The notes: a model not told the origin generated them from the sequence alone. 64,000 nucleotides of DNA from Bacteroidales bacterium (GCA_009777825.1 WRLA01000005.1:9286-73285), one strand, 5' to 3'; positions 1-64,000 are shown, numbered from the stretch's first letter. A program made the numbers and translations.

Positions 1-1
1 A

Positions 2-877
2 TATCTCCACGATGTTGAGGTAAAAAATTACGTCATTTCGCAAGAAATGGTCTCGCCGTACCTTGTGGCACGTGAGAAGTTTTCCCATAAGCGTCATTAC
101 GGTCATGCCTTAATCGTTGCGGGAAGTTACGGAATGTTTGGCGCCGCGGTGCTGGCAACGGGCGCAGCGCTGAGAAGCGGCGCGGGATTGGTAACGACGC
201 ACGCAGCCAAGACAGGCGTCGAGATTTTACAGATACGCCACCCCGAAGCCATCGTCTCCGTTGACGAACACGATTACTGTTTTTCCCACATCCGCCACCT
301 CGAACAATACAGCGCCATCGGCATCGGACCCGGCTTGGGACGAGCGCCGGAAACAGCCAACGCCCTGAAAATGCTGATACAAAACTACCATAAACCCATC
401 GTCTTCGATGCCGACGCCATCAACATCCTGTCGGAAAATCCCACGTGGCTCTCTTTCATCCCCAAAGGCTGCATCTTCACGCCGCACCTGAAAGAGTTTG
501 AACGGTTGGTCGGCACATCGTCCGACGACTTTGAACGTAATGCCAAACAGCGCGACTTTTCAGCACGCTACAACGCTTACGTAGTGTTAAAGGGCGCGCA
601 CACAGCCATCACCGCTCCCGATGGCAGTTGCTATTTCAACATCACCGGAACGCCCGGCATGGCAACCGCCGGCAGCGGCGACGTGCTCACCGGACTCATC
701 ACCGGACTGCTCGCACAAGGTCATCATCCGAAAACTGCTGCCGTTACCGGCGTCTATTTGCACGGAGTCGCCGGATGCCTCGCTGCAAAGAAATTCGGGG
801 AGGCAGCCATGATCGCGGGGGATATCGTACAACACATCGGAGAGGCGTTCTTGAGTGTACGCTTTCCCCGACTTTGA
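2..877 (+). CDS. nnr: ADP-dependent NAD(P)H-hydrate dehydratase domain (YjeF C-terminal / Nnr), probably truncated at the 5' window edge
   Basis: ORF 47..877, but the frame stays open back to base 2, so the gene likely continues upstream (bifunctional NnrE/NnrD). YjeF_C-like strings HKRHYGHALIVAGS, GPGLG, TAGSGDVLTG. Confidence 0.8.
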   Translation, partial: YLHDVEVKNYVISQEMVSPYLVAREKFSHKRHYGHALIVAGSYGMFGAAVLATGAALRSGAGLVTTHAAKTGVEILQIRHPEAIVSVDEHDYCFSHIRHLEQYSAIGIGPGLGRAPETANALKMLIQNYHKPIVFDADAINILSENPTWLSFIPKGCIFTPHLKEFERLVGTSSDDFERNAKQRDFSARYNAYVVLKGAHTAITAPDGSCYFNITGTPGMATAGSGDVLTGLITGLLAQGHHPKTAAVTGVYLHGVAGCLAAKKFGEAAMIAGDIVQHIGEAFLSVRFPRL

Positions 878-957
878 CGGCTCTTTTTGCTAAGTGCTTC
901 AATAACAACCAACCGTCTTATGATATTTTAAGGAACGACTAGTTAGTCGTCGTGTCT

Positions 958-1686
958 TCATATCTTTGTGCTTTCGTGTTTTCTTTTTTTGAATATGATC
1001 GTCAACCCCGAAAGAAGAATATAAAACAATATAACAACCGGCAACGCATTATTCCTATGCAGAACCATCATCATAATCGCACAGATGAGGAAAATATAAC
1101 GTATTTTGTTCCCTTTGCGTTTGAGGTTTTTGAATTTGAGCGAGAACAGCGGGATTTCCGTAACCAACAGCAGCGAGAATATCACCGTCAGCACCGGCAA
1201 CAGCCACGGCAATTCCAACAGCGAAAGTAGAAAGGGATTATCAATGAACGGCATACCGGCGAAGAAAAGGGCATTAGCCGGCGTGGGCAGTCCCAGAAAT
1301 CCGGTGGTTTGGCGCTCGTCGAGGTTGAACTTGGCTAAGCGCAAAGCAGAGAAGACGGGAATCAAAACAGCCAACAGCGGAATCCAACTCTGTCCGCCAA
1401 AGTCGTTGAGCGCCATTGTGTTATCGAGCATCATTTTATATACCATCACGCCGGGCGCCACCCCGAAGGTAACGACGTCGCACAACGAGTCCAACTCCTT
1501 GCCGAAAGCGCCCGATACTTTCAACAAGCGTGCCACCGCCCCGTCGCAAAAGTCGAACAGGGCGCCGGCAAAGATAAAACAGGCTGCCGTCTGCAAATTC
1601 CACCGGAAGACGGCGATGACGGCAAGCGTCCCGCACGCAATATTCAGTGCGGTGATAACATTGGGGATGTGTTTTTTAAGGGTCAT
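958..1686 (-). CDS. pssA: CDP-diacylglycerol--serine O-phosphatidyltransferase
   Basis: CDP-alcohol phosphatidyltransferase motif DFCDGAVARLLKVSGAFGKELDSLCDVV (D-x2-DG-x2-AR-x8-G-x3-D-x3-D). Multiple hydrophobic helices. Start overlaps the stop of the upstream S41 gene (ATGA). Confidence 0.85.
   Translation of the reverse strand: MTLKKHIPNVITALNIACGTLAVIAVFRWNLQTAACFIFAGALFDFCDGAVARLLKVSGAFGKELDSLCDVVTFGVAPGVMVYKMMLDNTMALNDFGGQSWIPLLAVLIPVFSALRLAKFNLDERQTTGFLGLPTPANALFFAGMPFIDNPFLLSLLELPWLLPVLTVIFSLLLVTEIPLFSLKFKNLKRKGNKIRYIFLICAIMMMVLHRNNALPVVILFYILLSGLTIIFKKRKHESTKI
1629..1686. repeat. 58-bp direct repeat, copy 1 (covers the start and first 19 codons of pssA)
   Basis: tcccgcacgcaatattcagtgcggtgataacattggggatgtgt... 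matches 3281..3338 with 3 mismatches counted by eye. Confidence 0.9.
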
Positions 1687-3338
1687 AAATCAAGTAAATA
1701 TAATATATCGGAATCCTTATTGAAATCATACTTTTTATAATCTTCCCAATTGAGCATTATGTCGGGATAGAAAATTTTTGCTCGCCGGTCATTTGCCGGT
1801 AAAAAAAACTGAAATGAGTTTGATATAGAGCCTTTTATCTGTGTTAGTGGAAGTTGAAACGGAGTCATCTCCATATATGCGTTGGGGGCTTGTTCCGAAG
1901 GAACTCCAATTAAAGTTGCCCCCATTTTCCAAAGGTAAAACGCATAATGGAACGCCGCGCTAAATGTTTGCTGATTGGTTATCACAAATACTTTTTCGGG
2001 AGAATATACCGGTTTCCCGTCTAAATATTTTATATAATCGGAAGCCTCTCCCAAAGCATTATTAATAAGTTTGCTTCGACGTTCTGCAATATCTATATTT
2101 TCGTCAAAGTCTAATAGCGAAAGGTAATCGCCAATTTGGTAATTGCTCTGGTTTTTATCATTAAAGTCTTCGAGGGTGGTGTTAAGTTTTTTCAGATATA
2201 AATCGGAAACCAATCTGTAAAGGCATACATCCATGTTTTTTTCGAGATAAGCGTCTCCATATAACATATATAAAGTGGGATAGACGATTGGTGTAAATCC
2301 GCCTCCATTGCTTCGTAAATCTATAATCAGATATTTAGCATTGTCTGTCTTCATCTGCTCAAGCATCTGTCTGAAAACGTCTGATAGATTGGGAATGGCG
2401 GCAATAGCCTCATCAATATTGTCCGGCATCTCTTTTTTTAGGTCGTATGTATAAAAATTTTGCAATATATTTTCCATTTGCCCCCAACCATTATCTTTCA
2501 TATATGTAAAAGGCTCCCTTGCCATAACGGTTGACATTTTGAAATACATAACTTGTTTGCCTTCATCTAAATAATCGTGAAATAAAAAATCGTCTTGTAT
2601 CTTCGCGTATTTTGGAATTTCCGTCATTTCAACATTTGCACAACTATCTATAGAAATATACATCAATTCTATTGTTTCCGTATTTCCATCTAATGTTTCC
2701 AAAATAATGGATGCTTTTTCTTGCATATCGGGAAGCAAACTTCTCATTTGCCTGTAATTCCTGAGCCATATTGATAACCAATTATACTTACCATAAATAT
2801 TCTCCATCGGACGCAATTTCCCTACATCTTTGCATAGTTCAGATAACGAAACTCCATTGATGCCGTGAAATTTACTGCCAATGAATTTTTCCTTATCCTT
2901 GGATATTTTTGACACAATTAAACCATCCTGTATCACCATAAATTCTATGGGAAGACGCAGATTGGCAACATCTGTATTTGACGGTATGCTTTCTATGGAC
3001 GTATGCCCATCTTCCAAATTAGATATAAAGGACAATACTAAAGAGGTAAATTCATCTAATGTGGCGCCATTTCTTAACTGCTGTTCCATGTCAGACGCCT
3101 CCTTGTGAAAAAACACTTTCCCTCCAAATCCCGTATATGGGTCAGGATGTGTTTCTTCCAATAATTTTATAAAGTACTTAAAGTCAGCAGTTAATGTATC
3201 CCCCGATACTCGCTGACCGTGTACATTGTTCATAAAAACCGCAAGACTCAATGATAAGGTCAATAACGCCAAACATGTCTTCCCGCACGCAATATTCAGT
3301 GCGGTGATAACATTGGGGATGTGTCTTTTTATGGTCAT
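1683..3338 (-). CDS. S41-family (tail-specific / C-terminal processing type) serine peptidase
   Basis: IIDLRSNGGG and QQTFSAAFHYA (S41-like Ser region). Start moved to the Met at 3338 (MTIKRHIPNVITALNIACG...), which lies 23 nt downstream of a -7 box. The longer track ORF start (3392) lies upstream of that box. Confidence 0.75.
   Translation of the reverse strand: MTIKRHIPNVITALNIACGKTCLALLTLSLSLAVFMNNVHGQRVSGDTLTADFKYFIKLLEETHPDPYTGFGGKVFFHKEASDMEQQLRNGATLDEFTSLVLSFISNLEDGHTSIESIPSNTDVANLRLPIEFMVIQDGLIVSKISKDKEKFIGSKFHGINGVSLSELCKDVGKLRPMENIYGKYNWLSIWLRNYRQMRSLLPDMQEKASIILETLDGNTETIELMYISIDSCANVEMTEIPKYAKIQDDFLFHDYLDEGKQVMYFKMSTVMAREPFTYMKDNGWGQMENILQNFYTYDLKKEMPDNIDEAIAAIPNLSDVFRQMLEQMKTDNAKYLIIDLRSNGGGFTPIVYPTLYMLYGDAYLEKNMDVCLYRLVSDLYLKKLNTTLEDFNDKNQSNYQIGDYLSLLDFDENIDIAERRSKLINNALGEASDYIKYLDGKPVYSPEKVFVITNQQTFSAAFHYAFYLWKMGATLIGVPSEQAPNAYMEMTPFQLPLTQIKGSISNSFQFFLPANDRRAKIFYPDIMLNWEDYKKYDFNKDSDILYLLDL
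3281..3338. repeat. 58-bp direct repeat, copy 2 (forms the N-terminus of the S41 peptidase ORF)
   Basis: Near-identical to 1629..1686. Encodes MTIKRHIPNVITALNIACG versus pssA MTLKKHIPNVITALNIACG. Confidence 0.9.
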
Positions 3339-3360
3339 ATATTCAGTGTTTCTTTGGCTG

Positions 3361-3368
3361 CAAAGGTA
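3361..3368 (-). promoter_or_regulatory. Bacteroidota -7 promoter box (TACCTTTG on the minus strand)
   Basis: caaaggta on the plus strand, 23 nt upstream of the ATG at 3338. Confidence 0.5.
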
Positions 3369-3451
3369 CAAAATGTTTTTTATAAACAACAAAAAAATCG
3401 AAAAATGTTTTTTATAGACAACAAAAAAATCGTACCATTATCCTTATTCGA

Positions 3452-3613
3452 TCATCCTAAAAACATAGCCGCATGAACGGCAACGATGTTGTCGTCGAAA
3501 TAGTGAGTTTCTTCGTCATTCGATAGCAGAAACGCTTTTTTTACAGGTTTGTCCAATATTTCTTCCAACCCGACAAGATGTCGGGCGTCAACTTTGTTCA
3601 CTTTACTAGCCAT
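3452..3613 (-). pseudogene. 53-aa ORF, possible C-terminal remnant of a DUF4143-type AAA ATPase
   Basis: Hand translation gives MASKVNKVDARHLVGLEEILDKPVKKAFLLSNDEETHYFDDNIVAVHAAMFLG. The in-frame upstream residues ..FEIK resemble the strand preceding the C-terminal region of such ATPases. A TATCTTTG box lies close upstream. Below the 60-aa track cutoff. Confidence 0.3.
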
Positions 3614-3797
3614 TTTTATTTCAAAAACAAAGATACAACTTTTTTGTTAATTCCAAATATTAATGAGATTTCGAGCGAAGCGAGAAATGACAATGTGTGC
3701 TTTGGGAAAGAGGGGCGGTGTCTCAAAAGTGTTTTAGCACGCAGATGACGCAGATTTGATGATATTTAAATTTAATCTCACATCTTGCAATATTTCG

Positions 3798-3805
3798 TAT
3801 CTTTG
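3798..3805 (+). promoter_or_regulatory. -7 promoter box TATCTTTG upstream of glyA
   Basis: Matches TAnnTTTG, 25 nt upstream of the ATG at 3830. Confidence 0.55.
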
Positions 3806-3829
3806 CAAAAAATTATAATTATAAATAAA

Positions 3830-5107
3830 ATGAAACGAGATCAGGTAGTTTTTGACATTATTGCCGCTGAGAGAAGACGGCAAATGGAAGGTATTGAATT
3901 GATTGCATCCGAAAACTTTGTCAGCGAACAGGTGATGGAGGCAATGGGGTCAGTGATGACCAACAAGTATGCCGAAGGATATCCGGGCAAACGCTACTAC
4001 GGTGGCTGTCAGGAAGTTGACAAAACGGAGCAGTTGGCGATTGACAGAGTGTGTCAGTTGTTTGGGGCGGAGTATGCCAATGTGCAGCCTCACTCCGGCG
4101 CTCAGGCTAACATGGCGGTCTTTTTGGCGTGTTTGAAACCCGGCGACAAGTTCATGGGATTGGACTTGGCGCACGGCGGACATCTCTCGCACGGCTCGCC
4201 GGTCAACTCGTCCGGCATTCTTTATAATCCGATTGCCTATCAGGTAGAGGAAGCAACGGGAAAGATTGACTACGACAAAATGGAACAGAAAGCGTTGGAA
4301 GAAAAACCAAAACTGCTCTTGGCAGGCGCTTCGGCATACAGTCGGGATTGGGATTTTGCCCGTATGCGGCAGATTGCCGACAAAATCGGCGCCATCCTGA
4401 TGGCAGACATTAGTCATCCCGCCGGACTGATTGCACGCGGATTGCTCAACAATCCTATTCCGCACTGCCACATCATCACAACGACAACACACAAAACCCT
4501 TCGCGGACCACGCGGCGGATTGATTCTCATCGGAAAAGACTTTGACAACCCGTGGGGATACGCCACACCCAAAGGCGAGATAAAGAAAATGTCGCAACTG
4601 ATTGACTCTGCGGTATTTCCGGGCATTCAAGGCGGTCCGTTGGAACATGTCATTGCTGCAAAAGCAGTCGCCTTCGGTGAAGCGCTCTCCGACGACTATC
4701 TGGCTTATATCCGGCAAGTTCAGAAAAATGCAGCCGTCATGAGCCAGGCTTTCGTGGACAAAGGATACAAAGTCATCAGTGGTGGGACGGATAACCATCT
4801 GATGTTGATTGACTTGCGCTCAAAATTCCCGGAAATAACCGGAAAATTGGTCGAAAATACTTTGGTAAAAGCCGACATCACCATCAACAAAAACATGGTG
4901 CCGTTCGATAGTCGTAGCCCGTTCCAGACATCGGGCATCCGCATCGGAACGCCGGCCATCACCACGCGCGGACTGAAAGAAGAACACATGGGTATCATCG
5001 TAGATTTGGTTGACGAGGTGATTAGCAATATTGACAACGAAACCGTCATAGCCTCTGTGCGTCAAGAGGTTAATGAACTAATGCATGGGTTTCCACTGTT
5101 TAAATAA
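3830..5107 (+). CDS. glyA: serine hydroxymethyltransferase
   Basis: Typical SHMT sequence ([35 protein letters not shown] with the PLP lysine). Start placed at MKRDQVVF downstream of the -7 box; the 3785 start would include the promoter. Confidence 0.95.
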
Positions 5108-5140
5108 AGAACAAGCGGAAGAATTATTATGGGTTGCCGA

Positions 5141-5830
5141 ATGAAAAAAGTAATCATCCTTACCGGCGCCGGAATCAGCGCAGAGAGCGGTATAAAGACG
5201 TTTCGCGACAGCGACGGACTGTGGGAAAACTATCCCATAGAAGACGTTGCCACGCCCGAAGGCTGGAGGCGTAATCCCGAATTGGTTTTAAAATTTTATA
5301 ACGAGCGACGAAAACAACTCTCCGAAGTCGTTCCTAATGACGCACATACGGCGCTTCAGCGGTTAGAGGCGCGGTACGACGTTCAGATTATCACGCAGAA
5401 CGTGGACAACCTTCACGAGCGTGCCGGCTCGTCGAAGATATTGCATCTGCACGGATTACTCACGCAGGCGCGGAGTTCCGTTGACGATTCTTTGGTATAT
5501 GACATCGGCGAGAAAGCGATAGCGATGGGCGACGTCTGCGAAAAAGGCTCGCAGTTGCGTCCGCACATCGTCTGGTTCGGCGAGATGGTGCCCAATATCG
5601 AAATTGCGGCGCGGATGGTCGAAAAATCTGATATTCTGGTGATTATCGGGACTTCTTTGGTCGTTTATCCGGCGGCGGGATTGTTGAACTACGCACCCAA
5701 ATATTGCCGCAAATTCCTGATTGACCCCAATGCACCCGCCATGAGCCATGTCCCACAGATGACCATCATGAAAGAAAAAGCCGGAACGGGCGTACCCAAA
5801 TTAGTAGATAAGTTATTGAATGAGAATTAA
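5141..5830 (+). CDS. cobB: NAD-dependent protein deacylase, Sir2 family
   Basis: GAGISAESGI, QNVDNLHERAG and GTSLVVYPAAG are sirtuin signatures. Confidence 0.9.
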   Translation: MKKVIILTGAGISAESGIKTFRDSDGLWENYPIEDVATPEGWRRNPELVLKFYNERRKQLSEVVPNDAHTALQRLEARYDVQIITQNVDNLHERAGSSKILHLHGLLTQARSSVDDSLVYDIGEKAIAMGDVCEKGSQLRPHIVWFGEMVPNIEIAARMVEKSDILVIIGTSLVVYPAAGLLNYAPKYCRKFLIDPNAPAMSHVPQMTIMKEKAGTGVPKLVDKLLNEN

Positions 5831-6293
5831 TATCAACAGCCCCAACGCTCAGGAAGCATTCGACAAAGCCGCGCGTTATTGCTGTGCCGAAGAACGGTGC
5901 CGCTCGCAGGTGATAGAGAAACTGAAGCAGTGGAACGTCCCGCCGGAAATGACCGATGGACTGCTGTTGGGTTTGGAAAATGCCGACTTTCTGAACGAAA
6001 ATCGCTATGCCGAGTTGTTTGTCCGCAGCAAAGTACGTCAAAACAACTGGGGACGCCACAAAATCACCTATGCCCTGAAAGCAGCCGGCGTCAAACCCGA
6101 CAGCATCCGACACGGACTTTCGCTCTTGGACGAACAAACCTACTTAGACGCTCTCAACAACGTCGTCCGAAAGGCGCAAAGGCTCATTCACGAAAGCAAT
6201 CCGGCGCTCAAACAGAAAAAAATCGTACAACACGCCGTCTCAAAGGGCTTTGAAACGGATTTGATACTTCACATACTTCATGGGGAAAACTAA
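5820..6293 (+). CDS. recX: RecA regulator RecX
   Basis: 157 aa. RecX-like helical repeats (AARYCCAEERCRSQV, NENRYAELFVRSKV, WGRHKITYALKAAGV). Overlaps the cobB end by 11 nt. Confidence 0.8.
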   Translation: MRININSPNAQEAFDKAARYCCAEERCRSQVIEKLKQWNVPPEMTDGLLLGLENADFLNENRYAELFVRSKVRQNNWGRHKITYALKAAGVKPDSIRHGLSLLDEQTYLDALNNVVRKAQRLIHESNPALKQKKIVQHAVSKGFETDLILHILHGEN

Positions 6294-6299
6294 ATTGAA

Positions 6300-7370
6300 A
6301 TGCAGATGAATAAAAAATTAATCAACGGAATACAGCAAATAGGCGTTGGCACGGACGATGCCGACCGCACCTTTCAATGGTATGCCGTCGTCATGGGCGC
6401 CGACATTCCCGTTTTTGAAGACAGCAACGAAGCCACCTACATGGCGCCTTACATGGGCGGAACGTCGCACAAGAAAAAAGCCATTCTGGCGGTAAATCTC
6501 CAAGGCGGCGGAGGCTACGAACACTGGCAATATCTTGACCGTCAACCCTCTTTCCCAAGCGAGGCGGTACGGATGGGCGACTTCGGAATCAACGTCGCAG
6601 CCATAAAATCGCAAAATATCGAACGTTCGTTTCAACGGATGAAAGGACTCGGCATAACGTTGCTCTCCGACATTGTTACCGCTCCCGACCAAAAACGGTG
6701 TTTTTACGTGCAAGATCCGTGGCGTAATATGTTGCAGGTCAAAGAGTCTTCCGAGTGGTTTCTGAAAGGGAAAAACGACGTGGGCGGCGTGTTCGGCTGC
6801 ATCATCGGCGTCTCCGACATCGAAAAATCGAAAAAACTCTACTCCGACATCTTAGAATATGACCAAGTGGTCTATGACCAAACGGGCACATTCGACGACT
6901 TGAACGGTTTGCCCAACGGAACAGGACGTTTCCGTCGTATCTTGCTTACACACAGCGCAGAGAGAAAAGGCGGCTTCGCCCCGCTCTTCGGAAAAAGTTA
7001 CATCGAACTGATACAATCCGTTGACAATCACGTGCCCAAAAAGATCTTCGCAGAGCGCTATTGGGGCGACGTTGGGTTTATCCACCTCTGTTTCGACATA
7101 CGCAACATCGCGGCAATGGTGCAAGAGTGCGCCGAAAAAGGATTCCCTTTCAAAGTGCGCAGTTCCGACTCGTTCGACATGGGCGAAGCCAACGGAAGTT
7201 GGGGCTACTTGGAAGACTGCGACGGCACTTTGATAGAAGTCGTGGAAACACACAAAGTGCCGATACTGAAAAAGTTAAACTGGTACATCCGCCTCAACAA
7301 AAGAGAGCCGCAGAAATCGTTGCCGAGGTGGGTGATTAAGGCGCTGAGATTCAAAAGGGTGAAAATTTAA
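6300..7370 (+). CDS. VOC (glyoxalase/bleomycin-resistance/dioxygenase) family protein, two-domain
   Basis: 356 aa. Duplicated beta-alpha-beta-beta-beta style segments (IQQIGVGTDD..., GCIIGVSDIEKSKKLY...). General family call only. Confidence 0.6.
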   Translation: MQMNKKLINGIQQIGVGTDDADRTFQWYAVVMGADIPVFEDSNEATYMAPYMGGTSHKKKAILAVNLQGGGGYEHWQYLDRQPSFPSEAVRMGDFGINVAAIKSQNIERSFQRMKGLGITLLSDIVTAPDQKRCFYVQDPWRNMLQVKESSEWFLKGKNDVGGVFGCIIGVSDIEKSKKLYSDILEYDQVVYDQTGTFDDLNGLPNGTGRFRRILLTHSAERKGGFAPLFGKSYIELIQSVDNHVPKKIFAERYWGDVGFIHLCFDIRNIAAMVQECAEKGFPFKVRSSDSFDMGEANGSWGYLEDCDGTLIEVVETHKVPILKKLNWYIRLNKREPQKSLPRWVIKALRFKRVKI

Positions 7371-7384
7371 CGTGTTCCATTGTA

Positions 7385-8071
7385 TTATCTTATCTCAAAA
7401 GTTTTCTGCCCCAGACAGAAACTTTTGTACCATACTTCTATCTTGTACCAGCCTGTGGGGTATTTGTTTTTTGCAGTTGTATTTTTCCAACATTCTTTAA
7501 ATTCTACCATGCCGTTGCCGGGTTTGATTTTTACTGTTTGGTTGGTACGTTCGTCCGGTTTGACAGAAAAGAGCGAAACGAATCTTCCGGGATAGTGAAT
7601 AATGATGTCGAACGGGATCTCTTTTTCTTCGTTCAACAGGCTGATATACTCAATTTTAAGTCGTAAGCGTTGCGCGTCGGTAAGAAATTTGCTGCTATAC
7701 GGATCGAGTTCCTTACACATATCATCAAAACCGCCTACTTGCATATTTTTTATAATTATAGGGTGTGTTTCTTGTATTTCTAATACGGCTTTCTCTAATT
7801 TGGAGTATGTTTCCAGTTTTTCGAAACATTCTTCGGTTTTTTTAAGATTTTCTTTGGCTTGCCCAAGTTCATTTTGGGCTTCCTGCAACTCTTTCTTTAC
7901 TATTTTTAAAGAATCCGTTTTGGTTTTTAAATCTGTTTTTAATTGGTCGGACGCATTAGATTTTATGGTAGTAGGGGAGGGGGGAGGCGTGATGGGATCT
8001 TCAACTCGTTGAGCCGATACGCTCATTATTAGCAACATCAGGCAGCCGAAAGTTAATACTTGCTTTTTCAT
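7385..8071 (-). CDS. secreted hypothetical protein (signal peptide, coiled-coil, beta-rich C-terminus); last gene of the T7SS-like operon
   Basis: N-terminus MKKQVLTFGCLMLLIMSVSAQ. Lies 31 nt downstream of the preceding kinase gene. Convergent with the VOC gene. Confidence 0.7.
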   Translation of the reverse strand: MKKQVLTFGCLMLLIMSVSAQRVEDPITPPPSPTTIKSNASDQLKTDLKTKTDSLKIVKKELQEAQNELGQAKENLKKTEECFEKLETYSKLEKAVLEIQETHPIIIKNMQVGGFDDMCKELDPYSSKFLTDAQRLRLKIEYISLLNEEKEIPFDIIIHYPGRFVSLFSVKPDERTNQTVKIKPGNGMVEFKECWKNTTAKNKYPTGWYKIEVWYKSFCLGQKTFEIR

Positions 8072-8102
8072 AAAAAAATCTATTTTGTTTTACTATATTT
8101 AT

Positions 8103-9689
8103 CTATTTTCTTTCAAAAACGCCATTTTTATAGGTTCCCTGTAATTTTCCGTTTTTCCAACGGTCTCCGTTATCCGGTCGTCCGTTTCTCCATGTTCCAC
8201 GATACATGGTGCTGTCTTTGTCGTTTTTTCTCCATTCGCCGAACACCGGTTGATCCTCTCGGTAACTGCCTGTAAATGTACTGCCGTCATCCTTAAAGGT
8301 ACGTTTGCAATCATTTCCGGATTTCAGTCCTTTTCTAAATCCCCCTTCATAAAAGGATTTATCTTTACCACAATGATAGTCTGCTTTTCCCTCAGTATCA
8401 TCGGGATAGCCTTTTTGCATGCGACCGGAATAGAGATAATAGGAACATTCGGTAGGGAGCGAATCCATTTTCAATAACGCGTCTAAATTATCAGGCAGGG
8501 AGTGGCTGACTTCTATGAGTATTGAATCGTTAATCGTTGTGTACCACATAGTTGTATCGAGTTCCCCCTGAGTGGGGCACAAATAGATATTTTCCTTATA
8601 TAAGCACACTTTCAATCCGTACACTCTTCCTCTGACCATGCTTCGTTTTGCATTTTCAATGACTTTGCTTTTTTTATCGTTTTTATCGCGGTTATGATAC
8701 CATTTCCATGTTATCAAGCCTCCTGCGAGCAGGATTACAACTCCGATAATAATGGCGATAATCCATTTTTTCGGGATTGTTCCTTTTTTGCCGGGAGCAG
8801 ATACTCTCCAATCTTTCAGTCCGGTGAGTGTAACCATTAGTTCTCCGACGTTCTGATAGCGTTCTTCCGGTTTTAATGCCATTGCTTTGAGTATGGTTTC
8901 GTTGGCGATGTCCGGCAGGTTGGAGGCAAGCGTTTTCGGCGCTTTCATCTCCTGGAGCAGCCGTGCGGCGGCGTCAAGGGGTTTTTTACCGGTAACGATG
9001 AAATAGAATACGGCGCCGAGAGAGTAAACATCGGAATAGAATCCTTTTTTCCCCACATTCGAGTATTGTTCTAACGGAGCATATCCTTTTGTTAAAATGG
9101 AGGTATGGCTTTGTGTTTTATCGTGGATAAATTCACGGGCGGAGCCGAAATCTATTAAGACGGCGGTATATTCCGGCGTGATCATGATGTTATCCGGCTT
9201 AACGTCGCGGTGAAGGATTCCTTGTTCGTGAATATGGTTGATGGCTTCGGCAATTTGCGCTACATAGTTCACGGATGTTTCGTAATCCAATTTTCCTTTT
9301 TTATCTACAAGTTTCTGTAATGTAATTCCTTCCACAAAGGGCATGACGATATAAGAGGTATCGTTTTCTTCAAAAACGTCTATTACCTTTACGATGTTGG
9401 GGTGTTTCAGTTTTGTTAAGGTTTGCGCTTCTTCTGTGAATTTGCGTTTATAATTGTCGTATTCTTCGTCGGTGATACCTTGCAGGTGCAGTTTGCTTGT
9501 TTGGGTGTTTCGCACGCAATAACCGCTTATAAAAAACTCCTTGATGGCATAATATTGATTCAAGGTAGCATGTTTGGCATAGTACGTGATACCAAATCCG
9601 CCCAAGCCCAGCACTTTTTCAATGATATATTTACCATTGTGCAAGGTTGTCCCTTTCGGCAGTTCCCGTGATTTGATCTCTTCGGTCAT
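8103..9689 (-). CDS. Hanks-type Ser/Thr protein kinase with one TM helix and C-terminal MORN-like repeats
   Basis: GLGGFGITYYAKH, YAIKEF, HRDVKPDNIM, DFGSAR, GYAPLEQ. TM WIIAIIIGVVILLAGGLITW. C-terminal Y-x-G-x-x-x-x-G repeats (YEGGFRKGLKSG.., YRGTWRNGRPDNG..). Confidence 0.9.
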   Translation of the reverse strand: MTEEIKSRELPKGTTLHNGKYIIEKVLGLGGFGITYYAKHATLNQYYAIKEFFISGYCVRNTQTSKLHLQGITDEEYDNYKRKFTEEAQTLTKLKHPNIVKVIDVFEENDTSYIVMPFVEGITLQKLVDKKGKLDYETSVNYVAQIAEAINHIHEQGILHRDVKPDNIMITPEYTAVLIDFGSAREFIHDKTQSHTSILTKGYAPLEQYSNVGKKGFYSDVYSLGAVFYFIVTGKKPLDAAARLLQEMKAPKTLASNLPDIANETILKAMALKPEERYQNVGELMVTLTGLKDWRVSAPGKKGTIPKKWIIAIIIGVVILLAGGLITWKWYHNRDKNDKKSKVIENAKRSMVRGRVYGLKVCLYKENIYLCPTQGELDTTMWYTTINDSILIEVSHSLPDNLDALLKMDSLPTECSYYLYSGRMQKGYPDDTEGKADYHCGKDKSFYEGGFRKGLKSGNDCKRTFKDDGSTFTGSYREDQPVFGEWRKNDKDSTMYRGTWRNGRPDNGDRWKNGKLQGTYKNGVFERK

Positions 9690-9714
9690 AATATAAGTTT
9701 TCTATTTATTGATA

Positions 9715-11055
9715 TTACCATCTAAAAATATATCCGAGTTTTACTTGAAGTTTATGCAGTTTGTGTTTATAGTTTTCCATTTTTGGTTCCCCTGTGTATT
9801 CGGTGATAGTCATACGGTCGGAAGACCAGTAGTTGTCATTCGCCAAATTGTTGAAACCCCAATCATACGAAATGCCGATGTTTAGTCCATATACTTCAAA
9901 AGCAGTTCCAAGGCTAAGACCGGCATTGATTCTGCTAAAAGGAGCATCCGAAAATGTATATTTATAGGTATTCTTAGTAACATTTGCCCCATTAAAGGTG
10001 GTTTGGACATCTCCGGTTGTTCCAAAAAGATTAATCTTTCCGTTATAATTATAACTCCAGGAATAATACGTTCCTGTGGGAGTATTATCGTTAATATTAT
10101 ATTCGGGGAAATAAGGATAGTCAACAGAACCTGTTATGTCGCACTTTCCTGCAATACCAATGCCTATATAGGGTCCCATGTTCACCTGTATATTGGATTT
10201 GTCTGTTAATTTGATGCGATATGAAAATAAAAGCGGGATTTCCAGATAATGCATCTTGTATTGTTCCAAGAAACTCTCGTAAACGGTTCCCATTACATAA
10301 GTGGTTGTTGTGTAGGGATTCACCCACATATATCCTCCGGAGTTATATATTTTTAGGTCATAAGAATTTTTAAAAGAATTTGTCATTTGGATATTGACAT
10401 AATTTAGCGCCATTTGTAAATAGAGATTTTTATGCAACCGGATATCGAGCAATATGCCGGCGCTGATTCCTATTTTGGAGGAGTAGGACGGTTTTTCCCA
10501 GTTGGTTTCAGTATTGTCATAACCGTAATCAGCAACGCTTCCGATAAAACGTCCCGATGTACTTGTCGCGAATTTTGGGACGACCATCCCCACCGAAAGT
10601 CCGAAAGAGACATCTCGCCCTTTAATGACATGATCACGCACCGGTGCCGGCGGCGGTGTCGGTGGCTTAGCAAGTTCCGTTTTAATCTTCTCGATTTCAG
10701 TTACGCAAGCCTTATGCTGTGCTTTAGCATATTCATCTTTCGAGTTCATTGATACAACTTGCTGATATTTGTTGGCAGCATTTTCATAATCTTTGTCCCG
10801 ATAATAGCCGTCAGCCATGGCTTTATTCGTTTGGCAGTCTTCCGCATTTTTGATTTGTACGGAAACATCTTGCCCCGAATTGCCTGAAAGGTATCGGTAG
10901 GCTTTGTAGTTCTCCAATGCGCATTCGTAATTGCCTTTGTCATAACAATTGTCTCCATCTTGTAAATACGTTTCGGGATTGATGTCTTGTGCTGATGCGG
11001 GATGAAACATCACACATATCCCGACTAAAATCCATAATTTAACTAAATGATTCAT
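9715..11055 (-). CDS. outer-membrane beta-barrel protein with N-terminal TPR-like repeats
   Basis: Signal peptide MNHLVKLWILVGICVMFHPASAQ. TPR-like DGDNCYDKGNYECALENYKAY and DGYYRDKDYENAANKYQQ. Pro linker KPPTPPPAP. Alternating beta pattern ending in LGYIFRW (terminal aromatic beta-signal). Confidence 0.7.
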   Translation of the reverse strand: MNHLVKLWILVGICVMFHPASAQDINPETYLQDGDNCYDKGNYECALENYKAYRYLSGNSGQDVSVQIKNAEDCQTNKAMADGYYRDKDYENAANKYQQVVSMNSKDEYAKAQHKACVTEIEKIKTELAKPPTPPPAPVRDHVIKGRDVSFGLSVGMVVPKFATSTSGRFIGSVADYGYDNTETNWEKPSYSSKIGISAGILLDIRLHKNLYLQMALNYVNIQMTNSFKNSYDLKIYNSGGYMWVNPYTTTTYVMGTVYESFLEQYKMHYLEIPLLFSYRIKLTDKSNIQVNMGPYIGIGIAGKCDITGSVDYPYFPEYNINDNTPTGTYYSWSYNYNGKINLFGTTGDVQTTFNGANVTKNTYKYTFSDAPFSRINAGLSLGTAFEVYGLNIGISYDWGFNNLANDNYWSSDRMTITEYTGEPKMENYKHKLHKLQVKLGYIFRW

Positions 11056-11069
11056 AACGATATATATTT

Positions 11070-12656
11070 TTAATTACACTTATCAAGCAATGTTCTGACT
11101 TCTTCGGTATCGTCCAATTTCTGAGCAAAAGTGAGTAATGCTTTTACATATTTATCATATCCTTTGTGTGGGACTAATCCTTTGGCGTGATTCAAAAAGC
11201 GATTATAGCCTGTTTTGTCGGACGGGCTTATCGATTGCAGTTGTTTATACAAGTCAAAGGCTTTTTGATATTGTGCGGAGGCGAAAGCCTCGTTAGCCAT
11301 TGATAATAACTCAAGCGCCGAATGAACCGGTTCTTGGTTTTCAGGCTCAATGACTATCTCCTGTTCTATTTGTTTCTGGTCCTGGATACCCTGTCTCCGC
11401 CAATATTCCGGATCGGATGTAATATCCTCCTGTCCGGCTGGTTTGGTATTTTCCTTTTTTGTATTATTTTCCTTTTTTTCCGGTGTGGTGTTTTCTACTT
11501 TTATGACAGGTATTGCCGGCGCTGTTTCCGTTTTTTCGGGTTGTACTATTTTGTTTTCTTCGATTATGGGCGCGGGGAGCGAATCTACCGGCGCGGGTTC
11601 TTTTTGCATGTTATTTTCCGGCGTTACATCCGGTTTTTCGGTTTCTACCACAACCGGCGCCGGTTCTTTGGTAATCATCGGAAGGATATCCATGTATTTT
11701 ATCATCAAAAAAATTCCTGAAGCCACAATCATCGCGCCGAGGAGTAGCCATATCCAGAGTGTTTTTCTTCTCTTTTTGGTTTGCTTTTGGTCGTTTCCGA
11801 GTAAAACGTCCATGAACTCGGAAGCCGTTTGATAGCGTTCTTCCGGTTTGAGTTGCATGGCTTTCATGATGGTAGTGTTTGCCTCTTCGGGTATGTTTGG
11901 CTCTAATTCTTTCGGCGACGGCATGTTGTTCATGTTTCTCTCAACGGCGTCCATCGGTTTTTCTCCTGTCAGAACGAAGTAGAAGACGGCGCCCAAGGAG
12001 TAAATGTCGGAGTAGGAGCCTTTTTTGCTTATTACGGAATATTGTTCTAAGGGGGCATATCCTTTGGTTAAGACGGAGGTATGGCTTTGTGTTTTGTCGT
12101 GGACAAATTCGCGGGCGGAGCCGAAATCTATCAAAACGGCGGTATAGTCCGGCGTAATGATAATGTTATCCGGTTTGATATCGCGGTGTAAGATGCCTTT
12201 TGCATGAATATAGCTCATTGCTTCGGCGATTTGCGCTACATAGTTAACGGCGATGTCATAATCCAATTTTCCTTCTGTTTCAACAAGTTTTTGAAGGGTT
12301 GGTCCTTCTATGAACGGCATGACCATGTAAAAGGTGTTGTTTTCGTTAAAAACGTCCACAACTTTCACAATATTAGGATGTTCCATCTTTGCCAGCGTTC
12401 GCGATTCTTCTATAAATTTTTTCTTGAAATTATTGAAATCGTCTTCTTTAATGCCTTGTAAAAGAATTTTGCTTGTCTGTGTATTTCGCATACAATGCCC
12501 GCTGATGAAAAACTCTTTGATGGCATAATAACGCTGCAAGGTGGCATGGCGGGCATAATAGGTAATGCCAAACCCGCCCATTCCGAGTACTCTTTCGATA
12601 ATATATTTACCGTTATAAAGTGTTTTTCCTGCCGACAATTCTCGTACTCCGCTCAT
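11070..12656 (-). CDS. Hanks-type Ser/Thr protein kinase with a TM helix, P/E-rich linker and TPR-like C-terminal domain
   Basis: GMGGFGITYYARH, YAIKEF, HRDIKPDNII, DFGSAR, GYAPLEQ. TM LWIWLLLGAMIVASGIFLMI. Kinase domain is a close paralog of 8103..9689. Confidence 0.9.
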   Translation of the reverse strand: MSGVRELSAGKTLYNGKYIIERVLGMGGFGITYYARHATLQRYYAIKEFFISGHCMRNTQTSKILLQGIKEDDFNNFKKKFIEESRTLAKMEHPNIVKVVDVFNENNTFYMVMPFIEGPTLQKLVETEGKLDYDIAVNYVAQIAEAMSYIHAKGILHRDIKPDNIIITPDYTAVLIDFGSAREFVHDKTQSHTSVLTKGYAPLEQYSVISKKGSYSDIYSLGAVFYFVLTGEKPMDAVERNMNNMPSPKELEPNIPEEANTTIMKAMQLKPEERYQTASEFMDVLLGNDQKQTKKRRKTLWIWLLLGAMIVASGIFLMIKYMDILPMITKEPAPVVVETEKPDVTPENNMQKEPAPVDSLPAPIIEENKIVQPEKTETAPAIPVIKVENTTPEKKENNTKKENTKPAGQEDITSDPEYWRRQGIQDQKQIEQEIVIEPENQEPVHSALELLSMANEAFASAQYQKAFDLYKQLQSISPSDKTGYNRFLNHAKGLVPHKGYDKYVKALLTFAQKLDDTEEVRTLLDKCN

Positions 12657-12664
12657 ATCTTGTA

Positions 12665-13930
12665 TTATTTTTTTATCAGACTAAGGATATAATAGGTTAT
12701 CAACATTGTTATAAGCCCCAACGCCGTTCGCCAGACGTATTGCCAGATTTTCCCCCACGGGAACGGTTTTTTCTCTTTTTTGACTTTCTGCGTTTTAACG
12801 TCCGTCTTTACAATAGACTGGTCGGGCAGATAGTTTTTCCACGGCAAGGTCGTATTGCCTATTCTTACGATGTCGGTCGAGTTCAAAGAGACCTCTTCGC
12901 CGCTGGTTATTCTTTTCCCGTTTACGAAAGTTCCGTTTTTGGTGTGTAAATCAATGAGCGTGGCTTTTCCCGCGTCGTCAAAAATCATTTGCAGATGTTG
13001 ACGTCCCACAAATGAATCATTGATAACAATATCGTTGTTAATATCGCGTCCGATGGAGATTATTTTCATATCTTTTGCGTTTTTGACTTTTTTTGTGTTT
13101 TTTGTATTTTTTTCCTCTTTTTTACTTAATTTCAATAAATCCTCTTTAAACTCTTTACAGGATTGGTATCTTTCGCTTCCCCGTTTCTGCAATGCCCGTT
13201 CGACAATGGGTTGATACTTCGGATTTACATCGGAATAGAAATCGGCTGCTACGGGGGTGGCGTTGTTGCAGATTTTCTCGAAGGTATCGGTGTGGTTGAC
13301 GCCCGAAAAGGGCAATTTCCCGGTAATCACATTGAAAAAGGTAACGCCCAAGGCAAATATATCGGTATAACGCCCTAACTGTTCCTTATTGATTTGTTCG
13401 GGCGCCATGAACGCCGGACTGCCGCATTTTTTCAAATTGTTGCTCTTGTCGTTTACCTTGGCGGAGATGCCCATGTCCAGGATTTTGATATTCCAATTTT
13501 TCAAAACCATGATGTTGCCGGGCTTGATGTCTAAATGCAGAATTTCGTTTTGGTGCAGATAGTCAATGGTGTCCAATATTTGGCAAAACAACGGGATGAC
13601 CGTTTCATCGCTCATCGGAACGGTTCTCGTGTTGAGGTAAACGTCCAACGGCGTGCCGTTCACAAACTCCATAATCAGATAGAACTTGTCTCTGTCTTCG
13701 ACAAACTCTACCAACTTGACAATGTTGGGATGCGACAGATAGAGATAGTGGTTGGCTTCTTCCCGAAAGCGCTCCATTATAAAATCGTCTTTCGCCCGAC
13801 TGGGAAACAGCGCCTTGATAGCGACTTCATACCCGCTGCGCAAATCTACGCCGCGATATACTGCCGCCGTGCCGCCGGATTCTATCAGGCTGTCAACGTG
13901 ATAATGGGGGATTTTGGGAAGAAGGTTCAT
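12665..13930 (-). CDS. divergent Ser/Thr kinase fused to an FHA domain with a C-terminal TM anchor
   Basis: VAIKAL, HLDIKPGNIM (non-RD), DMGISAK (DMG instead of DFG), AFMAPEQ. FHA region: IGRDINNDIVINDSFVGRQHLQMIF...DLHTKNGTFVNG. TM LGLITMLITYYILSLI. Confidence 0.85.
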   Translation of the reverse strand: MNLLPKIPHYHVDSLIESGGTAAVYRGVDLRSGYEVAIKALFPSRAKDDFIMERFREEANHYLYLSHPNIVKLVEFVEDRDKFYLIMEFVNGTPLDVYLNTRTVPMSDETVIPLFCQILDTIDYLHQNEILHLDIKPGNIMVLKNWNIKILDMGISAKVNDKSNNLKKCGSPAFMAPEQINKEQLGRYTDIFALGVTFFNVITGKLPFSGVNHTDTFEKICNNATPVAADFYSDVNPKYQPIVERALQKRGSERYQSCKEFKEDLLKLSKKEEKNTKNTKKVKNAKDMKIISIGRDINNDIVINDSFVGRQHLQMIFDDAGKATLIDLHTKNGTFVNGKRITSGEEVSLNSTDIVRIGNTTLPWKNYLPDQSIVKTDVKTQKVKKEKKPFPWGKIWQYVWRTALGLITMLITYYILSLIKK

Positions 13931-15024
13931 TTTTTCTCATTTGTATTATTTAGTCTTGTAATCCTTGCGCTCAATTCGCTTATTTTCTTGGTTTTCAGAA
14001 GTTTGTATTTGTCAAAGTTCTCAGGTTTCTTGCCGTTTTTCACAAGTATGTCGGTTATTTTAATAATCTTTTCAGCGATTATTTTAAAGTTTCCCTTACT
14101 TTCCTCGCTTGGCTTGTCCTCTGTCAGATACTTAAGTGCATCTTTGCAAAGGGATAGCGTTTCTTTAATATTTTCCTGAGAATAAACGGAATCAATAGCA
14201 ATACAATCGTTCATCATTATAGTAAAAGCCTCGTTTTTCAATCTCTCTTGTTGTTGCAAGAGGCTATCCTTTGCCGGTTTTTTTAATTGTGGTACAATTC
14301 TTTGCATCTCGTTCAACTTTCCATCATAATAAGCCAAAGTATCCTGACACGGCGATTTAGGTTTTGCCGTTGGTTGCGCAATCGCAGCCGCCTGCTCTTT
14401 TTTGAACTGCTCGTACTCTTTTTTGTTACTCACGCCTTCGATGCCCGCGATGGATATATCGTCCTTATCAAAGACGCGCACTTCAAAAAGCACGGAATCA
14501 ACTTTGGGTCTGTTGTCTTTAAAATATTTCTGAGCGGCAGCAATACACTCCTCCTTTGCACGATACTCTTTGCTCATGGGTTGTAGCACATCGTTTTTGA
14601 AATATTGATGGTAGTAATAGTACTCCTTAACCTCTTCACTCCCTTTTTTTGAGCCGTTGTTGTTACACGCGTAAATCTTTACGGTTGTGGCTTCGGGATA
14701 AAGCGTGTTGAATGTTGGTTTATTCTTGCAAGGTATCGTCTTTGTGTTTGCCATCAATATCCAATTGATGTTTTGAATGGTTTTTGTCTCTCTGCCACTG
14801 GGGCGGGTCAACTCCATTTCATAATTGGCTTCTTTGCCGGTGTATTGACTGCGAAGCGATGCTTCGGCTTTGTCGAGTTCACTGGATAGATTGTAAGTAT
14901 TACCATAAACAACCCCGCCCGAAGGATAAACCTGGGTGATCTTAATCGCGAAACTGCTTTGTGCTTGTATCTGTAGCGAAAACAGAACAAAAATCATAAT
15001 GCTAAAAAGGTGTTTTTTTGTCAT
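13927..15024 (-). CDS. secreted hypothetical protein (signal peptide), function unknown
   Basis: MTKKHLFSIMIFVLFSLQIQAQ. 4-nt overlap with the downstream kinase start and a 1-nt gap to the PP2C gene upstream. Confidence 0.7.
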   Translation of the reverse strand: MTKKHLFSIMIFVLFSLQIQAQSSFAIKITQVYPSGGVVYGNTYNLSSELDKAEASLRSQYTGKEANYEMELTRPSGRETKTIQNINWILMANTKTIPCKNKPTFNTLYPEATTVKIYACNNNGSKKGSEEVKEYYYYHQYFKNDVLQPMSKEYRAKEECIAAAQKYFKDNRPKVDSVLFEVRVFDKDDISIAGIEGVSNKKEYEQFKKEQAAAIAQPTAKPKSPCQDTLAYYDGKLNEMQRIVPQLKKPAKDSLLQQQERLKNEAFTIMMNDCIAIDSVYSQENIKETLSLCKDALKYLTEDKPSEESKGNFKIIAEKIIKITDILVKNGKKPENFDKYKLLKTKKISELSARITRLNNTNEKK

Positions 15025-15025
15025 A

Positions 15026-16240
15026 TTATTTACTATATTTTTGGTCTTTTTTATATCTTATGTGTTCTTTACCAGGTGTATATTCAAAATGAGTTATTTC
15101 ACCAGTATTTTTTTTAATAATCTTTATTTCACCCACCTCGTAATCATCATTTTCATGAACCCATAAGGCAGGAATGTCTTGATTATATTCTGGTTTTGTA
15201 CTAAAAATCCTTTTCCCCTTTATCTCTGCAATCTGTATATACCCAAGTTCTTTCACCGCTTTTTTCCATTCCGGCTCCTCATATACCTGAACATCACCCG
15301 TTTGTGTAACATTCGTCTCCGTTTTCTCCGTTGCGGGATGTAACCATAGAAACACACCTGCCGTAGCAGCAATCAGCAAGACAACGATAGCCGCAATCAG
15401 CATGATACCGCGTTTATTACTTTTTTTGCTATTACTGTTCCGACTCGGTAACGAATTTTTACATTCAAACACCGACTGTGCATGTGGACTATTGCTGACC
15501 TGTACCAACTGAATCGTAATATTATCTTTTCCGCCTGCCTGTTTTGCAAAAGTAAGCATATTTTCGCCTTTTTCCGTCAGTGGCGTTTTTTGTGTCAGGA
15601 TGTGCTGAATGATTTCGTCATTGACCATGCTTGTCAAGCCGTCGCTGCATACTAAGAACACATCTCCTTTGGCGGGGAGGACGGGCATGGTGCAGACATC
15701 GGGCTGTATCGTTTTTTGTATGCCGAGCGTTTTTAGTATTCTGTTTCTGTTGGGATGACCTTCGGCTTCGGCTTCGGTGATGATTCCCTGGTCAACCAAT
15801 CCCTGTACGATGGAGTGGTCTTTGGTGAGACGACACAACTGTTGCTGTTTGTTGCAAAAGAGGTAAATCCGGCTGTCGCCGATATGGGCAAACCATGCCT
15901 TGTCGTCTCTTATGAGAAGTACACATGCGGTCGTTCCCATTCCTTTCAGTTCGGGATTTTCGTTTGCCGTTTGCAAAATTTGTTTGTTGGCATAGCCCAA
16001 AGCATCTTCCATGGCTTGGTGAATCACCGCGTATCGTTCTTTGGTAAAGAAGTTGACCATGCTGTTCACGGCTATGGCGGAGGCTTTGGCACCGCCGACG
16101 TGTCCGCCCATGCCGTCGCAAACGACAAAGAGAAAGCCATTCGGCGTCTCGGCAGCATAACAGTTATCTTCGTTAGCCTGCCTGACCAATCCTACGTCGG
16201 TTACCGAAAATACATCTTTATTAAAATCTATCAAATTCAT
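15026..16240 (-). CDS. PP2C-family Ser/Thr phosphatase with a TM helix and a small extracytoplasmic domain
   Basis: RQANEDN, VCDGMGGH, GMGTT, HIGDSRIY, VCSDGL, GGKDNIT. TM IMLIAAIVVLLIAATAGVFLWL. Confidence 0.9.
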   Translation of the reverse strand: MNLIDFNKDVFSVTDVGLVRQANEDNCYAAETPNGFLFVVCDGMGGHVGGAKASAIAVNSMVNFFTKERYAVIHQAMEDALGYANKQILQTANENPELKGMGTTACVLLIRDDKAWFAHIGDSRIYLFCNKQQQLCRLTKDHSIVQGLVDQGIITEAEAEGHPNRNRILKTLGIQKTIQPDVCTMPVLPAKGDVFLVCSDGLTSMVNDEIIQHILTQKTPLTEKGENMLTFAKQAGGKDNITIQLVQVSNSPHAQSVFECKNSLPSRNSNSKKSNKRGIMLIAAIVVLLIAATAGVFLWLHPATEKTETNVTQTGDVQVYEEPEWKKAVKELGYIQIAEIKGKRIFSTKPEYNQDIPALWVHENDDYEVGEIKIIKKNTGEITHFEYTPGKEHIRYKKDQKYSK

Positions 16241-16250
16241 AATCTGTGCT

Positions 16251-17798
16251 TTACAAGTAAAATTTAATCGCTACTTCGCCTAATTGAATGACGTCCGAAC
16301 TCTTCAACTCTGCGCTTTCAATATACTCTCCGTTGACAATGATGCCGTTGGAGGAGTTCAAATCATAGATCTCGAAACAGACGCCGTTAAACACTATTTG
16401 TGCGTGATGTTTGCTTACCGTCGGGTCGGCAATCACAACGTCGTTGTCGTCTCCTCTGCCGAGGGTGGAGGTCGCATTGCCGATATGGTAGATGACGCCG
16501 TCGTTGACGGAGATTAAACGCGGCAGTAAGTTCTTGGTGTGCATCAGTTGGGTGAGGCGTTCTTCCTGTTCCTCTTCCTGCGCCTGTTTCTTTTCCTGTT
16601 CGGCGGCTCTTTGCCGGCGTTGAAACTCGTCCTGGGTGGCGCTCAGTTTGCGTTTCAAACTCTCCTGCTCTGCCGACAGTTGGGCTTTCTGACGCTCGTC
16701 CTGTTGTTTCCGGGCTGCCTTACGGTTTTTTCTTCTTCTGAAAAATCTAATAGCGAAGATTATGCCAAAGGTGATAAGTGCAACTGTTACCATCAACACA
16801 ATCAACGACACGATTAAATATCTTCTAAAACAGTCCTTTACCCAGCCAATGAACGAGAACTCCGGCGTTTTATAGGGCATGATGTTGTAATCCGTTCCCT
16901 TGGAATTTAACACCAAGGGGTACGAAGCGCCATCTCTTTTTAACGACGAGACAAATGTTATCTTATAATCTTGCCCGTAATGACGACGGTTGAGGTCGTT
17001 GAAACGGCTTAACAGCGTGCCTCGCGTCGCCTCCGAACTGCCGTCGGAGAGGATAAATTGCCCATAAGTCTCTTGGGACATATAGGCAATGACCGAGTAA
17101 TTGTCACTCTTCGATAATGGGTAATAGACCGTGTAAACCGGAATCTTATTCAGCAACGCCTGATTGACAATCGGCGACATCTCCACATCGGGAACATACT
17201 GCCCGGCGGTGATGACAAAAATAGCCCGCGTGTTACTCTTCGGCTCTTTCTCTATCAAATCCAACCCCTCCTTCACCGCCAAAAACAAATCGGACTTGTC
17301 GGGTTTGTTCGGATAAGAGACGGTGCCAAGCCGGTAGTCCGAATATTGCGCAAGAGCGGTTTGCAACACCTCTTTATCGGAAGTAAACTCCTGCAAACGC
17401 CCCTTTAACGCCGGCTCGTCGCCCTGCTTGCGGTTAAAGACGGCGATGTTGAACATCGTCGTTTTATCCGAAACCACATCTTCCTTGAAGAAATAGTACA
17501 GCAACTCCGCCGCAAAAGCAAATTGATCTTGACGGTTAGGCTGATACTCCCACAAAAAAAGAACGCTCTTGTTCCGCTCCGGAATATCCGCCAACACGTT
17601 CTCACATCTGAATGCCACCTCCGCTCCATTCTCTTTTAGCGAAAACTGATTGGGATGGAGCGGCTCAGGATTGTACTCGTTCCAAATAAACGAGACCTCA
17701 GGAAAATACTGCATCTCTATATCCCCCCGCAAACTACCCTGCTGGGCGTAAACGGAAAAACTGATAAACACTATAAGAAGTGATAGAAAATGTTTCAT
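16251..17798 (-). CDS. bitopic membrane protein: signal peptide, ~310-aa exoplasmic domain, TM, charged coiled-coil, cytoplasmic C-terminal FHA domain
   Basis: MKHFLSLLIVFISFSVYAQ. TM YLIVSLIVLMVTVALITFGIIFAI. R/K/E/Q-rich stretch. FHA region: LGRGDDNDVVIADPTVSKHHAQIVF...DLNSSNGIIVNG. Confidence 0.85.
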   Translation of the reverse strand: MKHFLSLLIVFISFSVYAQQGSLRGDIEMQYFPEVSFIWNEYNPEPLHPNQFSLKENGAEVAFRCENVLADIPERNKSVLFLWEYQPNRQDQFAFAAELLYYFFKEDVVSDKTTMFNIAVFNRKQGDEPALKGRLQEFTSDKEVLQTALAQYSDYRLGTVSYPNKPDKSDLFLAVKEGLDLIEKEPKSNTRAIFVITAGQYVPDVEMSPIVNQALLNKIPVYTVYYPLSKSDNYSVIAYMSQETYGQFILSDGSSEATRGTLLSRFNDLNRRHYGQDYKITFVSSLKRDGASYPLVLNSKGTDYNIMPYKTPEFSFIGWVKDCFRRYLIVSLIVLMVTVALITFGIIFAIRFFRRRKNRKAARKQQDERQKAQLSAEQESLKRKLSATQDEFQRRQRAAEQEKKQAQEEEQEERLTQLMHTKNLLPRLISVNDGVIYHIGNATSTLGRGDDNDVVIADPTVSKHHAQIVFNGVCFEIYDLNSSNGIIVNGEYIESAELKSSDVIQLGEVAIKFYL

Positions 17799-17807
17799 AG
17801 ACTGTGT

Positions 17808-18026
17808 TTACATTAACGAACGAATCACTCTTTCTACATTCTCAAATGTGCCGGCAGTCCCCTCCATTGCGGATACAAAAGAGTTATAGTCGCTACGAAT
17901 CACAGCGATATGCTCACCGAAGAATTGTTTTTTTACTTCATCTTGCCACGTGGCGTCTGCCTGAGAAATATAACTATTCTCCAAAACAGACTTGCTTTCC
18001 ATTAATTCTGAAATTTTGGCTCTCAT
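17808..18026 (-). CDS. 72-aa helical protein carrying a half W-x-D module (ATWQDEVKKQFFGEH)
   Basis: ORF spaced 9 nt from the downstream gene. Shares the WQDEV..F motif with the ~90-aa family. Confidence 0.6.
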   Translation of the reverse strand: MRAKISELMESKSVLENSYISQADATWQDEVKKQFFGEHIAVIRSDYNSFVSAMEGTAGTFENVERVIRSLM

Positions 18027-18046
18027 ATCATCATCTTTATATGTTA

Positions 18047-18538
18047 TTAACTTTTACTTTCCTTAGGGATGGCATCTATACTTGCCGTTTCATTTGCCGA
18101 ACTTGCATATTCCGACAAATGCTGAATTATTCTGTCCAACTCTTTCATCGTTTCTGTTTTTACCATATTCAATGAGTTGACATATCTGCTTTCAGAACTC
18201 TTATAGGTAGAAAAAGCATTAGCAAGACGAGACATTTCCGATTTGTAGCGTGCATAATCTGCCTGTGCTTGCGACAAAGCCCGTTCCTGATACGCACAAG
18301 AGCGCCTGAACTCCGGCGGATCCATTGCCTTAGCTATCTCACACGACCTTAACGCTTGTGCTGCTACTTCTACTCTGTGTCTAAAAAGGTTCTCTAAACT
18401 TGCCAATTCTTCCATCTTGCGGGAAAGCAGCGAGGTGAAACCTTGTGAAATTTCCATATTTCTGCCACAATACTGCGGCAGAGCCTGATATAGGGATTGG
18501 AGAATCCCTATATCATGAACGTTGCCTTTTGTACTCAT
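18047..18538 (-). CDS. 163-aa all-helical hypothetical protein (possible chaperone/adaptor)
   Basis: ORF spaced 4 nt from the upstream gene. No recognisable motif. Heptad-like helical composition. Confidence 0.6.
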   Translation of the reverse strand: MSTKGNVHDIGILQSLYQALPQYCGRNMEISQGFTSLLSRKMEELASLENLFRHRVEVAAQALRSCEIAKAMDPPEFRRSCAYQERALSQAQADYARYKSEMSRLANAFSTYKSSESRYVNSLNMVKTETMKELDRIIQHLSEYASSANETASIDAIPKESKS

Positions 18539-25975: not shown

Positions 25976-26260
25976 ATGGTATTACCAATTACAGTATATG
26001 ATACCATCTTTTGCGCCAAAAATGTGGACTTCCACGCCGAGATAGAGGGATTAAGCCCCGATCCGGGCAGTCTGAAATGGTTTATTGACGGCGTAGAAGA
26101 AACCGATGCGCAGGATATGTTGGACTGGAGCAAAGAGTTTGAGACCGGCGTATATGAAATTAAAATGGAAGTGGTTTATGCGAATAATACGACTGCAACG
26201 ATAACCGGCACGCTGAAAGTTGAGGTTTTCTGGATTAAGATGAAGAATATTACGCATTGA
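25976..26260 (+). pseudogene. 94-aa ORF, probable fragment of a larger surface protein (Ig/PKD-like beta region)
   Basis: No promoter box or signal peptide. The sequence reads like an internal or C-terminal beta-sandwich segment. It sits at the island border next to short repeats. Confidence 0.3.
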
Positions 26261-26353
26261 GGCGATGTGCGATATGCGATATGCGATGTGAGACAGCGCG
26301 TCATTGCGAGGAGGAACGACGAAGCAATCCGGAACTACGAGTTACGAGTTACT

Positions 26354-28063
26354 TTATTCAGCACAGACTCTATACAACCCCAAATCCTCACTTTTAAAGT
26401 TCAAAATGCAAACGCTCTTCTCCACATTTTCTGCCTCAATCTTCTTCAGAAAGACATGGGCGGATGTGGAATAGTAATCATTGCGGGCAGCATCCAACAG
26501 CAGCAGATATCCCATGATGATATTGGCTGCCATTTCGACCATTCGGCGGGCAAGGAAATCCCACGCTTCTTCGTTTTCAAGCGCTTGCGCGTAGGAGACG
26601 GCTTCCTGATATTTTTCGGTGAGCGTTATCAGGCGATTGCGCAGATGGTGAAGTTTTTCCGGTATTTCGCTGTTTTCGTACTCTTTAATGATGTTGAGCA
26701 ACGCTCCGTTGCCGACGCCGCGGATAGCCGCCACGACCTGCAACTGTGAGGTGCCTTCGTAGATGGAGGTGATGCGAGCGTCGCGGTAGAGACGTTCCAC
26801 GGGAAAGTCTTTCATGTAGCCTGTGCCGCCGAAGACCTGGATGGCGTCGTAGGCGTTCTGGTTGCTATATTCGCTTGCCATCAGTTTCAGGATGGGGGTG
26901 AGCATGTCGGCTTTGCGGCTGAAGGCTTTTTGTTCGTCGCGTTCCTCTTTTTCTAATTTGCGCTCGTGCGCGATGGCGTCGTAAGACTTATAGATGTCAA
27001 TGGTGCGTGCCGTTTCGTAGAGCAGCGAGCGTGCGGCTTCCGTCTTTGCCCGCATGAGGCTTAACATCTCATACACAGCGGGAAACCGGATTATCGGCTT
27101 GCCGAACTGTTCGCGCTCGTGAGCATATTTCAACGCTTCGCGGTAGGCGGCTTCGGCGATGCCCACCGACTGAGCGCCCACGCCAAGACGTGCGCCGTTC
27201 ATCAGCGACATCACATATTTTATCAATCCCATGCGGCGGTCGCCCACCAGCACGGCAGGCGCGTTGTCGAACACCATCTCGCAGGTCGGCGAGCCTTTGA
27301 TGCCCAATTTATTCTCTATCCGTCGTATCTTTACCGCCTTATCTTTGCGGTCGTAAACGAAGAGCGACAAGCCGCGGGCGTCTTTGGTGCCTTCTTCCGA
27401 GCGTGCCATCACCAATGCGATATGGGCGTCGCCGTTGGTGATAAAGCGTTTAACGCCGTTCAGACGCCATTCGCCGTTTTCGTTTAGGGTGGCTTTCAGT
27501 TGGACAGCCTGCAGGTCGGAGCCGGCGTCGGGTTCCGTTAAGACCATCGCCATCGTCTCTCCCTTTGAGACGCGCGGCAGGAAGGCGGCTTTTACCTCGT
27601 CGTTGGCAAACTCCAAGATTGTTTCGGCGCAATCCTGTAATCCCCAGATGTTGGAAAATCCGGCATCGGCGCGTGCCACAATCTCTGCCGACATGACGTA
27701 TGGAATCAGGCTGAAATTCAACCCGCCGTAGCAGCGTGGCAGGGCGAGCCCGTAGAGACCGGCAGCAATCAGTTTTTGGTGGGCTTCGGCGGTGCCTTTG
27801 GCGTATATTACTTCATTATTAATCAGTTGCGGACCGTCGTGGTCGTTGGCTTCGGCGGAGGGCGCTAAGACGTCTCCGCAAATCTCGCCCACTATCTCCA
27901 TGACCTTTTCATAACTGTCCATGGCGTCCTCGAAATCAACAGGAGCGTAGTCATACACATCTTTGTCGGCATAATCGCGCTCGCGCAGATCCACAATGCG
28001 CTTCATCAGAGGATGATTCAGGTGGTGTTTCAAACACGGGTTGTCGGAATAATAATTCTCCAT
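26354..28063 (-). CDS. acyl-CoA dehydrogenase (long, ~570-aa type)
   Basis: ACAD-like strings TEPDAGSDL, KRFITNGD, YEGTSQLQ. Followed upstream by etfA/etfB. Confidence 0.9.
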   Translation of the reverse strand: MENYYSDNPCLKHHLNHPLMKRIVDLRERDYADKDVYDYAPVDFEDAMDSYEKVMEIVGEICGDVLAPSAEANDHDGPQLINNEVIYAKGTAEAHQKLIAAGLYGLALPRCYGGLNFSLIPYVMSAEIVARADAGFSNIWGLQDCAETILEFANDEVKAAFLPRVSKGETMAMVLTEPDAGSDLQAVQLKATLNENGEWRLNGVKRFITNGDAHIALVMARSEEGTKDARGLSLFVYDRKDKAVKIRRIENKLGIKGSPTCEMVFDNAPAVLVGDRRMGLIKYVMSLMNGARLGVGAQSVGIAEAAYREALKYAHEREQFGKPIIRFPAVYEMLSLMRAKTEAARSLLYETARTIDIYKSYDAIAHERKLEKEERDEQKAFSRKADMLTPILKLMASEYSNQNAYDAIQVFGGTGYMKDFPVERLYRDARITSIYEGTSQLQVVAAIRGVGNGALLNIIKEYENSEIPEKLHHLRNRLITLTEKYQEAVSYAQALENEEAWDFLARRMVEMAANIIMGYLLLLDAARNDYYSTSAHVFLKKIEAENVEKSVCILNFKSEDLGLYRVCAE

Positions 28064-28077
28064 GATATTTCTGATTT

Positions 28078-29100
28078 TTACTTACTATTTTTACGATAAT
28101 ACAATAACATCTTCGGCAACACCTCCACCACATCGCCTGTGATGACATAGTCGGCAATAGCGTTGATGGGCGCATCGGGGTCGGTGTTGATGGAGATGAT
28201 TTTCGATGATTGATCCATCCCTGCGCGGTGCTGAACGGCGCCGGAGATGCCGCAGGCGATATACAACTTCGGACGCACGGTAACGCCCGTTTGTCCTATC
28301 TGACGCTCGTTCGGCGCAAAGCCGGCATCTACCGCAGCACGGGTAGCGCCCACTTCCGCTCCGATGGCATCGGCAAACTCATACAAAAGTTTGAAATTCT
28401 CCTTGCTCCCCACGCCATAACCACCGGAAACGATGATTTGAGCCCCCTTGATGTTGACTTTCTGCTCTTCAATATGGCGTTCGATGATTTTTACAACGAA
28501 ATCACTGTCATTCACATATTTGGAAATGTCCAAATGCACGACTTCGCCCGTGTGAGCGGTGTCGCAGACCTCTTTTTTCATCACTCCTTCGCGCACGGTC
28601 GCCATCTGCGGACGGGTTTCGGGGTTGATGATGGTGGCGATGATGTTACCGCCAAAGGCAGGACGAATCTGATACAGCAGTTGCGGGTAGGTCTTTCCTG
28701 CTTTCGGGTCTTCGTGGCTTCCTATTTCGAGGCTGGTGCAGTCGGCGGTCAATCCGCAACGCAGAGCCGAGGCGACATGCGGCGCCAGGTCGCGTCCTAC
28801 GGAAGTCGCGCCGAAAAGCGCTATCTCCGGTTTTTCTTCCTGAAACAGTTTCGCTACAATGGCAGAGTGGGGGAGGGTGCTGTATGGAAACAACCGCTGG
28901 TCGTCGGCAATATGGGCGCGATCCACGCCATAAGGGAAGATTTTACTCTCTATCCCATTGATACTGTTACCGATAACAACGGCTTCCAACTTTGTTTTTA
29001 ATTCATCGGCGAGTTTACGCCCTTTGCTGAGAAGTTCGAGGCTAACGTCTGCCACGTCTCCTTCTTCGGTTATCTCGCAATATACAAATACACTGTTCAT
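28078..29100 (-). CDS. etfA: electron transfer flavoprotein alpha subunit
   Basis: C-terminal FAD-binding region QIGQTGVTVRPKLYIACGISGAVQHRAGM. Confidence 0.9.
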   Translation of the reverse strand: MNSVFVYCEITEEGDVADVSLELLSKGRKLADELKTKLEAVVIGNSINGIESKIFPYGVDRAHIADDQRLFPYSTLPHSAIVAKLFQEEKPEIALFGATSVGRDLAPHVASALRCGLTADCTSLEIGSHEDPKAGKTYPQLLYQIRPAFGGNIIATIINPETRPQMATVREGVMKKEVCDTAHTGEVVHLDISKYVNDSDFVVKIIERHIEEQKVNIKGAQIIVSGGYGVGSKENFKLLYEFADAIGAEVGATRAAVDAGFAPNERQIGQTGVTVRPKLYIACGISGAVQHRAGMDQSSKIISINTDPDAPINAIADYVITGDVVEVLPKMLLYYRKNSK

Positions 29101-29119
29101 ATCTCTATTCTTTTTAAGA

Positions 29120-29992
29120 TCAGCCGATTACGTGGCTTGCAATCAACTCTTTCATTAATACATCTATATCTTCGTCTGACGGCGTCATCACGGTAGCGTC
29201 TTTGTGGGTCAGCACGACGTTGTCAATCTTTTTCACTTTGGTGGGCGATCCGCCTAAGCCTAACCATGCGTCGTCGGCGTTGAGGTCGGCGACCGTCCAC
29301 TCATTAATAATAAGGTATGGACGAGCATTGCGCAGGTCGTTGTACTTGCTGTCTGCCTCTTGCAGTTCGGATGTGGCGCGTGCATGTTTGTACTTCATGG
29401 TCAATTTGGCATTGCGCGGACGACAGTCGGGCGCCGAACTGTGTACGGTAATCATGACGGGAAACTTGGCTTGCACCACCTCCACGCCACGCTCCAAACG
29501 ACGTTTTATGGTAACGGATTCGCGGTTGATATCCACCAACTCTTCGGCGTAGGTGATTTGCGGTATGTGCAACTTTTCGGCTGTCTGCGGTCCTACCTGC
29601 GCCGTGTCGCCGTCAATAGCCTGTCGTCCGGCGATGACTACGTCGCACGGCATCAACTTTTTCACCGCCAACGAGAGGGCGTAAGAGGTCGCCAACGTGT
29701 CGGAACCGGCAAATTTGCGGTCGGTGATGAGATAGCCCTTGTCGGCGCCGCGATACATGGATTCGCGGATGATCTCCGCCGCACGAAATGGTCCCATTGT
29801 CAGGATAACGACTTCGGAATCAGGTATTTGGTCTTTCATTTGGAGCGCCAACTCTAAGGCGTTCAAGTCTTCCGGATTGAAGATGGCAGGCAGGGCAGCC
29901 CTGTTGACGGTACCATCTTCTTTCATTGCGTCTTTACCCACATTGCGAGTGTCGGGTACTTGCTTTGCTAAAACTACTATTCTGAAAATCAT
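29120..29992 (-). CDS. etfB: electron transfer flavoprotein beta subunit
   Basis: IVVLAKQVPD, NPEDLNALELAL, VVIAGRQAIDGDTAQVGP. Confidence 0.9.
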   Translation of the reverse strand: MIFRIVVLAKQVPDTRNVGKDAMKEDGTVNRAALPAIFNPEDLNALELALQMKDQIPDSEVVILTMGPFRAAEIIRESMYRGADKGYLITDRKFAGSDTLATSYALSLAVKKLMPCDVVIAGRQAIDGDTAQVGPQTAEKLHIPQITYAEELVDINRESVTIKRRLERGVEVVQAKFPVMITVHSSAPDCRPRNAKLTMKYKHARATSELQEADSKYNDLRNARPYLIINEWTVADLNADDAWLGLGGSPTKVKKIDNVVLTHKDATVMTPSDEDIDVLMKELIASHVIG

Positions 29993-30031
29993 AGGTTTAT
30001 GTTGTTAGTTTGATGATTTCAAATCTGACTG

Positions 30032-30039
30032 CAAAGATA
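30032..30039 (-). promoter_or_regulatory. -7 box (TATCTTTG on the minus strand) upstream of etfB-etfA-acd
   Basis: caaagata on the plus strand, 40 nt upstream of the etfB ATG. Confidence 0.5.
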
Positions 30040-30048
30040 CGAAAAAAA

Positions 30049-31905
30049 TCAAACCTTAAACCACAGCCCGTAAACCACCGGATTCCCTTCGCGCAGGCGA
30101 ACCGAAAAATCCGCTACCGTGAAGGTGCGTTTGCCGTTATTCCAGATGTAGGTTTTAAACTCTATGTTCTTGTGTTTCAGATAGATGTCGGAAAGTTTGA
30201 CCGAATGGTGGATGGTAACCCATGTCCCGATGTCTTCGTCGGAAACATATCTGTCGAACGAAACGCCGTTCCAGTGAATACTCCCGTTTTCATTCTCCAA
30301 AGAGGCGACCAAGATAATATCTTCGTAATTTTCCGGCACAAGAAACTTCACCGAAACGTCAATGAAGTTGTATTGATTGGAAGTAATCTCGGAAAGCGGC
30401 TTGGAAAAAGATACAGGGGAATATTCTGTCAAACTATCAATGACATAGGAATTTTTGTCGGAAAATAAAATATTATCTACTTGATTATCAGCATTTTTAG
30501 AAAACAAAAAAGTCGTTCCTGCCTGATAGTTATGTTGCCATTCTATGTGGGGAAAATAGTCCTGAACAATAGGAACCGTGTTAGGATTATTGTGCGAAAC
30601 GATGCCCAAATAGAGGTAATCCGCCTTTTCGGCTTGCGCTTTTACGAGTGTAACCAACTCTTTTTCACTGTTGATCGTGTCAATCCAGTAAAACGGAGCG
30701 CTGACCGGTATCCTATCCCAATAAAACCGGCTTATCTTCCGGAACGAATGGATTAAAGAGGCGACATTTTCGTGCTTTTGGTGGGCGAGTTCGTGGTCTT
30801 CCAAAATTTTTACGTAGGGCGAGTTGTAAAACAGCGTATAATGTTTTCTGACGTTGACAAGTACGAAAGTATTGACTGTCAGAATAATAACCGCCATGAT
30901 AAGATTGACGAGCGGCTTTTGATTTTTGATATGACCGAACAGAATGAAGAGAAGAAACGGAAAACTGAAAATTAATACGGAATACTGTAAAACAGCATTG
31001 ACATACCTTGAATAGAGGAATCCTATCAAAAACGGAAGAAAAAACCACAGAACAGCCACCGTCAGCCATTTATAATTGATTTTTGCCCTTTTCACCAATC
31101 CGAATAGCATCAATCCCGCCACCACGGAGAGAGAGACAAACGAAAATTGGAAAGCATAAAAGATATAATCAATAAGGAAGTCGTTATGCGGTTTTCCCAA
31201 CCACTCTTCGATGCCGCCCATCCCTAATTGATTCAGGACAATCGGGATATTCGGAACGTAAAGCAGCATAATGACGGCGGCGTTGATGATGTATTTCAGT
31301 ATATATTTTCGTTGAATCAGAAACAATCCCGTCAAGCCGACAATAGCCACAAACAGCAAACTAAAATGGTGATTATAAGCGCATAAGGCGCTGAACAGTA
31401 TGTAAAAGGCGCTGTTGCGGTAGAAGTGTTTTTCGGGATTGAGCATCAGTTGTGTCCAGAAATAGACCATCGCCAACGAGAAAAACACGCCGCTGATGTA
31501 AGGTCGCTCAATCTGACTGTACATGACCATGTATTGCAAACTGGCGAGAAATGCGGCGGAAATCGTCCCGACAGTTTCGTTATACCACTTTTTTGCGATG
31601 AGGTAGATCAGCGCAACGGACGCCAAGCCAAAGAGCGTAAACGGCAGTTTTACAACCCATTCGGACGTTCCGAAGAGTTTTACCCAGTAGTAGAGAAAAA
31701 CCTGAACGGCAGGCGGATGGGTGTCGCCCGTTTTTACTCCTTTTTCGATGAGTTCCGAAAAGGTGTCAAATCGCGTTCTGAACAGGGCGCTCAGTTCGTC
31801 GTGCGTAAACGGAATATGGAAATAATCGTAAAACCGCAACACAGCGGCAACAATCATGATTCCCAAAAGGATGTAACGGTTGATGATGTCATTATTTTTT
31901 GTCAT
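30049..31905 (-). CDS. membrane glycosyltransferase, family 39 (ArnT/PMT-like)
   Basis: About 12 predicted TM helices. N-terminal RFYDYFHIPFTHDELSALF motif region. Start set at MTKNNDII (31905), because the 31926 ATG overlaps the -7 box at 31924..31931. Confidence 0.75.
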   Translation of the reverse strand: MTKNNDIINRYILLGIMIVAAVLRFYDYFHIPFTHDELSALFRTRFDTFSELIEKGVKTGDTHPPAVQVFLYYWVKLFGTSEWVVKLPFTLFGLASVALIYLIAKKWYNETVGTISAAFLASLQYMVMYSQIERPYISGVFFSLAMVYFWTQLMLNPEKHFYRNSAFYILFSALCAYNHHFSLLFVAIVGLTGLFLIQRKYILKYIINAAVIMLLYVPNIPIVLNQLGMGGIEEWLGKPHNDFLIDYIFYAFQFSFVSLSVVAGLMLFGLVKRAKINYKWLTVAVLWFFLPFLIGFLYSRYVNAVLQYSVLIFSFPFLLFILFGHIKNQKPLVNLIMAVIILTVNTFVLVNVRKHYTLFYNSPYVKILEDHELAHQKHENVASLIHSFRKISRFYWDRIPVSAPFYWIDTINSEKELVTLVKAQAEKADYLYLGIVSHNNPNTVPIVQDYFPHIEWQHNYQAGTTFLFSKNADNQVDNILFSDKNSYVIDSLTEYSPVSFSKPLSEITSNQYNFIDVSVKFLVPENYEDIILVASLENENGSIHWNGVSFDRYVSDEDIGTWVTIHHSVKLSDIYLKHKNIEFKTYIWNNGKRTFTVADFSVRLREGNPVVYGLWFKV

Positions 31906-31923
31906 GATGATAAACTTTTTTTG

Positions 31924-31931
31924 CAAAGATA
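31924..31931 (-). promoter_or_regulatory. -7 box (TATCTTTG on the minus strand) upstream of the GT39 gene
   Basis: caaagata on the plus strand, 19 nt upstream of the ATG at 31905. Confidence 0.5.
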
Positions 31932-31970
31932 CAATTATTGTTTGAAATAAAAATCCTCTTTAATTTTGCT

Positions 31971-32198
31971 TTAGCCAAACGCAGGGTGTAATACGGCTAC
32001 GGCATCAATATCCGCTTCTGGCCAAGTACCACTCGGTGCTGTTCTTAAATCGGTTAGACGAACATATTTATATTTGCTGCCCGCAGGAACTTTCCCATTT
32101 ATATCAACACCCGACAACGAACCACTTGCATCGCCTACATAAATCCAATTTATCAAATCGTTACTCACTTCTACTTTGGTAGCTTCAACAACGGTCAT
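31971..32198 (-). pseudogene. 75-aa ORF, likely C-terminal remnant of a surface protein
   Basis: No signal peptide or promoter box. Isolated between unrelated genes. Confidence 0.25.
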
Positions 32199-32346
32199 GG
32201 CAGTGATTCGCTGATTCCGGTAATACCCTCAACACACTGGCAATACTTTATCAGGAAAAACAGAAAAGATGGTTTTATCAATGAAAATACAAAAGAATTT
32301 AATGCGTTTGCTCTGGTATTCCCCTCACAATTCACAAATTTGTTGT

Positions 32347-32354
32347 ACTTTTGC
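32347..32354 (+). promoter_or_regulatory. -7 box TACTTTTG upstream of kamE
   Basis: 36 nt upstream of the ATG at 32390. Confidence 0.5.
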
Positions 32355-32389
32355 ATCTCGAATAGTTTAGTAGAATAAAAATCGGAAAA

Positions 32390-33184
32390 ATGAGCAGCGG
32401 ATTATACTCCACGTCGGCGAAAGAGTTCGACAAAACATTGGATCTGAAACACGTAAAGCCCTACGGCGATACGATGAACGACGGCAAGGTGCAACTGAGT
32501 TTCACTCTGCCCGTGCCGTGCGGCGACGAAGCCATCGAAGCCGCCAAAGTGCTAATGAAAAAGATGGGTTTCGACAACCCGCAGGTCGCCTTCTACAAAG
32601 AACTCACCGACGGCTACACCTTCTTCAACTGCTACGGGACATGCGCCGAGACGGTGGATTTCTCCAACATCCGTGTACCGAAAGTGGAATCCACGGTGTG
32701 GAGCATGCACGACACGGACGTCTTCATCAAAGAACACATCGGACGGAAAATCGTCGTCGTAGGCGCCAGCACCGGCACCGACGCACACACCGTCGGCATC
32801 GACGCCATCATGAACATGAAAGGCTACGCCGGACACTACGGATTGGAACGTTACGAAATGTTCGACGCCCTCAACATGGGCAGTCAGGTGCTAAACGAAG
32901 AAATCCTCGCCAAAGCCATCGAAATGAACGCCGACGCCATCTTGGTCTCGCAGACGGTAACACAAAAAGACGTCCACGTCAAAAACTTAGTAGAACTGAT
33001 AGAGATGATGGAAGCCGAAGGCTTGCGCAACAGGATGATCGTCGCCTGCGGCGGTCCCCGCATCACCCACGAACTCGCCAAAGAACTCGGCTACGATGCC
33101 GGCTTCGGCATGAACACTTACGCCGACAACGTGGCGTCGTTTTTGGCGCAGGAAGTGCACCGACGTAGTGCAGATAGATTTTAA
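32390..33184 (+). CDS. kamE: lysine 5,6-aminomutase beta subunit (B12-binding)
   Basis: N-terminus MSSGLYS..KEFDKTLDL..VKPYGDTMNDGKVQLSFTLP and B12 motif GASTGTDAHTVGIDAIMNMKGYAGHYGLERYE match my recollection of the Clostridium sticklandii KamE sequence. Confidence 0.85.
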   Translation: MSSGLYSTSAKEFDKTLDLKHVKPYGDTMNDGKVQLSFTLPVPCGDEAIEAAKVLMKKMGFDNPQVAFYKELTDGYTFFNCYGTCAETVDFSNIRVPKVESTVWSMHDTDVFIKEHIGRKIVVVGASTGTDAHTVGIDAIMNMKGYAGHYGLERYEMFDALNMGSQVLNEEILAKAIEMNADAILVSQTVTQKDVHVKNLVELIEMMEAEGLRNRMIVACGGPRITHELAKELGYDAGFGMNTYADNVASFLAQEVHRRSADRF

Positions 33185-33209
33185 AATAAAATGATGATAT
33201 TATCGTTTT

Positions 33210-33227
33210 TTATTCAGCACAGAGGCA
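33210..33227. repeat. left 18-bp terminal inverted repeat of the GxxExxY cassette
   Basis: ttattcagcacagaggca is the exact reverse complement of 33661..33678. Confidence 0.9.
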
Positions 33228-33254
33228 CAAAGATCACAGAGTTACACAGAGAAT

Positions 33255-33644
33255 ATGTCAGAATTTGATTACAATGTTATTTCAAAAAATATAATTAGCG
33301 CTGCTATTGAAGTTCACAAAGAACTTGGAGCAGGGTTATTGGAATCTGTTTATGAATATTGCTTATTAGAGGAATTAAAGTATCGTGGATTACGTGCTGA
33401 AAGACAGGTGCAAATCCCTGTTTGCTACAAAGGGAACACATTGGACAAGGAATTTTTTATTGATATTTTAGTTGAAGATAAAGTGATTTTGGAATTAAAA
33501 TCTGTAGAAGCAATTTTGCCTGTTCACGAGTTTCAACTGCTAACCTATTTGAAGTTATCCGGTAAAAAATTAGGATTACTTATTAATTTTAACGTACCTT
33601 TACTCAAAAATGGCATACATCGAAAAATAAACGGCACTCTGTGA
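33255..33644 (+). CDS. GxxExxY protein (PD-(D/E)XK nuclease superfamily)
   Basis: GAGLLESVYEYCL contains G-x-x-E-x-x-Y. 129 aa, the typical size for this family. Confidence 0.85.
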   Translation: MSEFDYNVISKNIISAAIEVHKELGAGLLESVYEYCLLEELKYRGLRAERQVQIPVCYKGNTLDKEFFIDILVEDKVILELKSVEAILPVHEFQLLTYLKLSGKKLGLLINFNVPLLKNGIHRKINGTL

Positions 33645-33660
33645 CCCTCTGTGTCCTCTG

Positions 33661-33678
33661 TGCCTCTGTGCTGAATAA
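33661..33678. repeat. right 18-bp terminal inverted repeat of the GxxExxY cassette
   Basis: tgcctctgtgctgaataa. Preceded by cacagag-type words that also encode the last residues and stop codon of the ORF. Confidence 0.9.
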
Positions 33679-33700
33679 AAATTTTTAAATATATCAAACC

Positions 33701-35611
33701 ATGAAGAAACAAATTTTATTAACCCTTGCCGCCGTATGTGCAGGCACAATCGTTTTATTTATGCAGTGTAAACCCAACATTCAGAAGGCGCCGTTGCTCC
33801 CATTGGAAGATTTTTTCAGAAATCCTGAAAAGAGTTCGTATCAGATTTCCCCCGACGGGAAATATTACTCCTACATGGCGCCCTATCAAGACCGTATGAA
33901 CATCTTCGTACAGGAAGTCGGAGCGGAGGAAGCCGCCCGTATCACCGAAGAACTCGACCGCGACATCGCCGGTTATTTCTGGGCAAGCAACAACCGTATC
34001 GTCTATCTGAAAGACAAAGGTGGCGACGAAAATTACTTCTTAGTGGGCGTAAATCCCGATGGAACCAATTTGATTTCACTCACTGATTTTGAGGGCGTTA
34101 GAACAGAAATCATTGACGACTTGGAAGAGATTCCGGCAGAAGTCATCATCGGCTTAAACAAAAGAACCCCGCAGGTGTTCGACGCCTACCGACTCAATAT
34201 TGAAACGGGCGAGATGGAGATGATTGCCGAAAATCCGGGTAACATACAGGGATGGATGACCGACCATGACGGGAAATTACGGCTCGCCTTCGGCGTGGCA
34301 CCCGACGGATTGACACAAGAAATCCTCTACCGCGAAACGGAAAAAGATCCGTTCCAAATCATCCTGACGGTAGACTATACCGAGACATTCGCCCCATATC
34401 TTTTCACATTCGACAACAAAAACCTCTACGTCCTGTCGAACCTCGGAAGGGATAAAACGGCGTTGGTAGAATTCAGCCTCACCGACCTGAAAGAGATAGA
34501 GACGCTCTACGAAAATCCGAACTACGACCTGAGCGGCGTGTCGTACTCCAAAAAACGGAAAGTGTTGACCGCCTGCACCTACGTGGGCGCTAAAACCGAA
34601 AAACACTTCTTCGACGAGGGGACCAAACAACGCAATGACAAGTTGGAAACCTTGCTCCAAGGATACGACTTCGGCACAACCTCCGTTACCAAAGACGAAA
34701 CCAAAAGAATCGTGCGCACCTACAGCGACCGCTCTCTCGGAGCATACTACTTCTACGACGACGAAACCGGCGAACTGAACAAAATCGCCGACGTCAGCCC
34801 GTGGATTGACGAGAACAACATGGCTACCATCTATCCCATCGCCTACACCTCGCGCGACGGATTGACTATCAACGGTTATCTGACACTTCCCGTTGGATAT
34901 ACTTTGGATAATGCCAAAAACCTCCCCGTCGTCGTCAACCCGCACGGCGGACCGTGGGCACGCGACCATTGGGGGTTTAATCCCGAAATACAGTTTTTAT
35001 GCAATCGCGGATATGCCGTCTTGCAGATGAACTTCAGAGGCTCAACAGGTTATGGAAAAGATTTTTGGAAAGCATCGTTCAAACAGTGGGGACAAACCAT
35101 GCAGGACGACATCGCCGACGGCGTGGAATGGCTGATCAACAAAGGCATCGCCGACAAAAACCGCATCGCCATCTACGGCGGGAGTTACGGCGGATATGCC
35201 ACACTGCAAGGATTGGTGAAACATCCCGACCTCTACGCCTGTGGCGTGGACTATGTGGGCGTTTCCAACCTGTTCACTTTCCTGCAAACCATCCCGCCCT
35301 ACTGGGAACTCTACCTCAAAACAATGTACGAAATGGTGGGCGACCCGGAACAAGACAGCCTGATGATGGCGGAAAACTCACCATCCCTCAACGCCGAAAA
35401 GATAAAAGCGCCGCTCTTTATCGCACAGGGCGCCAACGACCCGCGCGTCAATAAGGCGGAATCGGACCAGATGGTGGAAGCGCTGAAAGCGCAAGGCGTC
35501 GAGGTGGAATATATGGTGAAAGATAACGAAGGACACGGTTTCCACAATCAGGAAAATCAGTTCGACTTCTACCGCGCCATGGAAAAATTCCTTGCAGAAC
35601 ATTTGAAATAG
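33701..35611 (+). CDS. S9-family serine peptidase (prolyl oligopeptidase / dipeptidyl peptidase type) with signal peptide
   Basis: GGSYGGY nucleophile elbow. Beta-propeller N-terminal half. C-terminal GANDPRV and EGHGF. Confidence 0.9.
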   Translation: MKKQILLTLAAVCAGTIVLFMQCKPNIQKAPLLPLEDFFRNPEKSSYQISPDGKYYSYMAPYQDRMNIFVQEVGAEEAARITEELDRDIAGYFWASNNRIVYLKDKGGDENYFLVGVNPDGTNLISLTDFEGVRTEIIDDLEEIPAEVIIGLNKRTPQVFDAYRLNIETGEMEMIAENPGNIQGWMTDHDGKLRLAFGVAPDGLTQEILYRETEKDPFQIILTVDYTETFAPYLFTFDNKNLYVLSNLGRDKTALVEFSLTDLKEIETLYENPNYDLSGVSYSKKRKVLTACTYVGAKTEKHFFDEGTKQRNDKLETLLQGYDFGTTSVTKDETKRIVRTYSDRSLGAYYFYDDETGELNKIADVSPWIDENNMATIYPIAYTSRDGLTINGYLTLPVGYTLDNAKNLPVVVNPHGGPWARDHWGFNPEIQFLCNRGYAVLQMNFRGSTGYGKDFWKASFKQWGQTMQDDIADGVEWLINKGIADKNRIAIYGGSYGGYATLQGLVKHPDLYACGVDYVGVSNLFTFLQTIPPYWELYLKTMYEMVGDPEQDSLMMAENSPSLNAEKIKAPLFIAQGANDPRVNKAESDQMVEALKAQGVEVEYMVKDNEGHGFHNQENQFDFYRAMEKFLAEHLK

Positions 35612-35630
35612 ATAACAAAATAGAGACATC

Positions 35631-36287
35631 ATGGATAAAAATCAAATACGCGAAGTCATCGCCGGTCGTGCGGCGTTAGAATTGAAAGACGGCGATGTGG
35701 TCAATCTGGGCATCGGACTGCCGACCCTGATCCCGAACTACATCCCGGAAAACGTACACGTCGTCTTACAATCGGAAAACGGACTGCTGGGCATGGGTCC
35801 CACGCCCGAAGCCGGAGAGGAAGACCCCACCTTAGTCAACGCCGGAGGCGGCTACATCACCGCGTTGCCCGGCGCCGTCTCGTTCGACAGCGCCACCTCG
35901 TTTGTCATCATCCGCGGCGGACATGTCGACATAACCGTCCTCGGCGCCTTGCAGGTGGACGAAAAAGGCGACTTGGCAAACTGGATGATCCCCGGCAAAA
36001 AAACCCCCGGAATGGGAGGCGCCATGGACCTGTTAGTAGGCGCCAAAAAGGTAATCTTAGCCATGGAACACACCGCCGGCAACAACAAGAAAATCCTCAA
36101 AAAATGTACCCTCCCGCTGACCGCCGCCGGACAGGTTAACCTCATCATCACCGAAATGGGCGTGATGGAGATAACACCGGATGGCATCGTCCTGCAAGAA
36201 ATCCATCCCGAATTTACCGTCGAACAGGTGCAAGCCGCCACCGAAGCACAACTGATCATCAGCAAAGATTTGATGACAATGAAATAA
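35631..36287 (+). CDS. 3-oxoacid CoA-transferase, subunit B
   Basis: VNLGIGLPTLIPNYIP, LQSENGLLGMGP, GMGGAMDL. Confidence 0.9.
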   Translation: MDKNQIREVIAGRAALELKDGDVVNLGIGLPTLIPNYIPENVHVVLQSENGLLGMGPTPEAGEEDPTLVNAGGGYITALPGAVSFDSATSFVIIRGGHVDITVLGALQVDEKGDLANWMIPGKKTPGMGGAMDLLVGAKKVILAMEHTAGNNKKILKKCTLPLTAAGQVNLIITEMGVMEITPDGIVLQEIHPEFTVEQVQAATEAQLIISKDLMTMK

Positions 36288-36599
36288 ACCCAAAATGTCC
36301 ATTAGCTTTTGTGCGGAGTAAGCCACATGACGATATTCTTGATATCGGATAGTGTTTGAATATTGGTAGATTCCACGATACAGGCTCTCAGTCAGTCTGC
36401 CGTGTCATGCGACTTGTTTGTTTTTGCATTAGAATTTCTAAAAACAATTAGTAAAAGCTGTTACTAAATTAGTGATACTATCGCGACAGTATGTACGCGA
36501 TTCGCCATTGTATCACCTTGTATTTGGTTATATCCTTTAATTCAAGATTTTTAAATCTACGTATTTCGGCTACTTCGGCTTCGCTCAGCACAGGGGCGC

Positions 36600-37733
36600 T
36601 CAATAACACATCTGCGTGCCAATCCACTTCCACATCAGCGCCGCCGTCTTTTCGGAAGCGCCGCCGCCGCCCAATTTTTGTTCTAAGGCGTTGTAGTCGG
36701 TGGCGAGTTGCAGTCGTTTTTCGGGGTTGAGGAGCAGTTCGGTGAGTTCGTTTTTGAGGTTGAGCCGGTTGAAGTCGTTTTGTATCAGTTCTTTGACGAT
36801 GGGTTTGTCCATGATGAGGTTGGGAAGTCCGATGTATTTCACTTTTATCAACTGTTTGGCGATGAGGTAACTGATGTAATCGCCTTTGTAACAGATGATT
36901 TCGGGTGTTTTCATGAGGGCTGTTTCGAGCGACGCCGTTCCGCTGGTTACCAAAGCCGCCTCGGAGGAGCGAAGTAACTTTCGTGTAACGTGTTGTATGA
37001 CAGGAATATCCGGCGCGGCGCTATACCTTTTATAAAACGTCGTCTCCACCGACGAGACGCCCGCTATGACAAATTGGTGTGTCGGGAAATCGGCTTGCAA
37101 CGAGGTCATCAGCGGGAGCATCTTTTTTATCTCTTGCCGACGGCTGCCCGGCAGCAACGCGACGATGGGTTTGGACGACTGCAAATGATGTTGAGCGCAA
37201 AAATGCGTTCTGTCGAACTCCTGTTGTTCGTTCTGCAAAGCGTCCAAGAGCGGATGTCCCACAAAGTCAACTTCGTAGTCGAACTTTTTGTAGAAATCTT
37301 TTTCAAACGGCAGTATCACGAACATACGGTCAACATCGCGTTTTATCTGGTGTACCCGCGACTGTTGCCATGCCCAGACTTGGGGTGAGATGTAGTAGAA
37401 GTTCTTGATTCCCTGCTGTTTCAGAAATTTGGCGATGCGGAGGTTGAAGCCGGGGTAATCGAGCAAAATAACTACATCGGGCTGAAAGTTGAGGATGTCT
37501 TTTTTGCACAACTTGATGTTTTTCAGGACGGTACGCAGGTTCATCGCAATCTTTACGAAACCCATAAAATCCATCTCGCGATAGTGTTTCGTTAGTTGTA
37601 GTCCTTGCGCAACCATCAAATCGCCCCCGAAGCCGCGAAAGACGGCTTCGGGATCTGATTTTTTTAAGGCTTTCATCAGGTTGGACGCATGTAAGTCGCC
37701 CGATGCTTCGCCTGCTATAAAGTAATATTTCAA
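36600..37733 (-). CDS. lpxB: lipid-A-disaccharide synthase
   Basis: MKYYFIAGEASGDLHASNLMKALK and overall LpxB layout. 10 nt downstream of the AsmA-family gene. Confidence 0.9.
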   Translation of the reverse strand: MKYYFIAGEASGDLHASNLMKALKKSDPEAVFRGFGGDLMVAQGLQLTKHYREMDFMGFVKIAMNLRTVLKNIKLCKKDILNFQPDVVILLDYPGFNLRIAKFLKQQGIKNFYYISPQVWAWQQSRVHQIKRDVDRMFVILPFEKDFYKKFDYEVDFVGHPLLDALQNEQQEFDRTHFCAQHHLQSSKPIVALLPGSRRQEIKKMLPLMTSLQADFPTHQFVIAGVSSVETTFYKRYSAAPDIPVIQHVTRKLLRSSEAALVTSGTASLETALMKTPEIICYKGDYISYLIAKQLIKVKYIGLPNLIMDKPIVKELIQNDFNRLNLKNELTELLLNPEKRLQLATDYNALEQKLGGGGASEKTAALMWKWIGTQMCY

Positions 37734-37743
37734 AGTATTAATT

Positions 37744-40566
37744 TTACAATTTTTTATCTTCGGCTTTCTTCACTAAGTCGTCGCCTTCCTTTTTGGCTTT
37801 TGCGATGATATCGTCGCCTTTCTTTTCCGCCTCTCTGACTAAGTCGTCGGATTTTTTCTGCGCCTCCTGTTTCAACTTTTTAGCGCTCTCTTCGGCGGCT
37901 TTTTTGGCTATCGGGTTGCTGGCTTTCTTTACCAATTCCTGTCCCTGTTTGTCGGCTTCCGCAACGCCTTTATTACCTGCGTCGCGTGCTTGTTTCACCA
38001 AGTTTTCCTTTTGTTTTTGTGCTTCGGAGATGAGTTTATCACGTTGTTTCTTAGCCTCTTCTAAGGCTTTGTCTATTTGCTCGTTCACCTTCTCTTTGCC
38101 TTGCTCAACAACTTGTTGCACCACGTCTTTCACGATGTCTTTTCCGGCATTTCCAAGTTCGCCCAACTTAACAACCGGCTGGGTAAATGTCCCGCCAACG
38201 CCGATGGGCAGTTCGATGGTTTCGGGCAGCGTAACATTGATGCCCGTGCCGAAAATGTTGCTTCCTAACTTGGTAATGACGGCGTTGGCTTCCGTTCCTA
38301 ACTCGCTACGTGGGATTTTGGTGCTGAGGGTGTAGTCAATGGTTTCGTCCAATCCCGTCGAACCGAACACCGAAGCTTTGATGTTGCCCGATTTCACCTC
38401 GAAAGGTTCGGTTGTTACCCGTCCGTCAACACAGGTGAAATTCAACGCAAAACGGTCTAACGACAGTTTCCGCAGTTTGTCAATCTTGGTGGCGTCGGCA
38501 ATTTTGTTGAGGACTTCCAAATCTTCCACTTTCACGCCCGGAGAGGATATTTTCCCCGTCGCGTTCATGGTGTTCAGATCGGGCGACATGGTTGGGTCTA
38601 ACATGGTTTTCATGTTCAAATCCAACGACATACGTCCGGTAGTCTTGTCAATAACGGGCAGTAGTTTTTGTATTGTAACAAAGGTCTTGGCGGTCTGCTG
38701 CACGTCCACATTGCTGATGCTTATCTTCATATCCACTTCGGGTTGAGACGGATTGGGGACTTTGTACGTTCCTGCAAGTTTCATGTCGCCATCTAATGCC
38801 TTCATACTGAGGTTTTTCAAGTCTAATACTCCATCTTTCACTGCCACCGCTCCCGAAACCTGATGAAGGTCGAAGTCGTCGTAAATCAACTGTTTCACAT
38901 CCAAATTGAGGAGAAAATCAACATTTTTCGGGATTTCGACGACCGACATCGGCGCTTCTGTTTCGGCTTCCGGCGTTGTTGCTTCCGCTGTCTCTTCGCC
39001 CATCAAACTGTTGATATTCAAATAGTCGGAGTTTATTTTCAACTCTCCTTTGATTGCATCATCCCGCAGGGCGTATCCGATAAAGTTTTCCAACTTACCG
39101 TCCGCTTTGAGGTCGTTTTTCCCTATTTTAGCGGCGGTCGTCATGTTGACGTAACGCGGTGAAAAGTCGAGTTTCAGTTTTTCAATCAACACTTCGTCCG
39201 TTACCATGTCGGTTTTCAACTTCCCGCCGGAGAACTCCAACACGCCCGTAACGTCCATATCTTCATACTTTTCGGCGTCAATGGTTGCCATGTCGCCTTT
39301 CGCCGTCAGGTCTGCCGTCAGAATACCGGCAATATCCATGTCGTCGTCCAATGGATAAAAGTCGTTGATTGTGTTTAGGTTGATGTTTCCTTTTGCCGTA
39401 AAGTCGAAAGTCGGGTTCGAGAGCGGTTTTTTCAATAACAGTTTGATGTCAAACGGGTTATTGCCCATCTCTACATGGAACTTGCTCACGTCAACGACGG
39501 TATTGTCCAAGTCGCCTCCCGGACTGAAAACATGTGTCGCAACCTGAATATTATCAACCGCTTTCGGCAGGTCGGGATATTTGAACATGGCGTTTTCTAT
39601 CTGCAGTTTCAGGTCGAAAGCGGGATACGCCGTTTCGGTCATTTTCCCCTGCGCCGTAACAGCAAAAGCGAGCGTTCCCGCCGTCTGTATGGAGGCAAAA
39701 TCTTTGGCGTACAAGGCGGGGATGAGCGACAGAAAGTTTTTGAACTCCGATTTGATGGCTGTTAATGACAAATCCATGTCAATGTCGTCGTCGGGCATCG
39801 CCACCCAGCCGGCGAAGTCAAACTCCAAAGCGTTGAGTTTCAGTTCGTTCTTCTGCAAGGTGTATTTGCTATGTTCCAAGTCCGCTTCGATGTCGCTGTT
39901 AAAGTCAATCTTAGCCTTGCTCAGATATGGGACGCCGTCCATGACGAAAGAGGCTTTTTCGATGCCCAGCATCACTTTCAGCGTTACCAAATCGGCGGTG
40001 AGGTCGCCCGACAGACGGAAATTCAAATCGTCGGCGGCAAATTTCATACCGCCTGCCTGATCATCATAGACGATATTTCCGTTTGTTATGGACAAATCCT
40101 TGACCATCAGTTTGAAAGCGCTTGCGGTCGTGTCCGGCGCTTCCGCCTCCGGCGCGGTTTCTTCTTCCGATGGTTTGACGATGTCCCAGTTGGCGTTTCC
40201 TTCCTTGTCAATCAGCAAGTTAGCGATGGGGTGATGGATGTTTATCTTGCGTACCTCAATGCCATCGTCGCCAAAGATGCTCATCACGTTCACCGCGAGA
40301 TGCAACTTTTCAACGTAAGCCAATGTGTCGCCCGTAAACGCCTCACGACCAACAACTGAGACCTCGTGAATGTTGACCGAAAGGTATGGAAAATCGGAAA
40401 AGAGACTTAGTCCGATTTTTTGGAAGTCAACGTCCGCCGTCAGCGTCTTATTGACCTCTTGCTTAACTACTTCTATGATCTTGCCCTTAAACACAAAAGG
40501 CAACACAATCATCAACACGATGATGACCAATAGAACAATTCCTGTGATTTTAAAAAATTTTTTCAT
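37744..40566 (-). CDS. AsmA-family outer-membrane biogenesis protein with a K/E/A-rich C-terminal tail
   Basis: N-terminal TM anchor, a long beta-rich body, and a C-terminal lysine-rich repeat (KKAEE.., KQEAQKK..). Confidence 0.8.
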   Translation of the reverse strand: MKKFFKITGIVLLVIIVLMIVLPFVFKGKIIEVVKQEVNKTLTADVDFQKIGLSLFSDFPYLSVNIHEVSVVGREAFTGDTLAYVEKLHLAVNVMSIFGDDGIEVRKINIHHPIANLLIDKEGNANWDIVKPSEEETAPEAEAPDTTASAFKLMVKDLSITNGNIVYDDQAGGMKFAADDLNFRLSGDLTADLVTLKVMLGIEKASFVMDGVPYLSKAKIDFNSDIEADLEHSKYTLQKNELKLNALEFDFAGWVAMPDDDIDMDLSLTAIKSEFKNFLSLIPALYAKDFASIQTAGTLAFAVTAQGKMTETAYPAFDLKLQIENAMFKYPDLPKAVDNIQVATHVFSPGGDLDNTVVDVSKFHVEMGNNPFDIKLLLKKPLSNPTFDFTAKGNINLNTINDFYPLDDDMDIAGILTADLTAKGDMATIDAEKYEDMDVTGVLEFSGGKLKTDMVTDEVLIEKLKLDFSPRYVNMTTAAKIGKNDLKADGKLENFIGYALRDDAIKGELKINSDYLNINSLMGEETAEATTPEAETEAPMSVVEIPKNVDFLLNLDVKQLIYDDFDLHQVSGAVAVKDGVLDLKNLSMKALDGDMKLAGTYKVPNPSQPEVDMKISISNVDVQQTAKTFVTIQKLLPVIDKTTGRMSLDLNMKTMLDPTMSPDLNTMNATGKISSPGVKVEDLEVLNKIADATKIDKLRKLSLDRFALNFTCVDGRVTTEPFEVKSGNIKASVFGSTGLDETIDYTLSTKIPRSELGTEANAVITKLGSNIFGTGINVTLPETIELPIGVGGTFTQPVVKLGELGNAGKDIVKDVVQQVVEQGKEKVNEQIDKALEEAKKQRDKLISEAQKQKENLVKQARDAGNKGVAEADKQGQELVKKASNPIAKKAAEESAKKLKQEAQKKSDDLVREAEKKGDDIIAKAKKEGDDLVKKAEDKKL

Positions 40567-40595
40567 GCTATTACGTATTTAATATAATCAAACTG

Positions 40596-40603
40596 CAAAG
40601 GTA
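40596..40603 (-). promoter_or_regulatory. -7 box (TACCTTTG on the minus strand) upstream of asmA-lpxB
   Basis: caaaggta on the plus strand, 30 nt upstream of the ATG at 40566. Confidence 0.5.
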
Positions 40604-40796
40604 CGATTTTAATTGAAAATGTCAGTATTTTATTTTTGAGGCGGCGCCCATTACCAAAAATCGTGCCAAAAAAATATTTTCGGGAAACAAAATAGAAAAG
40701 CCCTCTTTTCTACTTGATTTACAGCATTTAATTTTATGCACAGCAAATTGTTGATAAAAGAAATGTTTTTTTTCTTACGATTATACCAAATACTTC

Positions 40797-40804
40797 TACC
40801 TTTG
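40797..40804 (+). promoter_or_regulatory. -7 box TACCTTTG upstream of nrdJ
   Basis: 115 nt upstream of the ATG at 40919, implying a long leader or a different start. Confidence 0.4.
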
Positions 40805-40918
40805 GAAAACCTTTATACGAGAGATGCTTTTTTGCGTACAGCATTGTAAATGAAAAAGTTAATGTATAATGTTTGTGTAGATAATGAAATGTTTTATTGA
40901 TAAAAAATCAACGACAGT

Positions 40919-43636
40919 ATGGGCGACGCCATTTTTTTGACGGAAGAAGTAGAACAAGAGCAGAAAACGGGCTACTACGACGACCTTGTGAAAGCGAGGT
41001 TGCGTCCCGAATTTTTGTCTAACAGCAAAATAGACGAAGAAGATAGAGATTTAAACAACATACAAAACTTCGATCGAACGATGGAACATAAAGAGAAAAC
41101 CAAAGTTGAGTTACAACCACTTCCTCAAAAAGAGGCGGTGCGTCATTCTGTTCAGTACTTTAATGGCGACGAACTCGCTGCCACCACTTGGGCTAACAAG
41201 TACGCCCTGAAAGACGGAAACGGGGACACTTACGAAAAAGACCCCGACGCCATGCACCACCGGATGGCACGGGAATTTGCCCGCATTGAAAAGAAATACC
41301 CCAATCCGATGTCGGAAGAGGAGATATACGAACTCTTCAAAGATTTCCGGTATGTCATTCCGCAGGGCAGCCCGATGACAGGAATAGGCAATGATTTTCA
41401 GATAGTTTCGCTGTCGAACTGTTTCGTCATCGGTGACGATAATCCCGCCGACAGTTACGGCGGCATCATCAAGACCGATGAGGAACAGGTGCAACTGATG
41501 AAACGTCGCGGCGGCGTAGGACACGACCTGTCGCACATCCGTCCGAAAGGGACATCCGTGAAAAACAGCGCCTTGACCTCCACCGGCATCGTCCCGTTCA
41601 TGGAACGTTTCTCCAACTCAACACGCGAAGTAGCACAAGACGGACGACGCGGCGCCCTCATGCTGAGCATCTCCGTGAAACACCCCGACGCAGAAGATTT
41701 CATTGACGCCAAGATGCAAGCCGGAAAAGTTACCGGCGCCAACGTCTCGGTACGGCTGACCGACGAGTTTATGCAGGCTGTCGTCGAAGATAAAAAGTTC
41801 CAACAGCAATACCCCGTTGACAGCGACAATCCGTCCATCGTGAAAGAGACTGACGCCCGCAAACTGTGGGAGAAAATCATCCACAACGCCTGGCAATCCG
41901 CCGAACCCGGCGTCATGTTCTGGGACACCATCATCCGCGAATCCGTTCCCGACTGCTATGCCGACTTGGGCTTCCGCACCATTTCCACCAATCCCTGCGG
42001 CGAAATCCCGCTGTGTCCTTACGACAGTTGTCGCCTGTTGGCAATCAACCTCTACAGTTACGTTGAAAATCCCTTTACCGCCACCGCCGCGTTCAACAAC
42101 GACCTGTTTTCCAAACACGTCCGCAAAGCACAACGCCTGATGGACGACCTGATAGACCTCGAAATAGAAAAGATAGACCGCATTCTGGAAAAAATCAACA
42201 AAGACCCCGAAAGCGAAGAGACCAAACGGACTGAACGGCTGTTGTGGGAGAAAATCCGGCACAAGACGTTACAGGGACGGCGCACCGGCTTTGGCATCAC
42301 CGCCGAGGGCGACATGCTGGCAGCGCTCGGCGCCAAATACGGATCCAAAGGCGCTATTGACTTTGCTGTTCGGGTACAACGCATTCTGGCGCTCGAAGCC
42401 TATCGCTCCTCCGTCCAGATGGCGAAAGAGCGTGGCGCTTTCCCCGTCTTCGACGCCAAACGCGAAGAGAAAAACCCGATGATCCAACGCATCAAAACAG
42501 CCTCGCCCGCCCTCTATGACGAGATGGTGCAATACGGCAGACGCAACATCGCCCTACTGACCATCGCGCCGACAGGAACGGTAAGCATCTGTACACAAAC
42601 GACTTCCGGCATAGAACCGGCGTATGAAATAAAATACACACGGCGTAAAAAAGTAAACCCCAACGACAAAGGCGCCAAGGTTGCTTTCGTTGACGAAACA
42701 GGCGACAGTTGGGAAGAGTTCACTGTGTTTCATCATCATTTCATTACATGGCTCAAAGTCAACGGCTACAACGTGGAAGAGGTGAAAAATTATACCGACG
42801 AACAACTGCGCCCCATCATCGAAAAATCACCTTACTTCGGCGCTACCGCCAACGACATTGACTGGGTCGCCAAAGTGAAGATGCAAGGCGCTATGCAACA
42901 GTGGGTTGACCACTCTATCTCCGTAACCGTCAACCTCCCCAGCGACGTTTCCGAAGAATTAGTTGCCCAAATCTACGAAACAGCATGGAAGTCAGGCTGC
43001 AAAGGAATGACCGTCTATCGCGACGGCTCCCGCGGAGGCGTCTTAGTAACAGATAACAAAAACGACAAAGAAGAACAGCAGTGCATCAACGAAACCAACG
43101 CCCCAAAACGACCACACCGCCTCGAAACAGACGTCATCCGCTTCCAAAACGACCACGAACAGTGGATCGCTTTCGTCGGATTGCTCAACGGACGACCCTA
43201 CGAAATCTTCACAGGACGCTCCGAAGGTCTTATCGTACCGCAATGGGTGGAAAAAGGATGGATCATCAAAGAACGCAATGAAGACAAATCCTCGCGCTAC
43301 GACTTCGAGTTTACCGATAAATATGGCTATAAAGTGGTCATGCAGGGACTGTCCCGCGAGTTCAGCAAAGAGTTCTGGAACTACGCCAAACTCATCAGCG
43401 GCATCCTGCGACACGGAATGCCCCTGCCCAGCGTCGTAGAACTGATATCCGGACTCAACTTTGACAGCGACTCCATCACCACTTGGAAAGCCGGCGTTGA
43501 CCGCGCCCTCAAACGCTACATCCCCGACGGTCATAAACCCAAAAACGCAGCATGCCCCAACTGCAAAGACGACGCACTCGTCTATCAGGAAGGATGCTTG
43601 GTCTGCAAATCTTGCGGCTATTCGAGATGCGGGTAG
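40919..43636 (+). CDS. nrdJ: adenosylcobalamin-dependent (class II) ribonucleotide reductase
   Basis: NPCGEIPL active-site Cys loop, TIAPTGT, and a C-terminal Cys-rich tail CPNCKDDALVYQEGCLVCKSCGYSRCG. Start codon uncertain (alternative Met at 41084). Confidence 0.9.
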   Translation: MGDAIFLTEEVEQEQKTGYYDDLVKARLRPEFLSNSKIDEEDRDLNNIQNFDRTMEHKEKTKVELQPLPQKEAVRHSVQYFNGDELAATTWANKYALKDGNGDTYEKDPDAMHHRMAREFARIEKKYPNPMSEEEIYELFKDFRYVIPQGSPMTGIGNDFQIVSLSNCFVIGDDNPADSYGGIIKTDEEQVQLMKRRGGVGHDLSHIRPKGTSVKNSALTSTGIVPFMERFSNSTREVAQDGRRGALMLSISVKHPDAEDFIDAKMQAGKVTGANVSVRLTDEFMQAVVEDKKFQQQYPVDSDNPSIVKETDARKLWEKIIHNAWQSAEPGVMFWDTIIRESVPDCYADLGFRTISTNPCGEIPLCPYDSCRLLAINLYSYVENPFTATAAFNNDLFSKHVRKAQRLMDDLIDLEIEKIDRILEKINKDPESEETKRTERLLWEKIRHKTLQGRRTGFGITAEGDMLAALGAKYGSKGAIDFAVRVQRILALEAYRSSVQMAKERGAFPVFDAKREEKNPMIQRIKTASPALYDEMVQYGRRNIALLTIAPTGTVSICTQTTSGIEPAYEIKYTRRKKVNPNDKGAKVAFVDETGDSWEEFTVFHHHFITWLKVNGYNVEEVKNYTDEQLRPIIEKSPYFGATANDIDWVAKVKMQGAMQQWVDHSISVTVNLPSDVSEELVAQIYETAWKSGCKGMTVYRDGSRGGVLVTDNKNDKEEQQCINETNAPKRPHRLETDVIRFQNDHEQWIAFVGLLNGRPYEIFTGRSEGLIVPQWVEKGWIIKERNEDKSSRYDFEFTDKYGYKVVMQGLSREFSKEFWNYAKLISGILRHGMPLPSVVELISGLNFDSDSITTWKAGVDRALKRYIPDGHKPKNAACPNCKDDALVYQEGCLVCKSCGYSRCG

Positions 43637-43637
43637 A

Positions 43638-43736
43638 TGTCTTTCCGGTCTTACTTTTTACGGAAAATGCTGTCTGTTAGGTCTTACTTTTTACGGAAAC
43701 TCTTGTCTGTTAGGTCTGATTTTTTACTATCTTTGC
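43638..43736. repeat. 3 x 33-bp tandem repeat
   Basis: tgtct(ttcc/gtta)ggtcttactttttacggaaa.. at 43638, 43671 and 43704. The third copy is degenerate and contains the -7 box. Confidence 0.85.
43728..43735 (+). promoter_or_regulatory. -7 box TATCTTTG upstream of the AAA ATPase gene
   Basis: 20 nt upstream of the ATG at 43755. Confidence 0.5.
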
Positions 43737-43754
43737 AAAAAAATTTAAGGCTTT

Positions 43755-45113
43755 ATGGGTGAAAATTATATTAAACGGCACATAGACAAACACTTACACT
43801 TGTGGAAACAATCTGTTTCACGCAAGCCTCTATTGCTTCGGGGAGCCAGACAAGTCGGTAAATCCTCGTCCGTCAGAGAATTTGGGAAACAGTTTGAATA
43901 TTTTCTCGAAATCAATTTTGAAAAAAAGGAAAATCAGGATGCCAAAAAGATATTTGAGCGGAGTTCAACCCCAAAACGCATCGCAGATGAACTTTTTGCC
44001 ATGTTTAATGTCCCCATTGTTCCGGGTAAAACATTGGTTTTTCTCGACGAAATCCAATCCTGCATTTCATCTATTGCGTCCTTACGTTTTTTTTACGAAG
44101 AGATGCCCGAATTACACATCATTGCAGCAGGTTCATTATTGGAATTTGCCTTGGAAGAGTTGCCGTCGTTTGGCGTTGGACGCATACGGTCGTTATTCAT
44201 GTATCCGTTGTCGTTCGACGAATATCTACGTGCCATGAATTTCAATGCCTTAGCCGACATGATACAGCAATCTTCACCCGAACACCCCATGTCAGAGGCG
44301 TTGCATCATCAGTGTATCAATCATTTGGTTCGGTATATCGTTATCGGCGGGATGCCGGAAGTAGTGGCGACTTATGCAAAAGGAGGTTCATTGCAGGACT
44401 GTCAGCAGATTCTGGACGATTTGATGCTGACCTACGACGATGATTTTGCTAAATATAAAAACCGAATGCCGTCGTCAAGAATCAAAGAGGTCTTTCTCTC
44501 TGTTATGGAACAGACAGGGTATAAATTTGTTTATTCGCAGGCTTCGCAAACACTTCGACATGAGCAAATTAAAGATGCCATTAAATTACTTATCATGGCA
44601 GGACTTGTCTATCCGATTACCCATAGTTCGGCAAATGGTCTCCCTTTGGCTGCGGAACTCAATCATAAAATTTGCAAATATGCGGTTTTTGATACCGGAA
44701 TTATGCAGCGGTTTTTAGGACTAAATATATCCGACATTCTGCTGGGCGACACGCTTGTGCAAATAAATAAAGGCTCTATTGCCGAACTATTTGTGGGATT
44801 GGAAATCATAAAATCCATGCCCTGCAACCAACCGGCGCAACTCTATTTCTGGCAACGAGAACAACACGGCAGTCAAGCAGAGATAGACTATCTATTACAA
44901 ATTGATTCTCAAATAGTTCCAGTAGAAGTGAAAGCCGGAACAAAAGGTTCCATGCAAAGTTTACACCTGTTTATGAAAGAAAAAAACAGCGTGAAGGGCA
45001 TCCGTACCTCTTTGGAAAACTTCGGAAAATTGGACAAGATAGAGATATATCCGATGTATGCTATAGGTACAGTTTTTTTCCGTACATTTGCACCCACATA
45101 CCCGAAAAAGTAA
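43755..45113 (+). CDS. AAA+ ATPase with a DUF4143-like C-terminal domain
   Basis: Walker A LLLRGARQVGKSS, Walker B VFLDEIQ, C-terminal EIDYLLQ...VPVEVKAG. Confidence 0.8.
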   Translation: MGENYIKRHIDKHLHLWKQSVSRKPLLLRGARQVGKSSSVREFGKQFEYFLEINFEKKENQDAKKIFERSSTPKRIADELFAMFNVPIVPGKTLVFLDEIQSCISSIASLRFFYEEMPELHIIAAGSLLEFALEELPSFGVGRIRSLFMYPLSFDEYLRAMNFNALADMIQQSSPEHPMSEALHHQCINHLVRYIVIGGMPEVVATYAKGGSLQDCQQILDDLMLTYDDDFAKYKNRMPSSRIKEVFLSVMEQTGYKFVYSQASQTLRHEQIKDAIKLLIMAGLVYPITHSSANGLPLAAELNHKICKYAVFDTGIMQRFLGLNISDILLGDTLVQINKGSIAELFVGLEIIKSMPCNQPAQLYFWQREQHGSQAEIDYLLQIDSQIVPVEVKAGTKGSMQSLHLFMKEKNSVKGIRTSLENFGKLDKIEIYPMYAIGTVFFRTFAPTYPKK

Positions 45114-45138
45114 ATCTTAATTAAACCTTTGATACTTA

Positions 45139-45912
45139 ATGATAACAAAACCCTTAATACTCATCACCAACGACGACAGCATCCACGCCCCCGGTCTCCG
45201 CAAGTTGATAACATCGGTGGAAGGGCTGGGACGCATTCTGGTGATGGCGCCCAACAAACCGCAATCCGGACAGGGACACGCCCTGACGGTAGAAGAGCCG
45301 TTGCGCATCTATCTTCAGCGCTCCGACGACGATTACACCGAATACGCCTGTTCAGGAACGCCCGCCGACTGTATCAAGATGGCAACGCAACAAATCTTAG
45401 AACGGAAGCCGGACTTGATACTCTCCGGCGTTAATCACGGCGCCAACACCTCTGTCAACGCCATCTATTCGGGAACCATCGCCGCCGTCATCGAAGGCTG
45501 CATGATGGGCATCCCCGCCATCGGATTCTCACTGAACGACAACGGATGGAAAGCCGACCTGTCGCACATCGGCGACTACATCCGCCAAATCACCGAAAAC
45601 GTGATTGCCGACGGCTTGCCCGATTACGTCTGTCTCAACGTGAACTTCCCCGCAAAAAATGCCGAGCCGATACGAGGAATCCGCGTCTGCCATCAAGGTC
45701 TGGGCGAGTGGAGCGAAGATTTTGAAAAACGCATAGACCCGCAAGGCAGAGACTACTATTGGATCAAAGGCGTCTATAAATATAACGACCCCCGACCCGA
45801 TACCGACATCATCGCCATTCGGGAAAACTATGTCTCCATCGTCCCGACCATGTTCGACTGGACGGCAAAAAATATGGTCGAACCATTTAAAAAACGCTTC
45901 CAAAATGTTTAA
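45139..45912 (+). CDS. surE: 5'/3'-nucleotidase SurE
   Basis: LITNDDSIHAPGL, SGVNHGAN, SGTIAAV. Confidence 0.9.
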   Translation: MITKPLILITNDDSIHAPGLRKLITSVEGLGRILVMAPNKPQSGQGHALTVEEPLRIYLQRSDDDYTEYACSGTPADCIKMATQQILERKPDLILSGVNHGANTSVNAIYSGTIAAVIEGCMMGIPAIGFSLNDNGWKADLSHIGDYIRQITENVIADGLPDYVCLNVNFPAKNAEPIRGIRVCHQGLGEWSEDFEKRIDPQGRDYYWIKGVYKYNDPRPDTDIIAIRENYVSIVPTMFDWTAKNMVEPFKKRFQNV

Positions 45913-46171
45913 AAACGACTCTTTCATCAAAGGATTTCTCCTTGGGCTGGCTCTCAATGCCGTAACATTCGGTATCGTCTGGGGTTTGGTGGAAAAAGTC
46001 GGTGTTGCTTTGATAAAAGACCCGACGAAACTCTATCTCTTAGCGGCTATTCCGGCAATCCTTTTGATGTGGTACGGCATGAAGAAAAAAGGATGTGTGA
46101 AAATGGGGATGGGGACGCTGCTGAGCGTTATTGTGGCGGTAGGATTGTTTTTTGTTCTGTGTGTGAAATAA
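45905..46171 (+). CDS. small membrane protein (3 TM helices)
   Basis: MFKNDSFIKGFLLGLALNAVTFGIVWG... Start placed at the Met that overlaps the surE stop by 8 nt. Confidence 0.55.
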   Translation: MFKNDSFIKGFLLGLALNAVTFGIVWGLVEKVGVALIKDPTKLYLLAAIPAILLMWYGMKKKGCVKMGMGTLLSVIVAVGLFFVLCVK

Positions 46172-46188
46172 AAATTAAAAAAAAGTTG

Positions 46189-46196
46189 TACCTTTG
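46189..46196 (+). promoter_or_regulatory. -7 box TACCTTTG upstream of TA pair 1
   Basis: 25 nt upstream of the ATG at 46221. Confidence 0.5.
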
Positions 46197-46220
46197 CGGG
46201 CGAATCTATAAAGAGATATT

Positions 46221-46427
46221 ATGATAATGGTATTAGACATCAAAGAGAGTAAGGCTTCGTTCTTCATGGAATTGCTTAACAATTTTTCGTTTGTAAAAGC
46301 ACGGACTGTTACTAACGAAAAAGCGTTGTTATTGCAAGAAATCAAAGAAGCAGTAGATACTGTCAATTTGGTAAAACAAGGTAAATTATCGGCACGTCCG
46401 GCAAAAGAGTTGCTTAATGAAATATAA
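46221..46427 (+). CDS. putative antitoxin of TA pair 1
   Basis: 68 aa. Overlaps the downstream RelE/ParE-like toxin gene by 11 nt. Confidence 0.6.
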   Translation: MIMVLDIKESKASFFMELLNNFSFVKARTVTNEKALLLQEIKEAVDTVNLVKQGKLSARPAKELLNEI

Positions 46428-46746
46428 TGTACTTGCTATAGAACCTTTTGACAGGCAATTGAAACGATTGGTAAAAAAATTCCCCTCGTTAAAAGCAGAA
46501 TATACCGCGCTGATTGAGAAATTAGAACAAAATCCGGAAATAGGCGCCCCATTAGGAAATAATTGTTTTAAAATACGTTTGGCAATAACTTCAAAAGGTA
46601 AAGGAAAATCAGGCGGGGCACGTATAATCACACATCTTTATATAGAAAACGAGACCGTTTTCCTTCTTACTATCTACGATAAAAGCGAACAAACAAATAT
46701 TTCCAGTAAAGAATTGAAAGAATTACTTTCAAAAATTGAAAAATAA
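46417..46746 (+). CDS. RelE/ParE-superfamily toxin (HigB-like)
   Basis: 109 aa. FKIRLAITSKGKGKSGGARIITHLYIENETVFLLTIYDKSEQ is typical of this family. Confidence 0.75.
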   Translation: MKYNVLAIEPFDRQLKRLVKKFPSLKAEYTALIEKLEQNPEIGAPLGNNCFKIRLAITSKGKGKSGGARIITHLYIENETVFLLTIYDKSEQTNISSKELKELLSKIEK

Positions 46747-46861
46747 TAAAAAATAAATATAATTTTACATCATGACATAAACAAATATACCGTGCTAAGA
46801 AGCATATAGAAGCTGGTAGCACAAAATAGGATAGCTTGAAAAAGCGTTACTGTTTGTTCTA

Positions 46862-47010
46862 GGATAATCATTCTTCCACCTTTGATCCGATTTACGGGTC
46901 ATGCCTCAAGAGTAAATTAGTGAAACGCCGTATGTCCGGCGTGGAACGATTCGTTAGAGGCATAGGTGTGGAAGCCTGATTATCCGATAGGTTGTTTCCA
47001 CGCTTTTTTT
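46862..47010 (+). ncRNA. candidate structured RNA (three-way junction) ending in an intrinsic terminator
   Basis: Long-range helix ggataatca..cttccacc (46862-46880) with ggtgtggaag..tgattatcc (46965-46985). Inner helix atgcctc/gaggcat (46901-07/46958-64). Hairpins atccg-attta-cgggt and acgccg-tatgtc-cggcgt. Terminator stem 46966-73/46996-47003 plus T7 run at 47004-47010. Class not recognised. Confidence 0.35.
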
Positions 47011-47151
47011 GTTGTCCGATTTTGCCACGAATTATCACTAATTTTTATTTCACTAATCATGTTCATCATTAAAATCACGCTAAAATCACAGTTCAGACAA
47101 ATGACATAACATATTGATAATAAATATAATAATAACTTTAAATGTATTTTT

Positions 47152-48018
47152 ATGCGTAAAAACTTGAATTTTTATGAAATCGAAGCCGGTGCCGATAATA
47201 GCAGGGCAATGGAGACAGAGACCATTCAAAAAAACGGGACGAGTCCGAAAAGCCACACGAGTAGGTGGAATTTAATAAAAATACTTCTGTTTTTTGTCAT
47301 CCTTTGTTTTGGTGCAGCCGGTACGTTTGCGCAGGATATCATCACGCTGAAAACGGGCGATGATATTCAGGCGTTGGTACAGGAAATCGGCATAGACGAC
47401 GTCACTTATAAAAAGTTTGAAAATCCTAACGGACCTAATTATAAGTTGAAAAAGTCGGAAATCTTTATGATTCGGTATGAAAATGCTTCAAAAGATGTTT
47501 TTAAAGATGAGGCGCCTGCCCCGTCAACGAACCAAACAAACGCTCAAGGTATGAGTAATAATCAGCAAGCCCCACCGATAGATTATAACACATTTCTGCA
47601 ATTAAGAGGAGATGACAACAAGATGGCAGAATTTCTTAAAACAAATGATAGAGATCTTTATGAGCAATTTCATAGAGGTGCGTCGCTTAGAGATACGGGA
47701 GGAGGTTTATTAGTTACTGGTCTTTTTTTTACAGTAGTAGGTGGCGCGTTGGAAGTAATCGGTTTTAGTAATACTGATAATGAGACCGGAGAGATTACGA
47801 ATGGTGGTAGTACCACGATTATTGTTGGTGGCGTAATGCTTACGGCAGGACAAATTTTTATCATTACCAGCATCCCCTTGTCTGCTACCGGCGGCAGTTT
47901 GAAACGACGTGCTGCCGATAGTTACGAAGAAAAATATTTTAGCCACAGAACATCTTTTAACCCCTCCTTGAACTTCGGCGTAATAGGGAATGGCGTGGGG
48001 ATTGCATTAAAATTTTAA
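47152..48018 (+). CDS. hypothetical membrane protein (N-terminal anchor or signal, C-terminal Gly-rich TM pair)
   Basis: LIKILLFFVILCFGAAGTFAQ, then a soluble domain, then GGGLLVTGLFFTVVGGALEVIG and IIVGGVMLTAGQIFIITSIPL. Start codon uncertain. Confidence 0.6.
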   Translation: MRKNLNFYEIEAGADNSRAMETETIQKNGTSPKSHTSRWNLIKILLFFVILCFGAAGTFAQDIITLKTGDDIQALVQEIGIDDVTYKKFENPNGPNYKLKKSEIFMIRYENASKDVFKDEAPAPSTNQTNAQGMSNNQQAPPIDYNTFLQLRGDDNKMAEFLKTNDRDLYEQFHRGASLRDTGGGLLVTGLFFTVVGGALEVIGFSNTDNETGEITNGGSTTIIVGGVMLTAGQIFIITSIPLSATGGSLKRRAADSYEEKYFSHRTSFNPSLNFGVIGNGVGIALKF

Positions 48019-48034
48019 ATTTCAATTAAAGTTG

Positions 48035-48042
48035 TATCTTTG
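48035..48042 (+). promoter_or_regulatory. -7 box TATCTTTG upstream of rsgA
   Basis: 27 nt upstream of the ATG at 48069. Confidence 0.5.
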
Positions 48043-48068
48043 CAGAAGAATAATGTTTCGTATTTGTA

Positions 48069-48998
48069 ATGAAAGGAATCGTCTTACGTTCAACAGGTTC
48101 ATGGTACTCGGTTCTTTGTGAATCGGGTGGGCGGGTTGATTGCCGTTTGAAAGGGAAATTCAAGGTGCGGGGCATCAGAAGCACCAATCCCGTTGCGGTG
48201 GGCGATTATGTGCGTGTGGAGCAGTCGGACAGGCACGAGGCGGTCATCGCCGAAATCCTGCCGCGCGACAACTACATCATTCGCAAGGCGACACGACTGT
48301 CGAAAGCATCCCACATCATCGCCGCCAACATTGACATGGCGTTTTTGGTAGTAACGTTGGCTTCGCCGCGCACTTCGCTGGGGTTCATTGACCGTTTTTT
48401 GGTAACAGCCGGCGCCTATCACATCCCGGCAGCGTTGATATTCAACAAGATGGACTTGCTCTCGCCGGACAAACAGCAAGAACTCACACGCTTGGAAACC
48501 CTCTACCGCAACATCGGATACCCGTGCTACGAAACGTCGGCGACGCAACAGCAAGGCATAGAGCCGTTGCAAGAGGTGTTAAAAGAGAAAGTATCGCTCT
48601 TTTCGGGACATTCGGGAGCAGGGAAATCGGCTCTCATCAACGCCATCGAACCGGCATTGACGTTGAAAACGGGCGCCATCTCCAATTATCACCAAAAAGG
48701 GATGCACACCACAACTTTTGCGGAGATGTTTCCGTTATCGTTTGGAGGCTATATCATTGATACGCCCGGAATCAAAGAGTTTGGAATGGTGGACTTGGAA
48801 AAAGAAGAGGTGTCGCACTACTTTCCGGAGATGCTGGCGCTGATTTACGACTGCAACTTTCACAACTGCACCCACATCCACGAACCCGGATGTGCCGTCA
48901 AAGAAGCGCTCGCTGCAAACCGAATCAGCGAAAGCCGCTACCGGAACTACTGCTCCATCCTCAACGACGAATCGTTTTATATTGCTGATTGGGAATGA
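48069..48998 (+). CDS. rsgA: ribosome small-subunit-dependent GTPase A
   Basis: Circularly permuted GTPase: NKMDL precedes GHSGAGKSALINA. Zinc motif CNFHNCTHIHEPGCAV. Confidence 0.9.
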   Translation: MKGIVLRSTGSWYSVLCESGGRVDCRLKGKFKVRGIRSTNPVAVGDYVRVEQSDRHEAVIAEILPRDNYIIRKATRLSKASHIIAANIDMAFLVVTLASPRTSLGFIDRFLVTAGAYHIPAALIFNKMDLLSPDKQQELTRLETLYRNIGYPCYETSATQQQGIEPLQEVLKEKVSLFSGHSGAGKSALINAIEPALTLKTGAISNYHQKGMHTTTFAEMFPLSFGGYIIDTPGIKEFGMVDLEKEEVSHYFPEMLALIYDCNFHNCTHIHEPGCAVKEALAANRISESRYRNYCSILNDESFYIADWE

Positions 48999-49020
48999 GT
49001 TAATTTAAAAATTTAAAGAT

Positions 49021-49566
49021 ATGACAGAACAGGAATTTATTGTTGGGACTTGTGTGAAACATGCCCGTTACGGCGTCGGGTATATCTGCGCCGTGTCGTT
49101 GGTTAATTGCGACATCATTTTTGAAAGAGGCGGAAAGGTCAGTTTCGCCAAACGTTCTCTCGCCGAAGATTTGGAATTGGTGGAAGCCGCCCCAAACACC
49201 TCCGACGAACCAAAACTGACGTTGGACGAAGTTGAAGAAGCGCTCACCACGATTTTAGAACGCTACAACGGCGTTCACCAAGAGATAGAGATGGCAGACC
49301 GCTGGAACAACGGAACGCTGATCCTAAAACCGGGTACCGACACCCAACCCAAAGAGATGCCGATAGAGACATTCTTCCACAAAATCGTCATGCTGCGCGA
49401 CAGACTGCGGGTGCTGGAACAAAATATCAACAGCCACAAAAAACTGACCGACGAGGATAAAGTTGATTTACAACAATATATCACGCGCATCTACGGCAGC
49501 CTGACCTCGTTCAATGTACTTTTTAAAGAGAAAGACCACTACTTCGTGGGGACAGGAGGGGGCTGA
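49021..49566 (+). CDS. conserved hypothetical protein
   Basis: 181-aa ORF, 22 nt after rsgA. No motif recognised. Confidence 0.55.
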   Translation: MTEQEFIVGTCVKHARYGVGYICAVSLVNCDIIFERGGKVSFAKRSLAEDLELVEAAPNTSDEPKLTLDEVEEALTTILERYNGVHQEIEMADRWNNGTLILKPGTDTQPKEMPIETFFHKIVMLRDRLRVLEQNINSHKKLTDEDKVDLQQYITRIYGSLTSFNVLFKEKDHYFVGTGGG

Positions 49567-49592
49567 AAAAACTGTAATATTCAAAAAAAATG

Positions 49593-49600
49593 TATCTTTG
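49593..49600 (+). promoter_or_regulatory. -7 box TATCTTTG upstream of TA pair 2
   Basis: 19 nt upstream of the ATG at 49619. Confidence 0.5.
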
Positions 49601-49618
49601 CATTTTAAAAATAAAATT

Positions 49619-49855
49619 ATGTACACAACATACCATTTGACATCGGCACAGGAAGCAAGCATTGACATATTAGATTCCATCAAAATTGCTTTCAAATCAA
49701 AACCTGTTACTATTATTGTGGAAGAAAGTTACAAAGATTTTGACCTTACAACAGATATGAAGTCCATTTTAGACGAACGCATACAGGAAAACGGGAAAAA
49801 TTATCTAACAGCAGAAGAATCCATCAATCATCTTAATAAAAGATATGGTTTATAA
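49619..49855 (+). CDS. putative antitoxin of TA pair 2
   Basis: 78 aa (MYTTYHLTSAQEASIDILDSIK...). Overlaps the ParE-like toxin start by 11 nt. The track start at 49514 lies upstream of the promoter box. Confidence 0.6.
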   Translation: MYTTYHLTSAQEASIDILDSIKIAFKSKPVTIIVEESYKDFDLTTDMKSILDERIQENGKNYLTAEESINHLNKRYGL

Positions 49856-50144
49856 AATTATCGTTTCTCCTCGTGCTTTGAAGGAGTTAGAAAATGCTAT
49901 TGATTATTATGCCTTGTATAGTACAGATGCACCGGTACATTTTATTGCTGTACTCAAAGAGGCATATAAAACATTAGAAACTAACCCTTTTTTTAGAATA
50001 TGTTATAAAAATGTTCGCTCTTTGAAACTCAAAAAGTTCCCCTATTCTTTGTACTTTATTATTGATGAGAACAAAAATATAGTTAGTGTACTTTCTTGCT
50101 TTCACAATAAGCGAAATCCAAATAAACAACCACGATATTTGTAA
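49845..50144 (+). CDS. RelE/ParE-family toxin (ParE-like)
   Basis: 99 aa. ALKELENAIDYY...FPYSLYFIIDENKNIVSVLSCFHNKRNP. Confidence 0.75.
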   Translation: MVYKIIVSPRALKELENAIDYYALYSTDAPVHFIAVLKEAYKTLETNPFFRICYKNVRSLKLKKFPYSLYFIIDENKNIVSVLSCFHNKRNPNKQPRYL

Positions 50145-50169
50145 AAATCATGATTCATACAAAAAATTG

Positions 50170-50177
50170 TACATTTG
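50170..50177 (+). promoter_or_regulatory. -7 box TACATTTG upstream of nadK
   Basis: 20 nt upstream of the ATG at 50197. Confidence 0.5.
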
Positions 50178-50196
50178 CACCCGTAAATATAGACGC

Positions 50197-51081
50197 ATGA
50201 AAATAGCCCTCTTTGCAAAAAAAACAGGCGACGGCTTTATTGAAGCTTTCAACTTTTTTATGAAAGAATTGTCGTTGCGGGAGTTTCGAATTTCGCTATA
50301 TCAGCCTTTCTATCAGGATATCTCCCGTTCTTTTCATTTCGACACCCCCTTTACGCTCTTTTCGAGTTGCGAGGAGTTGAAATCTCTGTCGCCCGACGTA
50401 TTCATCTCGTTTGGAGGCGACGGCACCATCCTCGATGCCTTGGAACTGATTCAGGATACGCTCATACCCGTTCTCGGCGTCAACTTCGGACGGTTGGGCT
50501 TTCTCTCCGCCACCTCAGCCGAAGAGTTCGGAGAGGCTTTAGACCAGTTACTAAACAAGGAATATGAGATAGACTCGCGTGCTTTGCTGCGGCTGACAAC
50601 CGAAGAGAACCCTTTTGCAACCTTTAACTACGCCCTGAACGAAATAACCATCCTCAACAGTTACCCCTCGAAAATGCTCTCCATCGGAGTGTGGATTGAC
50701 GACTATTTCCTGAACAACTACTGGGGCGACGGACTTATTGTCGCAACGCCAACAGGTTCAACAGCTTACAGCATGAGTTGTGGTGGAAATATCTTGACGC
50801 CGTCCTCGAAAAACCTCATCATCACACCCATCGCCCCGCACAACCTCTCCATCCGCTCGTTAGTCATCTCGGAAGATTCAAAAATAAAAATCCGGGTGCA
50901 CGAAAACCGTTACGACTCTTATACTATAGTCCTGGATTCCCGAACCAGAAAAATCACAAAACCGGTTGACATCTTCATCGAAAAGGAAAAATTCGACTTC
51001 AACCTTGTCCGGCTGAACGGCAAAGAGTTTTTCCAAACACTCCGCAATAAACTACTCTGGGGATTAGATAAACGAAATTAA
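50197..51081 (+). CDS. nadK: NAD kinase
   Basis: GGDGTILDA, VNFGRLGFL, ATPTGSTAYSMSCGG. Confidence 0.9.
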   Translation: MKIALFAKKTGDGFIEAFNFFMKELSLREFRISLYQPFYQDISRSFHFDTPFTLFSSCEELKSLSPDVFISFGGDGTILDALELIQDTLIPVLGVNFGRLGFLSATSAEEFGEALDQLLNKEYEIDSRALLRLTTEENPFATFNYALNEITILNSYPSKMLSIGVWIDDYFLNNYWGDGLIVATPTGSTAYSMSCGGNILTPSSKNLIITPIAPHNLSIRSLVISEDSKIKIRVHENRYDSYTIVLDSRTRKITKPVDIFIEKEKFDFNLVRLNGKEFFQTLRNKLLWGLDKRN

Positions 51082-51091
51082 GATACTCATT

Positions 51092-51604
51092 ATGAAAAAG
51101 ATAGGCGTTATCTCCGACACACACACTTTCCTTCATCCGAAATTGTTCGACTTTTTCAAAGACGTGGACGAGATATGGCATGCCGGCGACTTCGGCAACA
51201 TCGAAACGGCAGACCGGTTGCAAGCATTTAAACCGTTGCGCGGCGTCTATGGCAATATTGACGATACGTTGGTGCGCCGCTCTTTTCCGCAGTTCAACGT
51301 GTTTCGCGCCGAAGAAGCAAAAGTAGTCATAACGCACATCGGTGGCTATCCCGAACATTATTACGACAACGCATTGGAAATCATCCGAAAAGAGAAACCC
51401 GACATCTTTATCGCCGGACATTCGCACATCTTGAAGATCATCTACGACAAACCGAATCAACTGCTTTTTATCAATCCGGGCGCAGCAGGACTGCACGGCA
51501 TACACCATGTTATCACTTTTGTGCGCTTTACTTTGGATAAAACGGATATTCGCGATGTTGAAATTTTTGAAACGAAGAAAAATCCGACAAATGAACGTTT
51601 TTAG
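51092..51604 (+). CDS. YfcE/MJ0936-family metallophosphoesterase
   Basis: ISDTH, HAGDFGN, GNID, GHSH. Confidence 0.85.
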   Translation: MKKIGVISDTHTFLHPKLFDFFKDVDEIWHAGDFGNIETADRLQAFKPLRGVYGNIDDTLVRRSFPQFNVFRAEEAKVVITHIGGYPEHYYDNALEIIRKEKPDIFIAGHSHILKIIYDKPNQLLFINPGAAGLHGIHHVITFVRFTLDKTDIRDVEIFETKKNPTNERF

Positions 51605-51671
51605 AAATTTTTTTTCAACAATGGTGTTTTTATGTTCCATTTTTTCGTTACTTTGCTGCAAAAATAACGAG

Positions 51672-52307
51672 ATGGCAAATATGCAAATTTTTCAATTTAA
51701 CAGTTTCCAAGTCAACACTTTCGTGATTTGGGACGAAACCAAAGAGTGTATCATTATTGATCCGGGCTGCCTTTCCGAAACGGAATGCAACGTGCTGACG
51801 CGTTTCATCGCCGACAATCAACTGCGCCCCGTCCGTCTAATCAATACGCACTATCACATTGACCATATTTTGGGAAATAAATATGTCAAAGAATATTACA
51901 AATTGCCCGTTGAGGCGCATCAGGGCGGGCGGGCGTTCTGGGAAAACGGCTCTTTCTGGGCTGCCAATTTCGGTCTCGGCGAAGACGACTTAGTCGCGCC
52001 CGACGTTTACCTGAAAGATGGCGACGAGATAAAATTCGGAAACTTGTCCCTGAAAGTTTTATACACCCCCGGACATGCCGACGGCAGCATCTGTTTCTAC
52101 AACAAAACCGACGGCTACGTCATCGTGGGAGACGTTTTGTTTCACACTAGCATCGGACGAACCGACTTGCCCACAGGCAATTACGACATCCTGAAACAAA
52201 GCATCACCGAAAAACTCTTTACCCTCCCCGACGAAACTGTCGTTTACCCCGGACATGGTCCCAAAACAACCATCGGCTTTGAAAAGATAAATAATCCGTT
52301 TTTATGA
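51672..52307 (+). CDS. MBL-fold metallo-hydrolase (glyoxalase II-like)
   Basis: NTHYHIDHILGN (HxHxDH), TPGHADGS, GDVLF. Start placed at MANMQIF. Confidence 0.85.
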   Translation: MANMQIFQFNSFQVNTFVIWDETKECIIIDPGCLSETECNVLTRFIADNQLRPVRLINTHYHIDHILGNKYVKEYYKLPVEAHQGGRAFWENGSFWAANFGLGEDDLVAPDVYLKDGDEIKFGNLSLKVLYTPGHADGSICFYNKTDGYVIVGDVLFHTSIGRTDLPTGNYDILKQSITEKLFTLPDETVVYPGHGPKTTIGFEKINNPFL

Positions 52308-53125
52308 TACTTGATCTTTTTTCCATGCCGTTTTTCGTCAACGCCCTGCTTTCGGTGGCGGTGATGTCGGTGTTGACAGGGATTATCGGGAGTTATATCG
52401 TTTCCCGCAAGTTGGTGTTTATGAGCGGAGGCATCTCTCACGCCTCTTTCGGAGGGCTTGGCATCGCTTGGTTTTTAGGACTTAATCCCATGTTGGGCGC
52501 TTTTGTGTTTGGCGTCTTTTCGGCGTTGTCCATAGAGTTTATCAGCAGTCGGGGAAAAAATGAAAAAGACACCGCCATCGGCATTTTGTGGTCGGTGGGG
52601 ATGGCTATCGGCATCCTGTTTATCTTCCTGACGCCCGGCTACCAGCCCAACCTGATGAGTTATCTTTTCGGAAATATCTTGGTTGTGCCGCGCAGTGAGA
52701 TTATTTTCGGCGCTATTTTGACGCTTGGCATCGCCATCCTTTTCGTGGTTTTCTACAAACCGATTTTGTACGTCGCTTTCGACAGAGAATTCGCGTTGGT
52801 GCGGCGGATGCCTGTGAAGACGGTCAACTATCTGATGATGGTCGTCGTTGCGCTCGCCATCATCATGACGATGAAGGTAGCTGGAATCATCTTAGCCATC
52901 GCCATGCTCACTCTTCCGCCGGTTATCGCCTCGCTGTTCTGCAAAAAACTCTCATGGATGATGATTGTATCCGTTGTCGTCGGCGTTGCCGGATCTGTGG
53001 CAGGTCTTTTTCTCTCTTTCCTGTTCGATACGCCCGCAAGCGCCACCATTGTATTCACGTTGGGGGTAATATATCTGATTGTCAAAGGTTTAAAAGTACT
53101 GCAAATTTTTAAAATTGAAAAATAA
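52304..53125 (+). CDS. metal (Zn/Mn) ABC transporter permease, ABC-3 family
   Basis: About 8 TM helices with ZnuB/MntB-like composition. No ATPase or binding-protein gene in the window. Confidence 0.75.
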   Translation: MILDLFSMPFFVNALLSVAVMSVLTGIIGSYIVSRKLVFMSGGISHASFGGLGIAWFLGLNPMLGAFVFGVFSALSIEFISSRGKNEKDTAIGILWSVGMAIGILFIFLTPGYQPNLMSYLFGNILVVPRSEIIFGAILTLGIAILFVVFYKPILYVAFDREFALVRRMPVKTVNYLMMVVVALAIIMTMKVAGIILAIAMLTLPPVIASLFCKKLSWMMIVSVVVGVAGSVAGLFLSFLFDTPASATIVFTLGVIYLIVKGLKVLQIFKIEK

Positions 53126-53130
53126 TATCC

Positions 53131-54474
53131 TTACCTGTTCGGCAGCAGCCAACTCGAAGGATTTTGCAGCGTTTTCCCTTTCCAGAGTTCAAAATGCAGT
53201 TCGGTAGCACCTGAGACGGCGTCGGTGTGGATACTACCTATCTTTTGACGGGTTGAGATTTGATCGCCGGCTTTTACGGAGACTGTTTCTAACTTCGAAT
53301 AGACCGTGATATATTCGCCGTGTCGAATCATCACAACGTTGTTGAATCCCGGCATCTTCCACACGCCGGAGACAGTTCCGGAAAATATGGCTAAGGCGTC
53401 TGATTTTGAGGATGTTATGATGTCAATGCCGTTATTTTGGACTTTTACGTTTTTCAGCACGGGGTGTGCGTGTTCGCCGTATTCGCTCGATACGATGCCT
53501 CTTTCGACGGGCCACGGCAAACGTCCCTGATTGCCTGCGAAGTCTTTGGAGAGCGCTACCTCTGCCGGCGTGAGGGAGAAGTCGCTACCCGTTGTCTTTT
53601 CGGCGTTGGCGGCGCGGCGTGCTTCTTCGGCTCTACGGATCTCCTCTTCTATAAGTTTCTGGATGGCTTTTTCCAAGTTGCGCGCTTCTTTCTGCTTGGC
53701 GTCGAGGACTTTTTTCAACTCTTTTTCCTTCTTTTCCAATGTCTTAACTTCGGTATTTACTTTGTCTTTGTCCACCGAAAGTTTATTCCGCTCATTCTGA
53801 GTTGATTGCAACACCTCGTCCCGCTCTTTTTTCCGTTTTGTCAGCCCGTCAATCCGTTCCTGTACGACGGACTGCGTCTCCGTGATTTGCGCTGCCTGCT
53901 GATGGCGCGCCTCTTTAAGTTGCTGTAAATGACGCAGTCGCAGATAGGCTTGGTTGAAATCGTCGGCGGCGAAGATGAATGCCAACTGGGTAAAGATATT
54001 TTCCGTCTTTTGGGCGACGAGGATCATCTTGGCGTAGTCGCTGCGCAACTGTTGCAGCCGCTTTTCCAAACTGTCAATGACGGCATTGTTTTTGTTGATT
54101 TCCTTTTCCAAACGGGCGCTTTCGTTGTTTAACGTCTCTATGAGTTGTTCCCGTTTTTTGATACTGTTGTTCAGGATGACGACTTGCTGAAGCGATTTCT
54201 TCTTGTCTTTCGAGGTCTCGTCAAGCAGTTGTTGGTTGTAGGAGATTTCCGATTCTATCTGCTTTTTGTTTTGTTCGAGGGTGGATTTGTCTTGGGCAAA
54301 AGCAGAAACCACAAAGAACATAAAGTACACACAAAGAAGACCGTAAGATTGTAAGAGGAGTTTCTTTGCGTTCCTTTGTGAAAATTCTTTGTGATACTTT
54401 GTGGTAAAAAAATCTCTCTGGATTGCTTCACCTTGTTCGCAATGACGAAAACGGTCTCTTGTATGGCACTTCAT
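53131..54474 (-). CDS. M23-family peptidase / murein hydrolase activator (EnvC-like)
   Basis: Long coiled-coil, then the LytM domain GIDIITSSKSDALAIFSGTV...VMIRHGEYITVYSKL...ELHFELW. The first ~45 codons run through dispersed-repeat sequence, so the true start is uncertain. Confidence 0.8.
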   Translation of the reverse strand: MKCHTRDRFRHCEQGEAIQRDFFTTKYHKEFSQRNAKKLLLQSYGLLCVYFMFFVVSAFAQDKSTLEQNKKQIESEISYNQQLLDETSKDKKKSLQQVVILNNSIKKREQLIETLNNESARLEKEINKNNAVIDSLEKRLQQLRSDYAKMILVAQKTENIFTQLAFIFAADDFNQAYLRLRHLQQLKEARHQQAAQITETQSVVQERIDGLTKRKKERDEVLQSTQNERNKLSVDKDKVNTEVKTLEKKEKELKKVLDAKQKEARNLEKAIQKLIEEEIRRAEEARRAANAEKTTGSDFSLTPAEVALSKDFAGNQGRLPWPVERGIVSSEYGEHAHPVLKNVKVQNNGIDIITSSKSDALAIFSGTVSGVWKMPGFNNVVMIRHGEYITVYSKLETVSVKAGDQISTRQKIGSIHTDAVSGATELHFELWKGKTLQNPSSWLLPNR

Positions 54475-54517
54475 AACCCTATATAAACTATGTTCTATAA
54501 ACTAACTTTTTTCACGG

Positions 54518-54525
54518 CAAAGATA
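54518..54525 (-). promoter_or_regulatory. -7 box (TATCTTTG on the minus strand) upstream of the M23 gene
   Basis: caaagata on the plus strand, 44 nt upstream of the ATG at 54474. Confidence 0.5.
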
Positions 54526-54665
54526 CGACAAATTATCTATTCGGTATCTGAAAAAGAAAAAAGGGTTACAGAGTTGGTCGTTTAGATACCGTATAAGAGA
54601 GTTTTTTTACTATTTTCCGTCTTTGCACGAAACTTTTTGTTTACTAAGGATACAAATTTTTTTAT

Positions 54666-54673
54666 TACTTTTG
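54666..54673 (+). promoter_or_regulatory. -7 box TACTTTTG upstream of yebC
   Basis: 31 nt upstream of the ATG at 54704. Confidence 0.5.
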
Positions 54674-54703
54674 CACCCTCAAAACCATAAAATCTAAAAT
54701 ATC

Positions 54704-55444
54704 ATGTCAGGACACAGTAAATGGTCAACCATAAAACGCAAAAAAGGAGCGTTGGATGCTAAGAGGTCAAAGATTTTCTCACGCATTATCAAAGAGATAA
54801 CGGTAGCAGTGAAAGAGGGCGGCGCCGACCCCGACGGCAATCCGAGACTGCGCATGGCTATCGCCAACGCCAAAGGAAACAGTATGCCGAAAGACAATAT
54901 CGAGCGCGCCATCAGCAAAGGAAAAGATAAAGACGGATCCAATTTTTCGGAACTCACCTACGAAGGATACGCGCCTCACGGCATCGCCATCTTCCTGGAA
55001 TGTACGACCGACAACACCCAGCGCACCGTCGCCAACGTGCGAAAGGTATTTACCAAATACGGCGGAACACTCGGCACCAATGGCTCGCTGAGTTATCTGT
55101 TTGATAGAAAAGGTATTTTTGTCGTCCCTAAAGGAAATCTCACCCCCGACGAGTTCGAAATGGAAATCATTGACGCCGGCGCCGACGACATCGAACTGAC
55201 CGACGACAACTTTATCATCACCACCTCCATAGAAAACTACGGCTCGATGAACAGCAAGTTGGAAGCGATGAGCATTGAACCGGAAACAGTTGAGCTGCAA
55301 CGTATTCCAAACGAAACGAAAGCGCTGGACTTGGAGTCGAGTTTGAAAATCATGAAGATGATTGACACTTTCGAAGAAGATGATGACGTCCAAAATGTCT
55401 TTCATAACCTCGAAGTTACGGATGAATTGGCGGCGGCTTTATAA
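54704..55444 (+). CDS. yebC: YebC/PmpR-family transcriptional regulator
   Basis: MSGHSKWSTIKRKKGALDAKRSKIFS is the canonical family N-terminus. Confidence 0.95.
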   Translation: MSGHSKWSTIKRKKGALDAKRSKIFSRIIKEITVAVKEGGADPDGNPRLRMAIANAKGNSMPKDNIERAISKGKDKDGSNFSELTYEGYAPHGIAIFLECTTDNTQRTVANVRKVFTKYGGTLGTNGSLSYLFDRKGIFVVPKGNLTPDEFEMEIIDAGADDIELTDDNFIITTSIENYGSMNSKLEAMSIEPETVELQRIPNETKALDLESSLKIMKMIDTFEEDDDVQNVFHNLEVTDELAAAL

Positions 55445-55539
55445 TTACGAATTGTGATTGATTGAATAATTGAATCTTCTGGATTGCTTCGCTACGCTCG
55501 CAATGACGCCAAGCCCCCCCGTTAATTCGTAATTCATCC

Positions 55540-56700
55540 ATGGCAGGTATTTACGTCCATATTCCATTTTGCAGGTCGAAGTGCGCTTACTGCAACTTTT
55601 TCTCGGTGGCGACGAAACGCCATGTTGATGAGGTGTTGTCGTCTATTGTGAAAGAGTTGTCGTTGCAACGTCGTTTTTTGCGGGGAGAAAAGGTGGAAAC
55701 CATCTATTTTGGAGGCGGAACGCCCTCGATAGTTGCGGCGGAGCGGCTTTTTACGATTTTGGATGCTGTTTACGACAATTTTCCGGTGGCGGATGACGCT
55801 GAAATAACTATCGAAATCAATCCCGATGACGCTTCCATGGATTATCTGTCGGCATTGTCGTCAAGATTTAACCGCTTAAGCATTGGCATACAGTCGTTTG
55901 TGGAGGAAGATTTATTGCTACTCGGAAGAAAACATAACGCTGAACACGCCCGCGAAGCCGTTTTGAATGCTCGCAAGGCGGGGTTTACTAATATTAATAT
56001 AGACCTTATTTACGCCCTATCCAAAAGTCGAAATTTTTTACCACAAAGGTTCACAAAAAAACTTTTGAGACGGTCTCACAATTGGAGAAAAACGCTCTCT
56101 ATGGCGCTTGCCTTGGCTCCCGAACATATCTCGGCGTATGCTTTGACAGTGGAAGAGAATACGATACTTCACCGAAAAATAGAACAAGAGCATCTTTCAA
56201 TGATTTCGGATAATAACCTTGAAAATCAATATAATATATTGATAAAAAAACTCTCCGAAGCCGGTTACGACCATTACGAAATTTCCAACTTCTCGAAAGC
56301 CGGCTATGCCTCGAAACACAACAGCGCCTATTGGAACGGAACGCCGTATCTGGGCGTAGGACCTTCGGCGCACAGTTTCAACGGCGACCTCCGGCAGTGG
56401 AATGTGGCGAAAATAGCGGATTACTGTCAAGCCATCGAACAGTCGAAAATCCCTGCTACATCGGAAGTGTTAAGTGAAACGGATAAATATAACGAGTTCG
56501 TTATGTTGCAGTTACGGCAGAAGTCGGGCGTTGTACTGTCGGAGTTAAATCGCCGCTTTGGACAAGCAATGTCGGATTATTTTACGAATAAAATCGCTAC
56601 TTATGTTTCGTCGGGCAATGTTATCAACGACGGCGACCGGTTTTATCTGCCGGAGACTTCGTTTTTAATATCGGATTATATCATTTCAGATCTATTTTAA
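55540..56700 (+). CDS. hemW: radical SAM heme chaperone HemW (HemN-like)
   Basis: CRSKCAYCNF (CxxxCxxC), YFGGGTPS, RLSIGIQSF. Contains an in-frame repeat-derived insertion near 56027..56076. Confidence 0.85.
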   Translation: MAGIYVHIPFCRSKCAYCNFFSVATKRHVDEVLSSIVKELSLQRRFLRGEKVETIYFGGGTPSIVAAERLFTILDAVYDNFPVADDAEITIEINPDDASMDYLSALSSRFNRLSIGIQSFVEEDLLLLGRKHNAEHAREAVLNARKAGFTNINIDLIYALSKSRNFLPQRFTKKLLRRSHNWRKTLSMALALAPEHISAYALTVEENTILHRKIEQEHLSMISDNNLENQYNILIKKLSEAGYDHYEISNFSKAGYASKHNSAYWNGTPYLGVGPSAHSFNGDLRQWNVAKIADYCQAIEQSKIPATSEVLSETDKYNEFVMLQLRQKSGVVLSELNRRFGQAMSDYFTNKIATYVSSGNVINDGDRFYLPETSFLISDYIISDLF

Positions 56701-56738
56701 TTCTCAATTTTCAACTTTCAATTCTCAATTATTTTTCG

Positions 56739-56746
56739 TACCTTTG
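56739..56746 (+). promoter_or_regulatory. -7 box TACCTTTG upstream of rpsA
   Basis: 85 nt upstream of the ATG at 56831. Confidence 0.5.
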
Positions 56747-56830
56747 CACCCCCAAATTTTAATCTGGGAAAGAGTAATTAATTATTGTTTAATCCGACAG
56801 TTAACACTGTCATAATTAAGGGAAAAAGTA

Positions 56831-59359
<2,529 letters not shown>

Positions 59360-59386
59360 AAGAACTTTTTCATATTTTACCAATGA

Positions 59387-59415
59387 AGATGTCTCAAAAA
59401 TGAGACATCTTTTTT
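59387..59415 (+). terminator. rho-independent terminator after rpsA
   Basis: agatgtctca-aaaa-tgagacatct (10-bp perfect stem) followed by ttttt. Confidence 0.8.
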
Positions 59416-59488
59416 GTTTCTGTCTCTGTGTAATTCTGTGATTCTCTGTGCCTCTGTGCTGAAAAAAAAGGCTAAAGAAAAGTTATTT

Positions 59489-60109
59489 TTAATATCTTTC
59501 TGCTACCGTCCGTAGATACCCCGCCCCATCCGGTCCTTCATTAACTAACAAATCCAAAACGGAAAGATTGGGAACAAACGGAAACCGGTCGGAAAATACC
59601 TGATAATAAACCGGAAACTGCTCCAAAGAGAGCAAAAACGGTTTCTTCGGAGTTAAACGCAACCTCAAATCTTCGGATTCGGGAACGAAACGGTATTCTT
59701 CGGTAAACACAATCTCTTTTTCTATCTTAAAACAGGTAAGGAAAAAGCGCAGGAAAGCGTTATTATACGCTAACAACGACTTTTCGTCTCTGTAAATCAA
59801 CGATTTGATGGCGTCTTTGTAATAAAGGAAGTAGGGCGACTTGTTGTATGCCGACTCGATAGCCCGCCAATGGTTGTTTTGCCATTTCTGGGTGGCATCT
59901 ATCCGGATATCAGCGGTTATGGTTTTGTTTCCGTGCGGTTTTATTACCGGAATACTCAAATTCAACACGCCCTGAGCCGACAAAATGGCAGTCCGGTTGC
60001 GCCACGTTTGTTTGGGAAAAGTCTCCTGCGCCTCGATGACAACAATATCGCACGGCAGCAGCAATGCAAAATAAAGCGCCGGAGGCATGTAGGCTGTGGG
60101 GAAGAGCAT
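59489..60109 (-). CDS. WbqC-family protein
   Basis: 206 aa. QTWRNRTAILSAQGVLNLSIPV and PYFLYY resemble the WbqC family. Confidence 0.7.
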   Translation of the reverse strand: MLFPTAYMPPALYFALLLPCDIVVIEAQETFPKQTWRNRTAILSAQGVLNLSIPVIKPHGNKTITADIRIDATQKWQNNHWRAIESAYNKSPYFLYYKDAIKSLIYRDEKSLLAYNNAFLRFFLTCFKIEKEIVFTEEYRFVPESEDLRLRLTPKKPFLLSLEQFPVYYQVFSDRFPFVPNLSVLDLLVNEGPDGAGYLRTVAERY

Positions 60110-60115
60110 AGAAAA

Positions 60116-60571
60116 TTACTGCGCCGCCGGTTTTCCCAAAAGTATCGTCTCAATCATCTGTTGATACTGTTCTTTGGGGTATGCGCCTACGGTTTTTTGC
60201 GGCTGTCCTTTCATCGGGACAAAAAGCACCATCGGGATATTACGTGCCTGAAACATGGCAGCCAATTCCTTTTGCTGGTCGGTGTTGATTTTGTAAACGT
60301 AAATTTCTCCGGAATAGGTCTTCATGAACTCTTCCATGTAGGGAGCAATTTTACGGCAGGGACCGCACCAGTCGGCGTAAAAGTCTATAACACAAGGTTT
60401 GTCGCCTTTGTAAACAAATTCTGTCGGATTTTTATCGAAATCCCATACTTTTTCCAGAAACGTCTCTTTGGTGAGCATTTCCGGCTTTTTCTCGGTTTGA
60501 GCAGACAACGTCATCGCTGCTGCAAGGAACAATGCTCCGAAAACCATCTTTATTACAATTCTATTATTCAT
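60116..60571 (-). CDS. secreted thioredoxin-family protein
   Basis: WCGPC active site. Signal peptide MNNRIVIKMVFGALFLAAAMTLSAQ. Start placed downstream of the -7 box at 60617-60624. Confidence 0.85.
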   Translation of the reverse strand: MNNRIVIKMVFGALFLAAAMTLSAQTEKKPEMLTKETFLEKVWDFDKNPTEFVYKGDKPCVIDFYADWCGPCRKIAPYMEEFMKTYSGEIYVYKINTDQQKELAAMFQARNIPMVLFVPMKGQPQKTVGAYPKEQYQQMIETILLGKPAAQ

Positions 60572-60616
60572 TTTTAATGTATTTATCTTGTTAAAACTAT
60601 TTTTAATAATGCGCGG

Positions 60617-60624
60617 CAAAGGTA
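60617..60624 (-). promoter_or_regulatory. -7 box (TACCTTTG on the minus strand) upstream of the thioredoxin gene
   Basis: caaaggta on the plus strand, 46 nt upstream of the ATG at 60571. Confidence 0.5.
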
Positions 60625-60775
60625 CAACTTTTTTCGCAAACCGTACTATGCAATTTTTGTGCCATTTTTTTCAGCAAAATAATTGCAACTGTTGTTTATT
60701 TTCTAGGACGTAGTTGGATACATAACCATGACCAAAACATCACATAAATCAATCCGATTGCACTACAAATAATTC

Positions 60776-62668
60776 CTATTTCACCACCAATTTTTGCGTC
60801 GCCATAGCGTTTCCTGTGCGGACGGTTACGAAATAGACGCCGGCAGCCATGTTGTTGAGCGGGATTATCTTCTCCTTTTCGATGTTTTCGGCGTGGTACA
60901 CTGTTTGTCCGATCATGTTGTAGAGCGTGATATTTCCTTTTCCGTCGAATGTTACGGTTGCCTGTCCCGATGCGGGATTGGGTATGACGCGCAGCGCTAA
61001 TGGGTTGCTTTCGATAGTTTCAATAGCAAATGGATCCCAACATTCAACATAAAAGTGATAAAAATAGTTGTCTGTCGGATCGTGTTTACAAACAGGAGAT
61101 GTTCCCGAAGTTATATAAGTTCCCGGAAACATATCAACTTGCGCCATCAGGTGCATTCGGTTGCCGTCTATGCCTGCCAATGTCAGGTATGCAAATTCAT
61201 TATCAATGATGTTAACATTATTTACAAGATGTTCTGTTTGCCGCCAGGTCATTCCTCCATCCGCAGTGGAGGTATAGAACGGGTGATGGTAGTCGCTATG
61301 CCCGTTTAGCAATCCGAGATAAGTCAAATGCAGTTGATTATCAAGGTCAAATGCCATTTGAGGGAACGAGAATGCGTCTCCGATGCCATAACACATTGGG
61401 GATAAAAACGTTTCGTGGTCTATGTAAAAATAATGGTCATCTCTCATCGGTATGAAATATCCGATAATGGGCAACTGTGGAACGGTAGAGATGACATACA
61501 GTTTTTCTTCGTCTGAGCGTTCCCAGTCGAAATAATCAAGCACTATGGGTTCTATTACATCTTTACTGTAATTGGCTTCGCCGTCAATCGGCGCCATGTC
61601 TTCGTTCCAGTAGGAGAGGAAGGTGGATGTGAATCCCGAGAAAAAGGCTACCAAACCTTCTTCTTCGCTATTGGCAGCCATCACCACCGAGAAGGCGACG
61701 TGGATTTTCCCATAGAGATCTAATGCTATACATCCTTGTGCGGGAATATAGGCGGCGTCGGCATATTCGGAAGGGTCAATGTAAGGTCCGACGGGCGTGT
61801 CGAAGAACCTGATGCTCTCCCATGTTTCGCCGTTATCGCGCGACCTCAACACATAGCCATCGCTTCCAAAGTCTATAAACGCGCAGGCAACGGTATTGCC
61901 TTGATTAGCAAAAGTGATTCCGTCGCGATATTTACTGTGTGCATCCCACTCTTGTCCAACCATTTCGGGAACTAATGCGCTTTCAATGTCCCATGTCAAG
62001 CCGCCATCTTGGGTTCTGTAATAAAGCACGGGATTGTAATATCCTTTATATTGCTGACTTTCGGGCAATGCCATCGGCGACATGATGTGGAGGTATTCAT
62101 GATTGGGTCCGCTGGTGGTCATCCGCGCACAAGCCATGACGTAGCCGGCATCGGGCGAAGTTCCTTCGGGATAGGGAACGGAGATGATATTCCATTCGCC
62201 TTCACCTCTGTTTTCACGGGTAAGGAGTACCAAGCCGTTTACAATTGGCACGCCGTTGTGTTCGTAGGTGTCGGCGCTTTTAGCGAGAACGGCTTCGCCG
62301 CTTTTTCCCCATTGCGCATACGAGGGATTATACAGTGGTATTCCGCCTATTCTGTTTTCTTGTTTTTCTTCATCGTCCGGATTCCAACTCCATGTAAATC
62401 CTCCGTCCGTTGAATAAGAGTAGGCGACGCCCCGATTAGGGATGACGCTCCCCGAAAATTCCGGATTGTCATCCGTTGTCCATGTACAGCCGATAAAACC
62501 ATCGTCATGCAACGTGGTCATCGGGTAAACAGCATTTTGACTCTGACGGTCATAACTTTTCGAAATTCCGGCAGACTTCCATCCGCCAACATCAAGAAAG
62601 CGTTTTTCCTGCGCTACGACAGGCGTCATCAAACCTGCCATTAGCATACATAATAATACTTTTTTCAT
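60776..62668 (-). CDS. BNR/Asp-box repeat (sialidase-fold) protein with a T9SS C-terminal sorting domain
   Basis: Asp-boxes STDGGFTW, TQDGGLTW, SRDNGETW, STADGGMTW. C-terminus IPNPASGQATVTF...GVYFVTVRTGNAMATQKLVVK is a type-A Por secretion tail. Confidence 0.85.
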   Translation of the reverse strand: MKKVLLCMLMAGLMTPVVAQEKRFLDVGGWKSAGISKSYDRQSQNAVYPMTTLHDDGFIGCTWTTDDNPEFSGSVIPNRGVAYSYSTDGGFTWSWNPDDEEKQENRIGGIPLYNPSYAQWGKSGEAVLAKSADTYEHNGVPIVNGLVLLTRENRGEGEWNIISVPYPEGTSPDAGYVMACARMTTSGPNHEYLHIMSPMALPESQQYKGYYNPVLYYRTQDGGLTWDIESALVPEMVGQEWDAHSKYRDGITFANQGNTVACAFIDFGSDGYVLRSRDNGETWESIRFFDTPVGPYIDPSEYADAAYIPAQGCIALDLYGKIHVAFSVVMAANSEEEGLVAFFSGFTSTFLSYWNEDMAPIDGEANYSKDVIEPIVLDYFDWERSDEEKLYVISTVPQLPIIGYFIPMRDDHYFYIDHETFLSPMCYGIGDAFSFPQMAFDLDNQLHLTYLGLLNGHSDYHHPFYTSTADGGMTWRQTEHLVNNVNIIDNEFAYLTLAGIDGNRMHLMAQVDMFPGTYITSGTSPVCKHDPTDNYFYHFYVECWDPFAIETIESNPLALRVIPNPASGQATVTFDGKGNITLYNMIGQTVYHAENIEKEKIIPLNNMAAGVYFVTVRTGNAMATQKLVVK

Positions 62669-62696
62669 AACGGTATCTGTTTAAATTAATAATGTG

Positions 62697-62704
62697 CAAA
62701 GATA
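62697..62704 (-). promoter_or_regulatory. -7 box (TATCTTTG on the minus strand) upstream of the T9SS cargo gene
   Basis: caaagata on the plus strand, 29 nt upstream of the ATG at 62668. Confidence 0.5.
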
Positions 62705-62836
62705 TAACTTTTTTATTTATGTTTGCAAACTTTTTTTAAAATATAGCCACGAATGGCACGAATTTGCACTAATTGTTGTCTGAGCTGTGATTTAAATGTG
62801 ATTTAAATGATGTAATAAATTTATTACCTTTGCACC

Positions 62837-62977
62837 ATGAATTTTGATGATAAAAATATTAGGGAAGTACTGAAGACGGACGAGTTCGACTTGTACTATC
62901 AAAACCTTGACGAGCGCACACGAAACAAGTACGACTACGCCATACAGATAATTAAAACTATCAAGGATCAAGTATGA
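62837..62977 (+). pseudogene. 46-aa ORF, probable truncated HigB/Gp49-like toxin
   Basis: Hand translation gives MNFDDKNIREVLKTDEFDLYYQNLDERTRNKYDYAIQIIKTIKDQV. -7 box TACCTTTG at 62825-62832. ATGA overlap with the HTH gene. Under half the usual toxin length. Confidence 0.4.
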
Positions 62978-63276
62978 ATATCAGTGAAGAAAAATTATCA
63001 AGGCTGAAAAGAGCAGACGAACATTTTGACGAACGCTACGGCAAACCGGGAACATCGGAACGAAACGAGTTTGAAGCCAAAGCCAACGCATGGTATTACT
63101 CTGAAATGTTTCGGAGTGTACGGAAGAAAAAACGTATCACCCAGCGGGAACTCGCCGAGAAAATCGGCAAAAAAAGAGAATATGTTACCTTGCTGGAACA
63201 AGGTAAAACCGACATGCAGTTATCAACGTTCTTGCGCATCTCGGAGGCTTTGGGGATGAGGGTTACACTTTTATAG
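62974..63276 (+). CDS. XRE-family helix-turn-helix protein (HigA-like antitoxin)
   Basis: ITQRELAEKIGKKREYVTLLEQGKTDMQLSTFLRISEALG. Confidence 0.75.
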   Translation: MNISEEKLSRLKRADEHFDERYGKPGTSERNEFEAKANAWYYSEMFRSVRKKKRITQRELAEKIGKKREYVTLLEQGKTDMQLSTFLRISEALGMRVTLL

Positions 63277-63353
63277 GGAGAATCATGGAAACCGTCTATT
63301 TGGAGGAAGTGTTCACCAAAGATGCGGCGATGTATATTGTCTGAACTATGATT

Positions 63354-63560
63354 TTAATATGATTTGCCTGAGACCATGATTTTGCCCATGCCGCAAAGCC
63401 CTGAAAGGGCGAAATCCCCTTGCGCAGGGCAACGCCCTACGATAAAATTCCACCAATCCCATAAGCCCTGAAAGGGCGACATCCCCTTGGAGGCTGTCTC
63501 AAAAGTCTTTTTAACCACAAAGAGCACAAAGTACACACTGTTATATCGTATTAACCGATA
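63354..63560. repeat. cluster of dispersed short repeats
   Basis: Two copies of agccctgaaagggcga[a/c]atcccctTg (about 63399 and 63463), then gtctcaaaagt and cacaaag-type words also seen at other intergenic sites. Confidence 0.7.
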
Positions 63561-63685
63561 AGTCGGAACATCGCGTAAGGCGTTCCCTGAAATATTTTGA
63601 GAAAACAGAAAAATTAGAAGACTTTGGCTTTGCCCACGCCAACCGCAATACACTAATCAATTGCCGCTATGTTTTCGATACCGGA

Positions 63686-63997
63686 CTATCGCAAACCAAA
63701 AAAACTCAGCCCCACCTCAAAATCCTCCGTCGGTAGAAAGTCGTATTTTTCCCAGTGATAAACATTATCTTCTTGTGAATCAGGCAGATATGAGAAGTTT
63801 TCGATGGATAAGGAATCGTGGACGGTGAGGGAGTATTGCGCTTTTTGCAACGGTTTTCCCCATGCTTGGGTGGAGCGGAGGATGTAAACATTGTTTTTCA
63901 GCAAGGTTTGCGTATAGGCGATGTTGATATAGACCGTGTCGCGGGCTGCCAATTCCAGCATAAACGAGATGCTTTTATTCAAACTGCGGTAGGGCAT
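63686..63997 (-). CDS. hypothetical protein, possibly truncated by the window edge
   Basis: 103-aa ORF reaching to 3 nt from the window end. No motif recognised. Confidence 0.35.
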   Translation of the reverse strand: MPYRSLNKSISFMLELAARDTVYINIAYTQTLLKNNVYILRSTQAWGKPLQKAQYSLTVHDSLSIENFSYLPDSQEDNVYHWEKYDFLPTEDFEVGLSFFGLR

Positions 63998-64000
63998 GGT

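Follow-up and report, generated by a model that had tools for sequence, protein, structure and literature searches.

A type VII-like export operon of a gut Bacteroidales bacterium with three protein kinases, one phosphatase and three FHA domains, and a possible Thr-phosphorylation checkpoint

The ABC exporter Rv1747 of Mycobacterium tuberculosis is FHA-regulated through the Hanks kinase PknF. A more elaborate arrangement is the PpkA/PppA/Fha1-TagH pathway of the T6SS in Pseudomonas, Agrobacterium and Serratia, where a membrane Hanks kinase, a PP2C phosphatase and an FHA reader are encoded within the secretion locus. PpkA has an extracellular VWA sensor (PMC3224232), and the T6SS is activated by Fha binding the phospho-Thr of TssL (PMC3953482). 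Among type VII systems, the Gram-positive T7SSc-j encode an EssC-like ATPase and WXG100 proteins in clusters with a membrane Ser/Thr kinase whose active site is conserved (TscD, TsdD, TseD), and also with a PPM phosphatase (TscF, TseF, TsfF), separate FHA proteins (TseJ, TsfJ) and a vWA protein; phospho-regulation of T7SSc-j was only proposed by Garrett, Palmer et al. in 2024 (PMC11217815). In T7SSb, the T7-type ATPase complex has at its cytoplasmic face a kinase fold with a transmembrane helix, from EssB/YukC, and FHA domains, from EssC/YukB; the pseudokinase domain of YukC and the FHA region of YukB copurify (PMC9600267). Zhang et al. (2012) described a Gram-negative “mobile T7SS” consisting of a solo WXG protein and a YueA-like ATPase with three FtsK domains, the middle one alone being active (PMC3482391), and the hairpin of Helicobacter pylori HP0062 is W-R-D (PMC3397514). 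These last two descriptions do not mention an association with kinases, PP2C or FHA.

The region studied here lies in a 64-kb window (the whole stretch of DNA that was analysed) from the chromosome of a gut Bacteroidales bacterium. It makes up the signalling half of a single operon (Table 1) that is horizontally mobile and in which three protein kinases, one phosphatase and three FHA domains are encoded beside a type VII-like ATPase. The single minus-strand operon runs from 25834 to 7385 (about 18.4 kb, 18 genes) with intergenic gaps of at most 43 bp and no convincing internal terminator seen between these positions, and its downstream neighbour is a convergent gene at 6300-7370. Besides the signalling proteins, it encodes a soluble EssC-like FtsK ATPase, W-x-D WXG100-type proteins and toxin-like fusions; five operon proteins have signal peptides, or periplasmic or outer-membrane domains. 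The kinases, the phosphatase and the FHA domains that a sequence-only reading had placed here were all recovered by profile search (E-values in Table 1), and hydropathy agrees with its claim that the kinases and the phosphatase are membrane-anchored, with one helix each. Chance is implausible as an explanation for this concentration, because no further kinase, PP2C or FHA match was found elsewhere in the 64-kb window and because synteny of the arrangement extends to other genomes.

Table 1. Genes and gene groups of the operon, in order of transcription (positions within the window).
Feature	Position	Strand	Evidence
Zn-FHA: soluble FHA protein with N-terminal Cys-rich zinc-ribbon-like motif; first gene of the operon	25208..25834	-	FHA 9.8e-18
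Soluble FtsK/SpoIIIE-type ATPase, EssC/EccC-like	22404..25175	-	FtsK_SpoIIIE 9.1e-26
Coiled-coil protein of about 200 aa, always after the ATPase	21748..22404	-	phmmer: L001-L006, L011, L012
Four W-x-D (WXG100-superfamily) genes	18543..21735	-	profile A6 and mutual phmmer matches
W-x-D N-terminal domains fused to variable C-terminal regions	20779-21735, 19153-20772	-	phmmer
Small W-x-D proteins	18837-19109, 18543-18806	-	phmmer
Small conserved helical protein, 163 aa	18047-18538	-	
Small conserved helical protein, 72 aa, W-Q-D-E	17808-18026	-	
VWA-TM-FHA: bitopic protein with signal peptide, periplasmic VWA-fold, TM helix, long coiled coil and cytoplasmic FHA domain	16251..17798	-	FHA 9.3e-19
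PP2C/PPM Ser/Thr phosphatase with TM helix and extracytoplasmic tail of about 107 aa	15026..16240	-	PP2C_2 2.6e-15, PP2C 1.2e-11
Exported protein (signal peptide), between PP2C and kinase 3	13927..15024	-	phmmer: L001-L006, L011, L091
Kinase 3: non-RD Hanks kinase (HLD, DMG) with FHA domain and C-terminal tail anchor	12665..13930	-	Pkinase 1.2e-54, FHA 3.9e-18
Kinase 2: PpkA-like RD receptor kinase (kinase, TM helix, Pro/Glu-rich spacer, weak TPR-like domain)	11070..12656	-	Pkinase 2.3e-44
Signal peptide, TPR-like region and outer-membrane beta-barrel, between the two receptor kinases	9715..11055	-	OMP_b-brl_2 8.5e-13
Kinase 1: PpkA-like RD receptor kinase (kinase, TM helix, weak MORN-like ectodomain)	8103..9689	-	Pkinase 1.7e-42
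Exported 228-aa protein, last gene of the operon	7385..8071	-	signal-peptide-like N-terminus

Kinases 1 and 2, the cytoplasmic parts of which are 64% identical, contain the YAIK, HRD, KPDN, DFG and APLE motifs of Hanks-type kinases and a conserved DKTQ(S/N)HT activation loop. Their best match among solved structures is the T6SS kinase PpkA (5hnv, 1.7e-42), with StkP/PknB at about 1e-33. Hydropathy places the single membrane helix at 309-327 in kinase 1 and at 301-319 in kinase 2, and a kinase at the kinase-2 position is also found in loci L001, L003, L172 and L174. The different extracytoplasmic sensor domains proposed earlier can be assigned only weakly, to MORN in kinase 1 (E=0.011) and TPR in kinase 2 (E=0.03), and a domain search with the phosphatase ectodomain gave nothing. 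Kinase 3, with a predicted tail-anchor helix at 402-420, likewise has the motifs of a Hanks-type kinase (VAIK, E58, HLD, KPGN, DMG, APE); the only residues that differ are the HRD Arg, the DFG Phe and the first Gly of the P-loop, and there is no Thr in its activation loop. The earlier reading was right that this kinase is atypical and fused to an FHA domain, but its suggestion of a pseudokinase, here considered in the form of an EssB/YukC-like protein, finds no support in the pattern of conservation: Lys39, Glu58, Asp134, Asn139, Asp152 and the APE motif are invariant across kinase-3 orthologues (alignment A2), and the catalytic residues, together with HLD, are also kept in the distant loci L093, L094 and L096. 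Kinase 3 thus reads as a conserved non-RD kinase, with no evident pseudokinase character. EssB, in contrast, is a true pseudokinase that has lost its catalytic motifs and does not bind ATP, whereas the catalytic K, E, D, N and D are present in all three kinases of the operon, which also encodes a PP2C.

The phosphatase is complete, with all catalytic motifs: RxxNED, DGMGGH, GDSR, SDGL and DNIT align with tPphA (5iti), Stp1, PstP and PppA. It belongs to the Stp1/IreP family NF033484 of NCBIfam (254.9 bits, cut-off 230), matches the PppA structure 6jkv at 2.6e-29 and has a membrane helix at 279-297 by hydropathy. Judged by their conserved motifs, all three kinases and the PP2C look active. The FHA fold is found in three of three window FHA domains and the full canonical phospho-Thr triad in one, that of VWA-TM-FHA, where GR, SxxH (SKHH) and NG (SNG) are complete. 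This protein has a membrane helix at 332-350 by hydropathy, its AF2 model (pLDDT 84) matches the VWA of ITIH1 in Foldseek at 1.5e-10, and its FHA domain superposes on those of EmbR and GarA with an rmsd of 1.0-1.5 Å. In the window copy of kinase 3, the Ser of SxxH is replaced by Gly, and in that of Zn-FHA, GQ replaces GR and HG replaces NG (Arg to Gln, Asn to His). The phospho-Thr contact residues are canonical in most orthologues of the FHA domains; since two of the three window domains deviate from the triad, some FHA contacts in the window may be phospho-independent. In L001-L006, L171 and L172 the Zn-FHA gene lies upstream of the ATPase gene, in most cases no more than about 35 bp away, and C7, C20, C23, T45 (T-Q-[VI]-I) and K58-T59 are invariant in its alignment (A3).

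The ATPase has a single intact P-loop domain with degenerate ones on either side. Its best NCBIfam models are EssC, EccCa and EccCb, with EssC at 1.6e-32 and 112 bits, below the 778-bit cut-off for membership of that T7SS family, and it is about 28% identical to EssC over one domain. Hydropathy gave no transmembrane helix and the domain search no FHA domain. About 93 homologues share at least 37% identity with it, and those with a name are from Bacteroidales MAGs; Thr residues conserved in ATPases of the clade with the signalling module are also present in a sister without it. The W-x-D proteins belong to the WXG100 superfamily, as profile A6 matches HP0062 (5.6e-13), EsxB (5.3e-11) and EsxA (1.3e-6) in the PDB, and orthologues have PF06013 matches; in place of W-x-G, every member has W-x-D(E) at the hairpin turn, a feature shared with HP0062. 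Cargo at orthologous loci differs (e.g., Phospholipase-like). Neither the coiled-coil protein at 21748..22404 nor the exported protein at 13927..15024 matches a Pfam family, and 71-aa genes occupy the position of the 72-aa gene in L003, L005 and L174. The 13927..15024 protein is restricted to T7-like loci, being absent from L093, L094 and L096. The beta-barrel protein has only 12 homologues, one at the same position in L174 and one unlinked in L173, and L174 has a 237-aa gene in the position of the last gene of the operon.

All Bacteroidales relatives whose sequence extends far enough share one gene order: Zn-FHA, ATPase, the protein of about 200 aa, WXG100-like genes, variable cargo, VWA-TM-FHA, PP2C, the 13927-15024-type protein, kinase-FHA and kinase. 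ATPase identity at these loci ranges from 37 to 80% and the flanks differ; examples are L001/L002/L011 (68%), L003 (49%), L005/L006 (45%, with the locus ending ahead of the kinase genes), L172 (37%) and also L174. Moreover, of the 24 best VWA-TM-FHA homologues, 12 come from contigs that match contigs with ATPase homologues exactly in length. The linkage of the signalling genes to the ATPase and W-x-D genes, on which the sequence-only reading had made its proposal depend, was checked in other genomes and holds across the whole Bacteroidales clade. It is specific to this clade and no general property of the ATPase/WXG system: among 75 other ATPase/WXG loci, mostly from Planctomycetota, none has FHA, one has PP2C and seven have kinases, and the module is absent from two other Bacteroidales ATPase subfamilies. 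Since the ATPase/WXG core occurs without it in these loci and subfamilies, the signalling module is an accessory that the machine does not need. An independent association of kinase, PP2C and FHA type with the ATPase was found outside the clade in L009. Conversely, L093, L094 and L096 contain the cassette of Zn-FHA, VWA-TM-FHA, PP2C and HLD kinase but neither an FtsK ATPase nor a WXG gene, and looser kinase/PP2C/FHA clusters are seen in L098, L103 and L107. In L094 the cassette, its gene order kept, has as neighbours an ABC exporter carrying two FHA domains and an FHA-M48 peptidase. Occurrence without the ATPase and next to an FHA-fused ABC exporter makes the cassette a portable module. In the operon, this portable Thr-phosphorylation cassette (a small Zn-ribbon-FHA protein, VWA-TM-FHA, a membrane PP2C, a non-RD kinase-FHA with tail anchor, and one or two PpkA-like receptor kinases) brackets the ATPase, the W-x-D proteins and W-x-D-tagged polymorphic cargo, and the whole is inherited jointly.

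A close regulatory parallel is the T6SS pathway, and the analogy is stronger than the sequence-only reading claimed: kinases 1 and 2 are nearest to PpkA, the phosphatase matches PppA, and a VWA domain is directed towards the periplasm. The machine differs, being an FtsK-type ATPase with WXG100-like substrates; no Pfam family of the T6SS core (TssB/C, Hcp, VgrG, TssM/L) was found in the operon or the surveyed window genes. PpkA combines kinase, TM helix and periplasmic VWA in one chain, whereas the VWA here is fused to an FHA protein and the kinase ectodomains are weakly MORN-/TPR-like. Unlike the T6SS pathway, the operon also has three kinases (one non-RD and FHA-fused), three FHA proteins and a membrane-anchored PP2C. 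The T7SSc-j share the clustering of kinase, PPM, FHA and vWA genes with an EssC-like ATPase and WXG100, but they belong to monoderm Bacillota/Actinomycetota and have membrane-bound ATPases, often with their own FHA, and mostly a ubiquitin-like TsxB. The operon described here is from a diderm host, with a soluble ATPase, periplasmic and outer-membrane proteins and no recognised ubiquitin-like protein. Kinases, phosphatases and FHA domains in T7SS clusters are thus already known for Gram-positive variants, and the Bacteroidales operon is a new variant of that theme. With the mobile T7SS, a family of bacteroidetes and planctomycetes, the operon shares the ATPase architecture, and the small W-x-D proteins of the operon are most similar to HP0062; the difference lies in the signalling genes. 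With Rv1747/PknF the operon would have in common an export ATPase on which a Hanks kinase acts by way of FHA domains, a likeness extended by the ABC exporter with two FHA domains in L094, although the ATPase class differs and the window FHA domains are on separate proteins.

The make-up of the operon suggests that phosphorylation switches export on and off, and we give somewhat better than an even chance to a Thr-phosphorylation checkpoint, similar to PpkA/PppA/Fha of the T6SS, on the type VII-like export ATPase of a diderm. The earlier reading had proposed a checkpoint of this kind; its genetic linkage is kept throughout the Bacteroidales clade, and gating itself is proposed from gene context. 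Periplasmic or envelope cues, received through the differing ectodomains of kinases 1 and 2, would lead to autophosphorylation on the DKTQ(S/N)HT loop, and these kinases, with a constitutive non-RD kinase 3, would then phosphorylate cytoplasmic partners on Thr. The best candidate phospho-acceptors, as a guess, would be two invariant linker residues, T45 and T59, of Zn-FHA, which is encoded beside the ATPase. The FHA domains would read phospho-Thr, the strongest candidate reader being the canonical domain of the membrane-spanning VWA-TM-FHA. Unlike EssC, the ATPase lacks both a TM helix and an FHA domain, and a membrane partner is therefore required; phospho-Thr reading would recruit or license the soluble ATPase at the inner membrane for export of W-x-D cargo, and the membrane PP2C would reset the switch.

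A structural role is also conceivable, in which the FHA and kinase-fold proteins would serve mainly as phospho-independent building blocks that hold the soluble ATPase at the membrane, phosphorylation being secondary or vestigial. The kinase fold, FHA and TM that the ATPase itself does not supply are given in trans, on one chain in kinase 3, and the YukB-YukC interaction provides a precedent. Also in keeping with tethering, two of the three window FHA domains lack some canonical contact residue, and kinase 3 is non-RD, has lost a P-loop Gly and has no Thr to phosphorylate in its activation loop. Nonetheless, every catalytic residue is retained in the three kinases across large evolutionary distances, the window copy of VWA-TM-FHA has a fully canonical FHA domain, and an intact membrane-anchored PP2C is always present; phosphorylation cycling is needed to make sense of that PP2C. 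We therefore regard tethering as the main role as rather unlikely, and note that it and a phospho-switch are mutually compatible.

Two further explanations would disconnect the kinases from export. The cassette could serve general envelope or stress signalling and be merely co-located, with targets in, for example, the cell wall or transport. Its existence without the FtsK ATPase or WXG genes in L093, L094 and L096, the looser clusters, and Deinococcus vWA/STPK/FHA/PP2C operons with other roles (preprint 10.64898/2026.01.23.701218) are consistent with this. However, in the Bacteroidales clade the ATPase/WXG/cargo block is enclosed by the cassette, with Zn-FHA on one side and VWA-TM-FHA on the other, the entire unit travels jointly into differing chromosomal contexts, the 13927-15024 exported protein is limited to the T7-like version, and in non-T7 loci the cassette again adjoins an FHA-bearing export ATPase, all of which makes mere co-location improbable. 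Less probable still, indeed very unlikely, is a role of the locus inside the cell, in conflict or anti-phage defence, with the kinases sensing infection and an FtsK/HerA-type ATPase and toxins bringing about abortive infection. The PADLOC kinase models mad6 and PD-T4-6 do match the kinases, the ATPase weakly matches SspH, mad8 and HerA, and some relatives have defence-type surroundings (OLD/UvrD in L003; DUF87 and AAA genes around the sister ATPase of L007). These PADLOC matches are nevertheless generic to the kinase fold and P-loop: five of the ten operon proteins tested had none, the PP2C had one weak match to a candidate system, and in no case did several of the ten match one known PADLOC system. 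Moreover, the small proteins belong to a secreted superfamily (WXG100), the large ones combine an N-terminal trafficking domain with a variable C-terminus, as is typical of exported polymorphic toxins (PMC3482391), and the five proteins with signal peptides, or periplasmic or outer-membrane domains, do not fit an intracellular system.

A broader version of the checkpoint model, which we put forward tentatively and consider doubtful, is that the cassette acts as a portable, phospho-gated platform on which export ATPases dock at the membrane. In this diderm T7-like machine it would supply the FHA domains, membrane anchor and kinase fold that come from EssC and EssB in Firmicutes. VWA-TM-FHA and the tail-anchored kinase-FHA protein would then form the inner-membrane part of the apparatus, and at other loci it is an FHA-ABC exporter that the platform would drive. 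If true, the docking platform would be a modular principle, with one phospho-switch and interchangeable ATPases, and type VII-like secretion would gain a new architectural class, in gut bacteria that are Gram-negative.

The signalling genes lie in an array running from 25834 to 7385 in which every gene is on the minus strand, intergenic gaps are at most 43 bp, and several genes overlap. Domain searches recovered the kinase, PP2C and FHA domains that a sequence-only reading had placed there, with every call and coordinate correct, and the 64-kb window holds no further kinase, PP2C or FHA sequence beyond the operon copies. No convincing minus-strand terminator was found inside the array by a scan for sigma-70 promoters and terminators, which is uninformative for Bacteroidota promoters and was used only for the absence of strong internal minus-strand terminators. 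From this layout the array is predicted to be a single operon of ~18.4 kb. Below, "cassette" refers to its signalling genes: the small zinc-ribbon-like FHA protein (Zn-FHA), the VWA-TM-FHA protein, the PP2C, the kinase-FHA protein, and one or two PpkA-like receptor kinases. The 72-aa ORF had not been listed previously; 71-aa genes hold its place in the related loci L003, L005 and L174, and the L001 gene call merges its counterpart with the FHA protein. The rest of the window consists of Bacteroidota housekeeping genes (SHMT, ribonucleotide reductase, ribosomal protein S1, AsmA) and a T9SS-sorted protein, the latter confirming a Bacteroidota host that also has the type IX secretion pathway.

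Features of the predicted operon, in order of transcription as far as recorded, and one further gene of the window
Feature	Length	Coordinates	Strand	Remarks
Zn-FHA protein		25208-25834	-	Cys-rich, zinc-ribbon-like N-terminus
FtsK/SpoIIIE ATPase	923 aa	22404-25175	-	match at 9.1e-26
Coiled-coil protein	218 aa		-	after the ATPase
W-x-D fusion protein	318 aa	20779-21735	-	~90-aa N-terminal domain common to both fusions; unrelated C-termini
W-x-D fusion protein	539 aa	19153-20772	-	as above
Small W-x-D proteins	90 aa and 87 aa		-	same family as the fusions; the W-x-D genes together span 18543-21735
163-aa protein	163 aa		-	after the small W-x-D proteins
72-aa ORF	72 aa	17808-18026	-	W-Q-D-E motif; directly upstream of the VWA-TM-FHA gene
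VWA-TM-FHA protein		16251-17798	-	
PP2C		15026-16240	-	
Exported protein	365 aa		-	between PP2C and kinase 3
Kinase 3 (kinase-FHA)		12665-13930	-	
Kinase 2		11070-12656	-	
Outer-membrane beta-barrel protein		9715-11055	-	TPR-like region; between both receptor kinases
Kinase 1		8103-9689	-	
Exported protein	228 aa		-	last in the operon
Por_Secre_tail protein		60776-62668	-	T9SS C-terminal sorting domain

The operon kinases are Hanks kinases. Kinases 1 and 2 are paralogous, with 64% identity over the cytoplasmic part and unrelated extracytoplasmic parts. As RD kinases (HRD, DFG), both carry a Thr-rich activation loop that is conserved, DKTQ(S/N)HT. Of the solved structures, the one they match best is the T6SS kinase PpkA in its N-terminal kinase domain (5hnv, 1.7e-42), which exceeds the matches to StkP and PknB (about 1e-33) by nine orders of magnitude. 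The PP2C belongs to the PP2C/PPM phosphatases: all catalytic motifs are present in an alignment to tPphA, further matches are to Stp1, PstP and the T6SS phosphatase PppA (6jkv, 2.6e-29), and the protein scores above NCBI's curated cut-off for the Stp1/IreP family. Hydropathy bears out the proposed membrane anchoring of all four proteins, with one hydrophobic helix in each (residues 309-327 in kinase 1, 301-319 in kinase 2, 402-420 at the C-terminus of kinase 3, and 279-297 in the PP2C). Candidate sensor domains for kinases 1 and 2 and the PP2C were not retained, since the only matches were sub-threshold MORN and TPR hits, with none for the PP2C tail. The family of the outer-membrane protein encoded between kinases 1 and 2 is tiny, with 12 homologues; one has the same position between kinases in L174, a contig from a close relative, and another, in L173, is unlinked. 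Family size and the unlinked homologue speak against a universal conduit. The protein belongs to the system only among the window's near relatives (L174), and for the subclade of the window it may provide the system's outer-membrane component.

Kinase 3 is PknB/Stk1-like (4eqm, 7e-41) and has the atypical motifs noted earlier, HLD for HRD and DMG for DFG. The suggestion that it may be a pseudokinase found no support in a check of catalytic residues: Lys39, Glu58, Asp134, Asn139, Asp152 and the APE motif are all kept and are invariant among orthologues. HLD is found in the kinase following PP2C in every version of the cassette, distant ones included, and is combined with DFG in three of them (L093, L094, L096). 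All of these HLD kinases lack an activation-loop Thr. The pattern is that of a non-RD kinase, suggesting an enzyme that is not controlled by activation-loop phosphorylation rather than a decayed pseudokinase, and kinase 3 falls outside the EssB-type pseudokinases. Its activity may be lowered, because the first P-loop Gly is missing. In L174 (7027-8268) gene calling divides the kinase-FHA gene into two ORFs, one for a 277-aa kinase and one for a 129-aa FHA protein, which reflects either a genuine split or else a frameshift or an assembly error.

The FHA domains have the FHA fold, and their ligand-contact residues vary. FHA domains are judged by the canonical contact residues GR, SxxH and NG (PF00498). 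In the VWA-TM-FHA protein these are complete in the window copy, and the Arg of GR is replaced in three of six aligned orthologues. The kinase-3 FHA domain has Gly instead of Ser in the window and in L001, with Ser kept in L003. In the window copy of Zn-FHA, Gln replaces Arg and His replaces Asn; Arg is kept in five of six aligned orthologues and Asn in the four that are more distant. The Zn-FHA linker contains two invariant threonines, T45 (T-Q-[VI]-I) and T59 (K58-T59), which we infer to be the best candidate phospho-acceptors. In the VWA-TM-FHA protein, a signal peptide and periplasmic domain are joined through a transmembrane helix and a long coiled coil to an FHA domain in the cytoplasm. 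In an AlphaFold2 model built from 30 homologues (pLDDT 84), the periplasmic part has a VWA fold; Foldseek matched it to inter-alpha-inhibitor heavy chain (1.5e-10), and also to TFIIH p44 and the integrin beta-I domain, and matched the FHA part to EmbR, GarA and FhaA at 1.0-1.5 A rmsd. The DxSxS MIDAS motif is absent from the VWA domain when its sequence is read by eye.

The secretion genes encode a T7-like ATPase with WXG100-type partners. The ATPase has a single intact P-loop domain (GGRPGYGKT, DEF) flanked by two degenerate ones. EssC, EccCa and EccCb are its top-ranking NCBIfam families, far under the cut-off (112 vs 778 bits), and with this score and no transmembrane helix it is not a member of EssC/EccC. 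Three of its threonines, T381, T553 and T887, were considered as clade-specific phospho-acceptors and rejected because a sister ATPase without the module (P0092) has them too. The small proteins belong to the WXG100 superfamily, their profile matching Helicobacter pylori HP0062 (5.6e-13), Bacillus anthracis EsxB (5.3e-11) and Staphylococcus aureus EsxA (1.3e-6). The hairpin motif is W-x-D, as in HP0062, rather than W-x-G, and the HP0062 gene likewise clusters with an FtsK-like gene (PMC3397514). Conservation of this small-protein family extends from Bacteroidales to Planctomycetota; in the latter the motif takes the form 'TWRDQEQ.KF'; its members also share a conserved C-terminal E-[EQD]-Y-L motif, which could be an export signal. 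Orthologous loci hold other cargo, such as a phospholipase-like domain, and the combination of a W-x-D domain, variable C-termini and differing cargo fits a polymorphic toxin architecture. Pfam, NCBIfam and PDB sequence searches assigned no family to the C-terminal regions of the 318-aa and 539-aa fusions, and no obvious immunity gene was identified for either. An STH...D...H pattern in the 318-aa protein raised the possibility of a LAS/M15-like peptidase, which found no Pfam or PDB support. In the 539-aa protein, a long stretch of repetitive sequence is rich in Lys, Asp, Gly and Thr.

Linkage of the signalling genes to the ATPase and W-x-D genes was subjected to the refutation test that the sequence-only reading had set. 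The gene order recurs in Bacteroidales relatives, and by this test the linkage was not refuted. About 93 ATPase homologues have at least 37% identity; the named ones are Bacteroidales MAGs (Candidatus Azobacteroides, Prevotellaceae, Muribaculaceae, Paludibacteraceae), and a termite gut metagenome and a buffalo omasum sample each supplied one relative. Wherever sequence suffices, the order is Zn-FHA, ATPase, a ~200-aa protein, WXG-like genes, cargo and a small protein, continuing with VWA-TM-FHA, PP2C, a protein between PP2C and kinase-FHA, kinase-FHA and a kinase. It is present in L001/L002/L011 (68% ATPase identity), L003 (49%), L172 (37%) and L174 (a contig from a relative at 76%), and in L005/L006 (45%), where the fetched sequence stops before the kinases. 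L174 additionally has kinase 2, the outer-membrane protein, kinase 1, a 237-aa protein and OmpA. On short contigs the Zn-FHA gene is still visible upstream (L004, L171) or there is one FHA match (L012), and half of the 24 best VWA-TM-FHA homologues (12) are on contigs exactly equal in size to those of ATPase homologues. The flanking genes (a ClpB-like gene, OLD/UvrD, a transporter, an integrase, a PDDEXK gene, an acyl-CoA dehydrogenase) differ in every lineage, indicating that the unit moves in one piece; the integrase is found upstream in L171, the PDDEXK gene in L172 and OLD/UvrD in L003. GC content is 0.37-0.47 in the operon (8000-26000) versus 0.51-0.53 in the flanks (4-6 kb, 26-30 kb), which, together with the differing flanks, is consistent with a mobile island.

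Beyond this clade the ATPase is found without the module. Outside Bacteroidales the family is much larger: a scan found at least 558 ATPase relatives in species-representative genomes, of which 80 loci, mostly Planctomycetota, were kept. Profile searches of 75 such loci outside Bacteroidales (1.19 Mb) found a W-x-D small protein next to the ATPase in 60, kinases in seven, a PP2C in one and FHA in none; one kinase per about 150 kb is taken as background. The module is also absent from two other Bacteroidales ATPase subfamilies (L007; L008/L013/L014/L022). These absences suggest that the module is an accessory gained by one clade and no part of the ATPase/WXG core. The L007 and L008 sister subfamilies also lack recognisable W-x-D genes, with DUF87, AAA and Band_7 genes around L007 (1-22718) and MORN-repeat proteins and an FtsK_gamma protein around L008 (1-22889). 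A further locus, L009 (1-22541), has an ATPase ~40% identical to the Planctomycetota type with a WXG100 gene alongside, surrounded by two kinases (one fused to FGE-sulfatase), one PP2C and four FHA proteins. The FHA architectures are quite different from those of the window, with fusions to ankyrin or trypsin domains, and the locus looks like an independent recruitment of Thr-phospho signalling.

The cassette also occurs without the T7-like genes. A metagenome scan centred on kinase 3 was too generic, about 70 of 80 loci being unrelated Hanks kinases, and only L091-L098, L103 and L107 were informative. In the freshwater loci L093, L094 and L096, Zn-FHA, VWA-TM-FHA, PP2C and HLD kinase genes follow the operon's order, with no FtsK ATPase or WXG gene. 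The L094 cassette (4853-19134) neighbours an FHA-M48 peptidase, a LEA_2 protein, further kinases and FHA proteins, and an ABC exporter with two N-terminal FHA domains; the cassette is seen with two different export ATPase classes. Zn-FHA adjoins VWA-TM-FHA in these three loci, and in the Bacteroidales operon a 7.4-kb ATPase/WXG/cargo block lies exactly between them, so it is a portable signalling cassette that encloses the secretion genes. Only the T7-like version has the exported 365-aa protein between PP2C and kinase 3.

As judged from sequence, the enzymes are encoded intact; their genes are co-inherited with those for the ATPase, WXG proteins and toxins and are predicted to be co-transcribed with them. 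Catalytic and FHA domains are predicted to be cytoplasmic and variable domains to lie outside. A phospho-Thr switch could be built from these parts. The PpkA-like receptor kinases would perceive an extracytoplasmic cue; FHA domains would read phospho-Thr on the loops of the kinases themselves and on partners, for example the Zn-FHA linker; the soluble ATPase would be tethered or licensed at the membrane through the VWA-TM-FHA and tail-anchored kinase-FHA proteins; and the PP2C would reset the switch. There is a parallel in the T6SS, where Fha binding to phospho-TssL activates secretion (PMC3953482), as FHA binding to phospho-Thr is proposed to do here, but the operon has no T6SS genes and is not part of the T6SS Thr-phosphorylation pathway. 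We regard gating of the T7-like ATPase by this whole mechanism as slightly favored.

The main rival is a scaffold that works largely without phosphorylation, comparable to the EssB pseudokinase and the FHA domains of EssC (PMC9600267). The degenerate FHA residues are in its favor, but the kinases and PP2C are universally intact, and we consider it unlikely; the scaffold and the phospho-switch are mutually compatible. Co-location of the cassette and secretion genes with no functional coupling is a less likely reading, as is a defence system, for which PADLOC returned only generic matches.

Parts of this arrangement have precedents. Gram-positive T7SSc-j clusters contain kinases, PPM phosphatases, FHA and vWA proteins, with possible phospho-regulation (Garrett et al. 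2024, PMC11217815). The ATPase/WXG pair of Gram-negative lineages was already noted in 2012 (PMC3482391), in a footnote by Zhang et al. that lists bacteroidetes and planctomycetes among the groups having it, with solo WXG proteins, and speaks of 'mobile versions of T7SS'. We found no published description of the Bacteroidales composite linked to kinase, PP2C and FHA genes. The PpkA-like receptor kinases, the non-RD kinase-FHA fusion, the VWA-TM-FHA protein, and the insertion of a secretion block into a cassette common to ABC exporters are likewise undescribed in the literature found.

Contact-dependent weapons known in these Bacteroidales are T6SSiii systems and secreted toxins. If the proposed mechanism is correct, a T7-like ATPase/WXG/polymorphic-toxin operon with a Thr-phosphorylation circuit would be a further antagonism system in these communities, and a T7-like machine would be gated post-translationally in a diderm. 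Occurrence of the cassette with an FHA-ABC exporter suggests a general, transferable control logic for export ATPases. The module provides means to switch the system on or off (kinase-dead and phosphatase-dead alleles, FHA point mutants), and the phospho-regulation proposed for Gram-positive T7SS variants could be tested in the same way. The module is of interest chiefly as a way into a T7-like toxin system, so far unstudied, of diderm bacteria in the gut.
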